This document shows, one piece after another, positions 1-64,000 of a DNA stretch of 64,000 nt (within the stretch, counting starts at the first letter, position 1; each line of letters begins with the position of its first letter). The DNA comes from Parasutterella excrementihominis (GTDB taxonomy: Bacteria; Bacillota_I; Bacilli_A; RFN20; CAG-826): assembly GCA_963614595.1 (NCBI GenBank), contig CAVECL010000006.1, forward strand, positions 120-64,119, written 5' to 3'. Both the position numbers and the translations under genes were made by a program. The notes beneath the pieces are model-generated. The model did no database searches and was not told the DNA's origin. It saw only the letters and a program-made list of their open reading frames with translations.

Positions 1-257
1 TTGCCCCTTCGCTGAGCGAAAGATAAACGCCGGAGAAAAATCCCAACAGGTTCAAGCCGCGATTTGCTAAATTGCGCCTCTGCCTTCAACTCGGGCCGCT
101 TGGCTTGTTCGCCCGCGAACGATCCGAATGCTTTGGCATTCTCACGTTCGCTCTCTTTCAACTGCAACGATGCAAGCCTATGTTGTTGGGTCTTCTTTTT
201 GCAAGAGAGGCGTTAAAAACCCTGCAAAACCTTGTTAAACGATATATCCTTATAAGC

Positions 258-848
258 ATGCAAAAAACCATTATTCTAGCAACCAGCAATCAAGGCAAAG
301 TGAATGAGTTCGTAGATCTTCTCGGTCCCATCGGATACAAAGTGATTTCTTTAAAAGAGGCAGGCATAATCTCCAACCCCATTGAGAACGGGAAAACCTA
401 CAAAGAGAACAGTTACATCAAGGCGCATGATGCCTCATTGCAGACGGAGCTGCCCGTTCTCGCGGATGATTCGGGCATTGAAATCGAAGCAATGGGCAAC
501 AAGCCCGGCATCCATACGGCAAGATACGCGAAGGAACATGGCGGCTTCCCCGCCGTTTTCGATGTCGTCTTTGCCAATCTAAAAGGCCAAGAAAATCGGA
601 AGGCCTCATTCCATTGCTGCTTATGCCTGATCCCGGGAAAGGGCGAAGAGCCATTGTTTTTTGAAGGCGTCTGTCCCGGAGAAATCCTTTTCGAAGCCAA
701 AGGGACAAGCGGGTTCGGCTATGACCCGATATTCCACAGCGATGAGGCAAATGAGGATTTCGGCACGGCAAGCGAAGAAATAAAAAACAAATATTCCCAT
801 CGCGGGAAAGCGTCGCAAAAGCTCAAAAAATATCTGCTTACCAAGTGA
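258..848 (+). CDS. rdgB: Non-canonical purine NTP pyrophosphatase (RdgB/HAM1 family)
   Basis: ORF 72..848 trimmed to the ATG at 258 (MQKTIILATSNQGKVNEF...). HAM1 hallmarks are present: ATSN.GK, DDSGIE, GFGYDPIF and a C-terminal SHRG. Ends in a TGA stop. Confidence 0.9.
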   Translation: MQKTIILATSNQGKVNEFVDLLGPIGYKVISLKEAGIISNPIENGKTYKENSYIKAHDASLQTELPVLADDSGIEIEAMGNKPGIHTARYAKEHGGFPAVFDVVFANLKGQENRKASFHCCLCLIPGKGEEPLFFEGVCPGEILFEAKGTSGFGYDPIFHSDEANEDFGTASEEIKNKYSHRGKASQKLKKYLLTK

Positions 849-1521
849 GGCAAAGGCCGATGACGATAAGCGCCTGCGCCAAAACGTAGGTGCCCATGAT
901 AAAGAAGTCTCTTCTTTTGACGTCTTTAACGAAGGACGTTTTGAGCAAGAAACAATCCGATATGATGAAACTCACCCCGCCTAAAGCGCAAAGGAAGAGG
1001 AACTCAAGCTTTCCGAAGAAGCATCCGACCACCGCGAAAAGAAAGTCCAAAACGAGCACTCCAAAATATATGGTGGCCCCGAAAGCCATATGGGGTTCTT
1101 TGACGGCTTTGTGGATGAGGTGAAATCCCAAAAAGCAGAAAAGGATATAAAACACCGCAAAACCCACGTAAACCTCCCATGGAAAAGAGCAAATCAAGCA
1201 ATATCCCGCTATATAGAAGATGTGCCCAACGAAAAAAGACAACGTTCCGAAGACCATCGGATAGACCTTGTGTTTCTTGAGCAAGAGAAAGTCGCCAAGC
1301 ACCCCAAAAGCGGCGCCAACGTAAATCGGCCAAGCATCGCTTTTCCAGCAGGCGGCCATTGCCACCAAAAAACCCACGCAGAAGCATTTCGTGATTTTTC
1401 TGCCGAGCTCATTTTCGACGAAGGCAAAATAGAGTTCTATCGCCGTCGCAAGGATCGATAAGCCAAAGAAAACGCAAGCAGTCACCGGGGTGGTGGAGAA
1501 AATCGAGTTACCCATAAGCAT
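838..1521 (-). CDS. Polytopic membrane protein, YhhN/lysoplasmalogenase-like (tentative)
   Basis: 227-aa ORF with about 7-8 hydrophobic helices. GVLGDFLLL and the later helices resemble the YhhN/TMEM86 family. The family call comes from motif memory only. Confidence 0.55.
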   Translation of the reverse strand: MLMGNSIFSTTPVTACVFFGLSILATAIELYFAFVENELGRKITKCFCVGFLVAMAACWKSDAWPIYVGAAFGVLGDFLLLKKHKVYPMVFGTLSFFVGHIFYIAGYCLICSFPWEVYVGFAVFYILFCFLGFHLIHKAVKEPHMAFGATIYFGVLVLDFLFAVVGCFFGKLEFLFLCALGGVSFIISDCFLLKTSFVKDVKRRDFFIMGTYVLAQALIVIGLCLTW

Positions 1522-1592
1522 GCTAATGATAGCGATTTTCGCTTCTATCTTCCACCGCGCTTCGTATAATCATTAAAACGAGGCAGATAAGC

Positions 1593-2942
1593 ATGGATGT
1601 CAACAAGAAACTCGGCGCAAAAAAATGGCTTGCTTTCATTTTGGTGGGGCTTGCAGGGCAATTAGCCTGGGCAATCGAGAACAATTACATCAATCTCTGG
1701 GTCTATTCTCAATCGGGTCGCGCGGATTTCATCAATTGGATGACCGTGGCTAGCGCAATCGTCGCCACCGTGACGACGTTCTTAATGGGCGCTTTGTCCG
1801 ACCGTCTTGGCAAAAGAAGGATCTTCATCGCAGGGGGCTACACCGTTTGGGGTTTCTTCGTCTTCGCTTTCGCCCTTGCTTCTCTTCAAAACGGAATGAG
1901 CATATGCGGAGAAGGGGCGAATGCTCTCCTTTGGGTCGGCATCATGAACGTAACCATCGACTGCGTGATGACCTTCTTAGGATCCACGGGGAATGATGCC
2001 TGCTTCAACGCGATGATCACCGAGCAAACCAATGAGAAGAACCGCCCGTTCGTCGAGACCGTTCTCTCCGTTTTGCCTCTCGTCGCTTTGATCATGATGA
2101 TGGGGATCGGAATGATCTTCGGGGTACCCGGCGCCAAACTAGACGCCGAAACAATGGCCGAATATGCGTCTCGCGTCTCCGTCCCATGGCTCTACTTTTT
2201 CCTTATCTGCGGCATCATCACCACTTTAGTCGGAATGGCTAGCTTCTTCATTCTCCCGAAAGACAAGGCCATCAAAGATCAAAGAAGCGGTTATTTCAAA
2301 AACCTTGCATATGGTTTTTTGCCAAGTTCCATCAAAAAGCACGGACGTTTCTACATCGCGCTCCTCGCCTTCCTTTTCTTCAATATCGCCGTCGATTCCT
2401 TCATGCCTTACTACATGGTTTACTTCCAAAGCTTTGAAGAGGTGAATTTCTATCTTGCGATGGGAATCATCGTAGCCGTGGCGGTAATAGGCTCCATCGC
2501 CGTCGGGGCTTCCCTTGATAAGATTGGGCATTTGAAAGTCCTGATCCCCGCGATTCTGATCATGGCCGGCGGCGCTCTTTTGCTCTTCCTAAACCAAGCT
2601 CCTTGGGGGCTGATTCTCGGTGGCTGCCTTTTGATGCTCGGGTATCTCATAGGCACCGCGGTTCTAGGCGCGGAGATCCGCGACCAAACCCCGGAGGAAA
2701 AAGCGGGGTCCTTGCAAGGCGTGCGCATGGTCTTCGCGGTTATGCTCCCCATGATCATCGGGAGCAACATCTCTTTGGCGGCCTTTCAGCAACCCGGTTT
2801 AGACGCTTACGGGCAGGAAACGAAAACGCCAGATCGTTGGATGTTCCTGGTGACCTGCATTTCTTGCTTGCTGACGATCGCCCCGTCCATTTGGCTTATC
2901 CTTGCGAACAAGAAAGCCAAAGAAAAGCCAAGTCAGGATTGA
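1593..2942 (+). CDS. MFS transporter
   Basis: 449 aa with a 12-helix-like profile. The MFS loop 2-3 signature GALSDRLGKRR is present. GAGG lies 9 nt upstream of the ATG. Confidence 0.85.
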   Translation: MDVNKKLGAKKWLAFILVGLAGQLAWAIENNYINLWVYSQSGRADFINWMTVASAIVATVTTFLMGALSDRLGKRRIFIAGGYTVWGFFVFAFALASLQNGMSICGEGANALLWVGIMNVTIDCVMTFLGSTGNDACFNAMITEQTNEKNRPFVETVLSVLPLVALIMMMGIGMIFGVPGAKLDAETMAEYASRVSVPWLYFFLICGIITTLVGMASFFILPKDKAIKDQRSGYFKNLAYGFLPSSIKKHGRFYIALLAFLFFNIAVDSFMPYYMVYFQSFEEVNFYLAMGIIVAVAVIGSIAVGASLDKIGHLKVLIPAILIMAGGALLLFLNQAPWGLILGGCLLMLGYLIGTAVLGAEIRDQTPEEKAGSLQGVRMVFAVMLPMIIGSNISLAAFQQPGLDAYGQETKTPDRWMFLVTCISCLLTIAPSIWLILANKKAKEKPSQD

Positions 2943-4744
2943 TATTCGACAATCGCGTATCCTTCTCCGATTTTGTTCCATTCAGAGGAGTGTTCAACGT
3001 TGTTTTTAAAATAGTCTTCGGTCATATTCACGGAGATCTTGTTTCCGGCCTGGCCTAGTTTGGTGCAGCCATAGAAGGCGCGCGAGCCGATCGAAGTGAG
3101 AGTTGAAGGGATGATGAAACCAGACAAGGAGTAAAGCTGAGAGAAAGCAAAGGAGTCGGCTTTCTGAAGGCCGGGAAGCCTCAATGTCTCCAAGGCCCTG
3201 TTTCCTCGGAAGGCGTTAGAGGTGACGTATTTTACGGAGTCAGGGAAGATTGCTTTAGAAAGAGAAGAGGAATAGTCATCTGCGCCGTCGCTGAATTTCT
3301 TAATGCCCACGAGCTCGAAAGCGCCGGGAAGAGAGGCAAGGCTCATATCGTCTTCGCCGAGTTCCGTATCGCTTCGCGAAGAAGGGGAGGAAAACTTTGT
3401 CAAAAGGTACCCGCCCCAATCAAGAGAATACTCGTAAGTAAACAGATCGCCTTTTGCCCCAGTTGCATCAATGGATTTTTGGACAACGACAGGATACAAA
3501 GTAAGCCCCTCCCTCACTTCCTTGGAAGGATCGACTATCTTCTCTTTGTTCAAATCGTTTTGCTTTTCGCTCCAAAATCCGGTGAAAACCTCGCCGCTAG
3601 ACAAGGATGCATCATCGATTTCCGACGGAAGGACGTTTTCCAAAGAAGACCCGTAGGAGACCGTTTTCTCATCAATCAAAGACCCGTCGTTGTTTCGGAA
3701 AGCAATGGTGATTTCTTCCGGGGAAGACTCGAAAACCGGGTATAGGGCACAGTCATAAAGGACATGTTTATAGTCAACGGATTTTCCTCTGATTTCACTT
3801 GGAGCGTCTTCTGCATATGCGCCTTCCCAGCCTATAAAAGAATAGACTTTGTGATCGGAGGTATAGTCAGGAAGCGTCTTCTTTACAATCGACCCATAAG
3901 CGACTTTCTCGTTTTCGCTTGCGGCAAGCAGTTCATTGCTACCTGCGTCTTTAGGGCTCTTATAGAAAGAAACCGTGTAAGTTTCAACGCTCGGGCCATC
4001 AAAGACCGCGGAAAGTTTCAAATCGTTCTTGATCTCGATATCGAAGAGTTCATCGATGCTATAAGTCTTCCCATCCCCGTCTTTGTAGCCAGCAAAGGCG
4101 TAAACCTGATAATAGTACTTTGGGAGAGTGTAATCCGACGAATCTAAAGCAAGGGCTTCTTTGGCGCTTTCTGCAGAGCCGTATTTCTCGACCAAGGCAT
4201 CCCCCAATTTGGTTCCGTGCTCAAGCGGTTCACTCGCTTTGTAAATTTCGTTATCGCCGTTTTGTATGGCGACGCTATAGGTATTGATTGTGTCGGAAAA
4301 ATGAGCAAAAACAGCGCAATTCCCCTTTATATCCTTCAAATCGACAGGCGTTTCTATTAAATCTTCCGCATTCTTTTCAAAAGAGGCGCCCCCTTCCGAG
4401 TCCGCCATCTTAAGGCTTTCTTCATCGTAATACCCCACCCAAGAATCCCAAGTGTAAGTATGGCCTTCCTTTGTTTGGCGGCTATTCTCGTAATCGATCG
4501 CTTTCCCGTCTTTTTTCACAAAGCTAGTTAACCGCGCGGTTTGGTTTGCTCTTCCTTTTACTACATATCCCTCGCCAATTTTAGAGGCTTTGCTCTTATC
4601 AAGTTTCCCGGGAGCGTATTCAATGCCGTCGTAATCCGTGTAAAACTCAATCGTATAAACGTCCGCGTCAGCCATCGTTTTGCAAGATACCAAGGCAGAA
4701 GAGAGAACAAGGAGTCCAAGTGTTGCGCGGATTTTGCGGTTCAT
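2933..4744 (-). CDS. Surface lipoprotein with F.GW-type repeat modules and a C-terminal BspA-type leucine-rich repeat
   Basis: Signal peptide plus lipobox (LSSALVSC). Recurring modules end in FAGYKDG / FIGWEG / FTGFWSE, like the Listeria-Bacteroides repeat. The C-terminus carries LRR units (AFRGNRALETLRLP, FAFSQLYSLSGFIIP, IGSRAFYGCTKL). Confidence 0.75.
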   Translation of the reverse strand: MNRKIRATLGLLVLSSALVSCKTMADADVYTIEFYTDYDGIEYAPGKLDKSKASKIGEGYVVKGRANQTARLTSFVKKDGKAIDYENSRQTKEGHTYTWDSWVGYYDEESLKMADSEGGASFEKNAEDLIETPVDLKDIKGNCAVFAHFSDTINTYSVAIQNGDNEIYKASEPLEHGTKLGDALVEKYGSAESAKEALALDSSDYTLPKYYYQVYAFAGYKDGDGKTYSIDELFDIEIKNDLKLSAVFDGPSVETYTVSFYKSPKDAGSNELLAASENEKVAYGSIVKKTLPDYTSDHKVYSFIGWEGAYAEDAPSEIRGKSVDYKHVLYDCALYPVFESSPEEITIAFRNNDGSLIDEKTVSYGSSLENVLPSEIDDASLSSGEVFTGFWSEKQNDLNKEKIVDPSKEVREGLTLYPVVVQKSIDATGAKGDLFTYEYSLDWGGYLLTKFSSPSSRSDTELGEDDMSLASLPGAFELVGIKKFSDGADDYSSSLSKAIFPDSVKYVTSNAFRGNRALETLRLPGLQKADSFAFSQLYSLSGFIIPSTLTSIGSRAFYGCTKLGQAGNKISVNMTEDYFKNNVEHSSEWNKIGEGYAIVEYQS

Positions 4745-4841
4745 AAGGCAATTATCCTATCAAACTCTCTTCTAAGGAAGAGAAATGCGCCTTGTTCCTT
4801 TTTTATATGTAGCGTATATTACTCCGCGGTAGGTATTTTTT

Positions 4842-5300
4842 ATGAACCGTAAAGTTAATGTATTGCTTGGCTTAGGCGTTGCCCTTATGGCGGCCGTCGC
4901 CGTATTCGTCCTCTTCTCATACGCTTTTAACGACACGCAGGACTTAGGATACAACGGGGCCAGCGTTTTCACCGCTATGTTCGGGAACAAAAATCGCAAT
5001 TTGGGCGCTGTTCCAGGCTTGATTGCAGCTTTCTCCTTCGAACTTGTCGCCTTCGTCTTGGGCATCACCGCCGGAATCTTCAAAGGCAAGCTCAGCGCTT
5101 TGCTTTTCGGCATCACCTTTGCTTTCTTGCTCGCTGCCGGCATCCTCTTCTTGAACGGGGTTAACCTTTACAACGGGGTCAACGCCTATCACGGAATGGA
5201 CACGATTTCCCTTGGCAGCGGTTCGATTTGCACCGTGGTATTCGCCTTCGTTGGCGCCTTGCTTAGCCTCTACGGAGCCTATAGCAATTGGAAAGCCTAA
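4842..5300 (+). CDS. Small integral membrane protein (4 TM), unknown function
   Basis: 152-aa ORF with four hydrophobic helices, followed by an intrinsic terminator. Confidence 0.6.
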   Translation: MNRKVNVLLGLGVALMAAVAVFVLFSYAFNDTQDLGYNGASVFTAMFGNKNRNLGAVPGLIAAFSFELVAFVLGITAGIFKGKLSALLFGITFAFLLAAGILFLNGVNLYNGVNAYHGMDTISLGSGSICTVVFAFVGALLSLYGAYSNWKA

Positions 5301-5319
5301 TCGAACGCATTGAAACTTT

Positions 5320-5342
5320 GGCCCTCCCAAGAGGGCCTTTTC
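5320..5342 (+). terminator. Rho-independent terminator of the 4842..5300 gene
   Basis: GGCCCTC-ccaa-GAGGGCC hairpin followed by TTTT. Confidence 0.7.
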
Positions 5343-5346
5343 ATTT

Positions 5347-5369
5347 GAAAAGCCCGGCCGAAGCCGGGC
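5347..5369 (-). terminator. Rho-independent terminator of the CarD-like gene
   Basis: On the minus strand, GCCCGGC-ttcg-GCCGGGC followed by TTTT, 20 nt after the stop at 5389. Confidence 0.7.
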
Positions 5370-5388
5370 GAAGATTTACGTTTGAGGT

Positions 5389-5877
5389 TTAGGCGAGATG
5401 ATCCAGGATGAACTTAGGAACGTCATCGTAATTGATGTCCAAGGCCAAGGAGAGAGCCCCGTAAATTAAAGGCTGGGCGCGCCCAACGAACTGGGAATCC
5501 ATAGAATTGAGATGCCCATCCTTCTTCTTCCTCTGCATCGCCCCTTCTAATAGAGGCGCAAGATCGGCGATAGTTCCGTTCTTAAGGACTTCTTCATAAG
5601 TCATTTTGCGCTTTTTGGAATCGGTGATATACCAATCTTTATTCGGGGATGGCCAGTGGCTCACCATCTCGATGGCGTCTTCTTTGGTGATGGGCTTCTG
5701 CAAAGAGGAGGAAAAATTCACAGGAACGCGAACGATATTGCCTTTGTCGTCTCCAAAAAGAGGAGACAAAACATAATATAAAGAACCGGATTCGTCGCCC
5801 GGAAGCGGAGCGATCGCCTGAATCAGACAAACGCCACAATGCCGATGAAAAACGTACTCGCTAACTTGAAACGTCAT
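5389..5877 (-). CDS. CarD/CdnL/YdeB-family RNA-polymerase-binding regulator (tentative)
   Basis: 162 aa. The N-terminus FQVSEYVFHRHCGVCLIQAI...YYVL...VRVPV fits the CarD_CdnL_TRCF N-domain pattern. AAGGAG SD lies upstream. Confidence 0.6.
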   Translation of the reverse strand: MTFQVSEYVFHRHCGVCLIQAIAPLPGDESGSLYYVLSPLFGDDKGNIVRVPVNFSSSLQKPITKEDAIEMVSHWPSPNKDWYITDSKKRKMTYEEVLKNGTIADLAPLLEGAMQRKKKDGHLNSMDSQFVGRAQPLIYGALSLALDINYDDVPKFILDHLA

Positions 5878-6051
5878 AGCATTCTCCTTCTAGCGGAGGC
5901 CAATCACAAATTAACGAAAGTTGTTTTTGCCCCAAGCCAAGCAAATTATATCGAAAACGAACCAAAAAAGCAAAAATTCCCGTAAATTTGCGCTGAATTT
6001 ACGAAAATAAAGGACATTTTTGTAGAAACCGGCTTTGAAAATATGATTTCC

Positions 6052-6726
6052 TTAGGAAATAAAGTTTTTTACCTTCTCTTCAATCGCGTCCGCTAAGACG
6101 TCTACACCAGTGTCTTTTTTTGCCGAAACAGGAAAGAATTTCGCGTTGGGATTAAGCTTAAGAATATGGCTTTCAGCAAGATCCACATCAAAATCGAATA
6201 CAGCCTTCGCGTCCATCTTCGTAAAAGCGAAAAAATCACCCACTTTAAACATCAAGGGATACTTAAGAGGCTTGTCGTCTCCTTCAGGAATTGAAAGCAG
6301 GATGAGTTTCAAGGCTGCTCCGGTATCGAATTCCGCAGGGCAAACAAGATTCCCGATGTTCTCAAGGAAAATAATATCCAGCCCATCTTCGCCGATTGCT
6401 TGAACGCCCTCTGAAACCATTTTTGCATCGAGGTGGCATTCGCCCGAAGTATGAAGCTGAATTGTCCTAACGCCAGTAAGTTTGCCAACGGTCTCAGCGT
6501 CCACCACCGCATCCATGTCCGCCTCCATCACGCCAATTCGATAGCCTTTATCCTTCAATTTATTAATAAGGTTAACGAGCAATGTGGTTTTGCCAGAGCC
6601 GGGAGAAGACATGACGTTGATCAAGAAGACTTTCTTTTCCTTAAGTTCAGCTCTAAGCAGTTCAGCCCTGCTATCGTTGTTGGCAAGAACGGACTGCTTT
6701 ACTTTGATAACGCGTATTTCTGACAT
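6052..6726 (-). CDS. hypB: Hydrogenase/urease nickel-incorporation GTPase HypB
   Basis: Walker A SSPGSGKTTLL and the diagnostic ENIGNLVCPAEFDTG motif. 224 aa. Confidence 0.9.
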   Translation of the reverse strand: MSEIRVIKVKQSVLANNDSRAELLRAELKEKKVFLINVMSSPGSGKTTLLVNLINKLKDKGYRIGVMEADMDAVVDAETVGKLTGVRTIQLHTSGECHLDAKMVSEGVQAIGEDGLDIIFLENIGNLVCPAEFDTGAALKLILLSIPEGDDKPLKYPLMFKVGDFFAFTKMDAKAVFDFDVDLAESHILKLNPNAKFFPVSAKKDTGVDVLADAIEEKVKNFIS

Positions 6727-7057
6727 GGATATTCCCTCTCTTAATGCCCGTATATATTAAAGGAAATAACAAAAGACGAACCAAGAAATTCATTTTAAGT
6801 TCAAGACAAGTCAAAAGCCAATTAAAAAAAGAAGAGGGAGGTGTATGTATTTTTAAAACTTGATTTCATAATCATTTTGGATAAATTGACGATGTCAAAA
6901 TTCTCTTATGCCATAGTTCATTTCATTTTAATTCAGACAACGGCGAAACTTTTCCGATTCTCCAAATCGTAGAATCGCTTTTCTACGCACGCGATACGCA
7001 CACTAGAGTGCGTTTGACAAAGGTTTGCATAAAATCCCATCGTCGAGATTTGCGGCC

Positions 7058-8170
7058 ATGTTATTCGAAAAGTTCAGAAAAAAGAAAAACGAGAAAAAAG
7101 GGGATTCTCCTGATACGCAAAATGCGGAAGCGCAAGAAAGAAGCGTAAAGGGAGAGGCATGCGTGAACTCCGGGGAGCAAAGTGCCCAAACAGAAGAGGC
7201 AAAAACCAGCCCTGACGCAAAAAAGGAAAAGGCTCCGATAAGCAAGGGGCTCATCGTCACATCCTCAATCATTGGAGTCCTGGCGGTCGCCCTAGGGGTA
7301 GTCGCCGGATTCCTGGCTCACAGTTTCTTCAACACCGCCGGAGGCGATTACTCAAACGTCGACGCGAACGCTCTAACAGACGACATCGCAAAGACGCGAA
7401 AGAAATACGAGCAAGCCAAAAAAGCAGGAACCCCCCTAGAAGAAGCCCTGAAACCATGCGAGATGGTAAACATATCGCTTGACCTCTTCTCCTCCTTGGA
7501 ATCAACAAAAACAGTCGGGCTTGGCTCGGCTTACTCAATGGGCGTCAACCAGATCATCCAGTCTATCCAAATCAAGTGTGGCGATAAGTACTTCGAGGAA
7601 TCGAATTCCACATCGGCCTTCGTGAAACTCTATGACAGGATGTACCAAGAAGAGGAAACCACAAAAACCTATTGGGGCAAAAGCATCGACTACTCTTCAC
7701 ACGAAGAAAAAACCTACACGAACGAGGAATACGCTGAGCTCATGGGACGCAAGGTGAGCGACCCTATGATCTACATAATCTCAACGAAAACCTCGATCAC
7801 AGACGAAAGCAAAGTTAAATCAGGGAGAGGCGCCTCAAGGATTGTCAAAGAGAAGAACGGCTACACGGTTGACCTCGAGCTTCAAAGGACGAAGTCCGTC
7901 GTGAACTATGTGAAGCAGATGAAAAACATCTCCGGTCTCACCGGATACCCAACCTTCGAATATTGCCATTTGACCTTCCACCTAGACGAAAGCCTAATGC
8001 CGCTCGATTACACCTCCTACGAGAAATACCAAGCGACAAAGAAAGAAGTTGGAATATCCACCACGATCGAAGGGAATCTGACCACTTACTTCTATCACGG
8101 GGAAACTTACGAAATACCAACCCTAGAAACCGAAACCCAATCCGAATATCAAAACTTAAGCGCCAATTGA
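7058..8170 (+). CDS. Single-pass membrane protein, unknown family (first gene of the giant-paralog module)
   Basis: ORF 7025..8170 trimmed to the ATG at 7058. The start is uncertain because there is no clear SD. Lys/Glu-rich N-terminal head, one TM helix (GLIVTSSIIGVLAVALGVVAGFLAHSFF), and a ~270-aa ectodomain with no recognisable motif. Confidence 0.7.
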   Translation: MLFEKFRKKKNEKKGDSPDTQNAEAQERSVKGEACVNSGEQSAQTEEAKTSPDAKKEKAPISKGLIVTSSIIGVLAVALGVVAGFLAHSFFNTAGGDYSNVDANALTDDIAKTRKKYEQAKKAGTPLEEALKPCEMVNISLDLFSSLESTKTVGLGSAYSMGVNQIIQSIQIKCGDKYFEESNSTSAFVKLYDRMYQEEETTKTYWGKSIDYSSHEEKTYTNEEYAELMGRKVSDPMIYIISTKTSITDESKVKSGRGASRIVKEKNGYTVDLELQRTKSVVNYVKQMKNISGLTGYPTFEYCHLTFHLDESLMPLDYTSYEKYQATKKEVGISTTIEGNLTTYFYHGETYEIPTLETETQSEYQNLSAN

Positions 8171-8188
8171 ATCTGAAAGGAAACGATT

Positions 8189-11100
8189 ATGAAAACAAAC
8201 AAAAGCCAAAAACATCTAAGTTCTAAGAAAAAGGCCCTCCTCTTCAACTCCGGACTGTTCCTAGCCCTCTTCGGCATTACCGCAGGAACCACTTATTTGA
8301 TGATTCCAAAGAAAGGAATGGCGGAAGATGAGGACATCAGCAATGTCGATGACGGCGATAACGGCGACATCACTTTAACAGGCAAGCAACGTTTCATTTC
8401 GAACCTCACCAATAGCGCCACCTCGGGCTTGAACCTCAAGTTCGACGTTTTGGACGCCTACTTCCCAGGCAAAGACAAAGATGACACCTCCAAAGGAAAC
8501 CTCATCAATGGCAAGGGCACCCAAGTCGCATTCGCGATGGACGAGATATCTTTCCATGGCATCAGCCTCGGGCTGAAAGCCAAGCTAGATTATAATGGCT
8601 ACAAAAGGCAGCTCAGCCTCGCCAAGTGCCTTGATGATATCTATTTCGCAATCAATGATTTGGACAACGAGACCTACAACTTCAAATACAAAGCCTCAAT
8701 CGAGCCCAAAGTCACCGGCGAACGCGACGAGACGACCGGAGGCATCCTCCAATACGAATACGGCGACGTCGACTGGATCATCTCCGATGTTTTGGAGATC
8801 CTCTCGAATGGGGGCATCAAAGTCGATTTCCCCAAAATTGACTTAAACAGCTTGGGCTCCTCTTCCGATTCTTCTTCAGGCAGCTCCGATGAAGATGGCT
8901 CTAATGCCATGTCGGGCATCTTGAGTTCGCTAAACGATATGGAGGAAGACACCGCCCATTCTTACATGACTTGGAATCTTCCTCTAGGCGAAGAGACCCT
9001 CTCCATCGGTTTCACCTACGATAGCGATTATTACCTAAGCGGCATCGACTTTCCCGCGAAGACTTTCGATGGCTCCGAGCAGGGAAGCTATTCCATCAAA
9101 AACGGCGATGCCTTGGTCGGAACGATTCGCGCAAGCGCGACTGTCGAAACCGGCGCCGAAGCAATCTCCTGGACCTCCTTCATCCCCGGAGAGATCGCCG
9201 AATATCATGACATCAAGGACAGCGCCTCGCTTTTCCGCAAAGTCGCGCGTTACATCGCCAACCCCCAATTCGGCCTCAAGACCACGAACTCTTTAAACAT
9301 CAATTCCGGGAACGGCCTTGCTCTCACCCATTATAAAAAAGATGGCGACAGCGTGACTTCCGATGTCATCGAAACCGCTTCGCTCGACCTCTCCGCCTGC
9401 GCTGATTTCTCAGGCGGCCTCCAGAACTTCCTCGCGGATATCTCTTTCACCGCGGACAACGCTTCGGCCTATATCTCCGCGGCTTACCTCGAGGATAACG
9501 CTTACCTCAACATCGATGACCTTTTGATGGCCAAAGTCAGCAAAACGAATCTCGATGCCTTGTTCGCCAAGACCGTCACTTCGCTTTCTGAAGATGGCGA
9601 AGTTGAAGAAAGCGTTGAGGAAGCAAGCGCCATCACCGACTTGATTTCCACCGTCCTCGACAATTTCCCCACCATCAAAAGCTTCGCCGAAGGACATTAC
9701 GAGAAAGCTTTTGACTTTATCAAGTCCATCGACGGGACCGACAATAACCTCAGCATCACATTCGATCTAAGCCCAGTGAAGATCGATGGGGAAGTCACCG
9801 TCAGCATCGACGGCACCTACGCGGACGAAGATAATGGCGTCGACACCTATCTCAGCGGCATTACCTTCAACAGCGTTAAGCTGAGCGCTTTCCAGTTAGA
9901 TGGGACTTTATCCTTGGATGCTTATTCCCTGCCTAGCGTCGAAACAAGCAGCTATGACGAATTGATCCATCTTCCTGGCATCAAAAACCAAATCGAAGAA
10001 GTGACCTCCTCAAAAGAAGCGGCGCTCTCCTTAACGGGCAACGTCAAAACAGGGAAGATGGACGCTCTCGGCAAAGAGACCGGGGTCTCCTTCTCTGGCA
10101 ATCTCGGTTTCTCCTACGATAAGAAATCCGCCGGCGTTTCCCTAACCGCGAATCAGGTCTCCAAAAACTATTCGCAAGACCACCACTTCAAGTTCGCTCT
10201 TTCTGGTGACGGCACCGATTTCACCGAGACCGCGTTCAAATACGACTCGGTGAATGACGCTTCCATCGATAGCGAATCCGGCTTAGACAGCGAGGGCAAA
10301 GCCAGAACCAACCCTCGTTCCTCAAGCCCCGTCACCGGGAAAATGTCCATTTCTTCGATGAAAGACATCATCTCCACCGTCAAGAGCGTCATCCCCGAAG
10401 AAGAAGAGGGCGAAGCCTCCTCCTTCCAGAAGATCGCCAGTTCCATTGGCGGCCTCGTTGGAGGCGATTTGGCTGGCGACCTCATCAACAAGAAATATTC
10501 CGGCCTCTTTGAAAAGAAGATCCTCGCCGAGAAAGCAAGCCTTGGCGGAGATGAGAACAAGTTCGTTCTCAACGGCGATCTGTTCGGCTTAGACGAGAAC
10601 CCCGTCGTTACCATTTCTTACGAGGCGAACAGCGAAGACGCCAACGGCGGATTCAAGAGCCTCAACTTCGCGATGAGCAAAATGAGCATCGGGCTTGGCG
10701 TCGAAGCCACGAAGGACGTCAATGAAACCATCCTCAACCCTTTGAAGGGCGAAGACACCTCTTCCTATACGGATTTCAACACCGTGAAGACCCTCGTCGA
10801 ATACGCGACGGGATCCACGAAGCTGGGCAAGGTCGCTTCAGGCGATTCCTCCACTTATGACATCTCGCTCAACGTCGCCCTTAATATTGGCAAAACGAAG
10901 ATTAACCTCATCGGAGTGAGCCTTAACCTCGCGAGCGAAAAAGACTACGTCAAAGCCCATCTTTCCATTCCTTATATGCCGCTAATCAAAGGAGTGAACG
11001 CGCCTGATAGCTCCGTTTATTTCCGTGACCACGAATACGAAGGAAGGCGCGCCGTCGACCTCTATTATTCCTATAAAAAAGGCGATGCGAGCTACGGCGA

Positions 11101-11821
11101 TCTCTATATCACCCGCAACTCCAGCTATGGCAAAGTCACCGAAGTCAAAGACACGGTTCAGCTGACCGGCAAAGATCTCATCGAGAAGACGGGAGACGAA
11201 GGGGGAACCTATTCTTACAACGGCCTCGGTTGGCTTCTTGAATACGTTCTCGGCATCAACGAAAGCTACCTTAGGAAGGATAACGCCCCCGCAGCAGAAG
11301 AGGGAACCGTCGCCGAAGCAAGCCAAGAAGAAGGCAGCAATCTCTTTGACAACGCTTTCCCCCATCCGGAAGACTTCTTGAAACAATACCAATATGACGA
11401 GGCGAACATCTCTTGGTCGCTCGGCGTCGACGTGGGCTCCTTGCTCGATGAAAGAGCCTTGCTTGGCGACGCGATGATCTCTATTTCCGGCAAGAATGTT
11501 GCTTCCAGCGATGCCTCGACCTCCTGGAAGACTTTAAGCAACCTCAACATTAGTTTCGGCTTAGTCCTCGGCAACCCCGATGGCTCCCATCAGATTGTCC
11601 CGGCTTCCGCGGAAATCGAGCTGGCTCTCGATAATGTCTCTACAGGCGTCTACCAAAACACTTGGGAAAACGTCTCCGTGAATGACTTCACCTCCGTCGT
11701 CTCTTATGACGATAAGGGCGATGTGAGCTTTGCCTATGGCGACGATTACACGAAGCATTATAAGAAGGATGGCGATTCTTCCTTCTTGCCAGGCAACTAT
11801 TACGTTGGCGTGACCTGCTAA
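8189..11821 (+). CDS. Giant (1210 aa) N-terminally TM-anchored surface protein, unknown family; paralog of 11823..15299
   Basis: Uninterrupted 3.6-kb ORF with GAAAGGAAA upstream. N-terminal signal anchor ALLFNSGLFLALFGITAGTTYLMI. Ser/Asp/Gly/Thr/Asn-rich. Colinear with the next ORF along its full length. Confidence 0.9.
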   Translation: MKTNKSQKHLSSKKKALLFNSGLFLALFGITAGTTYLMIPKKGMAEDEDISNVDDGDNGDITLTGKQRFISNLTNSATSGLNLKFDVLDAYFPGKDKDDTSKGNLINGKGTQVAFAMDEISFHGISLGLKAKLDYNGYKRQLSLAKCLDDIYFAINDLDNETYNFKYKASIEPKVTGERDETTGGILQYEYGDVDWIISDVLEILSNGGIKVDFPKIDLNSLGSSSDSSSGSSDEDGSNAMSGILSSLNDMEEDTAHSYMTWNLPLGEETLSIGFTYDSDYYLSGIDFPAKTFDGSEQGSYSIKNGDALVGTIRASATVETGAEAISWTSFIPGEIAEYHDIKDSASLFRKVARYIANPQFGLKTTNSLNINSGNGLALTHYKKDGDSVTSDVIETASLDLSACADFSGGLQNFLADISFTADNASAYISAAYLEDNAYLNIDDLLMAKVSKTNLDALFAKTVTSLSEDGEVEESVEEASAITDLISTVLDNFPTIKSFAEGHYEKAFDFIKSIDGTDNNLSITFDLSPVKIDGEVTVSIDGTYADEDNGVDTYLSGITFNSVKLSAFQLDGTLSLDAYSLPSVETSSYDELIHLPGIKNQIEEVTSSKEAALSLTGNVKTGKMDALGKETGVSFSGNLGFSYDKKSAGVSLTANQVSKNYSQDHHFKFALSGDGTDFTETAFKYDSVNDASIDSESGLDSEGKARTNPRSSSPVTGKMSISSMKDIISTVKSVIPEEEEGEASSFQKIASSIGGLVGGDLAGDLINKKYSGLFEKKILAEKASLGGDENKFVLNGDLFGLDENPVVTISYEANSEDANGGFKSLNFAMSKMSIGLGVEATKDVNETILNPLKGEDTSSYTDFNTVKTLVEYATGSTKLGKVASGDSSTYDISLNVALNIGKTKINLIGVSLNLASEKDYVKAHLSIPYMPLIKGVNAPDSSVYFRDHEYEGRRAVDLYYSYKKGDASYGDLYITRNSSYGKVTEVKDTVQLTGKDLIEKTGDEGGTYSYNGLGWLLEYVLGINESYLRKDNAPAAEEGTVAEASQEEGSNLFDNAFPHPEDFLKQYQYDEANISWSLGVDVGSLLDERALLGDAMISISGKNVASSDASTSWKTLSNLNISFGLVLGNPDGSHQIVPASAEIELALDNVSTGVYQNTWENVSVNDFTSVVSYDDKGDVSFAYGDDYTKHYKKDGDSSFLPGNYYVGVTC

Positions 11822-11822
11822 G

Positions 11823-14800
11823 ATGCGCGGAAAAGAAAAAGCAAACAACTCTTTTTGGGAGCGGAGAAAACCCTTCGCTCCTTTGAAGCACTTGGCTCTA
11901 GTCGCTTTGGCTTTTTCTTTGTCTTCCTGCGCCTCTTCTAGCGTCGCAAAAGCGAATCGCCAAGAAAGCGAGACGGTTGAGGAAAGCCACACAAGCGAAA
12001 GCGTTGGGGCGAAACGCCTCGCGGAAAGCCTCACGAATTCCCTTACCTCCGGCTTGTCGCTCAAGCTTGACCAAATGACTTTGAAGGCGGACGAGAATAA
12101 CGTCTTCGAATTCAGCAACGGCTCTTTGTCCTTTGACTTAAAGGAGCTGTCGCTTCATGGCTTGAACATGGGCTTGCAGGCTGAGGTTGACTATAACGCC
12201 AGCGGAGGAAGGTCCATCGACGCCAGACTCGTTGATGACGAGCTTTATTTCGCTTTGGAAGCCCCAGGATCTGACGACGTCACCTATAATGTAGCCTATA
12301 AAGTTTCCACCGCTTCCTATCGCTACGGCGAAGAAAACGGCCGCGACTCCGTGACCGGAGGCATCACTCAGTACGAGTTCGGCAGGCTTGATTGGGTGTT
12401 GGAAGATATTCTCCAAATCCTTTCTTCCTTCGGCTATGAGGTAAAGCCCAACTTCAAAGACACTTCCACGATTGACTTTGGAAAAATCTCCTCTTCTTTG
12501 GATGATCTGAACGAAATCGACGCAGAAAGCCATTATTTCGTTTGGAATTTGCCAATTGGGGAGAACATTTATTCCGTCGGTCTGCAAGGCGATGAGGACT
12601 ACTATCTCTCCAAGATTGATTTTCCTGCCAAAGGCACGGGAGCATCGAACAAGCTAAGCAACGGCATGGAGCTAAGCCTCTCGGCTTGTTTTGATTATAG
12701 CGGAGCTCAAATAGCTGCCCCGGAGAACGCTTCTTCTTATCTTTCCTTAGATAACTCAATTGACCTTTGGGAGAGGATCGCCACTTATGCCGGCAAGCTT
12801 TCTTTTGACGTCTCCACAACCCACACGGAAAGCGGAAACGAAGAAGAGGGGCTGTTGCTCACGCACCATGAAGATACCGTCGAAAGCACCGCGACCACAA
12901 TCGGTCACCAAGGTTTCGACGAGAAGCTCACCTTCTCGCTGAGCGGCGGAGCCAATTTCCAAAACCAAAAAATCAACGATCTTTCAATCAATGCCGTTTT
13001 CAAAGGGGAGAAGCAAACAAAAAAGCTCGCCGGGCATTACGTTCAGGGGAAAGCCGACAAAGAAGCCTATGTCAACGTAAACAACATCCTAAAAGTAAAG
13101 ACCAGCAAAACAACCGCCGATGCTTTCTTCAGCGCTTTCGCAGATCTATTAGGCGACGAATCCATCAAAAACGAATACCTCTCTTCCCTGTTTTCTTCCA
13201 TTGGCTCCATCAGCGACGCCTTCGAAAGCGTGAAGAACAGCCTCATCGGCAAAGACATCTCCGAAAAGCATTACGAGCATTTCTTAGAGGCTTTGATTTC
13301 CCTAGAAAGCAAAGACAATCAAATCGAGGCGACTTTCGATTTCAGCAAAGCAGGGGGAGAAGGCAAACTGATTTTCCGTTTGAGCAGCAGCGATTTCGCT
13401 TTGGCTTCCCTTACTTTCGATGGCTTCTCCATCGGGGGGTTCGGAGTAGAAGGGACTTTGAAAATAAGCGATTACACAGGCTCTGCCTCCTTTGCCGAAG
13501 ACGAATACGAAGAAATGGATCATTTGCCGACTTTGACCGACCAAATCCAAAATCTATATCAGCATCATTCCATGAAGGCGAACGTTCAAGGCTATGTCCT
13601 TGACCGCGGCACAACCGCAGTCAGCAGCGATTCCCGTTTCGCTTCCATAAACGGCAAAGTCATTACCGAGCAAGGATTCAGCCTTGAAGGAAGCTTTGCT
13701 TTTAACCTGCAAGAAAAAGCGGCGCGCGCGAACGCCGTGGTTCTCGACCGCAAAGCGGATTATCTAAATGAGCACGCCATCGCGTTGCAGTTAGACGGGG
13801 AAATTGGCTCAAGCGCCGAAACAGGCGACATGCTCTTCTCTTATGATTCAAGCAACACTTTGAAAAGCGGCGGCGCCGAAGGCTACAAAGATTTGAATTA
13901 CGGAAACATCAGTGAGCCCGATGCGGAAACGCTTTATGGCAAGTTCAGCGTCTCCTCTTTGAATGACATCTTAGAGCTCGCGACGACTTTGCTCAGCTCC
14001 GACGATCCTCGCTTCACCAAATTCACCTCCGCCGCCAACACTTTGGCCACAACTCTCGTCGCTAAAATCTCCCAAGGCCAATTCGCTCCGCTCCTCAGCG
14101 AGAAAATACTCGTGAGCGTCGCTCGCACAGGCGACAAGATTTCCGCGGTTATCTCAAAGGATGTTTTAGGCAGCGAGGAAGACGTTCCTTTAAATATAGA
14201 ATTCAATGAGGATGGGATCTCCTCCATCGACTTCAATTTGATTACCGATTCTAAAGAAATTTATTTCAAAATCGATGCAGAAGTCCCTCAAACGACTCTT
14301 TCCAAAACGGATTTGCAAGTTTCTGATCTCCAATCGAAGCGGGATACGATGACGGATTTCTCTTCGCTTTCAACGTTGCTAGACTACGTCCTCGGATCTG
14401 CGACTTTAGGGGAAGATGAGAATAACGTATCAACTTATCACTTAAGCGGGACGGCAAAATTGACTATTCTTAAAGTGTTTAACAAAGACGTCCCGTTCTC
14501 GGTTTGGGTTTCACTAAACGGGGCCGAAGTGAAAATGATAGGAACGATTGAAGTTCCAATGATAGTCGGAGTGAACGGAGGAGGCGGGGCCTTTGGCGGC
14601 GGGACTCGTTACGTCGAATTCTACTTCCACACCTCTGGAGACGATTCAGACGGCACCATCTTTTTCCATCGCGTAAACCAAAAGCAAACCGCCGGAATCA
14701 CGATTGATAACATTTCAGAAGACTGGGCCAAGGTCAAGGTCAGCGATTTCAATGCAAACATCATGAACTGGATGCTGGGTTACGTGATGGGCATGGGCTC

Positions 14801-15299
14801 AACCATCATGGATCAGATTACCACGACCGATTCGTCCCAAGGGTCTTCTTTGCATGGCGAGGAGTTGATTTCCTCCTACTCTCACTCCGAGAGCGGCGGA
14901 ACGCACACTTGGGACGCGAAAATGGACCTGAGTTCCTTGTCCAGCTCTTTGACTTCGCCTTTGGAGGTCAAGATTGAGGGAAAAGAGGTTAATGTTGGCA
15001 ATGAAAAGCAAAAGACTTTGACGGCTATTAGCGGCAATGTCGGCTTGGTTTCCGTAATCACAATTTCCTTCAGCGCAACTCTAGCCAACGTCTCTACCGG
15101 GACCTATGTTTCCGTTTGGAATAGGGGATCCGGACCGTCCGAAGGCCAAATCACGCTGCGCTCGCCCAATAAGAAAAAAATCAACACAACCAATCTGCAA
15201 GCGGCCGACGCCTATGCGACCAACTATTATGATAACGGGTACGTGACGAGCGGCAATTTCGCTTCCGCCACCACTTACGTGACCTACCCCATCAGTTAA
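11823..15299 (+). CDS. Giant (1158 aa) lipoprotein, unknown family; paralog of 8189..11821
   Basis: The ATG lies 1 nt after the upstream TAA. Signal peptide with lipobox (LALVALAFSLSSC). Shared blocks with the upstream protein run from the N- to the C-terminus. Confidence 0.9.
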   Translation: MRGKEKANNSFWERRKPFAPLKHLALVALAFSLSSCASSSVAKANRQESETVEESHTSESVGAKRLAESLTNSLTSGLSLKLDQMTLKADENNVFEFSNGSLSFDLKELSLHGLNMGLQAEVDYNASGGRSIDARLVDDELYFALEAPGSDDVTYNVAYKVSTASYRYGEENGRDSVTGGITQYEFGRLDWVLEDILQILSSFGYEVKPNFKDTSTIDFGKISSSLDDLNEIDAESHYFVWNLPIGENIYSVGLQGDEDYYLSKIDFPAKGTGASNKLSNGMELSLSACFDYSGAQIAAPENASSYLSLDNSIDLWERIATYAGKLSFDVSTTHTESGNEEEGLLLTHHEDTVESTATTIGHQGFDEKLTFSLSGGANFQNQKINDLSINAVFKGEKQTKKLAGHYVQGKADKEAYVNVNNILKVKTSKTTADAFFSAFADLLGDESIKNEYLSSLFSSIGSISDAFESVKNSLIGKDISEKHYEHFLEALISLESKDNQIEATFDFSKAGGEGKLIFRLSSSDFALASLTFDGFSIGGFGVEGTLKISDYTGSASFAEDEYEEMDHLPTLTDQIQNLYQHHSMKANVQGYVLDRGTTAVSSDSRFASINGKVITEQGFSLEGSFAFNLQEKAARANAVVLDRKADYLNEHAIALQLDGEIGSSAETGDMLFSYDSSNTLKSGGAEGYKDLNYGNISEPDAETLYGKFSVSSLNDILELATTLLSSDDPRFTKFTSAANTLATTLVAKISQGQFAPLLSEKILVSVARTGDKISAVISKDVLGSEEDVPLNIEFNEDGISSIDFNLITDSKEIYFKIDAEVPQTTLSKTDLQVSDLQSKRDTMTDFSSLSTLLDYVLGSATLGEDENNVSTYHLSGTAKLTILKVFNKDVPFSVWVSLNGAEVKMIGTIEVPMIVGVNGGGGAFGGGTRYVEFYFHTSGDDSDGTIFFHRVNQKQTAGITIDNISEDWAKVKVSDFNANIMNWMLGYVMGMGSTIMDQITTTDSSQGSSLHGEELISSYSHSESGGTHTWDAKMDLSSLSSSLTSPLEVKIEGKEVNVGNEKQKTLTAISGNVGLVSVITISFSATLANVSTGTYVSVWNRGSGPSEGQITLRSPNKKKINTTNLQAADAYATNYYDNGYVTSGNFASATTYVTYPIS

Positions 15300-15307
15300 G
15301 GAAGAAT

Positions 15308-15336
15308 TTGCCCAAAGGTTTTCCCGCGCCTAAAAT
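15308..15336 (+). promoter_or_regulatory. Candidate sigma-70 promoter giving a leaderless mRNA for the XRE-membrane regulator
   Basis: TTGCCC, 17-nt spacer, TAAAAT. The -10 box ends 6 nt before the ATG at 15343. No usable SD. Confidence 0.35.
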
Positions 15337-15342
15337 AGAGGC

Positions 15343-15969
15343 ATGGAAAACCTTGCCCTAACGGTTGGAAAGAATCTCTCGGCCCTGCGCAAAGCCAAAG
15401 GCCTTACGCAGCAAGAGCTCGCTCAGCAAATCAATTACAGCGATAAATCCCTTTCCAAATGGGAGCTCGGCTATGCCTTGCCCTCTGTCGACGTTATGCT
15501 AGACATCGCTCATTTCTATGGGGTCACCATTGATTATTTGACGCAGGAGCACCTTCCGGAAGCCATTGAGCAACAAATCGCAGAAGATAAGAAGCAAGAC
15601 GTGAACGCTTCTAACAAAGCCGTTATCCTCGCGATGACTCTAACTTTTGTTTTGCTGGTCGCGATGTCGATCTTTTTCTCCTCTTATTTTATTCACGAAG
15701 GAAAAGACCTCCCCATCGGCATCTGGTCAGTCTATGTTTGGATGATTCCGATCATGTGTTTCCTTTCTGCTTGGGAGGTGCGCTGGTTCTATCATAACCG
15801 CGTCGCTTTCTGGGTTCTTGCAAGTTCTTTCCTATGGTCTCTCCTTTTAGCGTTCTGCTTCTACTTTCAATTTTTTAGGGTGCCGAGCGAGAACGTTTGG
15901 TTCATCTTGGTCGTCGGAATTCCTATACAGATCATTTTGGTTCTTCTTGCCAAATATAAGCGCGTCTAA
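15343..15969 (+). CDS. Membrane-tethered XRE-family HTH transcriptional regulator
   Basis: The N-terminus LSALRKAKGLTQQELAQQINYSDKSLSKWELGYALPSVDVMLDIAHFYGVTIDYL is a classic HTH_3/XRE domain. It is followed by four hydrophobic helices. Confidence 0.85.
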   Translation: MENLALTVGKNLSALRKAKGLTQQELAQQINYSDKSLSKWELGYALPSVDVMLDIAHFYGVTIDYLTQEHLPEAIEQQIAEDKKQDVNASNKAVILAMTLTFVLLVAMSIFFSSYFIHEGKDLPIGIWSVYVWMIPIMCFLSAWEVRWFYHNRVAFWVLASSFLWSLLLAFCFYFQFFRVPSENVWFILVVGIPIQIILVLLAKYKRV

Positions 15970-16031
15970 TCCTTGCAAGGCAAGTCTTCCTCCATTAGGC
16001 TTCTAGGTGATTTTTTCATGGAGGCAAAATC

Positions 16032-17804
16032 ATGGATGAAAAAGTTTGGGATCTAAGTCGAATCTACCCTAATCAAGAGAAATTCGACGCGGATTTAGAA
16101 AAGCTAAAAGGCATCGCCGATCAAATGGGCGGATATGCCGGCAAGCTAAGCGACGAAGAAAAGCTAAAGGAATATCTCACTCTGGAAAGGGAGATGAACG
16201 ACCTTCTCGAACACCTTTATATGTTCGCCGCGATGCAAAGCGACAAGGACAAGAAGAACGTCTCTTACACCGAGACCGAAAGCAAGGTCTTCTTGGTTTT
16301 GCAGGACATCAACGCGAAGACGAGTTTCGAATCGCCGGAGCTCATCGCCTTAGGAAAAGAGAAATTAGATGGCTTTTTGCGGAGGAATCCGGAATTCAAA
16401 GACTATTCCTTCATCTTTGAGAAACTCTTCAATAGCCAGAAATACGTTCTTTCCCCGGAGAAGGAAAAGCTTATGGCGTCCTTTTCTCCGATCGCAGGTG
16501 AAGGCGGCGAACTTTATAGCAAACTCTCCGTTGGAGACTATGTTCCCGCGAAGGCTAAGCTAAGCGATGGCAGAGAAATCGAGGTCAGCACGTCGAATTG
16601 GACCGACCTCATCAGCAAAGAGCCAAAGCAAGAAGACCGCGCGGCGATATTCGAAGCCCTATACTCCCAATTCGAAAACCACAAGAACGTCTACGGCGAA
16701 ATCTATAATCTCACCGTTCAAAATGAGCTCGCCGAGATGAAGGCTAGGGGCTATTCCTCTATTTTGTCCGAGCACCTTTCCGGAAACGCAATCCCCGAAA
16801 GCGTCTTCATGAACCTAGTGGAAGTAGCCTCCACTCACGCCGAGCCCCTTCATCGTTACTATAAGATCAGGGCCAAAGCCCTTGGCTTGGAGAAGCATCG
16901 TAGCTACGACCGTTTCATGCCTTTGGCAAAATCGGACAAGCATTATACCTACGAAGAAGCGAAGAACCTTTTCTTTGCTTCCATCTCCTCCTTCCCCCAA
17001 GACTTCCAAGACAAAGCCCACGAAGTCCTGAAACCAGGCTACGTCGACGTCTATCCATCATCAGGAAAACGCAGCGGAGCCTATAGCAATGGCGGAAGCG
17101 GCGTACACCCCTACATTCTTCTGAACTTCGTCGGCAATCTTGAAGACGTCTTCACGCTCGCTCATGAATCAGGCCACTCCATTCATACGCTTTATAGCGA
17201 GGAGAATCAGCCGAAATTAAAGCAAGGCTACGCCATCTTCGTCGCCGAGATCGCTTCAACTTTCAACGAGCATAACCTCCTCGATTATTTGCTTTCCTCC
17301 GGCGAGCTCAACAAAGACGACAAGATTGTCTTGCTTCAAAAAGCCATTGATCAGATCGTCTCGACTTTCTACCGCCAAACCTTATTCGGCCATTACGAAT
17401 ACGACATCGCGAAGCTCGCCGAAGAAGGCAAGCCAATCAACTATTCCGTCTTAAATGAAGAAATGGTGAAGCTCTACAAGACCTACTATGGCATCGACAT
17501 CACCGAAGAAAAAGTGAAGCCGATGGTCTGGGCTTACATCCCCCACCTCTTCTATACCCCCTTCTATGTCTACCAATATGCGACGAGCTTCACTTCTTCC
17601 ATGCTCATCTACGAGAAAGTGAAGAAAGGCGAGAAAAACGCCTTCGAAAACTACATCAAAATGCTCTCCGCGGGAGGCAGCGATTGGCCGATTGAAGAGG
17701 TGAAGATTGGCGGGGTTGACCTCACCACAAAAGAGCCCTTCCTCTCGGTTATCCACCGCATGGAAGAGCTCGTCGATCAGCTTGAGAGGCTGTTGGGCGA
17801 ATAA
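16032..17804 (+). CDS. pepF: Oligoendopeptidase F (M3B)
   Basis: 590 aa with the zinc motif TLAHESGHSIH and typical PepF length and N-terminal region. Confidence 0.9.
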   Translation: MDEKVWDLSRIYPNQEKFDADLEKLKGIADQMGGYAGKLSDEEKLKEYLTLEREMNDLLEHLYMFAAMQSDKDKKNVSYTETESKVFLVLQDINAKTSFESPELIALGKEKLDGFLRRNPEFKDYSFIFEKLFNSQKYVLSPEKEKLMASFSPIAGEGGELYSKLSVGDYVPAKAKLSDGREIEVSTSNWTDLISKEPKQEDRAAIFEALYSQFENHKNVYGEIYNLTVQNELAEMKARGYSSILSEHLSGNAIPESVFMNLVEVASTHAEPLHRYYKIRAKALGLEKHRSYDRFMPLAKSDKHYTYEEAKNLFFASISSFPQDFQDKAHEVLKPGYVDVYPSSGKRSGAYSNGGSGVHPYILLNFVGNLEDVFTLAHESGHSIHTLYSEENQPKLKQGYAIFVAEIASTFNEHNLLDYLLSSGELNKDDKIVLLQKAIDQIVSTFYRQTLFGHYEYDIAKLAEEGKPINYSVLNEEMVKLYKTYYGIDITEEKVKPMVWAYIPHLFYTPFYVYQYATSFTSSMLIYEKVKKGEKNAFENYIKMLSAGGSDWPIEEVKIGGVDLTTKEPFLSVIHRMEELVDQLERLLGE

Positions 17805-17810
17805 AAGAAA

Positions 17811-17849
17811 GAGGGAAAACGCGTTCGCGTCCTCCCTCTTTTTTGTTTT
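17811..17849. terminator. Bidirectional intrinsic terminator between pepF and clpB
   Basis: GAGGGAaaACGCG-tt-CGCGTccTCCCTC hairpin. TTTTTTGTTTT follows on the plus strand and a T-rich run follows on the minus strand. Confidence 0.8.
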
Positions 17850-19977
17850 AGGCGGCATTTGCCTTCTTTAGAAGCAGCTCTTCGCCATCCATGTCAAGGA
17901 GATATTTGGACTCCGTATCAAGGCTCCCTTCGACAATCTTGTTCGCGAGGAAGGTCTCGATCTTATCCTGAATGAACCTCTTCAACGGACGGGCGCCGAA
18001 CTCCGCGCTGTAAGCGTTGTGAAGAACGTAATCCTCAACCTTCGGAGTGAATTCCACCGAGACGTATTGCTCTTTCAAGCGATTCTCAAGCTCGACGAGC
18101 ATCTTTCTGACGATCTTCTTTTGAACGCCCTCGCCCAAAGGATTGAAGTAGATAATCTCATCGATGCGGTTTAGGAACTCGGGCTTGAAGGTCTTGTGGA
18201 GCAAATCATCGACCTTGTCTTTTTGCCCGGAGAGCAGGTATTCGCTGCCGAGATTGCTCGTCATAATGATGACTGTGTTGCGGAAATCAATGAGACGCCC
18301 CTGGCTATCAGTCAAACGACCTTCGTCCAAAACCTGCAGCAGGAGGTTGAAGACTTCCGGATTCGCCTTCTCGATTTCATCGAAGAGGACAATCGAATAG
18401 GGGGATCTGCGGACTTTTTCAGTAAGCTGGCCGCCCTCTTCATATCCCACGTATCCCGGAGGCGCGCCCACTAGACGCGAGACGGAGAATTTTTCCATAT
18501 ACTCCGACATATCGATTCGGATGATGGAGTTCTCATTGTCGAACAAGGCTTCCGCAAGGGCTTTAGAGACCTCGGTTTTGCCAACGCCCGTCGGACCAAG
18601 GAACAAGAAGGAGCCAATCGGACGATTAGGGTTCTTGATACCCGCCCTTTGGCGAATGATCGCGTTGGAGACAAGATTGATTGCCTCGTCTTGGCCAATG
18701 ACTCTTTGCTCAAGGGTCTTTTTGAGATCCAAGACTTTCTCTCTGTCGCCCTTCTTGATGCGGGATACGGGGATGCCGGTCATTCTGCCAACGATCTTGG
18801 CAATTTCCTCCTCGTCCACAACCTCATTGACGAGCCTCTCTTTGTCTTTGCTTGCCACCGAGACGTCATGGAGTCTTTGCTGAAGTTCAGGAATGGTTTT
18901 GTATTGTAGTTCAGAAGCTTTCTTATAATCGCCTTGGGCAAAATAATTGGAGAGGTTGCGCTTCGCGTCTTCAATTTCTTTCTTGAGGTTTTTCGCCTCG
19001 CTTACCTCTTCTTTCTCTTTCTGCCATTCTTTATTCAAGGAATCGAATTTCTCCTTGTCCTCAGCAAGCTCTTTTTCAAGAGCCTCCATGCGGCGCAAAG
19101 AGGACTCGTCTTTTTCCTTAACAAGCGCGACCTTTTCGATTTCAAGACTTCTGATTTTGCGAGAAACCTCATCCAGCTCGGTAGGCATCGATTCGATTTC
19201 GACCTTAATGGAGGCGCAGGCCTCATCCAAAAGGTCGATTGCCTTATCTGGCAGGAAGCGGTTTGTGATGTAGCGGTTTGACAAGGTGGCCGCGGAAATA
19301 AGCGCCCCATCGGTTATCTGAACGCCGTGGTAAGACTCGAAACGTTCCTTTAAGCCACGCAAGATTGTTATGGTGTCTTCGACGGTCGGCTCTCCAACCA
19401 TGACGGTTTGGAAACGCCTTTCCAAAGCGCGATCTTTCTCGATATATTCGCGGTACTCATTAAGGGTGGTCGCGCCAATGCAATCGATATCGCCCCTAGC
19501 CAAAAGAGGCTTCAAAAGATTCGCCGCATCCATAGCGCCTTCGGTTTTGCCCGCTCCAACGATCAAATGAATCTCATCAATAAAGAGAATCGTTTTGTGA
19601 TTGCTTTCCTTTATCTTGTTAAGGACGGCTTTCAGACGCTCCTCGAATTCGCCACGGTATTTCGCTCCGGCAACTAGCGCGCCCATATCAAGTTCGTAAA
19701 TCGTCTTGCCTTGAAGCGAGACGGGGACGTCTTTCTTCACGATGCGCTCTGCAAGTCCTTCGACAATCGCGGTTTTGCCCACGCCAGGCTCGCCTAATAA
19801 AACGACGTTGTTCTTGGTTTTTCTAGCCAAGACTTGTATGACTTTTCTTATTTCTTCGTCCCTGCCGATCACGGGGTCGACCTTGCCGCTGGAAACGGCT
19901 TCATTGAGATCCCTGCCAAATTTCTTTAAGACATCGGGATCGCGAGAATAATCAATCGGTTGTTCCATGTTATCCAT
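17848..19977 (-). CDS. clpB: ClpB disaggregase lacking the N-terminal domain
   Basis: Two AAA modules ([15 protein letters not shown] and [15 protein letters not shown]) with a long coiled-coil M-domain between them. The protein starts about 15 aa before NBD1. AAGGAG SD lies 6 nt upstream. Confidence 0.93.
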
Positions 19978-20029
19978 AGAGTTCTCCTTTCTCCGAACTA
20001 AATCGGACAGGGAAACTATAATCCATTTT

Positions 20030-20056
20030 TTAGCACTCGCAAGGGTAGAGTGCTAA
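20030..20056 (-). promoter_or_regulatory. CIRCE operator (HrcA binding site) upstream of clpB
   Basis: TTAGCACTC-N9-GAGTGCTAA, a perfect match to the CIRCE consensus, 53 nt upstream of the clpB ATG. It overlaps a candidate promoter on the minus strand (TTGCGA-16-TATAGT). Confidence 0.9.
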
Positions 20057-20164
20057 TTTCTTGAAAATTTAATTGCTTTTCAGAAACTCTCGCGCGCACA
20101 TGAATAATAATGCAGACGAAAGCAATAGAGTTTTGTACGGAAAAGCCCGCAAAACGCGGTTCAA

Positions 20165-21871
20165 TCAGTCAAATAGCGCATCAAGAATATCGTCGTGCCC
20201 ATAGAAGTAATCCGAGCTTAGCTCCTTGTCCAGGGCAGCCCCGGATTGAACTTCCTTAAAGTTTATCGAGTCATCCTTCACCTCGGCGCATTGAAGCATG
20301 GAGGGCCCGGACATATGAAAGGAAGAGCCATCCGCGTTCACGAAGCCGACGATTGGGCAAGCTCCGCCGCCACTTCTTTCGCCATATATTTTTGCGGCCC
20401 CTGAGTAAGAGGCGTTGCAGGCTAAATAATTAGCCGCGGAGAAAGTTACCGCGGAGGTCAAAATACCCCAGTTATAGAAACCATAGGCATCCTCATCGTC
20501 ATAGCTTCCGTCTTCATTCGCATCGACCTTCATCGTAATAGCATAACCGGAACCCGAAAGCCTATTGGTGCTCCCATACACGATGTCCTTATCGTTCATT
20601 ATCCCGAGCATTCGGAACGTCGCACCCATATTTCCTCCGCCGTTCCTGCTCATATCAAGAAGGACGTTTTTAATGCCACCATGCTTTTCAATGCGAGAAA
20701 GCATCTCTTTCATGTAATAGAAAGAGTCCTTCTTATAGGCGTCTTCCTTTAAATTCCCGTTGTCGTCATGCAACTCAGAAGAAGCCCCCGTTTGGATAGG
20801 GCTTTGGGCGACGATGATCGCCGTATCCTCATAAAAACGAACAGGCTCATCATCGGGATAAGCAGAGGCATAAGCGGTTTTCAGTTTGGAGTTTTCCTCA
20901 AGATATGATGTTCTAACCGGGCCGTAAGCAGGCTTCAGCGAAGCGGAGCTGCAGAAAAAAGAATAATAATCGAAGCTCGTATGAAGCTCATCGAGCTTCT
21001 CAAACAATGAGGTGTAGAACCCGCTTCTTGCGTTTTCCTCGTTCGTGGACGAAAGCCTATTCACCACTTCATCACCCAAGTACGATGCAAAAGAATCAAT
21101 CTTATAGTAATCCTTCAAGCCATAATAGTTATCCATAACGAAAAGGAAGTGCTTCGCGTTCATCGAGGCAATATCGTTGGGGATGCTTCCCCCATACCAA
21201 CTGGAGTTTTTGAAGGAGTCTTCCAAAGCGTCGCTAGAGTCCATGGCAAAGCCAAAGTAAGTGCCGTAATAGGCGTTCCCGTTAAAGTAAAAATTGTAAT
21301 AATTGCTGGAACAAAAGAGGGAATTCGCCACGCAGAATGGAATCAAAACCAAGCCCTTTTTGCGGTAAATTTCAATTCCATAAGCCCCTAAATCGAATGT
21401 TTTAGGGGATTCTTGCGTCGTTTTTGCGCCTATGGTTTTCAAGGCGAAGCTGTAATTAGTGCCCGAGGTGCTGTATACCAGATCGAAGAAGGTCATGGAA
21501 CTGGCCGTGATGGTGTTCTTCTCATCATCCACCGTAAGGGTATATTTCGTCGTTTGACTACGCCAAGCGACAACGAGCTTTCTCTCTGAAGGAGTCGAAT
21601 AAGAAATATACTTCGTTTGGTAAAGGCCTTCCAAGGACGAGATGAAGGTGGAAATATCGACATAAGGCAAGGAGCCATTGTTCACGTAATAGGTCGTAAG
21701 CCCCTTGGCTTGAATGGAATACTCTTCATTATAGTTGTAAAGCCTGTGATAGGCGCTCTTAACCGCGATATCGTCTTCGTAGTTCGAAGAGGAAGCGCTA
21801 AAGAAGCTGCACCCGGATATCGAAAGAAGCAAAGGCAAGCAGGAAAAGGAAAGAAACCACCGTTTTTTCAT
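20165..21871 (-). CDS. S41-family (tail-specific-protease-like) lipoprotein
   Basis: ORF trimmed to MKKRWFLSFSCLPLLLSISGC (signal peptide plus lipobox). VLLDMSRNGGGN and TFSAANYLA resemble the S41 catalytic region. Confidence 0.65.
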   Translation of the reverse strand: MKKRWFLSFSCLPLLLSISGCSFFSASSSNYEDDIAVKSAYHRLYNYNEEYSIQAKGLTTYYVNNGSLPYVDISTFISSLEGLYQTKYISYSTPSERKLVVAWRSQTTKYTLTVDDEKNTITASSMTFFDLVYSTSGTNYSFALKTIGAKTTQESPKTFDLGAYGIEIYRKKGLVLIPFCVANSLFCSSNYYNFYFNGNAYYGTYFGFAMDSSDALEDSFKNSSWYGGSIPNDIASMNAKHFLFVMDNYYGLKDYYKIDSFASYLGDEVVNRLSSTNEENARSGFYTSLFEKLDELHTSFDYYSFFCSSASLKPAYGPVRTSYLEENSKLKTAYASAYPDDEPVRFYEDTAIIVAQSPIQTGASSELHDDNGNLKEDAYKKDSFYYMKEMLSRIEKHGGIKNVLLDMSRNGGGNMGATFRMLGIMNDKDIVYGSTNRLSGSGYAITMKVDANEDGSYDDEDAYGFYNWGILTSAVTFSAANYLACNASYSGAAKIYGERSGGGACPIVGFVNADGSSFHMSGPSMLQCAEVKDDSINFKEVQSGAALDKELSSDYFYGHDDILDALFD

Positions 21872-21940
21872 GACCCTATTGTAAAGCCAAGCAGTGCAAG
21901 CAAGAAAAGAAAAAGCGCGATAGTTGCCCATTTCTCAGGG

Positions 21941-23173
21941 TCAGATTCCCGCGACGGAAGCAGAAATGATTAAGGCGAGCAAGGAAGTCGCGTTCACCCC
22001 AGCGTACATCAGCCAATTCTTCAAATCCAGCTTGAAGGAATGGTTGTACAGGGAAAGCACAACATAATAGAAACCACCCGTCCAAATGAAATTCGTGAAC
22101 TCCAGGACGAAGAACGCTCCGCTGGAATAGCTTAAGAGGGAAGACGTGAGAGCCCCTTCGCCAAGAAGGCAAGTTAGGAAGGCGAGGTGAGGGAGCAAAG
22201 TCGCGAAGAAATTGCGGGGGCGCTTCTCCCCAGCGAACTCTCCGCCCGGCTCTTTGCCTAGCAAGACCAAAGTCAAAGCGCCTCCGCCTAAAAGCAGGAA
22301 GGAAATCGATCCCACCCAAAGGCTCCAATGGGAGTCGGAGAGGAAGGCGACGCATGCTTCCCAGCAATCAGACATGTTTCTTTCTAACGTCCCGATCGTT
22401 CCTTCAATCAAAACCATCGGCACATAGAAAGCCGGCATATCAAAGAAAGAATAGCCATAGCCAAAGATTTTTTCCATCCAAACGGAGTCGCAGTTTCTGC
22501 CTCCCGCCACATAAATTGTCACGGGGATAAGCAAGCAAAGCACGAAATGCCCTGCAATCATCGCGACGATGCCCTGCAGAACATTGCTTCCCTGCCCGAT
22601 TAAAAAGCAGTTGATAAAATACAAGGTCATCACAACCACCGCACCTAAGGGCCAAGCCAAGAAATACCAGCCAAAAGAGCCGGTGGAGGCAAAGAAATCC
22701 GTCAAATATTCAGCGTTGGCCTCCGCCACTGCTCTAGCGGAGTTGACGGAGACGATTTGCTTGAGAATCGCGCCAAGCGAGCCGAAAAGGTAGGCCGTCA
22801 GATAAAAAGCAAGGAGAATCGCTCCCATCAAAAGGATGCGTGTTTGTGAGATTTTCCCATCTTTCACCGGCAAAGACAAAAAGCAGTCTGCGCGCGTTTT
22901 GCCATAGCGGTGAGAGTAGGCGAAGAAAGGCATGACGCAGGCAGCGAGCATCGAAGGAATCATCATCAAAGCGACGCAGGAGAACGGGTTGCGGTTAAGC
23001 TGATACAGCATGCGGAAAGAAAGGTAAGAAGAGCTGTCGGAAATTTCGACGCGAATATAAGGCTCCGCGTTGAGTCCCACGATAAGGGTCGTAGTAGCCA
23101 CAAGCGCGCCGATCGCGATGATCATCGGCAGCCATGCTTTGAGTTGGAAAAGGACAAACTGTTTAACTTTCAT
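21941..23173 (-). CDS. Polytopic membrane protein, probable permease partner of the adjacent ABC ATPase
   Basis: 410 aa with about 10-12 hydrophobic helices. The start lies 1 nt after the ABC ATPase stop. Confidence 0.7.
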   Translation of the reverse strand: MKVKQFVLFQLKAWLPMIIAIGALVATTTLIVGLNAEPYIRVEISDSSSYLSFRMLYQLNRNPFSCVALMMIPSMLAACVMPFFAYSHRYGKTRADCFLSLPVKDGKISQTRILLMGAILLAFYLTAYLFGSLGAILKQIVSVNSARAVAEANAEYLTDFFASTGSFGWYFLAWPLGAVVVMTLYFINCFLIGQGSNVLQGIVAMIAGHFVLCLLIPVTIYVAGGRNCDSVWMEKIFGYGYSFFDMPAFYVPMVLIEGTIGTLERNMSDCWEACVAFLSDSHWSLWVGSISFLLLGGGALTLVLLGKEPGGEFAGEKRPRNFFATLLPHLAFLTCLLGEGALTSSLLSYSSGAFFVLEFTNFIWTGGFYYVVLSLYNHSFKLDLKNWLMYAGVNATSLLALIISASVAGI

Positions 23174-23174
23174 C

Positions 23175-24053
23175 TTACTTGCCCTCCTTTCTGGCTTTGA
23201 TCATCGCCAGGGTGATGAGCTCATCCCCGTCGATGTTCACATTCTCAATGAATTTGGGTTTGAAAGCCTCTTTGATTCTCGTTAAAGCCGCCTCGTCTTC
23301 CTCCATGACGAAGTTGAGCACGGAGCCCACCTTCCGATAGGAAATAAGCGAGCACATGGAGGAGAGCTCTTCTTCCGTGGGATTGACCTCAAAGAAGGCT
23401 TGGAACTTCACAAAGTTCTCGCCCAAGGACTGGGTTTCCTGATTTTCCGCGAGATGCCCTTTCGAGAGCATCACGAAGCGGTCCGCGAGCTTTTCCAAGG
23501 TCGAGATATTGTGGCTGGAGATGATGATGTTCCTGCCATTTTCTTTCTCTTTGATGATCTCTCCCTTAATTGCATCTAGAGCAATCGGGTCAAGGCCGTC
23601 GAAAGCTTCATCCATCAGCAGGTATTTCGTTTTCGCGGACAAGGCCAAAGCGACGAAGAGCTGCCTTCTCATGCCTTTGGAGAAGTTATTGATTTTCCCG
23701 GTCGGAGGCAGAGAGAAATTCGTCAAGATTCCATGAAAACGGTCCAAATCAAAATCATAGAAGCAAGAATAGAACTCATAGACTTTGTCGATCGTTGAAT
23801 TCGCTGGAGAATAAGGGAAGTCGGAGAGGAAATAGACTTCCTTCTTCGCCTCGACATCCCTTCTTTCTTTCCCGTCAATATGGATGGAACCTTCCTCGGG
23901 ATTAAGGACCCCGGCAATGCAGCGAAGAAGCGTAGACTTGCCGGCGCCATTCTCGCCCACAAGCCCTGTGATACCGTCTCCAATGGTTAATTGGAGCCTA
24001 TCAAGCGCTTTCGTGGATCCGAAGCTTTTGCTGACGTATTGGATCTCGATCAT
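23175..24053 (-). CDS. ABC transporter ATP-binding protein
   Basis: Walker A GENGAGKSTLL, signature-like FSKGMRRQL, and Walker B LLMDEAFDGLD. Overlaps the GntR stop by 4 nt. Confidence 0.9.
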   Translation of the reverse strand: MIEIQYVSKSFGSTKALDRLQLTIGDGITGLVGENGAGKSTLLRCIAGVLNPEEGSIHIDGKERRDVEAKKEVYFLSDFPYSPANSTIDKVYEFYSCFYDFDLDRFHGILTNFSLPPTGKINNFSKGMRRQLFVALALSAKTKYLLMDEAFDGLDPIALDAIKGEIIKEKENGRNIIISSHNISTLEKLADRFVMLSKGHLAENQETQSLGENFVKFQAFFEVNPTEEELSSMCSLISYRKVGSVLNFVMEEDEAALTRIKEAFKPKFIENVNIDGDELITLAMIKARKEGK

Positions 24054-24388
24054 GAATTGACCTCCTTTAGTGCGGCTTTAAGAGCCTCTTGAATCTCTTG
24101 CTCGGTCTTCCCCTCTTTCAACAAGGATATAAAGAGATCAACCAAAAGGTTTTTCGGCGTCTTCTTGCTAACGAAATAACCGCGCTTTTCGATCGCGGTG
24201 CAATAGCCATCCGCGGCGATTTTCTGAAAAGCCCGCGCGACGGTATTCGGGTTCAACCGCTCAGAAACGGCGACTTCCCTAACCGAAGGCAAACGGTCGC
24301 CTTCTTTATAAGCCCCAGCATCGATTAGGTGCTCATACCATAGCGCCAATTCCAGAAAGGCCGGATTCTTATGGTCATAGTTAGCCAT
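24050..24388 (-). CDS. GntR-family (YtrA-like, short) transcriptional regulator
   Basis: wHTH GDRLPSVREVAVSERLNPNTVARAFQKIAADGY. ORF trimmed to MANYDHK (ATG at 24388). The upstream ATG at 24445 cannot be excluded. Confidence 0.8.
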   Translation of the reverse strand: MANYDHKNPAFLELALWYEHLIDAGAYKEGDRLPSVREVAVSERLNPNTVARAFQKIAADGYCTAIEKRGYFVSKKTPKNLLVDLFISLLKEGKTEQEIQEALKAALKEVNS

Positions 24389-24394
24389 AGCCGC

Positions 24395-24422
24395 ATTATA
24401 CTGTATTATTTGTATTAAACAA
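24395..24422 (-). promoter_or_regulatory. Candidate promoter giving a leaderless GntR mRNA
   Basis: Minus strand: TTGTTT, 16-nt spacer, TATAAT. The -10 box ends 6 nt before the ATG at 24388. A TGTATTA direct repeat overlaps the spacer. Confidence 0.35.
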
Positions 24423-24475
24423 CATACTTTCTCGAGGCGTTTCATTTTCTGGGAGAGAGAAGTAAAATTCTCGAC

Positions 24476-25201
24476 ATGTATTCCGAAAAAATCATAATCG
24501 ATTCCAATGAGGTTGACCCCTTCCTCGATTTGTCTATTCCAAGCCTATTCCGGTTGCTTCAAGCGGTCGCGGGAGCGGGCGTGGAGGCAATCGGGGCAGG
24601 CAAAGCAGAGACAACGGACAAGGGTTTGATGTGGGTTTTGACCCGCATGGACGTAGAAATAAGCAAAATGCCCCGTTATATGGACGAGATTGAATTGACC
24701 ACTTATCCGGGAGAGCAGATCGGCTGTTTCTACTTCCGCCACTTCTTTGCAAAGGACAAAAACGGGAAGATCCTATTCCGCGTTTCCTCAACCTGGGCTT
24801 TGCTTCAGGCATCTAGCCGCAAGGTCGTGATGCGCTCCCCTTTTCCCCATCCCTTAACCCCTGAAAAAGACATTGAAGAACTTGGCCGTCCCGAGAAGCT
24901 CCTAGCACCCGCGAGCATGGTTGAGATTGAAAAGAGAAAGATCGCCTATTCGATGTGCGATCTAAACGGCCATTTGAACAACACCCGTTATCTAGAGTTG
25001 ATTGTCGATGTGAAAAGGCGAGCCTTCTACGAAAAACACACACCTGTCTCCATCGTTTTGAATTTCGAGAAGGAAATTCAAGAAGGCGAAGAGGTTTCAA
25101 TTTGCCTGTCCTCTCAAGAGGAAAACCCCTACACCATCGTCGGGAAAGTGAATGGAGAAGAACGTTTCTTGGCGCGTCTGCAGTTCAGGGAAAAAGATTG
25201 A
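24476..25201 (+). CDS. Acyl-ACP thioesterase
   Basis: 241 aa. GLMWVLTRMDVEISKMPRYMDEIELTTYPGE and the second hot-dog half match the acyl-ACP thioesterase (FatA/B-like) pattern. Confidence 0.7.
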   Translation: MYSEKIIIDSNEVDPFLDLSIPSLFRLLQAVAGAGVEAIGAGKAETTDKGLMWVLTRMDVEISKMPRYMDEIELTTYPGEQIGCFYFRHFFAKDKNGKILFRVSSTWALLQASSRKVVMRSPFPHPLTPEKDIEELGRPEKLLAPASMVEIEKRKIAYSMCDLNGHLNNTRYLELIVDVKRRAFYEKHTPVSIVLNFEKEIQEGEEVSICLSSQEENPYTIVGKVNGEERFLARLQFREKD

Positions 25202-25202
25202 G

Positions 25203-26039
25203 ATGAAAGACAAGCTAATCCGCTACCTTGGAGCGGAAGAGGAATACATCGTCAAGGTTGCTGTTACGACGCGTCTTGTCGCTCACGCGCAGAAGATCGG
25301 GAACTATGGCGAAAATGCCATCGTCTATTTAGGAAATCTTTTAACGGGAGCTTTGCTGATGGAAGATTCCGTAAAAGACAGCAAGGAGAAGTTGACCTTA
25401 GACTTGGAAGGGGACGGTCCTTTAAATAAGGTAGTCGCAATTGCTGACAGCAAAGGAAACGTTAAAGGTTTCGCCGCAAAACCGACCTCAACCGGCGGAA
25501 TAGGCAATGGCTTTTTAGGAGTTACGAAAGATCAAGGGCTCAAGACTCCTTATCGCACAACGATGCCTCTTGTCATAGACGACGTCGAGAATAATCTTAT
25601 GTACTACTACGCCGGTTCCGAGCAGCTCCCCACTTTCTTTTCCTTGGGAGTTGCATTGAACAAGAAGAAAGAAGTCGCCTATAGCTATGGTTATATGGTC
25701 CAAGCTTTGCCCTTTGTCAAAAAAGAAATCACGGAGAAAATAGCGGACAACATAGGGAAAGGGCCTTCAAAAAAGGAGATCCTCGCCCGCAGATTGTCCC
25801 CCGAAGAGATTGCCTCGCATCTTCTAGAAGGATTAAGCCGAACGAAAACCGAAGAAAAAGAGGTGCGTTTCCATTGCGGCTGCTCAAAAAGGAAAGCCCT
25901 AGCCAGCTTAAAGAAAGCCGGGAAAAACGAGCTCGAAGCGATGGTCAAAGAAAACAAGTCTGTTAAAGTCATCTGCGGCTCTTGCTTAAAAAAATACGAA
26001 TACTCAATCGATGAGATAAAGTCTTTGCTTGGCGACTAG
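25203..26039 (+). CDS. hslO: Redox-regulated chaperone Hsp33
   Basis: ORF trimmed to MKDKLIRYLG. The C-terminal zinc switch is FHCGCS...VICGSCLKKYEY (CxC...CxxC). The ATG lies 1 nt after the upstream TGA (TGAGATG). Confidence 0.9.
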   Translation: MKDKLIRYLGAEEEYIVKVAVTTRLVAHAQKIGNYGENAIVYLGNLLTGALLMEDSVKDSKEKLTLDLEGDGPLNKVVAIADSKGNVKGFAAKPTSTGGIGNGFLGVTKDQGLKTPYRTTMPLVIDDVENNLMYYYAGSEQLPTFFSLGVALNKKKEVAYSYGYMVQALPFVKKEITEKIADNIGKGPSKKEILARRLSPEEIASHLLEGLSRTKTEEKEVRFHCGCSKRKALASLKKAGKNELEAMVKENKSVKVICGSCLKKYEYSIDEIKSLLGD

Positions 26040-27022
26040 TTTTTGTTCCTAAGATAAATATCGAAGGCTTGAGAAAGGTAGTTTTTTACATCCGAGGCGA
26101 AGTCCTCATCGATTTCAGAAAGCCGTTTATCTCCAACAAAGGGGTCAATATAACGTTTCTTCGCGGAGATTCTAAGATATCCTTCTTTGGCAAAGACGCT
26201 CTTATCAAGCTCTTTCATTTCGGTATAAGAAAACCATTCCCCTTTCAAGGGAGAGGAAATCAGTTTGGCGATGACCGCGGACTCCTCCTGGTATAAGTCG
26301 CCCTCATCCAAAATGCCAAGCTGAATACTTTTCTTAATGAGGCTAGCCAAAATTTCCATAGAGTAACGATCTTCGTCGCAGCAATAGATGCGCCCCAAGG
26401 ACAAGGCAATACGTCCAAAGCGTTTCGCTGGATCAAGCGAGGTGAAACCAAGTTCCCCGTTAGGCAAAGCGACCACAGAATCGTAAATCTCTTGTACTTC
26501 GTCACGGCCTAAGCGAAGAAGGTTCAAGGCGTTAGACAAAGTATATTCCAAACGATCCGCGGATAGCCTCGGCGAATCGTTATCCGCGATTGGGTATTTA
26601 TGATAATCATTTACATCCTCAGATTTAAGATCCAGAAAACCCAGCAATTCCTGGATATCTTTGCTTTTTGCAATGATTTCTGAAGTTCCGATTTCCGTTG
26701 ATTCCTGAGATTCGTAGTCACCGTGAAGGAAGTCAATTACATGGGCGAAGCAAGAGCTAGCGATATCGTGATATAGACCCGCGAGCGCCTGCTTGGGATC
26801 ATTGGTAAAACGCCACACAATCTCCCCAACTCCTAGAGAATGAATATATCTCGAATAGGAATCAATGCCTTTGAAAAGAGGAAATGAGGTGTACTCCAAA
26901 CCACAATTCATCCCAATCTCCTTAAGACGAAGCAGTTCACTTGACCGAACTGCTTTTCCCCACCAAAAAGGGAGGTCATTTTCGGGGAGATAGGAAATTG
27001 TTTCAAGTTGTTTTCTTTTCAT
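26036..27022 (-). CDS. HD-domain metal-dependent phosphohydrolase
   Basis: H...HD signature (YIHSLGV...GLYHDIAS). 328 aa. Confidence 0.7.
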   Translation of the reverse strand: MKRKQLETISYLPENDLPFWWGKAVRSSELLRLKEIGMNCGLEYTSFPLFKGIDSYSRYIHSLGVGEIVWRFTNDPKQALAGLYHDIASSCFAHVIDFLHGDYESQESTEIGTSEIIAKSKDIQELLGFLDLKSEDVNDYHKYPIADNDSPRLSADRLEYTLSNALNLLRLGRDEVQEIYDSVVALPNGELGFTSLDPAKRFGRIALSLGRIYCCDEDRYSMEILASLIKKSIQLGILDEGDLYQEESAVIAKLISSPLKGEWFSYTEMKELDKSVFAKEGYLRISAKKRYIDPFVGDKRLSEIDEDFASDVKNYLSQAFDIYLRNKN

Positions 27023-27058
27023 CGGGGTTTATTCTAAACTATGCGCCGGAGGTATTTT

Positions 27059-27694
27059 ATGAGAAAAGTTTTCCGAATCTTTTATCTTCTAATCATGCCG
27101 GTTTTGTTCATCGCTTTGCTGGCAATCTGCTTGTCATTCGAGGGAACGATGATCATGAGCTCAAGCGCCACCGTTGACGGGAGCAATGTCGGGGTCGACG
27201 CGAACTGCCTCATCAATTTGAACGGGATTGTCTTCACGGTCGAAAACTTTCAAGCTAATCTCGCGAAAACGTTTCAATACACGTTCTCCATCACCGAGCT
27301 CTCCTTGACTTTGAAAGACGTTACTTCAGGAGACCCTTTGTCGCTCGGCAATGATGTGAAAATCGTCTTGCAGCTTCTTTCCATCATCGGCATAGTCGTT
27401 TTCGGGGTTGGCTTCTTCCTTTCCGAGGTTGGGTATGGTTCGAAAGTCGCGACTGTCTTAGGCGCGATCATCCTCATCGGCGGTTCCGTTTGCGTCTTCG
27501 TAGACGGCAACTTAAACGAAGGCCTTCGTTACATCCTCAATGTTGAAACCGTGCAAAACGGCGAGACAGCCGTATCGCAAGCGCTGAATTTCCGCCTTGA
27601 CTGGCTGACCGTGAAACTAGTCGCGGGCATCGCGGACGGATTGACCGTTGTAAACGTTCTCTTCGTTTTGCTCCGAAGAAGAAACGTGGCGTGA
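27059..27694 (+). CDS. Membrane protein, unknown function
   Basis: Start moved to the ATG at 27059, which has GGAGG 6 nt upstream. N-terminal TM helix, soluble segment, then three C-terminal TM helices. Confidence 0.65.
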   Translation: MRKVFRIFYLLIMPVLFIALLAICLSFEGTMIMSSSATVDGSNVGVDANCLINLNGIVFTVENFQANLAKTFQYTFSITELSLTLKDVTSGDPLSLGNDVKIVLQLLSIIGIVVFGVGFFLSEVGYGSKVATVLGAIILIGGSVCVFVDGNLNEGLRYILNVETVQNGETAVSQALNFRLDWLTVKLVAGIADGLTVVNVLFVLLRRRNVA

Positions 27695-27703
27695 GCCAAA
27701 GCG

Positions 27704-27732
27704 AAAAAAGAAGGCCGCGAGCCTTCTTTTTT
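27704..27732. terminator. Bidirectional intrinsic terminator
   Basis: Perfect 12-bp stem AAAAAAGAAGGC / GCCTTCTTTTTT with a 5-nt loop, between convergent genes. Confidence 0.85.
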
Positions 27733-28531
27733 ATATCAGATGGAGAATGTCTTTTAAGGCGTAGGCAACGCCGCAGTCGACGCAATTTTTGGTGACGTAT
27801 TTGGCCACCGCTTTCACTTCTTCCATCGCGTTTCCCATCGCCACGCCTTCAAATTCCCGAATCATCCCGATATCGTTCCCGGAGTCTCCAAAAGCATAGA
27901 CGTCTTCTTTCTTAATGCCTAGCTTCTTGCAAATCGCGTAAGCGCCCGAGGCTTTGCTCACGCCTTTAGGCATGACTTCCAAAAAGTTGGGGCTGCTTCT
28001 GACGATCGTGTATTTCTTGTAATCCCCTGGCTCAAAGGCAATGCCTTTTGAAACCTCCGCCGAAGACGTGATCATGATTTTGGTCACTCCAAACTCATCA
28101 ATCGCCTCCAATCCTTTGTTTAAATCCCTATGTTGAGAAAAAGTATTGATGCCATATTCGAATTTCGCCCAAGGCTCCGGAAAATAAGAGCCCATAGAAT
28201 CATCTCCAATATAACAATAGACCCCTACGTCTTTCTGGCTTGAAAGCTCTTCTCTAAAATGAAGGAAGTCTTCTTTTGAGAGGGTCTTTTTCCAAAGCAA
28301 ATTGCCATCGTAGTCGTAAGCAACCGAACCCCCGGCCGCAATGACGAAGCGCTTGTCCGATTTGAAGCAATCCAAAAATTTCTTGCAGGAGCCAAAAGGC
28401 CTGCCGGAAGCAATGGCAATCGCGTTTCCTAAGTCCGCGAAGCGTTGAACGGCATCGATGTTGTCTTGGGGGATGGGGTCCTTATAGTTCGGGAGCAAGG
28501 TTCCATCAACATCGAAGCAAGCTAATTTCAT
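27731..28531 (-). CDS. Cof-type HAD-IIB phosphatase
   Basis: ORF trimmed to MKLACFDVDGTLL (DxDxT). GDSGNDIGM motif near the C-terminus. Confidence 0.85.
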   Translation of the reverse strand: MKLACFDVDGTLLPNYKDPIPQDNIDAVQRFADLGNAIAIASGRPFGSCKKFLDCFKSDKRFVIAAGGSVAYDYDGNLLWKKTLSKEDFLHFREELSSQKDVGVYCYIGDDSMGSYFPEPWAKFEYGINTFSQHRDLNKGLEAIDEFGVTKIMITSSAEVSKGIAFEPGDYKKYTIVRSSPNFLEVMPKGVSKASGAYAICKKLGIKKEDVYAFGDSGNDIGMIREFEGVAMGNAMEEVKAVAKYVTKNCVDCGVAYALKDILHLI

Positions 28532-28625
28532 AAAGGCATTGTAGGCGAATTTGCCTTCGCTTCCCAATGAATGCGCTTCCCAAGAAAGGGGGATGGTATT
28601 AGGATTTCCGAGCAGGAAAAGGTTT

Positions 28626-28964
28626 ATGCACGAATTAGGATTATGCAATGAGATGGTTCATACCCTTGAGGACCTCATGAAGAAAGAGGGCCTCAAATCC
28701 ATCAGGGAAATAACCGTGGAAATTGGGGAAATCACCGGCGTGCTGCCGCGCTATATGAAGGAATGTTGGGGGCCGGCAAGCGAAGGCACATTATTAGAAG
28801 GGGCTAGCCTCAAAATAGATTTCATCCCCGCGAAAGCTCATTGCAAAAACTGCGGCAAAGATTACCTGACCGCTAATAGCCCAAAATGCCCCTGCTGCGG
28901 CTCCGAAGAAAAGGAGCTGGAGAATGGCTTCGAATTTGAAATCACGGAAATCAAAGGAGAATAA
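28626..28964 (+). CDS. hypA: Nickel metallochaperone HypA
   Basis: ORF trimmed to MHELGLCNEMV (the MHE Ni-binding N-terminus). Zinc site CKNCG...CPCCG. 113 aa. Confidence 0.88.
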   Translation: MHELGLCNEMVHTLEDLMKKEGLKSIREITVEIGEITGVLPRYMKECWGPASEGTLLEGASLKIDFIPAKAHCKNCGKDYLTANSPKCPCCGSEEKELENGFEFEITEIKGE

Positions 28965-28971
28965 GCGTCGT

Positions 28972-30726
28972 TTACCGATGCACGGGTTTGGTCTTTTCAA
29001 TTAGGACATCTTTTAGATGGCCGCTCACCAAAGGCGAGAGTTTTTCTCTTACAAGGGCGTGATATTCGTTGAGGTAAGAGATTTCTTCGTCGCTCATGAT
29101 CGACAAGTCCAAAGCCGAGGTATCAATCGGAACATATGTAATATTCTCAAAACGGAAGAAATCTCCATCAGAAGTAGAGAAAGCTTTGACCGCGAGAATG
29201 TTGTTTTCTATGCGGATTCCATATTTTCCCGCTTTATAAACGCCGGGCTCAATGGACGTGATCATGCCAGGCTTGATCTCGCAGCCATCGTCCTTCCCTT
29301 TTGAAGCCTTGTAGCGGAAGCCATTCGGCGATTCATGCACCACATTCACATAACCTATGCCGTGCCCGGTGCCACACTTATAGTCCATCCCTTCTTTCCA
29401 CATGATTTGTCTCGCCATCATATCGATAGGTCTTCCTGAAGAGCCTTCAAGGAACAAGCAATTTGACAGCGCTATAACGGATTTCAAAGTAAGGGTGTAA
29501 TCGTGAACGAATTCGGGAGTCACTTCGCCCAAAGGGAAGGTGCGCGTCGTATCCGTCGTCCCGCAGAAATACTGTCCGCCGGAATCCACAAGGAGTTCCG
29601 GCCCTTTTTTCACCACATCGTGCGTCGTTTCGCTCGGGGCATAATGCATCATGGCGGCATTGGGGCCGGTGGCGGCGATCGTTTGGAAGGAATCTTCGAT
29701 ATAGTGCTTCCCTTCCTTTCTGAACTCGCCTAGTTTTAAGGCGAAATCCCATTCAGATAAGCCGTCGTTTTTGTGCTCGTCAACATAATCAATGAACTTA
29801 AGAAGAGCAACGCCATCCTCAGCTTGGGCATCCTTGATATTCTCGATTTCCTTCGGTCCTTTGATGGCTTTCATTAAGCGCGAAGGGGAAGGCCCGTGTA
29901 TTTGTTTTTTGAGAATGGAACAAACTCTCGCGTTTGCCTGGCTTGGATCAATTAACGTTAAAACGCTTTCCCTTTCTTTTAGGAAATCGGGCAGCGAGTC
30001 ATAAGGATGGATCTCAATCCCATGAAGAGGAAAGTCCAAACGCCCGTCTTCAATAAACAAATGCACCCCTTCTTTTAGAGAAAGATAGAGATAAGAATAG
30101 AAAACAGGAGTATATGGGATATCATTCCCGCGGATATTGAGCAAATAAGCAATATCGTCAAGCGTGGTGAGAAGATGGGCTTCCGCTCCGAATTTCGAAA
30201 TATCCTTTTTAACCTTTTCAAGCTTCTCTTCCCTGGATAAGTCATTGAAATCCAGCTCGTCGAATCTCCAAAGCTTTTCTTTAGGCAGAGAAGGGCGGCC
30301 CTCCACGAAAGAGGAATAGTCAACGTCTCTGACCTCCCCGCCTTTCTTAAGTTCTTTCTCTTCCTCCGGCGATATGAGAAGGAAATTTGTTCCTAAGGGA
30401 TATAAGGCGTTCTGAAGAATGTATTCCTCGGGACTAGGATAACCCGGAGTATAGAGTTTCATTAACTTGAAATAAGAACCCTCCAACTCCTTCTCCGCGG
30501 ATACGAAAAAACGGCCATCCGTGAAAAGAAGAGCTTCTTCCTGCGTGATTATCACATAGGCATTATCTCCATCAAAAGGACAAAAATACCGGCGTTCTGC
30601 GGCGAAATATGGGGAAGGCTCCTCTGAATCATGGGGATCTCCCGTAACAATCATATAGGCCTTAAGGCCGTCTTTTTTCATCCGCTTTCGAAGCAGATCA
30701 ACATGGGCATCAGAATAGGAAATCAT
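28972..30726 (-). CDS. Xaa-Pro aminopeptidase (M24B, with creatinase-like N-domains)
   Basis: 584 aa. The pita-bread C-domain carries DSGGQY..GTTDTTRT, HGIGY, and SIEPGVY...GIRIEN motifs. Confidence 0.88.
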   Translation of the reverse strand: MISYSDAHVDLLRKRMKKDGLKAYMIVTGDPHDSEEPSPYFAAERRYFCPFDGDNAYVIITQEEALLFTDGRFFVSAEKELEGSYFKLMKLYTPGYPSPEEYILQNALYPLGTNFLLISPEEEKELKKGGEVRDVDYSSFVEGRPSLPKEKLWRFDELDFNDLSREEKLEKVKKDISKFGAEAHLLTTLDDIAYLLNIRGNDIPYTPVFYSYLYLSLKEGVHLFIEDGRLDFPLHGIEIHPYDSLPDFLKERESVLTLIDPSQANARVCSILKKQIHGPSPSRLMKAIKGPKEIENIKDAQAEDGVALLKFIDYVDEHKNDGLSEWDFALKLGEFRKEGKHYIEDSFQTIAATGPNAAMMHYAPSETTHDVVKKGPELLVDSGGQYFCGTTDTTRTFPLGEVTPEFVHDYTLTLKSVIALSNCLFLEGSSGRPIDMMARQIMWKEGMDYKCGTGHGIGYVNVVHESPNGFRYKASKGKDDGCEIKPGMITSIEPGVYKAGKYGIRIENNILAVKAFSTSDGDFFRFENITYVPIDTSALDLSIMSDEEISYLNEYHALVREKLSPLVSGHLKDVLIEKTKPVHR

Positions 30727-31350
30727 TGCCTTGTCCTCCTTGGTCCGACGTAATTATAGACTTAGATCAAAAAGCAAGAGCTTCGTTGTTAAGAAAGAAT
30801 AACTTCTTCAATTGATTTTCTCATTCCACATCGAAATCCAGCCTAACCCTTAAAAGGAGTTCGTGAATTCATTGACTTGCCGATAACGATCAATCGTCTT
30901 TGCAAAAAAAGGTCCTTGTTGGAATCGTAGGCGCCTGCGCTCGCTTCATCAGAAAAAACGGCAAGACGTCCCCGCCACGATTAAAGTCGGCAGAACTTAC
31001 ATAAGCATTCGTCGCCGCAATATCGACTTCCCCATAATGGAAATCATTTCCTTTCGCGTTGCCAGGAACAAAGGTCCGGTATTCATTCATCTTGCCATGG
31101 CAAGTGTAGAGTCCCCTATGCTCCCATTAGACGCTGCAAAAGTATTTTTAAGCATCGCTTTGAGCTAACGTTGCATCCGGGAAAGCGAAGTGTCTACCAT
31201 TCGAGGAAAAAGCGTAATTCGCAAGGCTCTTTCCCGTAGCGCCGATGCGGCAAGCAATCCGTCAAGCCAGGATTCAAACCCACGAATCCACCTCGACAAA
31301 TTGAAAAAGAGGTATATCTTTAATTTTGCTTAACTTTATAAGGAGCACCT

Positions 31351-32685
31351 ATGCAAAAAGAACTAACCCTCAAAGACATCGAGAAAATCGCTTCCTCGCA
31401 GGAAGAGAGAATCGATCCGGTCAAACAGATGGCCGTAAGATATAACGGAATCGTTGATAGCTGCATTGACAGCAACGTGATGATGTCTTTGCAAAATGCC
31501 TTTTCAATCGAGGTCGATGCTGGAGACATCACCAATCAAAACCAATCCGGGCGCTGCTGGATGTTCGCCGGTCTCAACGTCCTCAGAAAAACCTTATTTG
31601 AGAAACTCGGAGTCAGGAGCATTGAGCTTTCGCAGGCTTATTTGCAGTTCTACGACAAATTAGAGAAAGCAAACTTCACCCTTGAGAAAGCAATCGACAT
31701 CGTCGATCAACCTATCAACAGCCGCCTTAACGCCTATCTATTGAAAAACGGCATCGCCGATGGCGGGCATTGGGCAATGTTCACCTCCTTGGTCAAGAAA
31801 TATGGCGTCCTTCCAAGTTCCATAATGAAAGACACCATCACCAACAGGTCCACCAGCGAGCTGAATAACGTCCTTCAAAACGTTATAGCAAACGACATCA
31901 AAGTTTTTCATGACATGGCGACAAAAGGCAAAAGCAAAGAGGACATGCGCAGGAAAAAGGAAGGAATGTTGGAAGAAATCTATCGAATCCTAGCCATCTC
32001 GTTAGGCGTGCCTCCGAAAAAATTCATTTTCGAATACAAAGACAAAAACGATAAATTCATACGCCTTCCTGAGATGAGCGGAATCGAATTCTATGAAAAA
32101 TACATCGGAATCGACTTAGACGATTGGATCTCCTTGAGCGACGCCGGGACTCTCGGCTGGGAAAAGGGCGTTCGTTATATCTCCCCTTACGTTGGCAACG
32201 TCATCGGAGGCGATCCCGTCACTTTCTTCGATGTGCCGGTAAGCGAGATGAGAAAAGCCGTCGTGTCTTCCTTGAAAGGCGGGGAAATCGTGTGGTTTGC
32301 TGCCGAAGTGGGCGCGAAATGTCTCAGAAAAGCCGGCTTCATGAGCCCAAGCCTCATTCGCCAGGATTTGCTCTTCGGCATCAAAGACAAGCTTAGCAAA
32401 GGGGAACAGCTCGACTACCAATCCACTTACTGCAGCCACGCGATGGCGTTCACTGGCGTGAATCTCGTCGCCAATAAGCCGAACCGTTACAAAATCGAGA
32501 ACTCTTGGGGAAGAGAGAATGGCGATGGAGGCTTCTATATCTGCGACGCCGCTTGGTTTGATTCCTACGTCTATCAAATTCTCGTGCGGAAGAAATACCT
32601 CCCCGCGGATTTGGTAAAGCAATATGAAGAAGCTCCCGTCAAAGAATGCGAACCCTTCAACGGGCTTTGGACAAGCTTAGATTAG
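31351..32685 (+). CDS. pepC: Aminopeptidase C / bleomycin hydrolase (C1B)
   Basis: Catalytic-Cys motif QNQSGRCWMFAGLN, later HAMAFTG and ENSWG. 444 aa. Confidence 0.92.
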   Translation: MQKELTLKDIEKIASSQEERIDPVKQMAVRYNGIVDSCIDSNVMMSLQNAFSIEVDAGDITNQNQSGRCWMFAGLNVLRKTLFEKLGVRSIELSQAYLQFYDKLEKANFTLEKAIDIVDQPINSRLNAYLLKNGIADGGHWAMFTSLVKKYGVLPSSIMKDTITNRSTSELNNVLQNVIANDIKVFHDMATKGKSKEDMRRKKEGMLEEIYRILAISLGVPPKKFIFEYKDKNDKFIRLPEMSGIEFYEKYIGIDLDDWISLSDAGTLGWEKGVRYISPYVGNVIGGDPVTFFDVPVSEMRKAVVSSLKGGEIVWFAAEVGAKCLRKAGFMSPSLIRQDLLFGIKDKLSKGEQLDYQSTYCSHAMAFTGVNLVANKPNRYKIENSWGRENGDGGFYICDAAWFDSYVYQILVRKKYLPADLVKQYEEAPVKECEPFNGLWTSLD

Positions 32686-32758
32686 GGAAGCGTTTTCAGG
32701 AAAGCGCCTTGAAAAAGGTGTTTTCTTTTCGTTCGGCCTGCCTAGAATAACGACGCTT

Positions 32759-34243
32759 ATGAAACTTCTTAAGCGCTTCAGAAAACTATTCGATCCCATT
32801 GACCTTACCAAGGGGAACATTTGGAAGGGGATACTCCTGTTCTTTTTTCCGATCGTCCTCTCGCTCATCCTTCAGCAAATTTACACCTTAACCGACACGA
32901 TCATCGTCGGGCAAAATCTCGGTGCGGCCGAAGTGGCTGGAGTCAATAGCAGCGCCCCTGCGGTTTGGATCATCATGCAGTTCGCGATCGGCGCGGCAAG
33001 CGGATTCTCCGTCATCACCGCCGAACGCTTTGGGGCAGGAGATGAGGAAGGGGCAAGGAAAAGCTATCTGGCCCAGATTATCCTAATGGTAATCATCTCA
33101 GCGGCCTTGGCGGGAATTGGCTGTCTCATGGTAGACCCTCTTTTGTCGCTTATCGGCATCAAAGGCGGGACGGGCGACCCTTCGATGCAAACCGAATACG
33201 AAGCGGCCAAAACCTATATCCTTATTTTATATATAGGAACATTCGCAACTGCCTTCTTCAACATGATTTTTGGGGTTTTGCGGAGTTACGGCGACTCTTT
33301 CACCCCTTTTTTGTTTTTGGTTTTCTCCGCCGCGGCAAACGTCGGCCTTGATCTTCTGTTCATCGTCGTCTTCCACTGGGGCGTAGCCGGAAGCGCTTGG
33401 GCAACCGTCATTTCGCAAGCTTTATCCGCGTTCGGCGCGATGGCTTATGCCGCGATTCGCTATCCCAAGATGCGCATCAAGAAAAGCGATTGGCATTTAT
33501 CGATGGGTTTCATCGTTCGTCATTTGAAAGATGGCCTGCCTTTGGCCTTTCAGTTCTCCATTCTCGAAATCGGCATAATCGTCATGCAAGCCGCAGTCAT
33601 CTCTTTCGACACGGATGCCACGGGGGCGATGATTGCCTCCACTCCCGCTCAGCTCGGCTATGGGGCGGCGAGCAAGGTATTCAACATCATGATGGCCCCG
33701 ATGAGCGGGCTAGGCACCGCAATGCTTTCTTACATGGGACAAAACCTCGGAGCAAACAACAAAGAGAGGCTTAGGAAAGGGTTCAAGGTCTCGATTATCC
33801 TAGCTCTTATCATTTGGGTCGTCGTCTGCGCGATCGGCTTGTTGCTTATGATCGGGGGCGCCTACCAAAGAATCTTCCTTTCCGCGGACAAGATTAACGA
33901 CGAGAGCCTCCGTTACGGAAATACCTATTTGTTCACCGTCATGCCTTTTATGGGCGTCCTTGCCCTGCTTTTCTTAGGCCGCAACGAATTGCAGGGTCTA
34001 GAAAAGCCACTGTTCCCTTTTCTCGCCGGAGTTGGCGAACTCATCGCGCGCGTTTTGATCTGCTTGTTCTTGCCTAGCCTAGTCAACGGAGGGGCTATTA
34101 CAAGCAGCGCAAGCGAAGCCGCCTTCATCTCCGTTTGCCTCGCGGACGCCTTGGCTTGGATTGCCGCCTGCGCATTCTTGCTCCCGGCCCTGTTCAAAAC
34201 CGCTTCAAAATGGAAAGACAAATCGGAGGAAAGCCAGCGATGA
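32759..34243 (+). CDS. MATE-family efflux transporter
   Basis: 494 aa with 12 TM helices. The N-terminal P..LS...QQ.Y...D...VG pattern is typical of MATE. Confidence 0.8.
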   Translation: MKLLKRFRKLFDPIDLTKGNIWKGILLFFFPIVLSLILQQIYTLTDTIIVGQNLGAAEVAGVNSSAPAVWIIMQFAIGAASGFSVITAERFGAGDEEGARKSYLAQIILMVIISAALAGIGCLMVDPLLSLIGIKGGTGDPSMQTEYEAAKTYILILYIGTFATAFFNMIFGVLRSYGDSFTPFLFLVFSAAANVGLDLLFIVVFHWGVAGSAWATVISQALSAFGAMAYAAIRYPKMRIKKSDWHLSMGFIVRHLKDGLPLAFQFSILEIGIIVMQAAVISFDTDATGAMIASTPAQLGYGAASKVFNIMMAPMSGLGTAMLSYMGQNLGANNKERLRKGFKVSIILALIIWVVVCAIGLLLMIGGAYQRIFLSADKINDESLRYGNTYLFTVMPFMGVLALLFLGRNELQGLEKPLFPFLAGVGELIARVLICLFLPSLVNGGAITSSASEAAFISVCLADALAWIAACAFLLPALFKTASKWKDKSEESQR

Positions 34244-34776
34244 GTCTATATGTAGTAAGACACGGGCAAACCGATTGGAACAAGAAATGGCTGATTCAAG
34301 GCAGAATCGATATCCCTTTGAATGAAGAGGGGATCAAACAGGCAAAACTCACGAAAGAGAAACTAGCGAAGATTAAGATCGACGTAATTTACGTCTCTCC
34401 CTTGCGAAGAGCGAGGCAAACCGCGGAAATAATAAACGAGGACCGTCATGCGCCTATCATCATTGACGAGCGCATCATCGAAGAATTCTATGGTGACATG
34501 GAAGGAAAGCCCCGTTCCGGAGAGGCCTATCTAACCCAACGAAAAAGTTTCTTCAAACGCTACCCCAACGGGGAAGGCTATCTTGACGTCGTCGCCAGGG
34601 TTTACCCCTTCCTAAACGAAATCAAGGCCACAAGACGAAACGAAAACGTTTTGCTTGTTTGCCATGGCGGCATGTCCAGAGTGCTCAATTCCTATTTCTA
34701 TGATATGGAAAACGAGGAATTCGTGAATTTCGGGCTCGATAATTGCGAAATCGCGACCTATGAGTTCAAAGATTAA
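34240..34776 (+). CDS. Histidine phosphatase (phosphoglycerate-mutase-like) family protein
   Basis: ORF trimmed to MSLYVVRHGQTDWN (RHG motif). The ATG overlaps the MATE stop (ATGA). GGAGGA SD is present. Confidence 0.88.
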   Translation: MSLYVVRHGQTDWNKKWLIQGRIDIPLNEEGIKQAKLTKEKLAKIKIDVIYVSPLRRARQTAEIINEDRHAPIIIDERIIEEFYGDMEGKPRSGEAYLTQRKSFFKRYPNGEGYLDVVARVYPFLNEIKATRRNENVLLVCHGGMSRVLNSYFYDMENEEFVNFGLDNCEIATYEFKD

Positions 34777-35375
34777 GCGGCGTGCTTAATTCGGCGCGTA
34801 TCGCCAAAAAGAACCAAGCTTTGCAGGGTTGATTGGAGATCCAAACTAGGATCACCATGCTCGGCAAAGCTTTTTTCTATGGTCTGTTTGAACTTAGGGT
34901 AAAGCTCTTTCATGTTATCATCAGCAACATGGTAACCCCTGGCGATGCCTTCCATGGCGATGCCGGAGAGGGTGAAAATCGGCCCTAAAGCAAAATCAGG
35001 AACCACCACTTTTTTCTGGGAATAAAGCACATAGGAGTAATAGGAGAAAAAGACGTCGCAGAGAGGATGGCAATCTTCGTTATCGTGATCATCAGGGTCC
35101 CAAGCGGGCCAGCGGACCGCGTTTTTCGTTCCAAGCAAAACCCCTCGGTTCACCCCGGCATCAATAAGGGCAATCAGCAAAGCGCGGAAACCGTCGTTCC
35201 CAAAATGCATGCGACCCATGAGGGAGCCTACCAGGGCCGGGATCATTTGTTTTTCCTCGCCCGTCGCCTTCTCCGGCAGCATATCCTCCGCCACTTTGCA
35301 GAAGAGACCGAAGCCCGTGGCTTGGTCAAGCATGTCCAATTGGTCAATTGCGACTTTCTCACGTTCGATTTTCAT
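34773..35375 (-). CDS. Hypothetical protein (last gene of the Vsr-Nudix operon)
   Basis: 200-aa ORF with AGGAG 7 nt upstream. No recognisable motif. Confidence 0.65.
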   Translation of the reverse strand: MKIEREKVAIDQLDMLDQATGFGLFCKVAEDMLPEKATGEEKQMIPALVGSLMGRMHFGNDGFRALLIALIDAGVNRGVLLGTKNAVRWPAWDPDDHDNEDCHPLCDVFFSYYSYVLYSQKKVVVPDFALGPIFTLSGIAMEGIARGYHVADDNMKELYPKFKQTIEKSFAEHGDPSLDLQSTLQSLVLFGDTRRIKHAA

Positions 35376-35439
35376 GTTCTATCTCCTAAAAAAGCTTCCG
35401 GAAAAGCTGGGGTTAATCGCCTTCCGAAAGCATGCATAT

Positions 35440-36414
35440 TCAAGCACGCTTCTTATTTTCATCAAGTCTTTTTCGCTTCTTTTTCTTGGCGCCTTTCTTC
35501 TTGGCCTCTTTGGGATAATAAGGTCCGTGGGTAGCGTATAGCTCGCCTCCGCGATATTCAAGAATCAATGAAAATGGGCGGGATTCTTTTTCTTCAAGAA
35601 GAGGTAGAAACGCCTTATCGCCTTCCCACATGGGGAGAGATGGCATCTCCTCTTTCTTGACCCAGGCGAGTTTCCCCTCGTCGCAGTCAATCAATTCGCC
35701 TGAGAAAGAAGTTACCTTGAAGAGGTACATCCTCTCCGGAGCGTAAGCGTCATTCAAAAAATCTATTTTGCCTAAGTAAGAATAGGCTTTCACATCAAGT
35801 CCGGTCTCTTCTTTTATTTCCCTTTTGAAAGCATGAACCATCGATTCGCCTTCTTCGATTTTGCCTCCGACCCCAATCCATTTTCCTTCATTCAGGTCAT
35901 TCTTCTTTTTAACGCGATGCAGAAGAAGATACCTCCCTTCGCTTTCAATGTAAGCCAAAGTGGTTTTCATCTTGATTGATTTCTGCCAGGCAAAAAGAGC
36001 TTCTCTTTCTTTGATTTTCTCCAAAATCTCCGCAAGAACCCTTTCTAATTCCTTCTCAATCTCTTTTCCCCAGTAACGCAAGACAAGGTAACCCTGCTTT
36101 TTTAGGGTTTCATTCACTTCCTTGTCTCTAGCAATATTCCGCTCGATCTTCGGAATCCAATAGGTCTGGTTCGAATGGATTTTGGTTTTGTTCTCTTCGA
36201 AATGGTAGCCATGCCAAAACTCGGAATCGCAGAAAATGGCGATTTTCAATTTCTCAATGCAGATATCGGGGTGTCCAAAAACTTTGGAGGAATATAGCCT
36301 GTAATGCACGCCAGAGCCAGAAAGCGCCTTGCGGAGAATAAGCTCTATGCCTGTATCCTTGCCACGGATGCGCGACATCGTGTAGGAAATGACTTTGGGG
36401 TCGCGGTTAGCCAT
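35440..36414 (-). CDS. Fusion protein: Vsr-like endonuclease domain + MutT-type Nudix hydrolase + Lys-rich tail
   Basis: The N-half MSRIRGKDTGIELILRKAL...GHPDICI...AIFCDSEFWHGYHF...YWIPKIERNIARDKEV...LRYW follows the Vsr pattern. The C-half has an intact Nudix box GKIEEGESMVHAFKREIKEETGL. The tail is KKKGAKKKKRKR. Confidence 0.8.
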   Translation of the reverse strand: MANRDPKVISYTMSRIRGKDTGIELILRKALSGSGVHYRLYSSKVFGHPDICIEKLKIAIFCDSEFWHGYHFEENKTKIHSNQTYWIPKIERNIARDKEVNETLKKQGYLVLRYWGKEIEKELERVLAEILEKIKEREALFAWQKSIKMKTTLAYIESEGRYLLLHRVKKKNDLNEGKWIGVGGKIEEGESMVHAFKREIKEETGLDVKAYSYLGKIDFLNDAYAPERMYLFKVTSFSGELIDCDEGKLAWVKKEEMPSLPMWEGDKAFLPLLEEKESRPFSLILEYRGGELYATHGPYYPKEAKKKGAKKKKRKRLDENKKRA

Positions 36415-36420
36415 GATTCC

Positions 36421-37959
36421 TTATTTGCCCGGGAAGCAGAGAGAGCGAAGCGCTTTGTAGTCCAAGGAAGGATCTTCGACGGAAATTCCATTATGGGTGA
36501 GGTAGGTAAGAGAAAGGTCATCCTCCTCATTCACTTCATAAATCGCGCAAAGGAGCTGGTCCTCCTTGTTCGCGAGCAAATACGCATAGGGCATGCCGTT
36601 CTTTTCAACGTTTAGGGCAAGCAGATCCCATGAATCGATGGTCGGAGCAAGGGCTTTCTCCAAGAGAGATTGCCTCTCCTTTTCGTCAATCGCGACGAAC
36701 GTGGTTTCCGAGGAATTAATGTTTTTGGGGGCTGAGCCAAAACGGCGTTCTCCTTCACGCACGAACTTGGAAGATACAAACTTCAAAGACGGATCATTGA
36801 AAATGGTATTCGAGCCATGGATATCCTTTTTTCTGCAGAATGAGTAAACCTTCTCGGTCTTCGGGGGAAGAGAGGGCTGCGCCACCGTTTTTGTTTCTGG
36901 ATGCTCAGAGCTTTCGGCCTGATAGGGGCGTTGATCTCTTCCATTGTTTTGGATAGTAACGTTCCCGGGCTTTTTGTTGGTGTTAGGAACAAAATCAGGT
37001 TTCGCAAACAATGGTTGCCCTTTCTTCTCTAAGACGGGTTTAGCAGACTTCTCATTCTCTTTCTCCCCGTACTTCCTTTGATTAGGAACCTTAGGGGCCG
37101 CAAAAGAAGTTTGTGAGGCCGGAGCTTTAGGCTGAACGTTGGGCTCAAAGGCTGGACGGGCAAACGAATTGGCAATCGCTTCTTGACTAGGTTCTTCTTT
37201 CCCCGCTTCGGAATTAGGGGAAAAGATTCTTCTATTTCTTGAGCAAGAGCCCAAATCACGGGGCTTTTTGCTTGAGCCTGCCGAAAAGGATTCCTTGACC
37301 ACCTCAATATGGACGGGGCCGTCGTCTTCCTCTTCTTCCGTAGGTTCGCTGAAATTATAGGAAGAGCCTAAGTCAAGAGTTCCTTTTTTGCAGGAAGGCT
37401 CAAAGGCAGGACGGGCAATATCAATATAAACGGGGTCATCGTCATCGCTCTCTTCGTTCTCGTCATCAGGAACGTAGTAGCCAAGATCGGTCGGTCTATT
37501 TTGTTTTTTGGGGGAGAACGAGGTCGAATTCATCGGCAAAGACAAGGTTGAAAGGAACTCCTTCCCGCTCATCGGTTCCCCTTCCTCCTCGCAGATTTCC
37601 ACATTATTGAGACAGCGCACGACAACTTCCTTATTCTTCAAAGAGATGACGAGGACGTTTTCCGGGTGCGCCCGGTTTATCAGCAAGGCGGTGCTGAGTT
37701 CATCGTCTTTATCGACAATAAGCGCAGGCAAGAACCATTCGGAAAAATGGAAATCCGTCCTAGAAAGTTCCATCACCGAATCTTCGCTCGTATTATTCGG
37801 ATAGAAAGAAGCGTTCTCGGAAAGAGGAAAGCAATGGACTTTTGCAAGGATTTCTTGAACTTTCTCGAAAAAAGGAAGGGTGAAAGAAGAGGAGTCGTTT
37901 GCAAGAAGCATCTCCCCCCGAGAAAGGGATGCCTGATATAAATAAACCGCCTGTTTCAT
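36421..37959 (-). CDS. Hypothetical protein with duplicated terminal domains and a repeat-containing disordered linker
   Basis: 512-aa ORF with GGAGG SD. Contains ARPAFEP/AKPDFVP repeats. The stop TAA overlaps the SD of the next gene. Confidence 0.7.
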   Translation of the reverse strand: MKQAVYLYQASLSRGEMLLANDSSSFTLPFFEKVQEILAKVHCFPLSENASFYPNNTSEDSVMELSRTDFHFSEWFLPALIVDKDDELSTALLINRAHPENVLVISLKNKEVVVRCLNNVEICEEEGEPMSGKEFLSTLSLPMNSTSFSPKKQNRPTDLGYYVPDDENEESDDDDPVYIDIARPAFEPSCKKGTLDLGSSYNFSEPTEEEEDDGPVHIEVVKESFSAGSSKKPRDLGSCSRNRRIFSPNSEAGKEEPSQEAIANSFARPAFEPNVQPKAPASQTSFAAPKVPNQRKYGEKENEKSAKPVLEKKGQPLFAKPDFVPNTNKKPGNVTIQNNGRDQRPYQAESSEHPETKTVAQPSLPPKTEKVYSFCRKKDIHGSNTIFNDPSLKFVSSKFVREGERRFGSAPKNINSSETTFVAIDEKERQSLLEKALAPTIDSWDLLALNVEKNGMPYAYLLANKEDQLLCAIYEVNEEDDLSLTYLTHNGISVEDPSLDYKALRSLCFPGK

Positions 37960-38056
37960 AAACCCTCCTCGCCAAAATGGCTATCTTCTTTATTGTATCC
38001 CATTTCCATTCGCGAAAAACAGGCACATGTGGCCTTTTTTTCGCTAAAATGAACTC

Positions 38057-38575
38057 ATGCAACGAATCGCCCTAGTCCTATCCAGCCAACTCTCAAGCGT
38101 CGAAAAAGCCGCAAGGCGAGCCGATATGGATTTCGAAGACGCATACTTTGACAAGGATAGATTCCTTCAAGCCGTGAATGAAAGAAGGGCCTACGTCCTG
38201 AAAGACGGTTTAAAGGTTATTTCTCTCGCTTCGCTTTCCTTTTTCCCTCTAGAGGAAATCTACGGGAATGATATCCCAAAGCAAAACGAATTATTGGACC
38301 AGATTGGCTATTACGGCGAACCCCTGCTTTTCTTAGAATCCATTTTCACCGACCCTTTTTATAAAAAGAAAGGGAACGCGAAAGGTTTATTTCTTTCTCT
38401 CATCTCCACCCATAAAGAAGCGACTTGGCTTGCTTTGCTGCCCCCAACGCGCATTTCTCTTTTGCCTTTCTTCCAAGCCATCGGGTTCAAGCCCTATGAT
38501 TACGCTCAAAACCAATCTTTGATTTTGGTCCGCAAAAAAGAAAAAGAAGGGCTTTGCGCGAACCCTTCTTTCTAA
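38057..38575 (+). CDS. Possible GNAT-family acetyltransferase (weak)
   Basis: 172 aa. FTDPFYKKKGNAKGLFLSLI and FFQAIGFKP loosely fit GNAT motifs A and B. Confidence 0.4.
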   Translation: MQRIALVLSSQLSSVEKAARRADMDFEDAYFDKDRFLQAVNERRAYVLKDGLKVISLASLSFFPLEEIYGNDIPKQNELLDQIGYYGEPLLFLESIFTDPFYKKKGNAKGLFLSLISTHKEATWLALLPPTRISLLPFFQAIGFKPYDYAQNQSLILVRKKEKEGLCANPSF

Positions 38576-38580
38576 AGCGG

Positions 38581-40323
38581 TTAAGCAAGCTGGCTTTGAT
38601 AGAGCTCGGCGAAGAAGCCGTTTTGGCCCATGAGCTCATCGAAGTTTCCTTGTTCGATAATCTCCCCGTCTTTTAAGACGAGGATTAGATCGGAATTGCG
38701 AATCGTGGAGAGTCGATGGGCCACGACCAGGGATGTTTTCCCTTTCATCAGCTCGTCGAAGGCTTTCCCTAGAGCAAGCTCGGTGCGAAGGTCGATGTTG
38801 CTCGTCGCTTCGTCTAACAAAACGATCTCAGGCTTCACAAGCAGAATGCGCGCGACGCAAAGAAGCTGCTTCTCCCCTTGCGAGAGACCGCTGGAATTGC
38901 TGACGATCGTGTCGTAGCCGTCCGGGAGTCTGCGGATGAATTCATCCGCGTGAGCCTTTTGCGCCGCCTCAACGACCTCGTCCATGCTCGCATCGGGCTT
39001 TCCGAAAGCGATGTTTTCGCGGATGGAGGCTTTCTCAAGCCAAGTCTCCTGCAAGACCATGCCGATGTGACTGCGCATCTCGGACTTCTTCACTTCGCTA
39101 GTGGGAACGCCGTTCATCTCGAATCCGCCTTGCTGGGGATCGTAGAATCTCATCAAAAGATTGATGATGGTCGTCTTGCCGCACCCCGTCGGACCGACAA
39201 GAGCGATCTTGTGCCCTTTGTAGATATCAAGGTTGAAATTCTTGATGATCTGACGTTTGCCATCATAAGAGAAATTCATGTCCTTCGCTTCTAAGGTATC
39301 GATGGTCTTCCCAAGAGGCTTATCGCCATTATCGACGTCCTTCTCGCAAAGAACGGTTTGCTGAACCCTATCAAGCGAAGCAGTCGCATAAAAGACGTCG
39401 CTAGCGACATCGGCGATTTCATTGAAGGGGGTCATGTATTGCAAGGAGTAAGAAAGGAAAGAGGAGAGCGCACCTACCGTGAAATGAATCCCTAGCCAAG
39501 AAGGCGAAGCGATTAGAAGGTAGGCGCCGAACAAAATGATGGAGGCATAGATGAGGTTGTTCACCAAACGGGTGGAAGGGTTGATCCAAGCGGCTGCAAA
39601 AGTGGCTTTGAAATTGGCTTTCTTGACCTCCGCGTCCTTTTTCAGGAAGTCTTTTTCCCTCGCTTCTTCCATTCCGTAAGAATGGATGGCCTCAAGGTTA
39701 GAAAGGGATTCCAAAGAATGGGCGGTAAGCTCGCCCATCTTGGCGTTTTGCTGTTTGAAGTAAACAGAGTTGGATTTGCTGACGAAACGGCTGACGAGCA
39801 CCGAGATTGGGGTGAGCAAAACAACCGTCAGAGCCAACGCCCAATTCAGATAGAACATGAAGAAGAGAGTGATGGCAATTTGGACGATGCCCTCAAAAAG
39901 AGCGCCTGCCCCTGTGATGAGGCCGGTCTGGACGGTTTCGATGTCATTCGTAAGACGAAGGAGAAGGTCCCCATGCGGATGAGTATCCAGGTAAGACAGA
40001 GGCACTTGATTTAGAGCGTCGAAGAGGGTATCCCTCATGTTCTTCACGACGCGCTGGCCGCATTTAGAAAGAGCGTAATCGAAGGCGTAGCGGAACAAAG
40101 CGCCAATGATGATGAGGCCGAAAACCAAGAAAAGATAAGGCGTCAACTGATCTGAGGAAAAGGAGTCGCTCCTCATCAAATCGATGGCAAGGCCCGTCAC
40201 ATAAGGAATCGCCATCTTGGCGGTCACGGAGCAAAGAGCCAAGACAAAAGAGAGAATGAGCAATAGGACGTTCCCCTTCATATAGGGAAGGAGAGAAGAG
40301 AGATTCAAGGATTTCCTTTTCAT
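38581..40323 (-). CDS. ABC exporter, fused permease/ATPase (heterodimer partner 2)
   Basis: 6-TM N-domain, Walker A GPTGCGKTT, signature LSQGEKQLL, Walker B VLLDEATS. Confidence 0.92.
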   Translation of the reverse strand: MKRKSLNLSSLLPYMKGNVLLLILSFVLALCSVTAKMAIPYVTGLAIDLMRSDSFSSDQLTPYLFLVFGLIIIGALFRYAFDYALSKCGQRVVKNMRDTLFDALNQVPLSYLDTHPHGDLLLRLTNDIETVQTGLITGAGALFEGIVQIAITLFFMFYLNWALALTVVLLTPISVLVSRFVSKSNSVYFKQQNAKMGELTAHSLESLSNLEAIHSYGMEEAREKDFLKKDAEVKKANFKATFAAAWINPSTRLVNNLIYASIILFGAYLLIASPSWLGIHFTVGALSSFLSYSLQYMTPFNEIADVASDVFYATASLDRVQQTVLCEKDVDNGDKPLGKTIDTLEAKDMNFSYDGKRQIIKNFNLDIYKGHKIALVGPTGCGKTTIINLLMRFYDPQQGGFEMNGVPTSEVKKSEMRSHIGMVLQETWLEKASIRENIAFGKPDASMDEVVEAAQKAHADEFIRRLPDGYDTIVSNSSGLSQGEKQLLCVARILLVKPEIVLLDEATSNIDLRTELALGKAFDELMKGKTSLVVAHRLSTIRNSDLILVLKDGEIIEQGNFDELMGQNGFFAELYQSQLA

Positions 40324-42077
40324 TTTGTCTTCACCTGCGTTTCATAGATTTCCTGATAAATCGGGCAAGAGGTCAGGAGCTCTTCATGGGTCCCGTGGCC
40401 CACGATTTTCCCTTTGTCCAAGACGTAAATATGGTTGCAATCCTTGATGGAAGTCGCCCTTTGGGAGACCATGACCAAGGTCAAATCCTTAACTTTTGCG
40501 ATGTTTTTGCGAACCATGAGGTCGCTTTTGTAATCAAGTGCGCTCGTGGCGTCATCCAAGAAAAGGACGGGGCGGTTCGAGAGCAAGGCGCGCGCGATCA
40601 AAAGACGCTGCTTTTGCCCGCCTGAGAAATTTTGCCCCCCTTCTTCCACTTCGTGATCGAGCCCGTCTTTGTAGCGAACCACGAATTCTTCCGCCAAAGA
40701 ATCCTTCAAGGCCTTCCAGATTTCCTCTTCGCTGGCATCCGGCTTCCCTAGAAGCATGTTGGAGCGGATAGTCCCGCGGAAAAGCTGTTTCTTTTGACTA
40801 ACCAAAGCAATCTCGGAGCGAAGATTCTCGAGTTTGCTTTCTTGAATCGGATGGCCATGGAAGAGAAGTTCGCCACTAGTCAAATCGTAGAAGCGTTCCA
40901 TCAAATTGAGCAACGTCGATTTGCCTGAACCCGTGCCGCCGATGATGCCAACGGATTCGCCCTTGGCGATCGTCATGTCAATGTCTTGAAGGGCGAGGCT
41001 TTCGCCACCAAAACTAAGGCAAGCCTTTTTGAATTCAAAGACAGGCTCCCCTTCTTTCAGTTCTTTCTCTTTCTCGAGTGAGCCGGAAACGATATCGGGC
41101 TCTAACGCCAAGAAGTCGTCGATCCTCTTTTTCGAGGTGAATGCCTTCGAAAGAGAGGTAATCAGGCGGGTGAACATGATAAGCGCAGACAAAGAAGTCG
41201 TTAGATAGTTCACCAGAGCGACGATGTCGCCAACGGAAAGCGAAGCGTTGGCGTTATGAAATCCGCCGATATAGAAAACCAAAAGAACCGCTCCGTTGAT
41301 CAAGGCGAAGGTAAGAGGGTTGATGAGCGCGTTGATTTTCGAAATGACGAGAGCTTGCTTCCGATAGCATTCGCTGGCATCGCGGAACTCTTTCGTCTCC
41401 ACCGCCTCTTTGTTGAAGGAACGCACGACCCTCGCGCCGACAATCTCGTCTTCGCCGCGGCTAGAGATGATGTCTAACTGCTTTTGGAGCTTCGCGTATT
41501 GCTTTGGCGTAGAGCAAACAACCAAGCCAATCACCAAGCCGGACAAAACCAAAGAGCCAAGCACGACGCAGCCGGCGATTGGATTGATGATGAAGCTGGC
41601 CACAATGGAGCCAAGGACCAAAAAAGGGGCCCTCACAATGAGACGCATCAGCATTTGGACTCCGTTTTGCACCAAAAACGAGTCATTGTTCAGCAGATTA
41701 AGCGCTTTGTTGCGGCCATAATCATCAAGCTGCTTCGAGGAAAGCAAATGAATTCTCTCGTAGATGACTTTCTTTAAATCATAGGAATAATCGCTGCTCA
41801 CCCTCGCGGCCAAATACTGCGTGATCATCGTCACGGCAAAGCCGGCAATTGCCAGCCCAAACATGACGCAGGCAAGAGTTAGGATGTAGTTCCAGTCGTG
41901 GTAATGAGCGCCGCTTTCATCTAGGCCTTGGTCGATGATGCGACTCACAAGAATCGGGACAATCAATTCTGTGACAGCTTCGAATAATTTGAAAATCGGC
42001 GCCAAAATGACTTTGACCCGATATTTTTTAAGCGGGGCAAAAGCCTTGTGCGCATAAGCTTCTTCGTTTTCTTCCAT
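40320..42077 (-). CDS. ABC exporter, fused permease/ATPase (heterodimer partner 1)
   Basis: 6-TM N-domain, Walker A GGTGSGKST, signature FSGGQKQRL, Walker B LFLDDATS. 4-nt overlap with the partner gene. Confidence 0.92.
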   Translation of the reverse strand: MEENEEAYAHKAFAPLKKYRVKVILAPIFKLFEAVTELIVPILVSRIIDQGLDESGAHYHDWNYILTLACVMFGLAIAGFAVTMITQYLAARVSSDYSYDLKKVIYERIHLLSSKQLDDYGRNKALNLLNNDSFLVQNGVQMLMRLIVRAPFLVLGSIVASFIINPIAGCVVLGSLVLSGLVIGLVVCSTPKQYAKLQKQLDIISSRGEDEIVGARVVRSFNKEAVETKEFRDASECYRKQALVISKINALINPLTFALINGAVLLVFYIGGFHNANASLSVGDIVALVNYLTTSLSALIMFTRLITSLSKAFTSKKRIDDFLALEPDIVSGSLEKEKELKEGEPVFEFKKACLSFGGESLALQDIDMTIAKGESVGIIGGTGSGKSTLLNLMERFYDLTSGELLFHGHPIQESKLENLRSEIALVSQKKQLFRGTIRSNMLLGKPDASEEEIWKALKDSLAEEFVVRYKDGLDHEVEEGGQNFSGGQKQRLLIARALLSNRPVLFLDDATSALDYKSDLMVRKNIAKVKDLTLVMVSQRATSIKDCNHIYVLDKGKIVGHGTHEELLTSCPIYQEIYETQVKTK

Positions 42078-42089
42078 ACAGGGGTTCCT

Positions 42090-43466
42090 TTATTTTGAAA
42101 CGAGCACGTCATTGCCGTCTACGGACTCGGAAACATCTTCTTGTCTCAAGCGGATCTCGGCGATGACGGTATCAAGTTCTTCCTCTTCCCCATAACGCAG
42201 GAAAGAATAGCCGTCGTCAGTCACGACGACCTCATCGAAATTGCTTTCGCCATTGCAATTAAAGGAGACGACGTCGATGAAGGACCATTTGATTTTCGGC
42301 TTGTTGAGTCCGCAGAAAAGATTGGCGGCGTCTACAAGCAAGCCGGGGCGGTCGCTCTCAAGTTCGAAAACAAGATTCCCGGTCTCTTCCTCATAGGACA
42401 CGAAAGTAAACTTCTTTTTGGAGTAATCTGGGGTGTTGGGGTCGCCATAGGTGTCGAAAAAGGTATCCACATCGAATAGGGGCTCGCCTTGCTTCGCGCC
42501 AATTTTTTTGCCTAGAAGAGCAATTTGCGCATTGATGTCATCCACGAAAGAGTCTCTCGCATCAATGCCTAAAGCGATGGATTTCGCAGCGGCGGCGAAC
42601 TGCGCGATCAAATAATATTTAAGGGCGAAATTCTCTTCCTTGTTGATTCCCCATCCATTCTGGGCGCATTTAGCGAGGCGATAGGCGAATTCAGGCAGCA
42701 GGCTTTGATGCAAGTGACAGTTTAAGAAGTCTGAATAGCTTTGCGAGAAGCCATTCAAAACCGCGCGGTAAGCAAAATCATCGTCAGGTTTGACCGGATG
42801 GCCGAAGTGATAGCAATCGGCGATGCGGAAAACGGCTTCAAGGGACCCTAAAGCCGCAGCCTTTGAAAAGCATTCAAAGCAGGCCATCTTGTTTTTTTTC
42901 GGACCATTTCCATTGAAAAGGAGAACGCCGAGCCTGCAAAGGCCGTAAGGGTCTTGCGCCACCAGAGGTGCCGAGTAAAAGCCGATCGCTAATTGATAAT
43001 CTGGCTTTTGGTGTTTGGCTGAGCCAGAATAGAAATCACCAAGAAGAAGATAAGCTCTAGGGTCGTTCGCAGACGCGAGGTCGAAAAGGTAACGGAGAAA
43101 AAGGGTTTCATTTTTCTTCGTTTGGGGGATTTTGCCTGTAACATAGCGGTCAATGTATTTGTTCAAAGCCTCGGGGCTTTTATCGTCGACATCGCCTCCG
43201 TAAAAAGCCTCGCTCATTTCATTGAGAACCGCTTTGGTGAGCGGGACGCCGGAGGCATCTCCAATCACCGCGGCCATGCCACATTCGGGGCAAACAGCAG
43301 AAGCTCCCCCGTTTGTTCCGTCCTCCCACTGCGAGACTTTCCTCGCGTTGAAAGTCTTCCCGCAAAAAAAGCATCCGCACTTTTTGGAGCGGAGGATTTC
43401 GATTTCGTTGTTAACACTGTGAGATTTATAGCCTTCTAGAATGGCTTTTCGTTCTTTCTTTATCAT
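42090..43466 (-). CDS. Zinc-ribbon + Sel1-repeat protein
   Basis: ORF trimmed to MIKKERK. CGCFFCG...CPECG four-Cys ribbon, then Sel1-like repeats (LLGDFYSGS.., LGVLLFNGNG.., AVFRIADCYHFGH). The C-terminal domain is unknown. Confidence 0.6.
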   Translation of the reverse strand: MIKKERKAILEGYKSHSVNNEIEILRSKKCGCFFCGKTFNARKVSQWEDGTNGGASAVCPECGMAAVIGDASGVPLTKAVLNEMSEAFYGGDVDDKSPEALNKYIDRYVTGKIPQTKKNETLFLRYLFDLASANDPRAYLLLGDFYSGSAKHQKPDYQLAIGFYSAPLVAQDPYGLCRLGVLLFNGNGPKKNKMACFECFSKAAALGSLEAVFRIADCYHFGHPVKPDDDFAYRAVLNGFSQSYSDFLNCHLHQSLLPEFAYRLAKCAQNGWGINKEENFALKYYLIAQFAAAAKSIALGIDARDSFVDDINAQIALLGKKIGAKQGEPLFDVDTFFDTYGDPNTPDYSKKKFTFVSYEEETGNLVFELESDRPGLLVDAANLFCGLNKPKIKWSFIDVVSFNCNGESNFDEVVVTDDGYSFLRYGEEEELDTVIAEIRLRQEDVSESVDGNDVLVSK

Positions 43467-43571
43467 CCCGGCTATCTTATCACACTTGTTCTTCCTAAAA
43501 GGAAGCAGTTCAAAGAAGAGAGTCTTTTTTCTCTTGATTGACCTAGCAAAGAAAAGTGGCAAAATTTTTGC

Positions 43572-44576
43572 ATGAAGATTTTAGTAGATGCATTAGGCGG
43601 CGATAACGCACCGCAAGCGGTGCTAGAAGGCGCCGCCAAAGCCATCAGATCTCGCAAAGATCTGAATTTAGTGATCGTTGGCCCGACGGAAGATTGCAAA
43701 GCAAGGCTCGCCAAACTTGACGCAGATTTAACCCGCGTCGAATTTTTAAACGCCAAAGAAGCCGTTCTAAACACCGATCACCCCGCGATGTTCTTGAAGC
43801 AGAAGCCCGAATCCACCTTGGCGATTGCTTATGACGCCTTAAGAAAAAGAGACGATATCGACGGCATGCTAACCGCCGGTCCTACCGGGGCTGTTTTAAC
43901 CGGAGCCGTCCTCCGTTTAGGGAGAATCCCGGGCATCGAAAGGCCAGGGCTCATCACCACTTTGCCTACGAAAAACGATTCCTACGTTCGTGTTATCGAC
44001 TCTGGCGCCAATATGGACTGCAAACCCCAATACCTCTATCAATTCGCCGTCATGGCGTCGACTTATCTCAAATGCGTCGGCATCGCAAACCCGCGCGTCA
44101 GTTTGCTTAACGTCGGGGCAGAGGAAGGAAAAGGCGACGATCTTTCCAAAGAAACTTACGCCATGTTAAAAAAGAGCTCCCTCAATTTCGTTGGCAACAT
44201 CGAAGCGGATCACGTCTTAGACGGCACCACTGACATCGTCACCTGCGATGGCTTCGCGGGCAACATCTTCCTGAAAGGAAGCGAAGGCGCCTTTTATTTC
44301 ATGAAGGACAAGATGAAAGTCGCGATGGGTGGCACCTTCATCCGCAAAATCGGCGCTTTGTTCCAACTAAAAGGAATCAAGGATGCGACGAAACCCTTTG
44401 CGATGGTCAAGCGCGGATGCGCGCCGCTTCTTGGCACAAAGAAACTCGTCGTCAAAGCCCACGGCAAAAGCACCGCGGACGTTTTCGAAGGCACAATCCT
44501 AGAAACCGCCAAACTTGCAGAGAAGAATCTGATTCAAAAAATCGAGGCGGCTTTAGAGACTCCTGAAGCGGAATAA
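43572..44576 (+). CDS. plsX: Phosphate acyltransferase PlsX
   Basis: MKILVDALGGDNAP N-terminus and a typical PlsX length of 334 aa. Confidence 0.92.
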   Translation: MKILVDALGGDNAPQAVLEGAAKAIRSRKDLNLVIVGPTEDCKARLAKLDADLTRVEFLNAKEAVLNTDHPAMFLKQKPESTLAIAYDALRKRDDIDGMLTAGPTGAVLTGAVLRLGRIPGIERPGLITTLPTKNDSYVRVIDSGANMDCKPQYLYQFAVMASTYLKCVGIANPRVSLLNVGAEEGKGDDLSKETYAMLKKSSLNFVGNIEADHVLDGTTDIVTCDGFAGNIFLKGSEGAFYFMKDKMKVAMGGTFIRKIGALFQLKGIKDATKPFAMVKRGCAPLLGTKKLVVKAHGKSTADVFEGTILETAKLAEKNLIQKIEAALETPEAE

Positions 44577-44578
44577 AA

Positions 44579-45403
44579 TTACTTCTTTTCCATTCCATTA
44601 ACCTCGCTTTTGCGGGGTTTTTCATTCTTTCGATAAGGCCTTTCTTCGCTCAGATGCCAAAGCGCGACGAAGTAGAAAATGCCAAAGACCGCGAAGATCG
44701 ACACAAAAAGAACATACGACCAGGAGATGTCGAACTCGTAGAAATGGTAGAAAAGAATATGGTTGATGACGTTATAAAAGAAATGGAACGAAACCGGGAT
44801 AATCGCTGAATCGAAGTAGATCGCGAGATACCCGCAGACAAGAACCAACAAGAAGATGTAAATAATCTGCAATAGGCTGACCAAGGACGGATAATTGAAA
44901 CTGCCTGGATAAGTTTGATAAAGGAAAATATAGCAATGGGCCAAGCTAAAGAGACCGGCGCTGGCGAAAATCCCAAGAGGCTTCGCGTGTTTGACGTGCA
45001 CCGTATCCAAGAAAAAGCAAATGAAAAGATCGACGAATAAAAGGTCTTCGAAAATCGCCGCCGCGCCATCAGAAACAAGCTCGAGAACAAGAAGCCCAGC
45101 ATCCTGCGACTCTTGAGACGCTGGGAAATTGAAAATAGGGACGGAAAGGAAATTGATGAAACAGAAAAGGATCAAAGGGAGCAAGAATACGTATTTAAGC
45201 TGGATGTGAGGGCGATTGATTTCAATATGCCAAATGTGTTTAAGGGAAATCAGGACAGCGATCGCCGGCACAAAAGCGATGATGCGGGCGATTTGGAAAC
45301 CTTTTTCGCTGAACCAAACTTGAAAAGGAAGATAGGAGAACAAAACATAATAGACAATTAAGCTAATCAGAAGAATTAGTTTTCTTTTTACTGATTTTTC
45401 CAT
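44579..45403 (-). CDS. CPBP-family (CAAX-type) intramembrane protease
   Basis: Polytopic. Motifs FEDLLF (EExxxR-like), FSLAHC (FxxxH) and HFFYN (HxxxN). Confidence 0.7.
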   Translation of the reverse strand: MEKSVKRKLILLISLIVYYVLFSYLPFQVWFSEKGFQIARIIAFVPAIAVLISLKHIWHIEINRPHIQLKYVFLLPLILFCFINFLSVPIFNFPASQESQDAGLLVLELVSDGAAAIFEDLLFVDLFICFFLDTVHVKHAKPLGIFASAGLFSLAHCYIFLYQTYPGSFNYPSLVSLLQIIYIFLLVLVCGYLAIYFDSAIIPVSFHFFYNVINHILFYHFYEFDISWSYVLFVSIFAVFGIFYFVALWHLSEERPYRKNEKPRKSEVNGMEKK

Positions 45404-45453
45404 ATGATGGCTCGCATTGTAGTCCTCCGTTTTGTCTACTTAAAGAGGGAATT

Positions 45454-45482
45454 AAAAAGGGGCGCCACGTGGATGCCCCTTT
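45454..45482 (-). terminator. Intrinsic terminator after the 45498 glycosidase gene
   Basis: Minus strand: CAAAGGGGC-atccacgtggc-GCCCCTTTTT. Confidence 0.65.
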
Positions 45483-45497
45483 GCGTGATTTCAGGTT

Positions 45498-48296
45498 TCA
45501 GATGATGGTTCTGACGAAGCAATAAGTCTTCATCTCTTCCGGATTTTCGTTCCCGTCCTTGCGATACTTATCCTCGAAACTATAAGGACCGACTCCGAAG
45601 TCTTCTTCCCCGTTATGATGAGGCCCCATGCAATTGCGCGGGCTCACGATAAGGTTCAAGGCCAGGCTGTTGCTCCCCTCATGAAGGAACTTGGAGAGGT
45701 CGAAACGATAATCGAACATCGAGGCATCGACTTTCTTGCCGTTCACTTCAAAATCAAGCATTTGGAAACGCTTCTCGACGACAAGCTCAGAGTCTTTTGA
45801 GCTTGCTTCAAGGGTTCCAAGCAAGGGAAGCTCGCCGTGGAAGAATGGGAAGCCGTCTTCAATAAGCCTGCAAATCTCAGTTTTTTGCTTGCCGATGTAG
45901 AAGTTTTTGCCGAAAACGACGGTGGAATCTTTTCCTTCGGTGAAGTCGCCATAGACCCCGAAGTCGCCCTTCAGATAGATGGGCTCGATGTTGGAATCAT
46001 AAACAAGGCAGTTGCGGAGGCTCTCGGTGACGTTCTCGCCAAAGAGCGCGTAATAGACCTCCTCCTTTTGGAAGTAATCCATCTTCAAGATCACCTCGTT
46101 TTGACCGATTTTCAACGAAGAGCAAGCATCGTAAACGGAAAGCGTCTTTTCATATTCGGAAGCCTTCGGGCCCTTTAGTTCCTTGCCATTCAAGAAGATG
46201 GAGAGCAGGTGGGGATTTTCAACCTCAAGCTCGCATTTGCTGGGCAGATTTTTTACCTCAAAGCAGTATTTCACATAGAGGGTGCCTTTATAACGGCTCT
46301 TCAAAAGATCGGCGAACGCATCGAGGTGGTAAAATTCATCGGTGTAGTCTTTGCCGTTGAAAGAATAGGAAACGCGGTCAAGCGTCAGGAAATTATCGAC
46401 TTTCTTCGCTAATTTATAAGAGGAAGGCAGATGGATTTCCTTCAAAGGCTTCTTGGCTTCGTATTCGTCTTTGGAAAAATAAAGGATTCTCGAACCGCCT
46501 TTTTCGAGTTTGAAGGAAAGCGGGAGTTTCTTCATGGTCTTCGCTTCAACGTCATAGGAATCGAAACTATGCATCCCCTCTTTCGCGAAAGAGACTTCCG
46601 CTTCCTCCCCGACGTTCACGAGATAGATGTACTCCTTCCCGTCTTTGTCTTTTCTCCAAGAAACGCGGTAGCCCTCACTCTCATTGGAAGTGAATCCATC
46701 GATGCCAGAAAGGGATGGGAGGGCGATGTTCTCTTTCCAAGAATAGACATGCAGCTGCCCTTCCAAATAATCCGGGAGTCCATAAGGCAAGCAAAGTTTG
46801 CCTCCGTTGCTTACGAATTCTGCGATGAGCTTTTCCGTAGACGCATCCATGGTAAAGAGCTTTGGAAGGACAAGGATATCATAAGAACGCTCGCCGCAGG
46901 CTAAGGACGCCCCTTTAACGCTGCCGTGTTTTGCAAGCAAAGTCTCATCTACAAGATGCCAAGAGACATGCATCGCGGTGAGTTTGGCAATGAGTTCTTG
47001 GAAAGGCTTCTCGATTGCCTCAGTGCTAAGATAAGGCCATTCGCCGTTGCGCTTATAGTCGAAATAGACGCTGCGTATTGGCTGAAGAACCGCAATCTTC
47101 GGGGCTTCGCTGCTGTTTGCGAGGAATTCCCCTAAATAAGAAACATAGTCATTGAAAACCTTGAATCCCTTTTTGATCCAGCCGTTTAAAGGAACGTAGT
47201 GAGCAGGATAGTCTCTCTTCCTTTGGCCGTATTCGGCATAAGGGAGAAGATGCTGGCAAAGAAGGTTGACTCCGCCCCAGTAAAGAGCCTCAGCGTTCCT
47301 CTTTAACTCAATCGGAGTCACATCCCAGCCGGAGCAAGCGAAAGCCTCGGTGATAACCTGCTTTTTGCCAAGCTGTTGGGCGACGGATCCGACTTGCTTC
47401 GGGGAAAGGATATCCGGACAGAACCTGCCAAGCCAATCCACGCCGGGGATGTGCTCGTATTCATACATCGGCATGATCCCAGCGCAGCAGTTCATCTGGT
47501 ATGGCAAGGTGGTCTCTTCCACGTAATGCCCGGTGAAGAGGTAATTGTTCTTGTCGCACCATTCATAAATCTGCTCAGAGAAAGAATGAAGCATCATGTC
47601 TTGCAGGGCTTTCCAATAGCGGTAACGGAATTCGCGATAGCCCTCTTTTTCAACAAAGACAAGGCCCAGCTGGTCCATGATGTCTACGCCATAATGGGAT
47701 TTGAAGTAAGCGGGAAGCATTTCCGTATAAGGATGCCCCCAACGGAAATACTGAGGCTCGTCAGTGAAAAATCCCCGCAAACCACCATTATCTCTCTTTT
47801 TATATTCCTCATGAGTGATCTTGATGAACTTTTCGATCACCTCATGATTGCAGATATCAACCGTCGAAGGGGAGATTCTCTTGTAAAGGTTAAGAACGTT
47901 GTCCCCTTCCTTCACCCTGACGAGCTTCTCTCCCGAGACGTCATAGCAGGCAAAGGCTTTTGGATCGGCGGGCCCAATCGAATACTCGAGATAACGGTCA
48001 CGATTGGCCTCGTCCTCTAAGAGTTTTCCTCCCGCGAAGCCGCTAGGCCAGCCGTTCTCGTCATAAGCGTAAGCGTTCATGCCCAATTTCATCGCTTCGT
48101 TCACCGAAGCTTCGACGCATTTGAACCATTTCTCACCTAGATAAGGGGTCATAAGCCCGCCGCGGGCATGCATGAAGAACCCGCCGATGCCATTATCGTG
48201 CATCCAATCGATCTGCTTCACGCAATCTTCCGGCTCCAGCTCGTCATTCCAACTCCAAAATGGAATCGGTCTGTATTTGGAATCAATCTTGTCCAT
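45498..48296 (-). CDS. Large cytoplasmic glycoside hydrolase, family unresolved
   Basis: ORF trimmed to MDKIDSKYRPIPFWSWND. The N-terminal RPIPFWSWN...GIGGFFMHARGG pattern is seen in several glycosidase families. The C-terminus looks like a sugar-binding beta-sandwich. No signal peptide. Confidence 0.65.
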   Translation of the reverse strand: MDKIDSKYRPIPFWSWNDELEPEDCVKQIDWMHDNGIGGFFMHARGGLMTPYLGEKWFKCVEASVNEAMKLGMNAYAYDENGWPSGFAGGKLLEDEANRDRYLEYSIGPADPKAFACYDVSGEKLVRVKEGDNVLNLYKRISPSTVDICNHEVIEKFIKITHEEYKKRDNGGLRGFFTDEPQYFRWGHPYTEMLPAYFKSHYGVDIMDQLGLVFVEKEGYREFRYRYWKALQDMMLHSFSEQIYEWCDKNNYLFTGHYVEETTLPYQMNCCAGIMPMYEYEHIPGVDWLGRFCPDILSPKQVGSVAQQLGKKQVITEAFACSGWDVTPIELKRNAEALYWGGVNLLCQHLLPYAEYGQRKRDYPAHYVPLNGWIKKGFKVFNDYVSYLGEFLANSSEAPKIAVLQPIRSVYFDYKRNGEWPYLSTEAIEKPFQELIAKLTAMHVSWHLVDETLLAKHGSVKGASLACGERSYDILVLPKLFTMDASTEKLIAEFVSNGGKLCLPYGLPDYLEGQLHVYSWKENIALPSLSGIDGFTSNESEGYRVSWRKDKDGKEYIYLVNVGEEAEVSFAKEGMHSFDSYDVEAKTMKKLPLSFKLEKGGSRILYFSKDEYEAKKPLKEIHLPSSYKLAKKVDNFLTLDRVSYSFNGKDYTDEFYHLDAFADLLKSRYKGTLYVKYCFEVKNLPSKCELEVENPHLLSIFLNGKELKGPKASEYEKTLSVYDACSSLKIGQNEVILKMDYFQKEEVYYALFGENVTESLRNCLVYDSNIEPIYLKGDFGVYGDFTEGKDSTVVFGKNFYIGKQKTEICRLIEDGFPFFHGELPLLGTLEASSKDSELVVEKRFQMLDFEVNGKKVDASMFDYRFDLSKFLHEGSNSLALNLIVSPRNCMGPHHNGEEDFGVGPYSFEDKYRKDGNENPEEMKTYCFVRTII

Positions 48297-48403
48297 ACTT
48301 TTCCTCGAAGGCCAATAAGCCTTTTCTTCTTGATTATATATGCGCGCGCCCGTGAAAAGGGCGCAAGAAAAGCGCAACGAAACAAAAGTTCAATTAAAGA
48401 ACA

Positions 48404-50851
48404 TTAAAAGGCTGAAAGAGACAAGCCCTCAAAGGAAGAAGGCTCATAGGACTCGATGTCGATAACAGCCTCATCCCCTGCTTCGAGGTTCAGATAGTTG
48501 TCGCTATAGACGTACCCGCAGTTCTCGGGGAACTGGATGAAAAGGGACTTCACAAAGGTCTTCGCTTTGACCGTAAGCTTCGCGTGACGTTCATCGACGA
48601 CATTCAAATGATAGTCGAACTTATTCTCGAATTCGGCCCCGCTCCAGTTAAAAGGGGAATAAAGGGTCTTCTTGTATTTCCCGTCTTTGGAATAAGCGTA
48701 AAGATAGGTATTGTGGTCAAATTCCGAAGCGGAGAGAACGACGTCATAAAGTTTCGACGGGGAGAAAGCGACCTTCTCTTCTTTCTCGAAAATAAGGGTC
48801 CCATCAATCTTCTTGGCCCCGTAAACGATGGTGACATCATCATCCTCGCTCGTCGAATTATCAACGAAAAGATGGGTCCTGCCGTCTTTGTCTTGATAGA
48901 AGCTGGCAAGACGAGGGGCATAAGAATGGGCCAAGCCATAGTAGACTTCCTTTGGCTCAAGATAATAATCAAGGACAGCCCAGGTGCCACTAGGCCAGAT
49001 ATCATTGAACATCCAATTGAGGAACGCCCCGCAGATATCGCGATGGGCGCGAGAGTATTCAGCTTCCGTGGTCAAGGCCTCAGAATGCGCGAGCATCGCC
49101 TTCCTGATGAAGTCTTTGACGTCGGTCGGCTTTCCATAAAGCTCGGTCGCATAGAAAAGTTCGCGGTGGGGGAAATCAAGGCAAACGGCCGCATAAGGGT
49201 TCTCCATGAAGCGGTCATTCCACATTTCATCCATCGGCCACATATGCTCGTCGCCGAAGATCTTGTGAAGGGTCTCGTAGCTAGAAGGGCCTAAGGTCGC
49301 GCATTCGCTGACGAACGGAACGACTTTCTCCGCGACCTGCGCGCGGTAGTCTTTCATTCCCCTCTCCAGAGCCGGTTCAAGGCAGTTATGATGGGAATCG
49401 CCGCTATGCCAATCGTTTCCGATGTCATTGTAAGAATGAGGCGATTGCCGGCGATAAGGACGGGTATCATCAAGGTTATAGACCACTCCGTAAAGGATGC
49501 AGTTCACGAGGAAATCGCCGTGGCTGATGAGGTTGCCATAGCATCCGGTCTTCTCGTTGCCCCCGCACCAATAGACAAGGCTAGGGTGGTTGCGAAGCCT
49601 TTTGACTTGGTAGGTTACTTCTTCAACGACGCTTGCGACGAACTCCGGATGATCGTCCGGGATATCCGCGCAGGCGAAGCAAATGTCCTGCCACACCAAG
49701 ATGCCCTCTTTGTCGCAGAGCTCGAAGAAAATATCCTTTTCATAGATGCCTCCGCCCCAAACGCGGAGGATATTGAGGTTCATCTTCTTCGCAAGATTGA
49801 TGTATTTGACGTACTTCTCGTCTTTCATCGTGCCCGAGAAGCATTCGGGGGGCACCCAGTTCGAGCCTTTGAGGAAGATCTTCTTGCCGTTGATGAGCAT
49901 ATCCATCCCAAGAAGCCCATCCCCTTTCCCCTCTTCGAGGATCTCGACTTTGCGGAAAGCGAAATAGCCTTTCTTCTCATCGAGTTTCTTGCCTCCGCGA
50001 TAAAGCGAGACGCGATAGGGATAAAGAGGCTGCTCGCCATAACCGACGGGCCACCACTTTTTGAAGGAATCCAATTTCGTCCCATAGAAGTTTTTCTTCC
50101 CGTTAAGGACGACTTCCGCTTTGAAATAGTCTTCTTCGAATGGGGTTTTGGAGATTTCGAAAACCAAGCGGTCATCGTCTTTCGCCGCGCCTTTCTTGAT
50201 TATGGAGCCATCCGGGGCAAGAAGATCGTTATTCGAATAGTTGGTCTCGACGAAGAAATTCACATGTCCCTGGTCGTCGGCTTTGATGTGCACATCATTG
50301 ATCTGATAAGGTTCCGCGCTTTCAAGGGTGACGTCGTCGATAATCCCATAAGCGCAGATCTTCGGGGCCCAATCCCAGCCGAAATGGCATTGGGGCTTCC
50401 TTAGGAAAATGCGCGGAAGGTTGAAAGTTGCGCTATAGCCAGTTGTGTCGATTTTGTCCGCGGCATTAAGCGTGCTATGCATAAAAACCCGCAAAACGTT
50501 GTTCTTTTCCTTCAAAGCGGCTTTCGCGTCAAAGCGATATTCGAGGAAAGCGTTCTTGGTTGAGCCTAATAAAACGCCGTTGAGATAGATGTCCGCGAAG
50601 AGGTCGATGCCCTTAAAGACAAGGGTTTGACTATCTTTGGCGAAAGCTTCATCGGTTACATCGAAAATCGCCTCGTAAACGAAATCCTCTCTGCCAATCC
50701 ATTCGGCGTCTTTGTAGTTCTCCCTGATGTAGGGATCCTCAATCATGCCGGCTTTGAAGGCGTCGATCGTGACGTCCCCAGGCACTTCCGCTTTGATTTT
50801 TTGGCCTTTTAAAGTCAAATTCCAGTTCTTCAGGGTTTGGACAATTCTCAT
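48404..50851 (-). CDS. GH2 glycosidase, beta-mannosidase-like
   Basis: 815 aa. Contains VPGDVTIDAFKAGMIEDPY and NILRVWGGGIYE..FFELCDKEGILVWQD. No signal peptide. Confidence 0.8.
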   Translation of the reverse strand: MRIVQTLKNWNLTLKGQKIKAEVPGDVTIDAFKAGMIEDPYIRENYKDAEWIGREDFVYEAIFDVTDEAFAKDSQTLVFKGIDLFADIYLNGVLLGSTKNAFLEYRFDAKAALKEKNNVLRVFMHSTLNAADKIDTTGYSATFNLPRIFLRKPQCHFGWDWAPKICAYGIIDDVTLESAEPYQINDVHIKADDQGHVNFFVETNYSNNDLLAPDGSIIKKGAAKDDDRLVFEISKTPFEEDYFKAEVVLNGKKNFYGTKLDSFKKWWPVGYGEQPLYPYRVSLYRGGKKLDEKKGYFAFRKVEILEEGKGDGLLGMDMLINGKKIFLKGSNWVPPECFSGTMKDEKYVKYINLAKKMNLNILRVWGGGIYEKDIFFELCDKEGILVWQDICFACADIPDDHPEFVASVVEEVTYQVKRLRNHPSLVYWCGGNEKTGCYGNLISHGDFLVNCILYGVVYNLDDTRPYRRQSPHSYNDIGNDWHSGDSHHNCLEPALERGMKDYRAQVAEKVVPFVSECATLGPSSYETLHKIFGDEHMWPMDEMWNDRFMENPYAAVCLDFPHRELFYATELYGKPTDVKDFIRKAMLAHSEALTTEAEYSRAHRDICGAFLNWMFNDIWPSGTWAVLDYYLEPKEVYYGLAHSYAPRLASFYQDKDGRTHLFVDNSTSEDDDVTIVYGAKKIDGTLIFEKEEKVAFSPSKLYDVVLSASEFDHNTYLYAYSKDGKYKKTLYSPFNWSGAEFENKFDYHLNVVDERHAKLTVKAKTFVKSLFIQFPENCGYVYSDNYLNLEAGDEAVIDIESYEPSSFEGLSLSAF

Positions 50852-51020
50852 AATGATTCTTCCTACGGGATATCGTTAAGTCAAATGCTACCCAAAAGGC
50901 TTTTTGTGAACTTGCCTTTTTCTATCGAAAAAGTCCTATTTTCTTTCTAGGCAATCACGGCCAAAAACACCGAAAAGGCGCTAAAAAGGAAACACCTAAA
51001 AAAGAAAAGAAGCGAGCGAG

Positions 51021-51230
51021 GTCTCAGCGCTGAAGAAAGAATTCGGTAAATCCTCCTTTTACCGTGAGAATGTCTCTTGAATGCCCCGATAAGAGAAAGC
51101 GGATATGTGCCCTTTCTCCTAGAGGCTCCAGCGCTAACAGGTCCGAGAAAGCGCTTCAGCGAAAATTTGCTCCTGCGGGGCGCTTTCGACGACGAGGCCC
51201 GTCCTTAAAATTCCATTCAGTCGATGAGAC
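51021..51230. ncRNA. Candidate structured RNA (unidentified)
   Basis: A roughly 19-bp interrupted closing helix (51021-51043 with 51209-51230) encloses several local hairpins, two of which are mutually exclusive. The region has no ORF. Confidence 0.25.
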
Positions 51231-51266
51231 GATTCAATAGAGCAAAAGAAACAACTTATTAAAATT

Positions 51267-51308
51267 GCAATTGAATTGCTGATTTTCCGCAATTGAATTG
51301 CGGTTTTT
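51267..51308 (+). repeat. Two copies of the palindrome GCAATTgAATTGC, each followed by a T-run
   Basis: Copy 1 is at 51267-51279 (followed by TGATTTT). Copy 2 is the extended CCGCAATTgAATTGCGG at 51287-51303 (followed by TTTTT). Confidence 0.6.
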
Positions 51309-51377
51309 CATAAGTATTAAAGCGCAAAAACAGAAAAGCTCAAATCCAATGTCTTTTTGCGTTTGGGCCCCCTAAAG

Positions 51378-51405
51378 AAAAAAGCCTGACGCAATTGCAT
51401 CAAGC
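51378..51405 (-). terminator. Intrinsic terminator after tRNA-Ser(GCU)
   Basis: Minus strand: GCTTGATGC-aatt-GCGTCAGGC (9 bp, 2 G.U pairs) followed by TTTTTT, 13 nt after the tRNA 3' end. Confidence 0.7.
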
Positions 51406-51418
51406 CATTATTTCAAAG

Positions 51419-51511
51419 TGGCGGAGGCGTCGGGATTCGAACCCGAGCACCGGCATACACCGATCTAACAGGTTAGCAACCTGCCCCCTTCGGCCTCTTG
51501 GGTACGCCTCC
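51419..51511 (-). tRNA. tRNA-Ser (anticodon GCU)
   Basis: Folded by hand. Acceptor GGAGGCG/CGCCTCC, 3-bp D stem, anticodon loop UUGCUAA, long variable arm, T-loop UUCGAAU. CCA is encoded. Confidence 0.9.
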
Positions 51512-51672
51512 GCGTGGAGAAACTATACAACAAAGGAAAAGAGAAAGGTAGGGGCAAATTCAACAACCTTTAGAGTGAAAAAGTCCCATCGCAGGCTATT
51601 GATAACGCTTTCCTGACAATAGCCAATCCGTTTGCGATATGATAACGTGACGTAAAAAAGAACGCCAAAAAT

Positions 51673-53409
51673 ATGCAAACATTCATTCCCCTGATGCTTG
51701 ATTCAGCAAGCGCGTCGCCGATTTGGATTTATATCCTTTTGATGTGCGGCGGATTGGGAGCCTTGTTCATTGGCATGAACATGCTGCAGGCTTCCACGGA
51801 AAAGATCGCAACCAAAGGCCTAAGGAAGCTTTTCGCCAAAACGGCGAATTCCAAGCTCGCGGGCTTAGGCATCGGCACCTTGGCCACGATGATCATGCAG
51901 TCTAGCGGCGCTACGACCGTCATGGTCGTGGGCTTCGTTAACGCAGGGGCGATGACCCTCGCGCAGGCGACCACCTATATTATGGGCGCCAACATCGGCA
52001 CCACCATCACCGCCCAGCTCGTCGCTTTAGGCGGACTTAGCTCCGATTCCTTCCCTTTGACGGAAATCCTAATCGCCTTAACCCTTATCGGCGTGGTCCT
52101 CCGCATGATTTTCGCGAAGAAACATCCGAAAATCGCATTAGCGGGCGACCTCATCGCTGGGCTTGGTCTTCTCTTCCTTGGCTTGGAGACCATGACGAGC
52201 AACATGAAGGGTCTTTTCCTCGATAATCAGAATCTGAAGGATTTCCTCACGACGATGACGAATCCCTTCTTGCTTCTTGTCATCGGCATCCTTCTCACCG
52301 TTCTTGCCCAATCCTCTAGCGCGGTCACCTCAATCGTTCTGGCGATGGCCATGGCTGGGGCGATTGTCGGGGGAAGCGGCAACGGCGTTCTCTATCTGAT
52401 CTTAGGTTCGAACATCGGTTCCTGCTCCACCGCCTTGCTCTCCGCGATCGGCTCCACCGCAAACGGCAAAAGAGCCTCAGTCATCCATCTTCTCTTCAAC
52501 GTCTTCGGCTCAATCATCTTCTTCATCGTCCTGATCTGCTGGCCTAGCGCGATGGAGATGACATTCGCGAAGCTCTTCCCCGACAATCCCGCCGTTCAGA
52601 TCGCCATGTTTCATACCTTCTTCAACGTGGTCTGCAGCGCTCTCTTCCTCCCCTTCACCAAGTTCTTTGTCTTCCTTTCCAACAAAATCGTCAGAGACAA
52701 GAAGAACAAGAAGAAGAGCGACCTTCTCGACGAGCGCTTCCTCTCCACTCCTGAACTCGCTTTGTCCCAAGCGGTTTCCTTTTACCATCTTTTAGGAGGA
52801 GAGGCCCTTCATAACCTCAACGATTCCTTAGATGCCTTCTTGAGCAGAGACATAAGCAAAAAAGGCGAGATCGAAGAAGAAGAGACCAAGGTGCTCAAAA
52901 TGTCGAAAGAGCTAAGTTCCTTCTTAGTCGCCATCTCCAGCGCGGGCGTATCCCCCGAATCCAGCGCGAAGATCTCCAAGATGCAGTTAGACATCGCTGA
53001 CCTTGTCCGTTTAAGCGAGATCGCCGATAACATCGCCGGCTACACCCGCCACGAAGTCGAGGACGAACTCACTTTCTCCGACATCGTTATTTCAGAGATC
53101 AAAGACATGAAGGCAAAGCTCGGCGGGATGTTCCAGGCGACCAAAGAGGCCTTCGATAGCCCGAGTTTAGAAAATCTAAACAAGGTCTCCTCTTATGAAA
53201 ACGAGATCGATAACCTCCGCACCACCATGGTCCACGGGCATCTCGAAAGACTTGAGAAAGGCACTTGCAAGCCACAGAACTCCAACACATTCCTGAACCT
53301 GGTATCCAATCTAGAAAGATGCGGCGATCACCTGAACTTCATCGCCGAAAGAAGCTGCTCCGCCTATCTCCCCAAAGGCAAGGAAGACAATCTCACCTTG
53401 CATCCTTGA
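51673..53409 (+). CDS. Na+/phosphate cotransporter family protein with a PhoU-like C-terminal domain
   Basis: Duplicated GANIGTTITAQ / GSNIGSCSTAL motifs in the membrane domain, plus a helical C-terminal ~220 aa. Confidence 0.88.
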   Translation: MQTFIPLMLDSASASPIWIYILLMCGGLGALFIGMNMLQASTEKIATKGLRKLFAKTANSKLAGLGIGTLATMIMQSSGATTVMVVGFVNAGAMTLAQATTYIMGANIGTTITAQLVALGGLSSDSFPLTEILIALTLIGVVLRMIFAKKHPKIALAGDLIAGLGLLFLGLETMTSNMKGLFLDNQNLKDFLTTMTNPFLLLVIGILLTVLAQSSSAVTSIVLAMAMAGAIVGGSGNGVLYLILGSNIGSCSTALLSAIGSTANGKRASVIHLLFNVFGSIIFFIVLICWPSAMEMTFAKLFPDNPAVQIAMFHTFFNVVCSALFLPFTKFFVFLSNKIVRDKKNKKKSDLLDERFLSTPELALSQAVSFYHLLGGEALHNLNDSLDAFLSRDISKKGEIEEEETKVLKMSKELSSFLVAISSAGVSPESSAKISKMQLDIADLVRLSEIADNIAGYTRHEVEDELTFSDIVISEIKDMKAKLGGMFQATKEAFDSPSLENLNKVSSYENEIDNLRTTMVHGHLERLEKGTCKPQNSNTFLNLVSNLERCGDHLNFIAERSCSAYLPKGKEDNLTLHP

Positions 53410-53425
53410 TCGATTAAAAGCCTCG

Positions 53426-53455
53426 AAAGCGCCGCAAAAAGCGCTTTTTTCTTTT
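53426..53455 (+). terminator. Intrinsic terminator of the Na/Pi transporter gene
   Basis: AAAGCGC-loop-GCGCTTT followed by TTTCTTTT. Confidence 0.7.
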
Positions 53456-53570
53456 AGATACCAAGGCGGTATTCATAAGCCTTCAAAGATAAAGAGAAGC
53501 ATTCCGCGAAGGAAAACGCCCGCGTCAGCCGAAAATTATCGCTCAAAATCGTCTGGCAGCATTTTTGGCC

Positions 53571-54644
53571 CTAATCCAGATAAGCGAGCTTGTTTTGGAT
53601 GAATTCCTTAAAACGAGGGAGCGCGAAAGAGAGCTTTCCCCTCTCAGGGCTCATCAAGACGCCTTTTTTGATGAGCCTGTCCCTATAACGGCAAAAATAT
53701 CCCTTGCTCAATTTCATTCTCTCCAAAATCAAAGAAACCGCCACAGGGGAGTTGGAATCAAAGGAAGCGACGACCTTTCTTTCGACTTCCGAAAGCGCGG
53801 ACCAGATCTTCGAATAAGCATATTCGTCCAGGCTTTCGTCGAAGCAAGAGAGAAGTTCCTCATCCACCTCCTTCTTTCTTTGCTCGAACATGAGATAGCC
53901 AAGTAATTGGAAAGCGAAGGCATAGCCTTTCGTGAGCTTCGCGGCGGCGATGGCGATTTCTTTTTCTAGCCCGAGCTTAGCCTCATAAGAAGCGGCGATA
54001 GAGGGAAAGTTCAGCGGGGTCAAGTAAGTCTTGGGGGCGCGGATTAAGAAAGTCATGTTCTTCTCGTTTTCCAGCGAGGAGATATTCTCAAATAGACCGG
54101 TCGCCAAAACGAACAGAGGATAATCCTCCCCTATGAGCATTTGGAATGTCAGGGCGAACTTCCTCATATAGGCGTTGTTCGAGGCCTCATCGATGCAAAG
54201 AAGGACTTTCTTTCCTTTTTTTGAGATGGCATTCATCATTTTAGAAAGCAAATCCTCGACGTTGAGCACAGGGTTCTTCCCCGAAAGGGAGAAAGTAAGT
54301 CCCTGGAAAGAGAAACTGAAATCTTTTTCCAAAAAGAGATGTTTGATTCTTGCAGAGCTATAAAGCTTCGCGGCGAATGCCTCGCGCATGTCATCCTCCG
54401 GGTTAAGCCCAATCACGATCCAGCCCTCGTCCTCCTTGAGCTGTTTTGAAATCGTGTTGAGCATCACCGTTTTTCCAGAGCCTCTAACCCCGGTGATGAT
54501 AAAACAATGCGACATGGGGATCTCGCTGTTCAGTTTTTCAATCAAATCCCTCTTGTCGGTTTCTCTGCTAACATATTCAAATGGCCTGTTGCCAAATGAC
54601 AAAGTGTATGGGTTCGACTTTTTATTGCTTTCATACTCATTCAT
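53571..54644 (-). CDS. Orphan P-loop ATPase (archaeal-ATPase/ORC-like) with a C-terminal wHTH-like region
   Basis: Walker A ITGVRGSGKTVML, Walker B-like VLLCIDEASN. 357 aa. Flanked by long non-coding stretches. Confidence 0.75.
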   Translation of the reverse strand: MNEYESNKKSNPYTLSFGNRPFEYVSRETDKRDLIEKLNSEIPMSHCFIITGVRGSGKTVMLNTISKQLKEDEGWIVIGLNPEDDMREAFAAKLYSSARIKHLFLEKDFSFSFQGLTFSLSGKNPVLNVEDLLSKMMNAISKKGKKVLLCIDEASNNAYMRKFALTFQMLIGEDYPLFVLATGLFENISSLENEKNMTFLIRAPKTYLTPLNFPSIAASYEAKLGLEKEIAIAAAKLTKGYAFAFQLLGYLMFEQRKKEVDEELLSCFDESLDEYAYSKIWSALSEVERKVVASFDSNSPVAVSLILERMKLSKGYFCRYRDRLIKKGVLMSPERGKLSFALPRFKEFIQNKLAYLD

Positions 54645-55087
54645 ACTTTCTTTTTCCTTTCATACTTGTTCATACTTTTGTCAACGAAGCATTTGCGATT
54701 GGGTTTAATGGTATCGTTCAGTTTGGATTCCAAAGATTAAGCCTCTTCTTTTTTTGAGCTTCCCTGCGAAGTTTCGGCAATATTCATAACAAAAAATCCA
54801 TGGCAAAAATAAGCCTAAGAAAAAACCATTTTCTTCTCGGTTAAAACCCTAAGATAAATTCATTTGAGTCACGACGATATGTAAAATTGGTTTCGAATTC
54901 GAAAAGACCCTATCTTTCATTTCGTAAAATCTTGCGGTCGTTATGAAATCGGCGGTTTGAAAAGACGGAAGGGACGGATGAATATAAGCAAAGAGGAAAC
55001 AAAGGAACTAAGCCTCATGAATCCTTTGGCATCTCTTGTCTATGCAAATTTTACGCGAAAGCCTTCAGACAGGCGGACTCAGCGGTC

Positions 55088-55108
55088 AAAAAAACGCCCG
55101 AAGGCGTT
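55088..55108 (-). terminator. Intrinsic terminator of proS
   Basis: Minus strand: AACGCC-ttcg-GGCGTT followed by TTTTTTT, 15 nt after the stop. Confidence 0.8.
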
Positions 55109-55122
55109 ATTTTGATGCTGAT

Positions 55123-56577
55123 TCAATAGGCTTTGCCGAAATAGACCTTCATCTTGGCTTTCTTGCCGCAACAAGGGCAAGTCGCGCCTTCATCCACCTC
55201 AGTCGTCGCGATGCAGCGCGTGCTCGCGCCGCCGGTGATCTCTTTGATGCGGTCTTCGCAGTCGGGTTCCCCACAAAAATCCATCTTCGCGAAGCCGCCT
55301 TTCGTATCGAGGACCTCTTTCATCTCCTCGATCGAAGAGACTTCGCAGATATGACCGTCAAGGTTTTCTTTGGCTTTCTGGTACATCGCCTCGTGAATCT
55401 CATCGAGGACAGAAGGGATTTGCTTCTCGATGTCTTCGATCTTAAGGGTTTGCTTAAGCCCATCCACGCGTCTAGTCAGCACAGCCTCGCCTTGTTCCAA
55501 GTCGCGGGGCCCCACCTCGATGCGAAGAGGGACGCCCTTCATCTCATATTGGGCGAACTTCCAGCCAGGGGTTCTTGAATCATCTTCATCTAAGTAGACG
55601 CGCACGCCTTCGGCTTTAATGACATCTCTCATCTTGCGGCAGGCTTCCAATACCCCAGGAGTCTGCATGCGGATGGGGACGATGACGACCTGAATCGGGG
55701 CGACGCGCGGAGGCAAAACGAGTCCGTTGTCATCGCCGTGCACCATGATGACCGCGCCGATAAGGCGGGTGGAGGCGCCCCAAGAGGTTTGATGGGGGGC
55801 TTCCAGCTTATTCTGTCTGCCGAGGAAATTAACCCCGAAGGCTTTGGTGAAGCCGGTCCCGAGATAATGGGAAGTGCCGGATTGCAGGGTTTTGCCATCG
55901 TGCATCAAAGCTTCGACGGTATAGGTATGGACGGCGCCGGCGAAGCGCTCATGCTTGGTCTTCTCGCCGGTAAGGAAAGGTATCGCCAAGAGATCTCTGC
56001 CAAGGTCTTCGTAGACCTCTCTTGCTTTCAAGGCGTTGTCCACCGCTTCTTGCTCGGTCTCGAAGATGCAGTGGCCTTCTTGCCAAAGGAACTCAGATCC
56101 CCTGAGGAAAGGACGGGTCGTTTTTTCCCAGCGGACCACTGAGCACCACTGGTTGTAGCACTTGGGGAGATCCCTATAGGAAGAGACGAGCCTCTTATAC
56201 AAATCCGTGAAAAGAATCTCGGAGGTCGGGCGGATGACAAGGGGGTCATCAAGTTTCTTGCCTCCCCCCATCGTCGCCACAAGCGTCTCGGGAGCGAAGC
56301 CCTCGACGTGCTCTTTTTCTTTATTGAACAATGAAGTGGGGATGACCATCGGGAGGTAGACGTTGCTGGAGCCTAAGTCCTCTTTGAAACGCTTATTGAG
56401 GTAATTCTGGATCTCCTCCCAAATCGCGTAGCTATAAGGGAGGTAGTCGATGAAGCCTTTGACGGAAGCATAGTCCATGAGCTCCGCCTTGCGGCAGACA
56501 TCCGTGTACCATTGGGCGAAATCGACGTCACGCGCGGTGATCGCGTCGTTCTTCTTGCTGCTATTGTTGTTTCCCAT
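55123..56577 (-). CDS. proS: Prolyl-tRNA synthetase, archaeal/eukaryote-like type
   Basis: 484 aa. Class II motifs, no bacterial INS editing domain, and a C-terminal zinc module CGEPDCE...CPCCGKKAKMKVYFGKAY. Confidence 0.93.
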   Translation of the reverse strand: MGNNNSSKKNDAITARDVDFAQWYTDVCRKAELMDYASVKGFIDYLPYSYAIWEEIQNYLNKRFKEDLGSSNVYLPMVIPTSLFNKEKEHVEGFAPETLVATMGGGKKLDDPLVIRPTSEILFTDLYKRLVSSYRDLPKCYNQWCSVVRWEKTTRPFLRGSEFLWQEGHCIFETEQEAVDNALKAREVYEDLGRDLLAIPFLTGEKTKHERFAGAVHTYTVEALMHDGKTLQSGTSHYLGTGFTKAFGVNFLGRQNKLEAPHQTSWGASTRLIGAVIMVHGDDNGLVLPPRVAPIQVVIVPIRMQTPGVLEACRKMRDVIKAEGVRVYLDEDDSRTPGWKFAQYEMKGVPLRIEVGPRDLEQGEAVLTRRVDGLKQTLKIEDIEKQIPSVLDEIHEAMYQKAKENLDGHICEVSSIEEMKEVLDTKGGFAKMDFCGEPDCEDRIKEITGGASTRCIATTEVDEGATCPCCGKKAKMKVYFGKAY

Positions 56578-56612
56578 GTTGAGTTGCCTTTCTGAAAACC
56601 GGGGGTAGTTTA

Positions 56613-58358
56613 CTACTTTTTCATGTCGTTGACTTTGCGGATTGCCTTGGGGGAGATGGGCAGTATCATCGCATCATAGGGCGCGAAGTCTTGGCTTGAG
56701 ATATAGTTCAGGCCTGAGCGGACCAAAATCTCGATCGGGCCCCAGCCCTGGATGTCCGTGGCGATGATGGGCTTATTGTACTTGAGCAGCTTCTCGACGA
56801 GCGCGTGGAGCTTGGCTCTGATGCGCGCGTCCATCTCCGAGGCGTTGCCGGAATTGGCGAAGGAGCAGACGAAATAATCGAAGCAAGAGTAAACGGTGGA
56901 AGGGAGGGATAACTCGGTCTTGTCTAGCAGCAAAGCCACCTCAAACCCCTTGGCCTTGATGCCCATGACGTCGTTGTTGATGCCGTTTGGGAAGCCGGGA
57001 TCCATGTGGCTCAAGAGGTCATTCTCGCCGAAAAGGAAGACAAGGTTCGCCTCTTTGGCTTTGGCGATGCGAGGAAAGACCGAAAGAAGATAGGATCTTT
57101 CTTCCGTGCGGATGTCCAAGAAGAGCTTCTCCTCGGGAGAAAGCCGCTCGCTCACGAAAAGGGGGATGACGTTCCTTGCGACCGTGGTGAAGAGCTCCTT
57201 ATCATCCTGCGTCCTCGCCGCATAATCCTTCAATTCCTCCATGGAATCGAAATAGGTGTCTTTCGGCTCGGCCTTAGCGAAATAGCCAACGGGTTTGCCT
57301 TCTTTGATCGAATAGATGGGGCGGAAAGAGTAGGCGAGTTTCTTCTCATTGATGATGCGCTCGACCTCGGTGCGGTAAGTCGAATCCTTGAGGAAGCCTT
57401 GATTTTCCTTCCCCTTCTCATACCAAACTATTGTTTGTTCTTCTTCGTAGGCAAGCTCCGCCATCTTCTGGGCTTCGGCGATGATGGTTTCGGCAGTGTC
57501 GGGATAAGCATAGTGTTCCACCGCTCCGCACCTTACCTCGATTTGACTAGAAAGCGCGTTCAACGAAAGGAAGCGGTTCGCAAGCACAAGCCCGCTCCGA
57601 GCAAGGAAAAGGGCTTTCGGCCTTTCGGTTATCTGGGTATCGCTGAGCATGAGCTCATTGCCAGAGCAGGCGATCAGAAATCCTTTAGGAGGCAGCAGAT
57701 AAGACAAGGCGTTCTTAAGCTGATTGAAAACCAAGGGATCGATCTCCCTGTCTTTTTTCTGAGTCTTTTTGTACAGGAAGCGATAAACGATCGAGACGCC
57801 TTTCTTCTTCCCTTTCGAATTCATCGCCTTCGCGAAGTCTTTCGACGTGGATAAGCCATGGTGGTTCACCCCGCTTGAGCCTGCTTTGCTCGAGGCCATG
57901 TATTTGAAAAGATAGGACTGCAGATGGAGGATCTTCCTTCTTGTATCCACCGCATCGGCCTGAAGCATTGAGAAATACTGCTTCTTGTCGAAGGTGTCGT
58001 TTACGTCGACTTCGAGGAAGTCGCTTTCATCCGCCACCCCGTCGGCGATCGCATTGATCCAATTCATGACCCTCTGTTGCTCAGAGAGAGGAAAGTGTCG
58101 GTAGAACTCGTTTAAACTCTCTTTTTTGACGTGGCCCACGTTGATTGCGTTGAAGTAAGAAACCGTATTCTGCGGTAAGTTGATCACGTAGACGCGCACG
58201 CTGTTGATCTTATCGAAAAGCTCTTTCTCGTAGGCTTTTCTGCGCTTGGCGTCGAGGCAAAAACTGATGATCACGAACAAAAGACCGAGAAAAATAACAA
58301 TGCCGGTCACCAGAAGCGGCCAATGTTTGGAAAGGAGTTCCGAGATTCTTTCGTTCAT
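56613..58358 (-). CDS. Membrane-anchored protein with degenerate GGDEF-like and EAL-like domains
   Basis: N-terminal TM helix. CSGNELML sits where RxGGDEF would be. FRPIYSIKEGKPVGYFAKAEP, ALLLDKTE and IIATDIQG replace the QPIv..EALxR, DDFGTG and AEGVE motifs. Confidence 0.55.
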   Translation of the reverse strand: MNERISELLSKHWPLLVTGIVIFLGLLFVIISFCLDAKRRKAYEKELFDKINSVRVYVINLPQNTVSYFNAINVGHVKKESLNEFYRHFPLSEQQRVMNWINAIADGVADESDFLEVDVNDTFDKKQYFSMLQADAVDTRRKILHLQSYLFKYMASSKAGSSGVNHHGLSTSKDFAKAMNSKGKKKGVSIVYRFLYKKTQKKDREIDPLVFNQLKNALSYLLPPKGFLIACSGNELMLSDTQITERPKALFLARSGLVLANRFLSLNALSSQIEVRCGAVEHYAYPDTAETIIAEAQKMAELAYEEEQTIVWYEKGKENQGFLKDSTYRTEVERIINEKKLAYSFRPIYSIKEGKPVGYFAKAEPKDTYFDSMEELKDYAARTQDDKELFTTVARNVIPLFVSERLSPEEKLFLDIRTEERSYLLSVFPRIAKAKEANLVFLFGENDLLSHMDPGFPNGINNDVMGIKAKGFEVALLLDKTELSLPSTVYSCFDYFVCSFANSGNASEMDARIRAKLHALVEKLLKYNKPIIATDIQGWGPIEILVRSGLNYISSQDFAPYDAMILPISPKAIRKVNDMKK

Positions 58359-58442
58359 GGGGGAAAGTGTACCACTTAGTGGTAACTAGAACAAAGAAAC
58401 GTTGCCTAGGAAAGCGAGGTAGGTGTATGATAACCGCGCTCC

Positions 58443-58534
58443 GGAGGAATACCCAAGCGGTCGAAGGGGTCAGTTTCGAAAACTGATAGTGGGGCCTTGC
58501 TCCAGCTGGGGTTCGAATCCCCATTCCTCCGCCA
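58443..58534 (+). tRNA. tRNA-Ser (anticodon CGA)
   Basis: Folded by hand. Acceptor GGAGGAA/TTCCTCC, anticodon loop UUCGAAA, long variable arm, T-loop TTCGAAT. CCA is encoded. Confidence 0.9.
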
Positions 58535-58636
58535 CCTTGAAACCACGCGAACGCTAAAGTTCGTTGCCGTAGACTGCTTGCAAAAAACAAGAAGTCACAT
58601 ATAGCCCTGTCCCTCCATGCGAATAACACAGTAAGT

Positions 58637-58664
58637 CCAATTTTTGACGCGCAGGAAAATTCCA
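58637..58664 (+). repeat. Left copy of a ~28-bp imperfect direct repeat
   Basis: CCAATTTTTGACGCGCAGGAAAATTCCA. The partner copy is at 61188..61218. Confidence 0.6.
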
Positions 58665-59000
58665 GCCATTCATGGGCTTTTTCTTTATGATTTGGCGGCA
58701 TCTCGTCACCTTGCGGGTCGAAATCGCGAACAAAATCAGGTCTTTGACGAAGCTCCGCCTGTCGATGTGGTGATTGCAGGCGAAGGCGAACAGATCACAC
58801 CAGCTTTGGGCGCCCTCCCTGGAATAGCCTCCGTGCGAGCGCATAGGGCTGAAGCCCGTTGACCTTCTTGAGCGGGTTTTTCGAATTCGGCAGGCCCTTC
58901 CTTTCCGAGGTCGGGTGGGATTCCCTCCTCAGGCCCAGCCTCTCCATCAACATTTTTAATAGATGCCGCCTTTAAGCTCTCAATACGCATGTTTAGATAA

Positions 59001-59068
59001 CGGGCAAAAGCCACTATGCGCATGCTTCAAGATAGTCAAAAATGCCACTATGCGCACTTTTGACACCA
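59001..59068 (+). repeat. Two 34-bp iteron-like units (core CCACTATGCGCA)
   Basis: Cores at 59011 and 59045, exactly 34 bp apart, each with an A-rich 5' flank and a T-rich 3' flank. Confidence 0.8.
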
Positions 59069-59129
59069 TGAGGCAAGGACAACGGCTACCCGAGCGTTTT
59101 GCTTCCCAACATTTGGCGAGAGGGGAAAA

Positions 59130-60491
59130 CTATATGCAAAATGCCATGTATGAAGGGATGCACAGGATGCCGTTTCCCTTTTTCGAGAGATTGCGCGGAT
59201 GGATAACAATGGCCTCATCAACCCTGTCTTTGAATTTTTCGACAAATCTGTTCAAAGATATCGTCGTGTATCTTTCCCCTGATTTAACCTCGATTGGGAT
59301 GATGCGGCTTTTCGCTTTGTTTCCGCTTGAGACAATGAAATCAATCTCAATGTCATTATGATGCTTTTCGAGAGAATAATGCGAATAAAAATAGAGTTTA
59401 TATCCTTTACTGGCGAGAGTTTGAGCAATCGCGTTCTCATAGAACATGCCTTCGTTGATGTTCAAATCGCCCAGGATTATCTCGCTGTAAACACGCTTGG
59501 CATCGTCGTCGTTCTCATCGAAAGTATGGCTCACCAAAAGGCCCGTGTCGCAAAAATAGCATTTGAGCGAGGAACGATCCTCATTAAGGGATAAGCCGAC
59601 GTTCGGGTCTTTGCAAAGGAAACATTCGTTCGCCATCGCGGAGTCATCGAGCCAAAAGAAAGCCTCTTCATAATTCTCGTATTTGCCCCCTTTCCTTATC
59701 TCGCTCAAAACGACTCGTCTATCGTGTCGGGAGAGAAAGCCTGGAAGTTGGTCGAAAAGGGAAAGTACTTTAGCGCGGTTAGCCGATTTGATCTTCATGA
59801 TATCGGCCCGGTAAAGCGAGAGGATGTCCCTTTTCTCCGCGTCCGCTTTCGAAAACGATCTACCACTTTCCAAGAAAGCGGAAACACTCATGGGCATCCC
59901 CCCAACGAGCACATATTGTCTCCAAAGCAGCATCGCTTTCTCGTGCAGCTCCCTAGGCAAAGCTTCTTTCTGCGCATACCGCGTCCTGATGAGCTCCGCG
60001 AGCGGCTTTTCCCCGAAAGCCCACAGGAATTCTTCAAAATCCATGGGGTGCATTTTTATGGAGCGTTCTTCCGAGGGAATGAGAATGCCCTCCGAGTTTT
60101 CGTGAATGGAAATGAGGGAGCCCGTCTCTATGTAGTCGTATCTGCCGTCTTTTACTAGGTGTTTTATGGCTTCCCTCGCCTTCGGGCAGTATTCGATTTC
60201 ATCAAAGATAACAAGCGATTTCCTCGGCGTAAGTTCCAACTTATAGGCGGCGAAAAGAAGCATGAACAAAACGTCAAGATCGGTGACATATTTCTCGAAG
60301 TACTCTTTCACTTCTTTCGAAGCCACCGAGAAGTCGATGAGCAGATAAGATTCGTACTCGTTTTTGCCAAAGGCCTCCACAATCGTGGATTTCCCGATTC
60401 GTCTCGCCCCTTCTATCAAAAGCGCTTTCGTCCCTTGCGTTTCGTTCTTCCAACGTAGCAATTTCTCATAAATTTTTCTTTTGAACTGCAT
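59130..60491 (-). CDS. COG1373-type AAA ATPase (AAA_14 + DUF4143-like architecture)
   Basis: 453 aa. The N-terminus KIYEKLLRWKNETQGTKALLIEGARRIGKSTIV is typical of this family. GGAGG SD lies upstream. Confidence 0.8.
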   Translation of the reverse strand: MQFKRKIYEKLLRWKNETQGTKALLIEGARRIGKSTIVEAFGKNEYESYLLIDFSVASKEVKEYFEKYVTDLDVLFMLLFAAYKLELTPRKSLVIFDEIEYCPKAREAIKHLVKDGRYDYIETGSLISIHENSEGILIPSEERSIKMHPMDFEEFLWAFGEKPLAELIRTRYAQKEALPRELHEKAMLLWRQYVLVGGMPMSVSAFLESGRSFSKADAEKRDILSLYRADIMKIKSANRAKVLSLFDQLPGFLSRHDRRVVLSEIRKGGKYENYEEAFFWLDDSAMANECFLCKDPNVGLSLNEDRSSLKCYFCDTGLLVSHTFDENDDDAKRVYSEIILGDLNINEGMFYENAIAQTLASKGYKLYFYSHYSLEKHHNDIEIDFIVSSGNKAKSRIIPIEVKSGERYTTISLNRFVEKFKDRVDEAIVIHPRNLSKKGNGILCIPSYMAFCI

Positions 60492-60521
60492 TAGGACACC
60501 TCCAATCTAGCCTTTATTATT

Positions 60522-60623
60522 CACAGAAAATCCACTATGCGCAAGTCTGGATATGTGCAAATATACCATTATACGCATACTTGAAAATAATTGAGAATGC
60601 CACTATGCGTGCTTTTGGGAGCA
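60522..60623 (+). repeat. Three 34-bp iteron-like units (same family as 59001..59068)
   Basis: Cores at 60532 (CCACTATGCGCA), 60566 (CCATTATACGCA) and 60600 (CCACTATGCGTG), spaced 34 bp apart. Confidence 0.8.
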
Positions 60624-60859
60624 ATTCAGTCAGAATAAAGAAATTTTATCTTGGATAAAAAAACAGCATGTCTTCTACGCTTTATGGCAATTGAAGAATT
60701 ACTCAACCATTGATTGCCAGGCCCGCGTTCACGACCGGAGGAAAAAATCTATCTGTATGGCTCCGCTGAAATCCAGCGGAGAACACGTCAGTAATAGACC
60801 GCATATGTGCTTCGTTTGTAGCATCTGAAAAAGAAGTCCTCAACCTTTAGGAGGAAGAC

Positions 60860-61054
60860 ATGTCCAAACGGAATAGACACAACAATACGAAGCATGAGAT
60901 CCGACGCAGTTTAATTTTTGTCGGCAAAAGTTTTTCAAACTTTGTTTGGGCAATCTTCTTATCGGCATTTTCTTCATCAAAGCCCCCACAGGCCCACGAA
61001 AGAAAAAAGGACAATTTTGCGAAAGGCGATTTTGTCAACGCGTTGGCAAAATAG
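60860..61054 (+). CDS. Possible small membrane protein (64 aa)
   Basis: AGGAGG lies 5 nt upstream of the ATG. Basic N-terminus followed by one hydrophobic segment (FSNFVWAIFLSAFSS). No homology recognised. Confidence 0.3.
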   Translation: MSKRNRHNNTKHEIRRSLIFVGKSFSNFVWAIFLSAFSSSKPPQAHERKKDNFAKGDFVNALAK

Positions 61055-61187
61055 AGGTTTCGCAAGTCCAAGGAGTGAAAAGGAAAATTTTGATTGGTAT
61101 TTTATGAGAAACGGCTCATTTCGAGCATCTCAAAGAAAGTGAATACCATCGATGAGAATGACGAAACATCGCGTTTCCAAATATGCA

Positions 61188-61218
61188 CCAATCGTTTTTT
61201 GACGCGCCGGGAAATCCA
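61188..61218 (+). repeat. Right copy of the ~28-bp imperfect direct repeat
   Basis: CCAATCGTTTTTTGACGCGCCGGGAAATCCA. It shares the 12-nt core TTTTTGACGCGC and its flanks with 58637..58664. Confidence 0.6.
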
Positions 61219-61756
61219 AAACCTGGCGAATGTCGTATCCCTGCTTTTTTAAGCCCGGAAACAGTACGCCCCTCTTCAAAGACTCAACGCAAAGAAGATG
61301 CGTGGAACGCCCGTGCTCGATAAGTTTTGAAGCGACGCGACAGGGATTTTCTTGCATTCGGCGTGCACAACATACTCAGTCTACATTTTCCTCAACGATT
61401 TTTACTTGAGCGCTTTTGAGCCCGCCCAAGATGGGTTCTTATCAAAGACGTCAAGGCTGACATTGTCGTTTTTCTCTAATCCGATGAATTTCTCGCCACC
61501 CTCAAAGAAAAGGTGACGGAAGCAAAAAAGACTCTTAAGATATAGCGATAAGCCCATCGGATCGAATTTCTATTACTTAGGCTTTTCTTCGCAGCCCCAC
61601 TTCGCGAATGCGCTCGAGAAATACGCGGATCGCTCTCCTAACGAATATGGAAAGAAACATTGAAAATAGATTATCTTCTCTCGGATATGACAGCGAGAAA
61701 ATTCCGAAAAAACCATCAATCGCTCGGAACTTATGAGGGTTTTGCGGCGTTATTCA

Positions 61757-62542
61757 TCAAAGAAGCATTTCCAAAGCCATCATCAAAACAAAGCCGATTA
61801 GAAAAGCCCATAGGCCATAATGCTCGAATCCGCCTTTCCTTGATTCTGGAAGAATCTCGTCAAGAGTGACATAGAACATAGCTCCCGCAGCAAAACTAAG
61901 AAGCCAAGGAGTGATAATAGATAGTTGAGCAAGAAACAATCCGGCAACGCCGAATAAGGGCTCCACGATCCCTGACATCACGCCCATAAGGAAAGATTTT
62001 CCCTTGCTTGTTCCTTCGCCATAAAGAGGGATCGAGACCGCCGCCCCTTCCGGAATATTTTGAATGGCGATCCCAATCGCCAAAGAAAGCGCGGCATATA
62101 TCGCTTCGCTTCCTCCCCCTTGCAAAGCCAGACCGCAGGCAAAGCCCACCGCTAAGCCCTCCGGGATATTATGAATCGTGACCGCCAAAAAGAACTTCGC
62201 GTTCCTGCTCATCCCGCTTCTAGGCCCTTCTTCGCAACCATTGTTCAAATGGAAATGCGGAACAACCTTGTCTAGAAGATAGAGCAAAACCCCGCCTAGC
62301 AAAAAGCCGAGAATGGGAGGCAAGTAAGAACAACCAGGGAACGCGGTTTTGCTCTGCTCAATCGAAGGCAAAAGCAGCCCGAAGAAAGAAGCGGCGATCA
62401 TGATGCCGCCCGCAAAGCCCAGGATAAGGTTATTGGCTTTCGCCCCGAATTTGCCGCGAAAGAAGAAAACGAAAGAACTTCCTAATGTCGTAGCTAGGAA
62501 GATGATTCCCAGAGAGATTGCGGATATCGTTATAGCGTTCAT
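61757..62542 (-). CDS. ZIP-family divalent metal (zinc) transporter
   Basis: 261 aa, 8 TM. Signature HNIPEGLAVG and QNIPEGAAVS. Confidence 0.88.
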   Translation of the reverse strand: MNAITISAISLGIIFLATTLGSSFVFFFRGKFGAKANNLILGFAGGIMIAASFFGLLLPSIEQSKTAFPGCSYLPPILGFLLGGVLLYLLDKVVPHFHLNNGCEEGPRSGMSRNAKFFLAVTIHNIPEGLAVGFACGLALQGGGSEAIYAALSLAIGIAIQNIPEGAAVSIPLYGEGTSKGKSFLMGVMSGIVEPLFGVAGLFLAQLSIITPWLLSFAAGAMFYVTLDEILPESRKGGFEHYGLWAFLIGFVLMMALEMLL

Positions 62543-62711
62543 CAGAGATTTCCTTTAAGAGTTAATTTATCTTAACTTATAGTAAACCAAATCTTCCTTT
62601 TTGCAACTGTTCGAAAAGCCCTTTGGACTACTCCCAACCGCTCTCTGATTTATATCTACAAGACAGGCTTGTTCCCTCGAAAAAGGCCACAAATGCTAAA
62701 ATAAGGCACTT

Positions 62712-64000
62712 ATGAAGATCAAAAAGAACCTCATTTTGCTCGTCCTAGGGCTTTGCTCGATGTTTTTATCGGCGGCTTTGATATTCGCCTGTTCCTTCGA
62801 TACCTTTGGAGGGAAGGAAGTCTATTTCAGCTCTACTTATAAAGAAGATAATGTCACCCTTAACGGGACTTATTTTGAAAAGAAAGACGCCGAATATGCG
62901 GTGCTCATCTGCCCTGGCTACTCCTGCGATAGAGCCAAGTGGCGCCCGATGGCGGGCGTTTTCTTGAAGAATAACATGTCCGTGATGACTTTCGATTACT
63001 CAGGGCAAGGCAATTCTTTTGGAAGAATCGGCTTCGACAACGCGAAGACCGATGAGATCCCCAAGGAAATCGACGACGCGGTCACTTATCTTCACGAGAT
63101 TTCTTCAATCGATTACGAGAACATCATCCTCATGGGCCATTCGATGGGAGGCAGGGCCATCCTCCGTTTGATGTACGACTATCACATCGAAGGCGCGGAC
63201 ACCAAAGTAAGCCATAAAGCCATCAAGAACATCATTCTTTTCTCCCCGGAAGTGAACTACAAGCATAACGCCCAAGCCTCCTTATTCGCCTCGACGGATG
63301 ACGAGAACGAGTATCCATGGAAAGACTATTCTCCCAAAGCAATCGAAGGCGTGAATGTTTACCTCTATGGCTCCACCGCGGATGACGTAGTCTCTGATTA
63401 CGACATTTTAAGAATCTCAGAGCATCTCACGGGCAAAACCGCTCAGGAAAGCGGGACAACATACTTTGAGGAAACAAATGTCTATGGTTCTAAAGTAACC
63501 GTCGGAGTCACCGGCCTCGTCCTCCATTCATATCAAATGTACTCTCCTACCTTTGCGGGATACGTCAGCAATTCCATTGAGAAAATCACCGGGAAAGCAT
63601 CTACCTATCCCTCCTTTTTGATGAGCTTCGTCTATATGGGCTGGGGATTTGGCCTTGTCGGGACCTTCCTTACGCTTCTCTCTTTGGTCGCTAGGCCAAA
63701 GCCAATCAAAGAAGGGGAGATCCTCGTGGAGGAAAAAGTCCCTGAAATCAGAAACATGAGGTCCTTCTTGCTAAGGAAGCTTCTTCTTTGGCTGCCTGGT
63801 CTTCTCACGGGTTTCCTTATCTGCTGTCTTTGCATCGCCTTGCCCTTTGGCTCGCCGGTCATGAACATCCCTTATATGTGCTGCATCGCAGGATATGGTC
63901 TGGTGATGCTCTTCTTTTATCGGAAAGGCAGGTTCAAAGGGACGCTTGGCAAATTGCCAAAGCCTTCTTTCAAGATTCATTCCTCCGCGAAAGACGTTCT
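62712..64000 (+). CDS. Membrane-associated alpha/beta hydrolase (3' end outside the window)
   Basis: Read by hand because it is absent from the ORF track (it runs off the edge). Starts MKIKKNLILLVLGLCSMFLSAALIFACS, has the nucleophile elbow GHSMGG, then C-terminal TM helices. The frame stays open to base 64000. Confidence 0.75.
   Translation, partial: MKIKKNLILLVLGLCSMFLSAALIFACSFDTFGGKEVYFSSTYKEDNVTLNGTYFEKKDAEYAVLICPGYSCDRAKWRPMAGVFLKNNMSVMTFDYSGQGNSFGRIGFDNAKTDEIPKEIDDAVTYLHEISSIDYENIILMGHSMGGRAILRLMYDYHIEGADTKVSHKAIKNIILFSPEVNYKHNAQASLFASTDDENEYPWKDYSPKAIEGVNVYLYGSTADDVVSDYDILRISEHLTGKTAQESGTTYFEETNVYGSKVTVGVTGLVLHSYQMYSPTFAGYVSNSIEKITGKASTYPSFLMSFVYMGWGFGLVGTFLTLLSLVARPKPIKEGEILVEEKVPEIRNMRSFLLRKLLLWLPGLLTGFLICCLCIALPFGSPVMNIPYMCCIAGYGLVMLFFYRKGRFKGTLGKLPKPSFKIHSSAKDV

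Follow-up and report, generated by a model that had tools for sequence, protein, structure and literature searches.

A conserved four-gene cell-surface module of uncultured gut Bacilli with a candidate operator and predicted LolA/LprG-like folds

Analysis of a 64-kb window (the whole stretch of DNA studied here, 64,000 nucleotides) revealed that four adjacent genes, A, B, C and D, form one conserved, co-regulated cell-surface module that belongs to no known family by sequence. The best evidence that they are a single regulatory unit is a palindrome upstream of gene A, which the original prediction had missed. As to function, we tentatively favor a surface apparatus for capturing or handling hydrophobic ligands such as lipids, under the control of a membrane-embedded XRE regulator, a reading that we regard as possible.

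Gene content and conservation of the module

Gene A (7058–8170, forward strand, as are the other three) was identified as an open reading frame with homologs, and its 370-aa product is a bitopic membrane protein. Its frame opens at a TTG codon at 7025; the ATG at 7058 was taken as the start since it agrees with the MLFEKF/MLFKK N-termini of orthologs. Genes B (8189–11821) and C (11823–15299) encode giant paralogs of 1210 and 1158 aa that are similar over their full length (27% identity across about 1150 aa, E 1e-77). Gene D (15343–15969) codes for a membrane-embedded one-component regulator of 208 aa. Conserved homologs exist for all four proteins, and by this comparison A, B, C and D are therefore genuine genes rather than chance open reading frames.

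The compact arrangement described in the original prediction was confirmed by the coordinates of the four same-strand frames, the A–B, B–C and C–D spacers being 18, 1 and 43 nt long. An AAGGA-type ribosome-binding site precedes B and a GAGG precedes D; gene C, as had been noted, starts without a Shine-Dalgarno sequence, its ATG lying 1 nt past the TAA stop codon of B. The three spacers contain no terminator-like sites, in agreement with the earlier view that the genes are not separated by a terminator, and the sole strong terminator (17808–17841) is located between the M3 oligoendopeptidase gene, which is next after D, and the convergent clpB. We infer that A to D are cotranscribed. The C–D spacer contains one weak promoter-like match (TTGCCC-17-TAAAAT, 15308–15336), so D may have a separate promoter besides that of the module. 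In the window, the module is neighbored by genes of a CobW-like GTPase, a CarD-like protein, the M3 peptidase and ClpB.

All related loci of sufficient length (L001–L023) have retained the gene order A-B-C-D or its rearranged form A-B-D-C. The conserved core, in which one or two giant genes are accompanied by an A-like gene and the gene of a D-like regulator, is also found in distant Bacilli MAGs (L024, L026, L027, L030 and L032–L036), and A is always directly upstream of a giant gene. The claim of a dedicated, syntenic module is thus upheld. Its carriers are uncultured Bacilli akin to Ca. Enteromonas (order RFN20, family CAG-826) and more distant MAGs. Every locus examined carries a single module, whose chromosomal position is fixed and whose orthologs are 52–93% identical across species.

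In distant genomes, genes of lipid metabolism often lie next to the module: PAP2, GT2 and a PlsC-type acyltransferase downstream (L032, L034), in L036 an immediately adjacent downstream esterase and, on the upstream side, an acyltransferase and a DAG kinase, Lipase_3 directly downstream of a 4042-aa relative of the giants (L028), and LPG_synthase_TM and GT4 beside D (L027). This neighborhood is anecdotal and is absent around the module in the window itself.

Searches with A, B and C returned nothing from Pfam, NCBIfam, PADLOC, PHROGs or PDB sequences, PDB profile searches included. No LolA-superfamily Pfam model (LolA, LolB, LppX_LprAFG, MucB_RseB and others) matched the A–C proteins of the window at E<=1, nor did any match 18 members of the A family and 21 members of the B/C family at E<=10. 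In the absence of plasmid, phage, PADLOC or PHROG matches for A, B and C, we conclude that the module is neither a mobile nor a defense system.

A membrane-embedded regulator and its candidate operator

D had been described as an XRE HTH fused to four TM helices, and both parts were recovered: Pfam HTH_3 matches the N-terminal residues 13–66 (E 2e-15), and four hydrophobic segments follow at about 93–115, 126–146, 153–176 and 184–203. Full-length homologs of D, the TM region included, are encoded beside or near A and giant genes in RFN20-type loci; of 12 loci that are more distant, 8 show the same. In plasmids, the best tblastn matches of D are HTH regulators with 26–32% identity over residues 1–150 that are not located beside bcrABD.

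A 19-bp inverted repeat, ATTCTCCAAATCGTAGAAT (6957–6975), is found 83 nt upstream of the A start codon. The family consensus of this palindrome is ATTCTCC-N5-GGAGAAT (7-5-7), and 6957–6975 is its single match in the window. In nearly all related loci, among them the distant L024, L027 and L033, the palindrome precedes the A-like gene, and in divergent layouts it sits in the D–A intergenic region. Separately placed giant genes have an extra upstream copy in L014, L016 and L030, and a weaker match (3 mismatches) in L026. With at most 2 mismatches allowed, 22 matches were counted in 709 kb, whereas shuffled sequences gave 2.3 on average and 5 at most, an enrichment of about tenfold; 20 of the 22 are upstream of A-like or separately placed giant genes. 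The palindrome is probably the operator of D.

Predicted structures of the surface proteins

In the original prediction, A consists of a cytoplasmic head rich in Lys and Glu, a single TM helix and an ectodomain. All three are present (TM helix at about 66–90, ectodomain of about 275 aa), though the head is confined to close relatives and is not a general feature; the conserved portion of the protein consists of the TM helix, which carries invariant G80 and G84, and the ectodomain. An AlphaFold2 model of the ectodomain (pLDDT above 90, pTM 0.72) was compared with the PDB using Foldseek. The best matches were to LprG (3mh8/3mha, E 2.6e-5, prob 1.0, TMt 0.43–0.49), with further ones to LolB, LolA, RseB and EPD-BCP1 (TMt 0.51); more than 15 LprG, LolB, LolA and RseB chains matched at prob 1.0, with TMt up to 0.49–0.51. 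The ApoB and MTP barrels are also among the top matches. Thus, A is predicted to contain a half barrel of the LolA/LprG/LolB/RseB type, the fold of the LolA/LolB/LppX superfamily (PLLLF, SSF89392) being an unclosed antiparallel β half-barrel with a helical lid. The Foldseek TM-scores of A are moderate, 0.4–0.5. Many of the top-matching proteins of the LolA superfamily bind hydrophobic ligands, and LprG structures with PIM or triacylglyceride are known. The residues that are invariant among A homologs are largely polar (FEESNS, YDRMY, MGRxVS, NYVxQM, YCHLT), which is less suggestive of a greasy cavity than of a site for specific binding or catalysis, or of an interface with another protein.

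The two giants differ in their predicted anchors. B starts with a charged stretch followed by a hydrophobic segment without a lipobox, an uncleaved signal anchor as predicted earlier, and this type of N-terminus is kept in its orthologs; C has the lipobox LSSC (Cys36), which C orthologs also retain. Among relatives of the giants, about 94 are signal-anchored and 49 are lipoproteins. In locus L026, B of the window is closest to the anchor-type giant and C to the lipoprotein-type one. The pairing of the two types is therefore old, which is compatible with, rather than proof of, a B:C heteromer; we likewise infer a physical A:B:C complex.

The AlphaFold2 model of C (mean pLDDT 67, pTM 0.44) has long antiparallel strands with helical inserts, its secondary structure being runs of one helix and 5–7 long strands. 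This agrees, at the level of prediction, with the earlier description of the giants as β-rich. Local Foldseek matches of the model include LolA (2w7q, 8cgm), LprG and RseB (prob 0.85–1.0, those at prob 1.0 being LolA and LprG), which indicates that the C model contains LolA/LprG-like parts. TM-scores over the whole of C are poor, and the pTM of its model is 0.44. The verdict that the proteins belong to no recognizable family thus stands for their sequences and fails for the predicted folds, A having the half barrel and C parts of this kind. The size of giant relatives ranges from about 940 to 4042 aa, with a varying number of a module of about 125 aa (profile positions about 476–600 of C) that recurs in the longer ones. 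In most of the distant relatives the best-scoring stretch is the C-terminal 400 aa.

Possible functions and relation to known systems

Ca. Enteromonas has been placed in RFN20/CAG-826 (PMC8035907), a lineage predicted to be peptidoglycan-deficient (PMC10868615). The source of the window is an uncultured gut bacterium that probably has no cell wall. Wall-less Mollicutes are known to require dedicated surface lipid-scavenging proteins, such as P116 (PMC10023570). Under the tentatively favored lipid-handling reading, signal-anchored B and lipid-anchored C would form an extended, modular, β-rich heteromer projecting from the cytoplasmic membrane. The membrane-proximal LolA/LprG-like half barrel of A would accept or pass on a ligand of hydrophobic or amphiphilic character; the most likely candidates are lipids or glycolipids that are taken from the gut environment or exposed to it. 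D, held in the membrane by its four TM helices, would bind the ATTCTCC-N5-GGAGAAT palindrome and adjust expression of the module to a signal that it perceives within the membrane. Synteny, the palindrome regulon, the predicted folds of A and C, the lipid genes next to distant modules and host biology support this reading; the polar invariants of A, the moderate or poor TM-scores and the anecdotal character of the gene neighborhood count against it. Lipid handling is the least certain step of this model-based mechanism. A LolA-like fold does not by itself imply lipid binding, since GerS and SsdC, LolA-like proteins of monoderm Firmicutes, can serve as protein activators or scaffolds (bioRxiv 10.1101/2025.01.13.632879).

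It is also conceivable, with a lower probability that leaves it on the unlikely side, that the module is a surface adhesin or fibril, with B and C forming a length-variable stalk whose distal end, a conserved C-terminal head, attaches to mucus of the host, to dietary particles or to other cells, and with A as an anchoring or assembly partner. N-terminal anchoring, β-richness and the variable number of 125-aa modules fit such a stalk, and the C-terminal 400 aa as best-scoring stretch of most distant relatives are as expected of a functional head. A relative with eight CBM5/12 carbohydrate-binding modules fits an adhesin better than lipid handling. However, a single module at a fixed position with well-conserved orthologs is unlike typical fast-evolving, multi-copy adhesins, nor do adhesins typically come with a membrane-embedded regulator of their own and a LolA-like partner in strict linkage. 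No known adhesin repeats (such as LRR or Ig-like), sortase or choline-binding motifs were found in A–C by Pfam, and there is no C-terminal LPXTG, as originally reported; the CBM5/12 modules occur in the one distant relative only. In favor of an adhesin, the lowest Foldseek E-values of C (1e-5) are to TbpB-type proteins, lipid-anchored and bilobed surface proteins (all-β, handle and barrel) that capture an external ligand. These are Gram-negative, Slam-dependent proteins, and since the TM-scores are 0.13 or below the likeness of the C model to them is local or topological only.

It is rather improbable that the module is a scaffold of the envelope or a coat on its surface that, as a substitute for an S-layer, gives mechanical support or shielding to the membrane of a cell lacking peptidoglycan. 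The lineage is predicted to lack peptidoglycan, the conserved module lies beside housekeeping genes and would expose about 2700 aa of protein on three different membrane anchors, and LolA-like SsdC builds a structural ring in Bacillus (bioRxiv 10.1101/2025.01.13.632879). Yet some relatives come from genomes that encode EzrA and whose cells are therefore possibly walled, and it is not obvious why a constitutive coat should have a sensor-regulator and an operator of its own.

Even less probable is that A is a GerS-like activator or chaperone with a LolA fold that binds and licenses another protein, for instance an enzyme or, by its lipid anchor, lipoprotein C, rather than a carrier of free lipid. 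A shares the superfamily fold (LolA/LolB-like) and phylum with GerS and SsdC, which are likewise envelope-located and lipoprotein- or membrane-tethered, and thus has a monoderm precedent. Its invariant polar surface cluster and GxxxG-like TM motif suggest specific protein contacts, and a giant gene is always directly downstream. In contrast to A, GerS and SsdC are small single-domain proteins specific to sporulation and germination with no link to giant paralogs or an XRE-TM regulator. Recognition of a lipid anchor by A would not be general, because many of its giant partners have a signal anchor instead, and the module shows no consistent link to any enzyme.

The suggestion in the original prediction that B and C resemble AsmA/TamB-type bridges, conducting bulk lipid along a continuous repeating β-groove, is highly improbable: the giants are very large and β-rich, B has an N-terminal TM anchor, and a unit of helix and β-meander strands is repeated in longer relatives, but Pfam AsmA, TamB and DUF490-type models gave no match even at E<=10 and NCBIfam none, the top 50 PDB Foldseek matches of C (pTM 0.44) are half barrels or barrels and not TamB, VPS13 or ATG2-type proteins, and a monoderm or wall-less host has no second membrane to bridge. 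The module is most likely not a member of the AsmA/TamB or Lol systems.

In its half-barrel fold A resembles LolA and LolB, the latter being membrane-anchored too. The module, however, comes from a monoderm or wall-less host without an outer membrane, no Pfam LolA or LolB match was obtained, and no LolCDE-type genes are present among the scanned ORFs of the window or the called genes of distant loci. The LprG/LppX/LprA/LprF proteins of mycobacteria are LolA-superfamily glycolipid carriers that are membrane-tethered, face outward and bind the acyl chains of glycolipids or triacylglycerides; LprG is the best structural match of the A ectodomain and a local match in C. A shares no sequence similarity with this group, is about 80 aa larger with a conserved polar cluster, is anchored by a TM helix instead of a lipobox, and is partnered by two giant paralogs instead of an MFS pump, in another phylum and envelope.

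BcrR reportedly has four TM helices. D resembles regulators of the BcrR type (PMC10269533, PMC3968067) in combining an N-terminal XRE-type HTH and a predicted membrane domain in one polypeptide of ~200 aa, in being encoded beside its presumed targets and in the inverted repeat in their promoter region, to which its binding is putative. The likeness rests on architecture and the inverted repeat, and the presumed targets of D, unlike those of BcrR, are not an ABC transporter.

P116 of Mycoplasma pneumoniae is reported to form homodimers and to have a fold not seen before (PMC10023570), and differs in this from the module; no sequence match to PDB chains, the P116 entries included, was obtained, and the top 50 Foldseek matches of C do not include P116. 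Under the lipid-handling model it would nevertheless be a functional analogue, being a large surface-exposed protein of a wall-less relative of Bacilli that takes lipids from the environment (PMC10023570, PMC12487902).

Gene organization and synteny of the module

The four genes of the module, A (7058-8170, 370 aa), B (8189-11821, 1210 aa), C (11823-15299, 1158 aa) and D (15343-15969, 208 aa), all lie on the plus strand and are separated by 18, 1 and 43 nt, exactly as in the original prediction. The frame of A opens at a TTG at 7025; since its orthologs begin with MLFEKF or MLFKK, the ATG at 7058 was taken as the start codon. Purine-rich ribosome-binding sites precede B and D. The ATG of C follows the TAA stop codon of B after a single nucleotide and lacks a ribosome-binding site, which bears out the Shine-Dalgarno-less start claimed for it; in close relatives the B-C gap is 4-8 nt. 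The absence of terminators between the genes was likewise upheld, with no terminator-like site in any of the three gaps. A terminator scan around the module revealed a sole strong hairpin with T-runs (17808-17841, 15-bp stem), downstream of the gene that follows D. It is located between convergent genes for an M3 oligoendopeptidase (16032-17804) and ClpB (17848-19977) and is probably a bidirectional terminator. A weak σ70-like match, TTGCCC-17-TAAAAT, is present at 15308-15336, within the 43-nt C-D spacer; D might therefore also be transcribed alone, from a low-level promoter of its own besides operon read-through.

The triad and the regulator are syntenic in relatives, as had been proposed. 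The order is A-B-C-D in all loci of sufficient length from uncultured Bacilli related to Ca. Enteromonas (RFN20-type loci), and A-B-D-C in two loci, L014 and L016. In RFN20-type loci D is usually followed by the M3 peptidase gene, with clpB convergent. The locus closest to that in the window, L001, is 93% identical in B and 97% identical in ClpB. The core of the module persists in much more distant Bacilli metagenome-assembled genomes (MAGs), where A is ~35-45% identical. The usual distant layout, seen in L024, L027, L032, L033, L034 and L036, consists of a full-length divergent D-like gene, an A-like gene of ~310 codons and one giant gene of ~940-1800 codons. In another distant layout (L026 and L030) the A-like gene is followed by a lipoprotein-type giant and an anchor-type giant, with the D-like gene ~4 kb away; L035 contains the A-like gene and two giants in the same order, and its contig stops past the second giant. 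At L026 the anchor-type giant is the best match of B and the lipoprotein-type giant is the best match of C. Thus, the B/C duplication is ancient, and both copies have been kept. A retained pair fits a heteromer without proving one.

Upstream of the module, genes for a CobW/HypB-like GTPase (6052-6726) and a CarD-like protein (5389-5877) are encoded on the minus strand. Both are syntenic with the module in most RFN20-type loci, and a CarD-like gene is also found near the giant gene at the distant locus L028. This association is probably lineage synteny rather than a functional link. Further upstream, on the minus strand, is the gene for a 603-aa probable surface protein with BspA-type leucine-rich repeats (LRR_5; 2933-4744), unrelated to the module. 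Elsewhere in the window, a three-gene run on the minus strand (20165-24053) codes for an ABC ATPase of 292 aa, a protein of 410 aa outside any family, and one of 588 aa in which an S41 peptidase domain is weakly recognised. An unusual 324-aa fusion of Vsr mismatch endonuclease, DUF559 and NUDIX domains is encoded at 35440-36414 (minus strand), and ORFs without a Pfam family (328, 217, 200 and 512 aa) are found at 26036-27694, 34773-35375 and 36421-37959.

The regulator and its candidate operator

The D protein contains an HTH_3 domain (E 2e-15) followed by four hydrophobic segments, in agreement with the XRE helix-turn-helix and four transmembrane helices ascribed to it. A 7-5-7 inverted repeat of 19 bp, ATTCTCCAAATCGTAGAAT, is located at 6957-6975, 83 nt upstream of A (consensus ATTCTCC-N5-GGAGAAT). 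It is the single site of its kind in the 64-kb window, and no canonical σ70 promoter was found between it and the ATG of A. Nearly all loci have the palindrome ahead of the A-like gene, the distant L024, L027 and L033 among them. Giants located apart from A have a second copy in front of them, in L014 (14589), L016 (14396) and L030 (14068); a weaker second copy precedes the separated giant in L026 (9859). The same D-A intergenic region of L032 and L034 contains a drifted form of the motif, with TCTCA-N6-TGAGA-like repeats. With up to two mismatches allowed, 22 sites were detected in 709 kb, compared to 2.3 on average and at most 5 in shuffled sequences, and all except two of them (20/22) are upstream of A-like or separated giant genes. 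This distribution is the strongest evidence that the module is a single regulatory unit. Dimeric XRE-type HTH proteins would bind palindromes of the 7-5-7 form. Since the palindrome suits such a protein and D is the sole regulator travelling with the module, D is the likely palindrome-binding protein.

Sequence families and predicted folds

Searches of A, B and C against Pfam and NCBIfam at E≤1 revealed a single match, for A in NCBIfam, which is due to chance (16 bits, with a cut-off of 670). With PADLOC and PHROGs, A had one chance-level match each, and B and C had none. No relatives of the three proteins or of two family profiles were found among PDB sequences, the only matches being chance ones of the A profile (E 0.4-0.5). 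Scanning all members of the two family alignments with E≤10 as the cut-off yielded scattered noise, and in scans of distant relatives the only Pfam family was CBM5/12, in one 4042-aa protein. The original statement that the module has no recognisable family therefore holds by sequence; by fold it fails, as the ectodomain of A is predicted to belong to the LolA superfamily.

B and C align end to end with 27% identity (E 1e-77), and hhalign detected no relationship between their family and that of A. A word-indexed search identified 19-28 close homologs per protein, none with a protein name. Exhaustive searching with a B/C profile identified 226 representative clusters at 50% identity, 130 of them at E≤1e-30; where members carry a name at all, it is "hypothetical protein [Bacilli bacterium]". 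No relatives were found by tblastn in plasmids (A and C) or phages (B), and the module is thus not a mobile element.

The ectodomain of A (residues 100-370) was modelled by AF2 with 18 homologs at pLDDT above 90 and pTM 0.72. Among PDB structures, the best Foldseek matches of this domain are mostly members of the LolA superfamily (LprG, LolB, LolA and RseB), with apo, PIM-bound and triacylglyceride-bound forms of LprG among them; other lipid or hydrophobic-ligand binders in the list are EPD-BCP1, the ApoB-100 barrel and MTP. Probabilities are 1.0 and TM-scores are moderate, at 0.4-0.5. The Lys/Glu-rich cytoplasmic head (residues 1-65; 7058-7250) is restricted to close relatives, and distant orthologs start just ahead of the transmembrane helix. 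Two invariant glycines four residues apart in this helix (G80 and G84) hint at packing against another membrane protein, possibly the B anchor or D. Other invariant residues form mainly polar motifs: FEESNS, YDRMY, WG, MGRxVS, NYVxQM, YCHLT with adjacent Cys and His, and ExY (7500-8100). Such motifs are unexpected for a purely greasy LolA-type cavity and might serve head-group binding, catalysis or contact with another protein.

The AF2 model of C (21 homologs; mean pLDDT 67, pTM 0.44) is a series of 5-7 long antiparallel strands split by helical inserts. Global Foldseek matches were meaningless, while local matches to LolA, LprG and RseB had probabilities of 0.85-1.0. The lowest E-values were obtained for TbpB, with very poor TM-scores. 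Nothing meaningful was found among viral structures, and no internal repeat was detectable by hhalign among eight C segments. A helix plus five-strand unit of ~125 aa (profile positions ~476-600) is repeated in longer relatives, with two copies at L029, three at L027 and at least eight in the 4042-aa protein P0188 (L028, 10001-22129), which also contains eight CBM5/12 modules and has no A-like gene nearby. The B/C family is therefore modular and length-variable. The uncleaved signal anchor assigned to B and the lipobox Cys assigned to C are each kept in the respective orthologs. The family as a whole has ~94 signal anchors and ~49 lipoboxes; a genuine type-IV-pilin-like N-terminus occurs once (KRSGFTVIELIIVIAIMG, a 1344-aa member at L027, 15418-19452), which makes a third kind of anchor or processing signal. 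The orthologs of B share the conserved terminal sequence NYYVGVTC, whose last residue is a cysteine (11800-11821); C has no such ending.

Possible function and relation to known systems

In the window the module has no lipid gene beside it, its neighbors being the CobW-like, CarD-like, M3 peptidase and ClpB genes; genes for PlsX and an acyl-ACP thioesterase are present elsewhere in the window. In distant genomes lipid-active enzymes often adjoin it: PAP2, GT2 and a PlsC-type acyltransferase downstream on the same strand in L032 and L034, an esterase directly downstream and an acyltransferase and DAG-kinase upstream in L036, Lipase_3 directly after P0188, LPG_synthase_TM and GT4 beside D in L027, and an adjacent phosphodiesterase in L033. 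This observation covers ~ten loci, some of them phylogenetically close, and is suggestive but anecdotal.

The best-supported reading, though tentative and somewhat short of probable, is that the module handles lipids. It would then be a membrane-tethered, outward-facing apparatus of LolA/LprG-type modules for a hydrophobic or amphiphilic ligand, in which B and C would form an extended capture or hand-over structure, A would be the membrane-proximal acceptor, and D an in-membrane sensor setting expression via the palindrome. Of these elements, the analysis shows the conserved unit, its anchors, the folds and the operator motif; the complex, the class of ligand and the binding of D to the operator are inferred. 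A more specific version, which we consider unlikely as it stands, is an undescribed machine by which monoderm or wall-less Bacilli would capture lipids at the surface and transfer them: a length-variable heteromeric B/C stalk of LolA-like half barrels would pass hydrophobic cargo to the LolA/LprG-like A, and D would sense the lipid state inside the membrane.

Three other readings are live. LolA-like proteins of monoderm Firmicutes, GerS and SsdC, can act as protein activators or scaffolds (bioRxiv 10.1101/2025.01.13.632879). Given this precedent, the polar residues of A and the single relative with chitin/cellulose-type CBM5/12 modules, A may be a chaperone or activator, and the module may be an envelope scaffold or an adhesin.

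Bacteria of RFN20 and its sister orders are common in gut and rumen; they are uncultured, have reduced genomes, and some are predicted to be wall-less. The Tenericutes phylogenomics paper contains nothing about fatty-acid synthesis in RFN20. The module was located in MAGs from gut and rumen, including those of Ca. Enteromonas and Ca. Alloenteromonas; Ca. Enteromonas belongs to order RFN20, family CAG-826 (PMC8035907), which is predicted to be peptidoglycan-deficient (PMC10868615). As a conserved, regulated and dedicated surface system that exposes ~2700 aa of protein of no sequence family, the module makes a good candidate for lipid acquisition or interaction with the surroundings. The candidate 19-bp operator and the 208-aa membrane-embedded D make a compact, directly testable sensor-promoter pair and, with the soluble ectodomains, directly testable parts of a surface system in abundant uncultured gut bacteria.

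The observation holds, and the module has not been described before; we found no described LolA-like giant protein of Mollicutes or Firmicutes in the literature. The most fitting description is a new family of giant proteins together with parts known before: folds of the LolA superfamily and an XRE regulator with transmembrane helices. D resembles BcrR-type transmembrane one-component regulators (PMC10269533, PMC3968067) in architecture, and bcrABD was absent beside its plasmid homologs at both loci inspected. As to the AsmA/TamB analogy of the original prediction, the module is probably not a member of that group. TamB- and VPS13-type structures are missing from the Foldseek matches listed for C, as are P116-type ones, and the module is unrelated to P116. 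By predicted fold A belongs to the LolA/LolB/LppX superfamily and by sequence to no described family. The module is not a Lol system: no LolCDE genes are among the ORFs scanned in the window or called at the distant loci, and there is no outer membrane. If lipid handling is true, the LolA/LprG superfamily would extend into giant multi-module proteins of monoderms, and the module would be a second, independent case after P116 of wall-less bacteria obtaining lipids. As a lipid machine, it would represent a solution independent of both mycoplasma P116 and the diderm Lol, Lpt and AsmA systems.

Follow-up and report, generated by a model that had tools for sequence, protein, structure and literature searches.

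In the 64-kb window (the whole stretch of DNA that was analysed), two very large genes lie side by side on the + strand. The initial annotation had read them as old paralogues that are attached to the membrane in two different ways and form an obligate heterodimer. Are these two proteins full-length paralogues, have they been retained as partners, and what could such a pair do at the surface of its host? RFN20-type bacteria are common, uncultured gut members in animals and humans, and some of their families are predicted to lack peptidoglycan. The named relatives carrying the locus are Ca. Enteromonas, assigned to the RFN20 family CAG-826 (PMC8035907), and Ca. Alloenteromonas; the CAG-826 lineage is predicted to be peptidoglycan-deficient and to lack sortases (PMC10868615). 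As judged from the taxonomy of these relatives, the host of the window probably belongs to wall-less or peptidoglycan-deficient gut Bacilli.

Genes A and B are colinear paralogues

Gene A (8189..11821, + strand) encodes a giant protein of 1210 aa and gene B (11823..15299, + strand) one of 1158 aa, with exactly the coordinates of the initial annotation. When the two proteins are compared by BLASTP with compositional adjustment, a single colinear HSP joins residues 65-1159 of A to residues 62-1099 of B, with 27% identity and 45% positives over 1148 columns (E=1e-77). This end-to-end alignment bears out the claim of full-length colinear paralogy, and the seven pairs of matching blocks on which that claim was based are all present in it (7/7), in the order claimed. 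The similarity is not of the low-complexity kind: 82 columns are invariant in an alignment of 28 A- and B-type sequences, and they are spread along the whole length and kept in both copies.

The junction between the two genes (11819..11825, + strand) consists of the TAA stop codon of A, a single nucleotide (G) and the ATG of B, and reads ...ACC TGC TAA G ATG CGC. Terminator-like sites are found 25 times, compared to 16.3 +/- 4.0 expected, and the number of promoter-like sites in the scan is not above chance. On the + strand, no terminator-like site with more than 3 G-C pairs lies between gene C (see below) and the end of pepF, the sole strong hairpin being located 3' of pepF (17808-17841). The 1-nt junction, together with the absence of such a site, suggests that A and B are co-transcribed, possibly with coupled translation.

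The two copies differ by their predicted membrane anchor

Anchors of A, B and their orthologues were called by sequence pattern only. In A, the Lys-rich residues 1-15 are followed by a hydrophobic stretch at residues 16-39 (ALLFNSGLFLALFGITAGTTYLMI; 8234..8305, + strand) and then by Pro40, and this leader contains no Cys. In B, residues 1-36 (11823..11930, + strand) form a putative signal peptide with a basic n-region, which ends in ...HLALVALAFSLSS|C36 (last residues AFSLSS|C36; lipobox LSS|C). The sequence L-S-S-C is consistent with the Gram-positive lipobox pattern; the n-region of B (22 aa) exceeds the length permitted by the strict G+LPP pattern. B thus carries the lipobox and the Cys of a candidate bacterial lipoprotein, i.e., of an Lgt/LspA substrate; genes for Lgt and LspA were not seen among the annotated ORFs of the 64-kb window.

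Orthologues show the same split, A-type proteins having a TM segment and B-type proteins an equivalent Cys, with the exception of one B subclade (L018, L019, L020, and L025), whose hydrophobic leader is devoid of Cys. The assignment of a TM anchor to A and of a lipobox to B consequently stands for the window and for most orthologues, but does not extend to this subclade.

Conservation of the motif F-G-x-[ST]-A-x-x-T-[YF]-[FLY]-x-x-P extends to TM-type members throughout the family, even where overall identity falls below 25%, and argues for the N-terminus of A being a retained, sequence-constrained helix and not a cleaved signal peptide. The motif is also found in single-copy outgroups. As it is common to the whole family and the single-giant outgroups are of the TM type, the comparison shows the predicted TM anchor to be ancestral and the putative lipobox to be derived, in agreement with the direction of change first proposed. 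In the lineage of the window, one copy has kept the ancestral TM helix (A) and the other has become a lipoprotein (B).

The pair belongs to a four-gene module

The A/B pair sits in a conserved module, C-A-B-D, which goes beyond what the initial annotation had described. Gene C (7058..8170, + strand) encodes a protein of about 370 aa when read from the ATG at 7058; the mechanical ORF begins at a TTG at 7025, and the start in the window is uncertain. In the protein, the N-terminus is disordered and a single TM helix (about residues 65-92) precedes an extracytoplasmic domain of about 270 aa. Wherever a C gene is present among the loci examined, the giant gene(s) follow it immediately, also where there is only a single giant.

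Gene D (15343..15969, + strand) encodes a 208-aa protein of the XRE family, with an HTH domain at residues 13-66 (Pfam HTH_3 PF01381, E=2e-15) and a hydrophobic C-terminal half. This half can be read as about four TM helices, so that D would be a membrane-embedded XRE regulator. In every locus of the window's clade, D is the next gene after B. It is also adjacent or nearby in the distant loci L028, L029, L032, L035, and L036, being sometimes several kb off or on the opposite strand (L028, L029, L032, and L036). It was not seen beside the giant in L038, nor in L031, where a weak HTH_3 match at a distance of about 2 kb is all that was found.

The duplication is old and both copies are retained

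The order C-A-B is found in 17 complete loci (16 distinct), and all contig-truncated loci are consistent with it. In the window's clade, i.e., RFN20-like Bacilli down to about 27% identity, 16/16 distinct complete relatives have one A-type gene followed by one B-type gene; among the genomes sampled in this clade, none is A-only or B-only and none has a third copy. Orthologue clusters number 18 for A (63-96% identity) and 23 for B (51-99% identity). The A-type clade is sister to the B-type clade, and orthologues score higher against their own type even at about 27-33% identity, as expected for the old duplication that had been postulated. Both copies are under strong purifying selection (dN/dS of about 0.06): compared to L003, dN/dS is 0.057 for A and 0.062 for B, and close comparisons give 0.06-0.08 for both copies. 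Neither the order nor the single-copy state of A and B has thus changed in this clade since the duplication, both genes remaining under strong constraint, and the retention claimed for the pair is confirmed.

No tandem repeats were found in A or B. As there are neither repeats nor extra copies, and as dN/dS is low, the two proteins do not behave as variable antigens, in keeping with the initial view. Since each locus has a single A and a single B, repeats are absent and dN/dS is 0.06-0.08, membership in a variable surface-antigen family, such as the Vsp/Vlp type of mycoplasmas, was rejected.

Outside the window's clade, the expectation that relatives always have both copies in the same order does not hold. 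Seven sampled distant loci (L031, L032, L033, L035, L036, L037, and L038) combine C with a single TM-anchored giant, and in L028 the order is reversed, the lipoprotein copy preceding the TM copy. L030 has a family member of 4042 aa. When scored with HMMs specific to each clade, from which the first 70 residues had been left out, L028 and L029 have lipoprotein copies that lean to B and TM copies that lean to A. Many single-copy proteins lean to B as well, at a depth at which the NJ tree is unreliable, and the paired loci may go back to one duplication or to several.

The fixed 1:1 copy number, the fixed order and the 1-nt junction make an obligate A-B heteromer plausible. Mirror-tree analysis was also considered as a sign of partnership. 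The A-B correlation is high (r = 0.98), but the other pairs among C, A, B, and D give r = 0.93-0.97; with every pair reaching at least 0.93, the A-B value reflects shared phylogeny only, and co-evolution was rejected as an argument.

A and B could alternatively be independent, sub-functionalised paralogues that form no complex, each acting alone or with C on another cargo or at another distance from the membrane, and being adjacent only through a shared operon. Several observations would fit such a situation: one giant is enough in the single-giant relatives, B has diverged more rapidly than A (compared to L001, B is 53% and A 64% identical), one clade has altered the anchor of B and not that of A, and the order can be reversed, as in L028. 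However, neither copy has been lost in any sampled genome of the clade, the junction suggests coupled expression, and the same 82 columns are invariant in both copies over their whole length. We consider this alternative to be unlikely, and favor A and B as non-redundant partners, probably a hetero-oligomer that would have arisen from an ancestral homo-oligomer.

C, and less clearly B, resemble lipid-binding folds

Neither A, B, nor C has a Pfam or NCBIfam match at E<=0.1, and no PDB sequence was found with the A/B and C profiles. Across Pfam, NCBIfam, PHROGs, PADLOC, and PDB, searches with the three proteins gave noise only (Cas8a, E=1e-3; V-ATPase subunit I, E=4e-3). In particular, no sequence link of A, B, or C to the LolA, LprG, or RseB families was detected (Pfam LolA, LppX_LprAFG, MucB_RseB, etc.), and A and B contain no catalytic motifs and no known domains. 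The family is represented in metagenomes by 237 clusters at 50% identity, and none of the 10 clusters looked up has a name. Literature on LolA-like proteins in Mollicutes or Gram-positives gave nothing on the A/B family. This conserved and strongly constrained four-gene module is thus without annotation.

The ectodomain of C is modeled by AF2 with a pLDDT above 90, as 11 strands plus helices; LolA has the same topology, 11 strands plus helices. Foldseek matches this model to LprG, LolA, LolB, and EPD-BCP1 with probabilities of 0.99-1.0 (TMt 0.35-0.52), the best matches being LprG 3mh8/3mha, LolA 8t5t/7tpm, and LolB 1iwm (probabilities of 0.99-1.0, TMt 0.35-0.47). It also matches an ApoB100 barrel and MTP; LprG, LolA, LolB, ApoB100, and MTP are all lipid binders. 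The ectodomain of C is therefore confidently predicted to adopt a LolA/LolB/LprG/RseB-like fold, an unclosed antiparallel beta-barrel of about 11 strands with a helical lid.

The AF2 model of B (pLDDT 68, pTM 0.47) is mostly beta, and in our reading of its secondary-structure string the protein would be made up of about four modules. LolA, RseB, and LprG are its only high-probability Foldseek matches (0.96-1.0), with low TMt (0.29-0.40) and an rmsd of 10-15 A for this model of B; they suggest a weak resemblance to the LolA/LprG/RseB lipid-binding folds. When the four modules of the family alignment were compared with each other by hhalign, no pair exceeded a probability of about 6%, indicating that they are not recognisably homologous by sequence, and internal sequence repeats were rejected. 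The hypothesis of C as a single-module relative of A/B was likewise rejected (hhalign probability 0.2%).

As B has RseB among its top structural matches (probability 0.99), and as D is a putative membrane-embedded HTH protein kept beside the module over deep divergence, C, A, and B could conceivably be RseB-like extracytoplasmic ligand sensors that would control D in the way RseB and RseA control sigma-E. Two proteins of 1150-1200 aa in addition to C far exceed the needs of known sensors, however. Moreover, the position of D several kb off or on the opposite strand in four distant loci is more readily explained by a local regulator than by a stoichiometric partner, and no D was seen adjacent to the giants of L031 and L038. 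An envelope sensor is thus, in our opinion, very improbable, and D is preferably seen as tuning the expression of the module.

Possible handling of lipids at the cell surface

Genes related to lipids are found next to the module in some distant loci: PAP2, GT2, and PlsC-like acyltransferase genes 3' of the giant in L036, a divergent, upstream GDPD gene in L033, and a Lipase_3 gene after the 4042-aa family member of L030. Each of these neighbours is found in one locus only, and the neighbourhood of the window itself (hypB-like, carD-like, pepF, and clpB) gives no pointer to lipids. An LRR_5 surface protein gene is located nearby in the window and in L001.

The module may handle lipids at the cell surface, as suggested by the match of the C model to lipid binders, by LolA, RseB, and LprG being the only high-probability matches of B, and by the lipid-gene neighbours in distant loci. 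The fold is nevertheless no proof of lipid binding, since GerS of C. difficile, a LolA-like lipoprotein, is reported in a preprint to be an allosteric amidase activator (bioRxiv 10.1101/2021.06.21.449279).

Our best explanation, which we hold with about even confidence as a whole, is the following. A and B would go back to a single, ancient tandem duplication, that of a large extracytoplasmic protein tethered to the membrane. This protein would belong to a conserved module with C, small, TM-anchored and of LolA/LprG-like fold, and with D as the membrane-embedded XRE regulator. C, A, and B would form one surface assembly, binding hydrophobic cargo, namely lipids or glycolipids, or passing it on between the cell membrane and the surroundings.

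A and B could instead be a pair of structural surface coat proteins or adhesins, without lipid cargo, that replace functions of the wall (shape, protection, attachment to mucus or food particles), the two anchors placing two related layers. Such a role would suit two large ectodomains that are beta-rich and tethered to the membrane, and in which neither catalytic motifs nor known domains were found; it would also suit a host lineage predicted to lack peptidoglycan and sortases (PMC10868615), and the nearby LRR_5 surface protein. A dN/dS of about 0.06 is nevertheless low for exposed adhesins or coat proteins, and there are neither repeats nor copy-number variation. The invariable partner C, with its confidently predicted LprG/LolA-like fold, and the lipid-enzyme neighbours of several distant loci also point elsewhere. 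A coat or adhesin pair is hence a rather improbable reading, and the assembly for hydrophobic cargo is retained in the comparisons below.

Members of the LolA/LolB/LprG/RseB superfamily are the best structural matches of C and the only high-probability ones of B and, like LprG and LolB, the module proteins are predicted to be membrane-tethered on the extracytoplasmic side. In contrast to this superfamily, A and B are about six times larger and seem to chain about four such modules, and they are without sequence similarity to any of its Pfam, NCBIfam, or PDB members. Unlike in the Lol, LprG, and RseB systems, C is combined here with one or two giants and a regulator, in monoderm and probably wall-less hosts without an outer membrane for lipoprotein sorting.

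The LprG-Rv1410c (P55) system of mycobacteria, in which a tethered LprG-fold lipid binder and membrane proteins together export lipids or glycolipids, could serve as a model for C. The partner there is however an MFS pump, and the MFS gene present in the window (1593-2942) does not accompany the module in distant loci.

In AsmA-like proteins and TamB, an N-terminal TM anchor precedes about 1000 mostly beta residues that lie outside the cytoplasmic membrane. A and B have only this N-terminal anchor and long beta-rich architecture in common with these bridge-like lipid transport proteins, which, in contrast, span the periplasm to an outer membrane that is not expected in these bacteria. With no AsmA, TamB, or DUF490 Pfam match and none of them among the top fold matches, membership in this group was rejected.

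The acquisition and organisation of membrane lipids in wall-less cells are described only for a few pathogenic mycoplasmas. P116 of Mycoplasma pneumoniae, a lipid-extracting surface protein of about 1000 aa that forms a homodimer and whose fold was called previously unseen by its authors (PMC10023570, PMC12487902), is the closest functional analogue of the role proposed here, being a large surface protein of a wall-less bacterium dependent on external lipids. It resembles the proposed A-B heteromer in being a dimer, and differs by its homodimeric state and by the absence of C- or D-like partners. No P116 match was obtained in the PDB sequence search or among the top 50 Foldseek matches of B, so that A and B do not belong to the family of this extractor by these searches.

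As C (confidently) and B (weakly) resemble lipid binders, the module is a concrete candidate for the missing lipid machinery of common gut bacteria. It is possible, though doubtful in this full form, that C, A, and B constitute a previously undescribed machine of wall-less gut Bacilli (RFN20 and relatives) that scavenges lipids or exports lipids or glycolipids. Such a machine would associate a single-module C with a heteromer of two four-module, differently anchored giants, all with LolA/LprG-like modules, under the control of an XRE protein sensing the state of the membrane, and would be an analogue of P116 of independent origin. The TM- and lipid-anchored paralogues also offer a clean natural case in which one of two duplicates has switched its membrane anchor.

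A conserved four-gene module

The giant paralogous genes A (8189-11821, +) and B (11823-15299, +), each forming one exact ORF (1210 and 1158 aa, respectively), are part of a conserved C-A-B-D module. Gene C (7058-8170, +), which encodes a small TM-anchored protein, lies directly 5' of the giant gene or genes in every C-bearing locus examined. Gene D (15343-15969, +) encodes a membrane-embedded XRE regulator, in which an HTH_3 domain (residues 13-66) precedes a hydrophobic C-terminal half, read as about four TM helices. D is directly 3' of B in all loci of the window's clade (RFN20-like loci with both A and B), and adjoining or nearby, often divergent, in the distant single-giant loci L032, L035 and L036. 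The intergenic gaps are of 18 nt (C-A), 1 nt (A-B; TAA G ATG) and 43 nt (B-D), and no + strand terminator-like site with more than three G-C pairs is found ahead of the hairpin after pepF.

A 603-aa ORF (2933-4744, -) close to the module, a proximity confined to the close clade, weakly matches the leucine-rich-repeat adhesin HupY/LrrG. This ORF, whose counterpart in the relative's locus L001 carries LRR_5, may encode another surface protein.

Paralogy and anchoring of A and B

BLASTP with compositional adjustment aligns A and B in a single colinear segment (A 65-1159, B 62-1099; 27% identity, 45% positives, E=1e-77), and when 28 proteins of the two types are aligned, 82 columns along the full length are invariant. 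The likeness is therefore real and full-length, and not of a local, low-complexity nature, in agreement with the initial annotation, which had proposed full-length colinear paralogues and whose seven block pairs all fall within this alignment in the order given. The different membrane anchors proposed at the same time are also recovered, both types being called from sequence pattern only: in A, a Lys-rich start leads into a hydrophobic stretch of 24 residues and then Pro, with no Cys there; in B, a basic n-region and a hydrophobic core lead up to the lipobox L-S-S-C36.

A motif located within and just past the helix, F-G-x-[ST]-A-x-x-T-[YF]-[FLY]-x-x-P, is common to TM-type members and kept even where the remaining protein is <25% identical; furthermore, all single-giant outgroups sampled are TM-type. 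These patterns support the suggested direction of change, in which the uncleaved TM anchor was retained and the lipobox acquired: judged from them, the TM anchor is the ancestral state, kept under sequence constraint, and the lipobox is derived. The lipobox is not universal, as the B-type proteins of four loci (L018:13475-16879, L019:6969-10379, L020:9926-13324 and L025:9920-13330) have a hydrophobic leader (e.g. LLLFPSLLLASYSP) without Cys. In this subclade, which takes in Ca. Alloenteromonas, the anchoring or secretion mode of B has apparently changed once more.

Copy number, order and selection

A word-indexed search yields 18 A-type clusters (63-96% identity), 23 B-type clusters (51-99%) and one distant B-like lipoprotein, none of them with a Pfam domain or a name. 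Scanning one genome per GTDB species gave 25 loci, in each of which ORFs were called and compared with A, B and C. The complete loci number 17, or 16 distinct ones, as the same contig is covered by both L001 and L006. In all of them a C-type gene of ~310-340 aa is followed by one A-type gene of 1119-1225 aa and then by one B-type gene of 1132-1195 aa. This order holds down to clades at 24-33% identity to the window, all contig-truncated loci fit it, and a third copy is found in none of the scanned loci. In each distant A+B locus, the first giant scores better against A and the second against B, and a neighbour-joining tree with 142 family members places the A clade as sister to the B clade. 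As initially supposed, then, the duplication is old and retained: it predates these lineages, and neither copy has been lost in them since.

Both A and B are strongly constrained, with dN/dS values of 0.057 and 0.062 (0.124 for C and 0.039 for D) relative to L003, the closest relative with unsaturated dS. A variable surface-antigen family is ruled out by these low values, by the lack of tandem repeats and simple-sequence tracts in 6700-16000 and by the lack of a third copy.

As copy number is fixed at 1:1, order is fixed and the junction is of 1 nt, it is a reasonable hypothesis that A and B would form an obligate heterodimer. By mirror-tree, every pair of module proteins gives r = 0.93-0.98, and the A-B pair is not set apart. 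That A and B are independent, sub-functionalised paralogues appears unlikely to us.

The wider family

An exhaustive profile search retrieves 237 clusters (50% identity level), of which 132 score below E=1e-30. None of the ten distant members looked up has a protein name, and none of the eight scanned has a significant Pfam domain. Contig context was examined for 11 distant members (L028-L038). C occurs with a single giant in L031, L032, L033, L035, L036, L037 and L038, and with two giants in L028 and L029; L034 ends at contig edges and gives no information on copy number. The surrounding synteny is common to L035 (one giant) and L028 (two giants). L030 encodes a 4042-aa lipoprotein-type member (10001-22129) whose middle module (profile positions ~450-600) is repeated about nine times, and no C-like gene is detected in this locus. 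Across the family, copy number is thus one or two, whereas the window's clade always has two. The expectation that relatives carry both copies in the same order stands for all complete loci of that clade, but does not extend to the distant relatives, which include single-giant loci and, in L028, a lipoprotein-type copy preceding the other giant.

Predicted folds and known systems

Searches of Pfam, NCBIfam, PHROGs and PADLOC give no meaningful match for A, B or C, and no PDB sequence is hit by the A/B profile or the C profile. The AlphaFold2 model of B (28 sequences; mean pLDDT 68, pTM 0.47) is mostly beta, and its secondary-structure string can be read as ~4 modules (about 60-325, 327-581, 583-861 and 869-1135), each of ~6 strands, a helical segment and then ~5 strands; no sequence kinship is detectable between the four A/B modules, nor between C and A/B. 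In the PDB, Foldseek matches B to LolA (2w7q, prob 1.0), RseB (2v42, 0.99), LprG (3mh8, 0.98) and further LolA and LolB entries, without any other high-probability fold among the matches listed, at low TM-scores (0.29-0.40 per target) and an rmsd of 10-15 A. A LolA/RseB/LprG-like fold of B is thus suggestive only.

The C ectodomain model (11 strands plus helices) reaches pLDDT >90 from residue ~95 and pTM 0.72. It matches LprG (prob 1.0, TMt 0.42-0.47), Borrelia LolA, LolB and carotenoid-binding EPD-BCP1 (TMt 0.52), with weaker matches to the ApoB100 barrel and MTP; every one of these proteins binds lipids. The LolA/LolB/LprG/RseB superfamily is the closest known kind by fold, C belonging to it by structure but none of A, B and C by sequence. 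For the role proposed below, mycoplasma P116 (PMC10023570) is the nearest analogue; it shows no sequence similarity in the PDB search and is absent from the top-ranking B fold matches. AsmA/TamB-like proteins share only an N-terminal anchor and a long beta-rich body with the giants, for which neither a domain search nor the top B fold matches return AsmA/TamB. As far as the models indicate, C and, more tentatively, A and B represent a new, unannotated group among the LolA/LprG-like proteins, taken broadly, that are tethered to a membrane. Caution is needed in reading a LolA-like fold, since the LolA-like lipoprotein GerS is reported to be an enzyme activator and not a lipid carrier (bioRxiv 10.1101/2021.06.21.449279).

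Proposed function

We tentatively favour, at even confidence or slightly less, one extracytoplasmic assembly of C, A and B that handles hydrophobic cargo at the surface of what is probably a wall-less cell. In this reading, C would accept or donate the cargo next to the membrane, A and B would act as partners that are not redundant, and D would regulate the module locally. Two other readings bear on the same proteins: (i) A and B as a surface coat or adhesin pair, which is improbable, or (ii) the module as an RseB-like sensor acting on D, which is more doubtful still.

Besides the predicted folds, lipid-related genes in different lineages weakly back the lipid-handling reading, as each such neighbour is seen once. 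In L036 (10208-16934), PAP2, GT2 glycosyltransferase and PlsC-like acyltransferase genes directly follow the giant, with an ABC-FtsX fusion in the same series; in L033 (3278-6741), a GDPD gene lies divergently upstream of the giant, and ABC/MacB_PCD/FtsX genes are also found upstream; in L030, a class-3 lipase gene (22143-23597) follows the 4042-aa member.

Host and other features of the window

Curated names among the relatives are limited to Ca. Enteromonas and Ca. Alloenteromonas. Ca. Enteromonas belongs to GTDB order RFN20, family CAG-826 (PMC8035907), most species of which are predicted to be devoid of any peptidoglycan genes (PMC10868615). By inference, the window's own organism is probably wall-less; all genes in the annotated part of the window are housekeeping ones, and the lack of wall genes there speaks neither for nor against this. 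Near-identical C-A-B-D loci (L003-L027) are titled Paludibacteraceae, Alistipes shahii, Lachnospiraceae, Oscillospiraceae, Erysipelotrichaceae, Staphylococcaceae and others. As these titles are mutually inconsistent, mis-assigned public taxonomy labels are suggested, and NCBI titles other than the two curated names are probably unreliable.

Elsewhere in the window, a single ORF (35440-36414, -) combines Vsr mismatch endonuclease, DUF559 and NUDIX hydrolase domains, and four ORFs of 327-580 aa without a Pfam family at E<=1e-5 are located at 21941-23173, 26036-27022, 36421-37959 and 56613-58358 (all -). An acyl-ACP thioesterase (24476-25201, +) and PlsX (43572-44576, +) are also encoded, so that the organism possesses at least part of the acyl-ACP/acyl-phosphate route to phospholipids. 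Two tRNA genes of the long-variable-arm class, of about 89-90 nt, are present at 51422-51511 (-) and 58443-58531 (+).

Follow-up and report, generated by a model that had tools for sequence, protein, structure and literature searches.

Organization of the Locus

The window analysed here is a 64,000-nucleotide stretch of contig CAVECL010000006.1. At 34773–37959, the ORF list gives three tightly packed genes on the minus strand. The middle gene (35440..36414, minus strand) is the core of the module and is an intact 324-aa fusion of a Vsr-type endonuclease to a Nudix hydrolase, recognized by Pfam matches to Vsr, NUDIX and DUF559 and by a TIGR00632 score above the cut-off. Upstream of it lies the gene for a 512-aa protein, called protein A (36421..37959, minus strand), and downstream the gene for a 200-aa protein, called protein C (34773..35375, minus strand). 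A sequence-only reading of this DNA had proposed that the fusion is translationally coupled to gene A and that gene C has a ribosome binding site of its own. Both proposals hold: the TAA stop of gene A (36423–36421) falls 6 nt ahead of the fusion ATG, within AAGGA, and gene C is preceded by AGGAG, 7 nt before its ATG. The same reading called the three genes an operon. The three packed genes exist as described, but the unit is not a fixed one: some related loci lack A, and some lack C.

Beyond gene A is a divergently transcribed GNAT-like gene (38057..38575, plus strand), a conserved neighbor identified by tblastn alignment with its positional counterparts. This copy has no Pfam match; its counterparts in related loci match Acetyltransf_1. 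Two ABC exporter genes and a gene for a Sel1-repeat/Zn-ribbon protein follow at 38581..43562 on the minus strand, recognized from tblastn synteny in the g1 and g25 loci and from Pfam labels. This synteny block is context and lies outside the fusion module. GC content stays even along the locus, and no mobile-element genes were seen near the fusion.

The Vsr Domain

Residues 1–140 of the fusion (35995..36414, minus strand) belong to the Vsr family. The Pfam Vsr match spans residues 6–73 at E 2.2e-20, with a PF03852 score of 72.7 against a cut-off of 27, and the TIGR00632 score, 114.9 bits, clears that model's cut-off of 97.85. A DUF559 match covers residues 94–134. In a HMMER alignment to E. 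coli Vsr (1cw0, E 5.7e-14), the whole catalytic and DNA-wedge set of the E. coli enzyme (Asp51, His69, Glu25, Phe67, Trp68, Trp86, Met14 and Ile17) is retained, with D51 appearing as D50, H69 as H68 and the F67/W68 pair as F66/W67. The corresponding positions are covered by 119 of 120 homologues, the remaining one being N-terminally truncated, and D50, D63, H68, E24, F66, W67, W86, M13, I16 and N93 are identical in all 119. D63 stands where E. coli Vsr has His64 and is equally conserved.

The structural zinc site (Cys66, His71, Cys73 and Cys117 in E. coli Vsr) is gone. In the same alignment, C66 is replaced by E65, H71 by Y70, C73 by F72 and C117 by K117; across the homologues, the first three positions are E65, Y70 and F72, and position 117 is variable. 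The replacement is also seen in stand-alone relatives from sister genus g25 and family f3, and in P0178, a Vsr protein fused to a Dcm-type methyltransferase. Since all four ligands are replaced in both the fusion and its relatives, the domain is a member of a zinc-free Vsr subfamily and not of the E. coli type. The description of the protein as a divergent Vsr that has lost its zinc ligands and kept its catalytic core was correct. The loss is real, but it is not special to the fusion, being a trait of the whole Vsr subfamily in this order. That subfamily includes stand-alone genes as well as forms fused to C5 methyltransferases. The genome encodes a single copy of Vsr.

The Nudix Domain

The second domain occupies residues ~148–300 (35515..35973, minus strand). 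Its Pfam NUDIX match runs over residues 157–272 at E 3.7e-16, and its PF00293 score of 59.8, against a cut-off of 21.1, places it in the Nudix superfamily. The Nudix box, GKIEEGESMVHAFKREIKEETGL, read in translation at residues 184–206 (35797..35865, minus strand), fits GX5EX7REUXEEXGU. The box had been called intact from the sequence alone, and its catalytic residues G184, E187, E190, R198, E199, E202 and E203 are indeed invariant in 120 homologues, as are W263, G265 and D266. The best solved-structure matches are to human MTH1/NUDT1 at E 3e-16, and the matches span E 3e-16 to 2e-10 (PDB 5ws7, 3fk9, 2b06).

Of the MTH1 base-recognition set (Asn33, Asp119, Asp120, Trp117), the equivalents of W117 and D120 are kept as W263 and D266, but Asn33 is I180 and Asp119 is G265. 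Therefore, the base specificity probably differs from that of MTH1. The domain scores 29.9 against a cut-off of 97.9 for the MutT equivalog (TIGR00586) and 42.6 against 156 for the NudG equivalog (PRK10546). It is MTH1-like in sequence and fold, with a specificity that may not be that of an 8-oxo-dGTPase. The other Nudix paralogs of this genome are at most 29% identical to the fused half, which makes the fused half the likeliest MutT equivalent. Fpg, a MutY-like gene, Nth and UDG were also found in this genome. The protein ends in a Lys/Arg-rich tail, read in translation at residues 301–324 (35443..35514, minus strand). The tail varies in length and sequence among the 120 homologues, whose final 30 residues contain 10 K+R at the median.

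Distribution and Origin of the Fusion

Both domains are found in one ORF of similar length in all 120 of the best database homologues, at 55–99% identity. The fusion is present in 57 of the 58 genomes of its host genus, an uncultured gut Bacilli genus, and in 31 of the 32 high-quality ones. The sequence-only reading had taken the fusion as real while allowing that a frameshift or assembly error might have joined two separate genes. The gene is in two pieces or truncated in three genomes (G364, G378 and G366), as might be cited in favor of such an artefact. However, the frame here is continuous with no internal stop, the linker between the domains is conserved, and the homologues carrying both domains come from independent assemblies, which refute the artefact to the point that we give it practically no credence.

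In related loci, the fusion always adjoins the same pair of ABC genes. Its conserved neighborhood is the Sel1-ABC-ABC-GNAT block, in a synteny shared with a sister genus. Sister genus g25 has the same Vsr alone at the same locus, 56–66% identical to the Vsr half. An ortholog of the fused Nudix half stands alone, elsewhere, in many genera, and those of the sister genera are 48–58% identical to it. In the tree, the Vsr halves of the fusions group together as a single clade (support 89/85). Since the zinc-free Vsr occurs alone at the locus and the Nudix occurs alone in sister genera, the fusion is derived, vertically inherited and not mobile. It would have arisen once, in the ancestor of one genus, by attachment of a formerly separate Nudix gene to the 3′ end of a Vsr gene already located beside the Sel1-ABC-ABC-GNAT block. 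The parts, a zinc-free version of a T:G nicking enzyme type and a MutT/MTH1-type enzyme, are known; the combination is new.

Relationship to Cytosine Methyltransferases

Vsr is, in the textbook account, tied to a partner cytosine methyltransferase. The sequence-only reading reported no dcm gene nearby, and this can be extended: a profile search found no PF00145 match for a C5 cytosine methyltransferase in the whole 1.71-Mb, 94.6%-complete genome. The locus is thus not a canonical VSP system, in which Dcm accompanies Vsr either next to it or elsewhere in the genome. A Dcm-type gene occurs in 28 of the 58 genomes of the genus but in none of them directly beside the fusion; the shortest distance is 10 kb, in G311. 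Among the 32 high-quality genomes, 14 are without a C5 methyltransferase, and at least 13 of those 14 carry the fusion.

Connections between this type of Vsr and methyltransferases are seen elsewhere. Four Vsr proteins (P0178–P0181) that are 47% identical to the Vsr half are all fused to PF00145 methyltransferases, and two of them (P0178 and P0179) share its FCDSEFWHGY..RFWGKEI signature. In one genome (G012), genes for a Nudix protein, a zinc-free Vsr and Dcm stand in a row; the Nudix protein there is a different paralog, 28% identical to the fused half.

The Flanking Proteins

The AF2 model of protein A has two similar alpha/beta domains, at residues 1–140 and 370–512, joined by a disordered, acidic linker of ~230 aa that holds an array of the repeated short motif P-x-F...KKKP-x-NLG. 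The domains weakly resemble RelE/cystatin/NTF2-like folds (Z ≤ 5). Protein A has no Pfam, NCBIfam or PADLOC match and is represented by 39 cluster representatives among 1.84 billion proteins. It is homologous to the N-terminal ~480 aa of proteins of 1240–1325 aa in related genomes that have a UvrD-like helicase half. The UvrD-helicase/AAA_19 domains are confined to the 1293–1325-aa forms of the A homologue in three genomes (G140, G063 and G311), and the 512-aa protein A of the window has no Pfam match to a helicase domain.

Protein C is modeled by AF2 as all-helical with a pLDDT of 90.9. It likewise lacks Pfam, NCBIfam and PADLOC matches, has 13 database homologues, and found no counterpart in structural comparisons (Foldseek E>0.1, VIA Z 5.2, atlas TM≤0.32). 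A homologue of C follows the fusion in several related loci. A and C are frequent but not universal partners of the fusion, and we regard them as putative lineage-specific accessories.

A Probable Mutation-Avoidance Enzyme

We think it probable that the 324-aa protein is a bifunctional mutation-avoidance enzyme, chromosomal and vertically inherited. In the Vsr half, an E/Y/F cluster takes the place of the structural zinc site. By analogy to E. coli Vsr, that half is predicted to wedge into DNA at a T:G mismatch and nick 5′ of the T, probably with relaxed sequence context like V.NgoAXIII, while the Nudix half may clear the pool of a dNTP that is damaged or modified. Such an enzyme would be independent of any resident Dcm, with C5 methyltransferases coming and going in the genus while the fusion stays. 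The sequence-only reading had offered a repair enzyme as one of two possibilities, and repair fits a gene that is fixed in the genus, single-copy, set in a conserved housekeeping neighborhood and flat in base composition. There are points on the other side. The two altered MTH1 positions and the scores far below the MutT and NudG cut-offs have been described. Half of the genus is without a detectable source of 5-methylcytosine, which leaves T:G mismatches there with no evident origin. A plain repair gene would not usually be so closely coupled to two fast-evolving proteins of no known family, and one candidate model of PADLOC, PDC-S07, matches the Nudix half at 6e-17.

One alternative would tie both halves to 5-methylcytosine. 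The Vsr half would repair T:G mismatches left by deamination at the sites of the strain's RM-type C5 methyltransferase, and the Nudix half would destroy 5-methyl-dCTP, or another modified pyrimidine dNTP akin to it, set free as DNA turns over, by analogy to E. coli NudG, which is listed as a 5-methyl-dCTP pyrophosphatase (PMC5389931). The Vsr-methyltransferase fusions, the gene row in G012 and the frequency of C5 methyltransferases in the genus all speak for it, as does a match of the Nudix half to NudG (PRK10546 at 4.8e-11, PDB 2rrk at 9e-8). However, that match is much weaker than the one to MTH1, the Nudix gene in the row is a different paralog, stand-alone Nudix orthologs are spread over many genera irrespective of Dcm, and the fusion persists both in this genome and in nearly all of the high-quality genomes where no methyltransferase was found. 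We consider this alternative unlikely. A more ambitious proposal is that in a lineage without MutS1 and MutL, the fusion, A and C may form an autonomous short-patch mismatch repair pathway that replaces MutS/MutL. The Vsr half would nick, A would unwind or recruit, and resynthesis would draw on a dNTP pool locally cleaned by the Nudix half, whatever the origin of the T:G. A would serve as a two-domain scaffold with a multivalent acidic motif array, joined in some species to a UvrD-like helicase. This genome has only MutS2 (MutS_V + Smr); the MutS_I, MutL DNA_mis_repair and MutL_C domains were not found in it, and MutL was found in none of 20 g1 and none of 32 g25 genomes. Since Vsr normally has MutL as its stimulator (PMC6116569), a genome without MutL may require some other helper, and protein A is coupled to the fusion. 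Yet the same type of Vsr coexists with MutL in family f3 (62 of 67 with MutL), most of the family's genera without MutL lack Vsr as well, A is missing from some fusion loci, and no polypeptide joining the fusion to A or to the helicase was found, all of which makes the proposal rather improbable.

The other possibility raised from the sequence alone was a defence or toxin-immunity module, with the nuclease/Nudix protein as effector and A or C as sensor, inhibitor or immunity protein. Rapidly evolving flanking proteins outside every known family would suit such a role, as would the faint RelE-like resemblance of the A domains and the domain-level PADLOC matches (PDC-S07 as above, and Vsr at 1e-14). 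PADLOC assigned no system to the locus, however, and the module has neither the patchy distribution nor the island context of a defence system. The fusion is fixed and single-copy, its housekeeping synteny is common to a sister genus, there is no composition anomaly, mobile-element genes were not seen nearby, and among lineages that retain the fusion some do without A and some without C. These features disfavor defence, which we judge very improbable.

Significance and Comparison to Known Systems

The significance of the fusion is that a Vsr is fixed across a genus whether or not a methyltransferase is present, having lost its zinc site and captured a MutT-like enzyme, and that no MutL was found in the genome carrying it. 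If it indeed nicks T:G irrespective of context and also sanitizes the dNTP pool, these small-genome gut Bacilli would be keeping down both C-to-T and oxidative mutations in the absence of canonical mismatch repair, and the protein could find use as a compact reagent for nicking mismatches. The advance is a moderate one, with each half an ordinary member of a well-studied family.

E. coli Vsr (V.EcoKDcm; PDB 1CW0/1VSR) is the closest characterized reference for the first half, which exceeds the curated cut-offs for that family and shares its catalytic Asp and His, N-terminal-helix Glu, intercalating Phe-Trp, second Trp and N-terminal Met and Ile. It differs in the zinc ligands, in the change of His64 to Asp, in its fusion to a Nudix hydrolase, and in having no overlapping or linked dcm and no MutL found to stimulate it. 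There are precedents, compared here by description, for two of the proposed properties: V.NgoAXIII of Neisseria gonorrhoeae cuts T:G in all contexts (PMC6116569), and the gene for the Vsr-like VsrA of Caulobacter is unlinked to any methyltransferase gene (PMC12907096). However, C5 methyltransferases and MutL are still present in both of those organisms, and fusion to a Nudix domain is seen in neither protein. The P0178–P0181 proteins belong to the same zinc-free subfamily, and the G012 gene row shows a Nudix gene associated with Vsr a second, independent time. In the former, the partner is the methyltransferase itself, and in the latter, the Nudix is separate; in the present case, no methyltransferase was found, and the Nudix is part of the same protein as Vsr.

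The second half resembles human MTH1/NUDT1 and the bacterial MutT/MutX-type enzymes in its intact box, its W117 and D120 equivalents and its MTH1-type C-terminal strands, and departs from them at N33 and D119, in its equivalog scores, in its attachment to a nuclease and in its Lys-rich tail. For the overall plan, a parallel is MutY, which, as is well established, also links a DNA-repair catalytic domain to a Nudix-fold domain on a single chain (see the Nudix clan review PMC5389931). The Nudix-fold domain of MutY has lost its Nudix box and reads 8-oxoG in DNA, whereas the box is fully conserved in the fusion, which points to a working hydrolase.

Architecture and Conservation of the Fusion

Three consecutive frames on the minus strand of the window encode protein A (36421-37959, 512 aa), the fusion protein B (35440-36414, 324 aa) and protein C (34773-35375, 200 aa). 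The stop codon of A, TAA (36423-36421), lies 6 nt 5' of the ATG of B, within AAGGA, and the ATG of C is preceded at 7 nt by AGGAG. Scanning for promoters and terminators gave no signal exceeding the shuffled background. By Pfam, B consists of a Vsr domain at residues 6-73 (2.2e-20), a DUF559 match at 94-134 and a NUDIX domain at 157-272 (3.7e-16). Its score with the curated NCBIfam model for Vsr, 114.9 bits, exceeds the cut-off of 97.85. When B is aligned with E. coli Vsr by HMMER, each of the four zinc ligands is seen to be substituted (C66 by E65, H71 by Y70, C73 by F72 and C117 by K117), D51, H69, F67 and W68 are retained, and H64 is Asp. The sequence-only reading had described a Vsr-Nudix fusion gene that had lost its zinc ligands, and the ORFs, domains, junctions and alignment to E. 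coli Vsr all agree that this was accurate.

An assembly artefact is practically out of the question as the source of the fusion, since the frame of B is continuous and uninterrupted, and Vsr and NUDIX occur in a single protein of 294-334 aa in 120 of the 120 best database homologues (55-99% identity), which come from independent assemblies. Where the source names these homologues at all, which then come from Erysipelotrichaceae or Bacilli MAGs, it is just as "DNA mismatch endonuclease Vsr". Of 58 species in the window's genus, 57 carry the fusion (31 of 32 where the genome is of high quality), as does one genome labelled as sister genus (G289). Conservation was read from the 120 homologues, one of them N-terminally truncated. 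Vsr residues D50, D63, H68, E24, F66, W67, W86, M13, I16 and N93 are identical in all homologues covering them, and Nudix-box residues G184, E187, E190, R198, E199, E202 and E203 are invariant. This pattern indicates selection for catalysis in both halves of B. Our search of the literature on Vsr with Nudix found no paper describing such a fusion, and a review of the Nudix clan does not mention Vsr (PMC5389931). It is a real fusion in a housekeeping locus and is undescribed in the literature searched.

By alignment of the ligand positions, the zinc-free state is the trait of a subfamily. These positions read FCDSEFWHGY.F ... FWG in the stand-alone Vsr of the sister genus, FCDGDFFHGYD ... WEHE in that of another family of the same order (f3), and CDGDFWHGKDF ... 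WEK in a Dcm-linked Vsr (G012). In contrast, a Vsr from a Dcm island (G052) retains the ligands (HGCFWHRHEGC ... WEC), and it forms a long outgroup branch in the Vsr-domain tree.

Origin of the Fusion

The locus begins with a Sel1-repeat protein, two ABC exporters and a divergent GNAT-like gene, followed by A (where present), B and C (where present). The block from Sel1 through GNAT is kept in every related locus read. In the sister genus, the same ABC pair adjoins a Vsr that stands alone, is 140-145 aa long and shares 56-66% identity with the Vsr half of B. Stand-alone Nudix proteins of ~155-170 aa that share 48-58% identity with the Nudix half are found in many other genera; the remaining four Nudix genes of the window's genome reach at most 29% identity to it. 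In a maximum-likelihood tree of Vsr domains, all the Nudix-fused Vsr halves make one clade with support of 89/85. The stand-alone Vsr at the same locus, the stand-alone Nudix orthologues and the single clade therefore indicate one fusion event, in which the MTH1-like Nudix gene of the lineage was joined to a vsr, already resident on the chromosome, at its 3' end. The region is flat in GC content, and no mobile elements were seen near the fusion locus in the window ORFs and neighbourhood examined.

Several features of these loci may be recorded in their own right. The protein heading the Sel1-ABC-ABC block (42090-43562, minus strand, 490 aa) has a Cys-rich N-terminus (CxxC...CxxC) ahead of its Sel1 repeats, and the block accompanies vsr in each of two genera. 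In one sister-genus genome (G064, L027:8039-8791), the stand-alone vsr is translationally coupled by a 4-nt overlap to an upstream gene that encodes a lipoprotein-like product of 250 aa, not protein A. Three related loci (L034:9548-10785, L045:7676-8807 and L046:11030-12258) have a second NUDIX gene (~200 aa) and then an unannotated gene of ~180-210 aa downstream of the fusion and a C-like gene; no such pair lies beside the fusion in the window.

Mismatch-Repair Background

The sole MutS_V protein of the window's genome is MutS2 (MutS_V plus Smr), and searches there for MutS_I, MutL DNA_mis_repair and MutL_C found nothing. MutL was detected in 0 of 20 genomes of the genus and 0 of 32 of the sister genus, and within the family it is in no Vsr-bearing genome. 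A rule that Vsr is present where MutL is lacking fits the family itself and fails at the order level, where 62 of 67 f3 genomes have MutL and likewise carry Vsr of the zinc-free type; therefore, Vsr is not simply a substitute for MutL. More broadly, canonical MutS1/MutL repair was found neither in the window's genome nor in most genera of the family, MutL being found in 13 of the 48 genera sampled; such repair is nearly universal in the order's other families.

The window's genome has UDG, Nth and Fpg as well as a MutY-like gene. MutT function is missing, and its leading candidate is the fused Nudix. The genome holds another pairing of a Nudix with a repair gene: on contig C11 (L040:347-1935), the gene of a NudC-like Nudix (169 aa) runs 4 nt into the start of a MutY-like gene (360 aa), which scores 277.6 with TIGR01084, slightly below the cut-off of 286.5.

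Probable Function and Alternative Readings

The best reading of B, which we hold to be probable, is that of a bifunctional mutation-avoidance enzyme no longer dependent on a resident Dcm. PF00145, the C5 cytosine methyltransferase model, had no match in the 1.71-Mb, 94.6%-complete genome, and control genomes matched as expected. C5 methyltransferases occur in 28 of 58 genomes of the genus (18 of 32 high-quality ones) and never adjoin the fusion, the closest being 10 kb away (G311). That B is instead a Vsr/Nudix pair dedicated to 5mC seems rather unlikely. The zinc-free subfamily is still tied to 5mC: four of the longer homologues (P0178/P0179, 569 aa; P0180/P0181, 583 aa) join an N-terminal zinc-free Vsr, 47% identical to that of B, to a PF00145 methyltransferase in a single protein. 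Elsewhere in the family Vsr is sporadic, with three genes (G012, G052 and G059), each of which adjoins a Dcm gene. The one in G012, which encodes a zinc-free Vsr of 144 aa, is the middle of three same-strand genes in a row (contig C143, L031:6048-8223), between those for a NUDIX_4-like Nudix of 134 aa and an HTH-C5 cytosine methyltransferase of 422 aa. Nudix and Vsr are here associated a second time, independently.

The other readings depend on the neighbours. The three-gene operon first described is not constant between loci: A is missing at two homologue loci (P0032 and P0093), and C is displaced in G024 and has a patatin gene in its place in G095, P0106 and P0085. In G119, G140 and the P0032 locus a homologue of C does lie 3' of the fusion, and in the P0093 locus, which is similar, that position is taken by a 206-aa gene. 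Neither A nor C is a fixed partner of the fusion. An autonomous MutSL-independent pathway employing A and a helicase strikes us as improbable. The ~500-aa forms of A align with the first ~480 residues of proteins of 1240-1325 aa, the remainder of which is a UvrD-like helicase (G140, G063 and G311). A Rosetta-stone search of the longer homologues gave no polypeptide fused to A or to the helicase, and complex prediction of A (residues 1-240 plus 365-512) with the fusion protein, run without controls, scored 0.20 (mark 0.32), a value that bears on binding in neither direction. A role in defence or toxin immunity is very doubtful. A and C match no defence family in PADLOC, nor any family in Pfam or NCBIfam.

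In a set of 1.84 billion proteins, the homologues of protein A amount to 39 cluster representatives. Its AF2 model has two similar alpha/beta domains (1-140 and 370-512, pLDDT >90) joined by ~230 disordered acidic residues. This linker carries 1-4 copies of a motif near I-E-V-x-R-P-x-F-x-x-x-S-K-K-K-P-x-N-L-G, each after an acidic run (window 36900-37450, residues ~170-340; also P0139, P0143 and P0147). The motif has the look of a multivalent docking site and is loosely reminiscent of acidic I-P-F tails, for example that at the C-terminus of SSB. With the 512-residue model searched whole, Foldseek gave a best E of 0.14 and the VIA-wide search a best Z of 5.0, to cystatin/NTF2/RelE-like alpha+beta folds, and these matches are not usable. 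Protein C, with 13 database homologues, has a confident all-helical model (pLDDT 90.9) and no usable structural match (E of 0.13 at best from Foldseek against the PDB, Z of 5.2 at best VIA-wide, and TM <= 0.32 in the ESM Atlas).

Comparison with Known Enzymes

The closest solved matches to the Nudix half are human MTH1 (3e-16) and a B. halodurans MutT-like protein (8e-14), followed by an S. pneumoniae MutT/nudix protein (2e-10) and E. coli NudG (2rrk, 9e-8); the equivalog cut-offs for MutT and NudG are not reached. Compared with MTH1, the equivalents of W117 and D120 are invariant, whereas N33 is Ile and D119 is Gly. Candidate substrates would be oxidised purine dNTPs or modified pyrimidine dNTPs; for NudG, 5-methyl-dCTP pyrophosphatase activity is on record (PMC5389931). 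Close relatives of the Nudix half also occur in other fusions, one to a histidine kinase/response regulator (P0177, 51% identity, 687 aa) and one to a SAM-methyltransferase domain (P0182, 38% identity, 598 aa). Among Vsr enzymes, which are stimulated by MutL, V.NgoAXIII cuts T:G in all contexts (PMC6116569), and Caulobacter VsrA is without linkage to any methyltransferase gene (PMC12907096). The fusion is a new combination within known kinds of protein.
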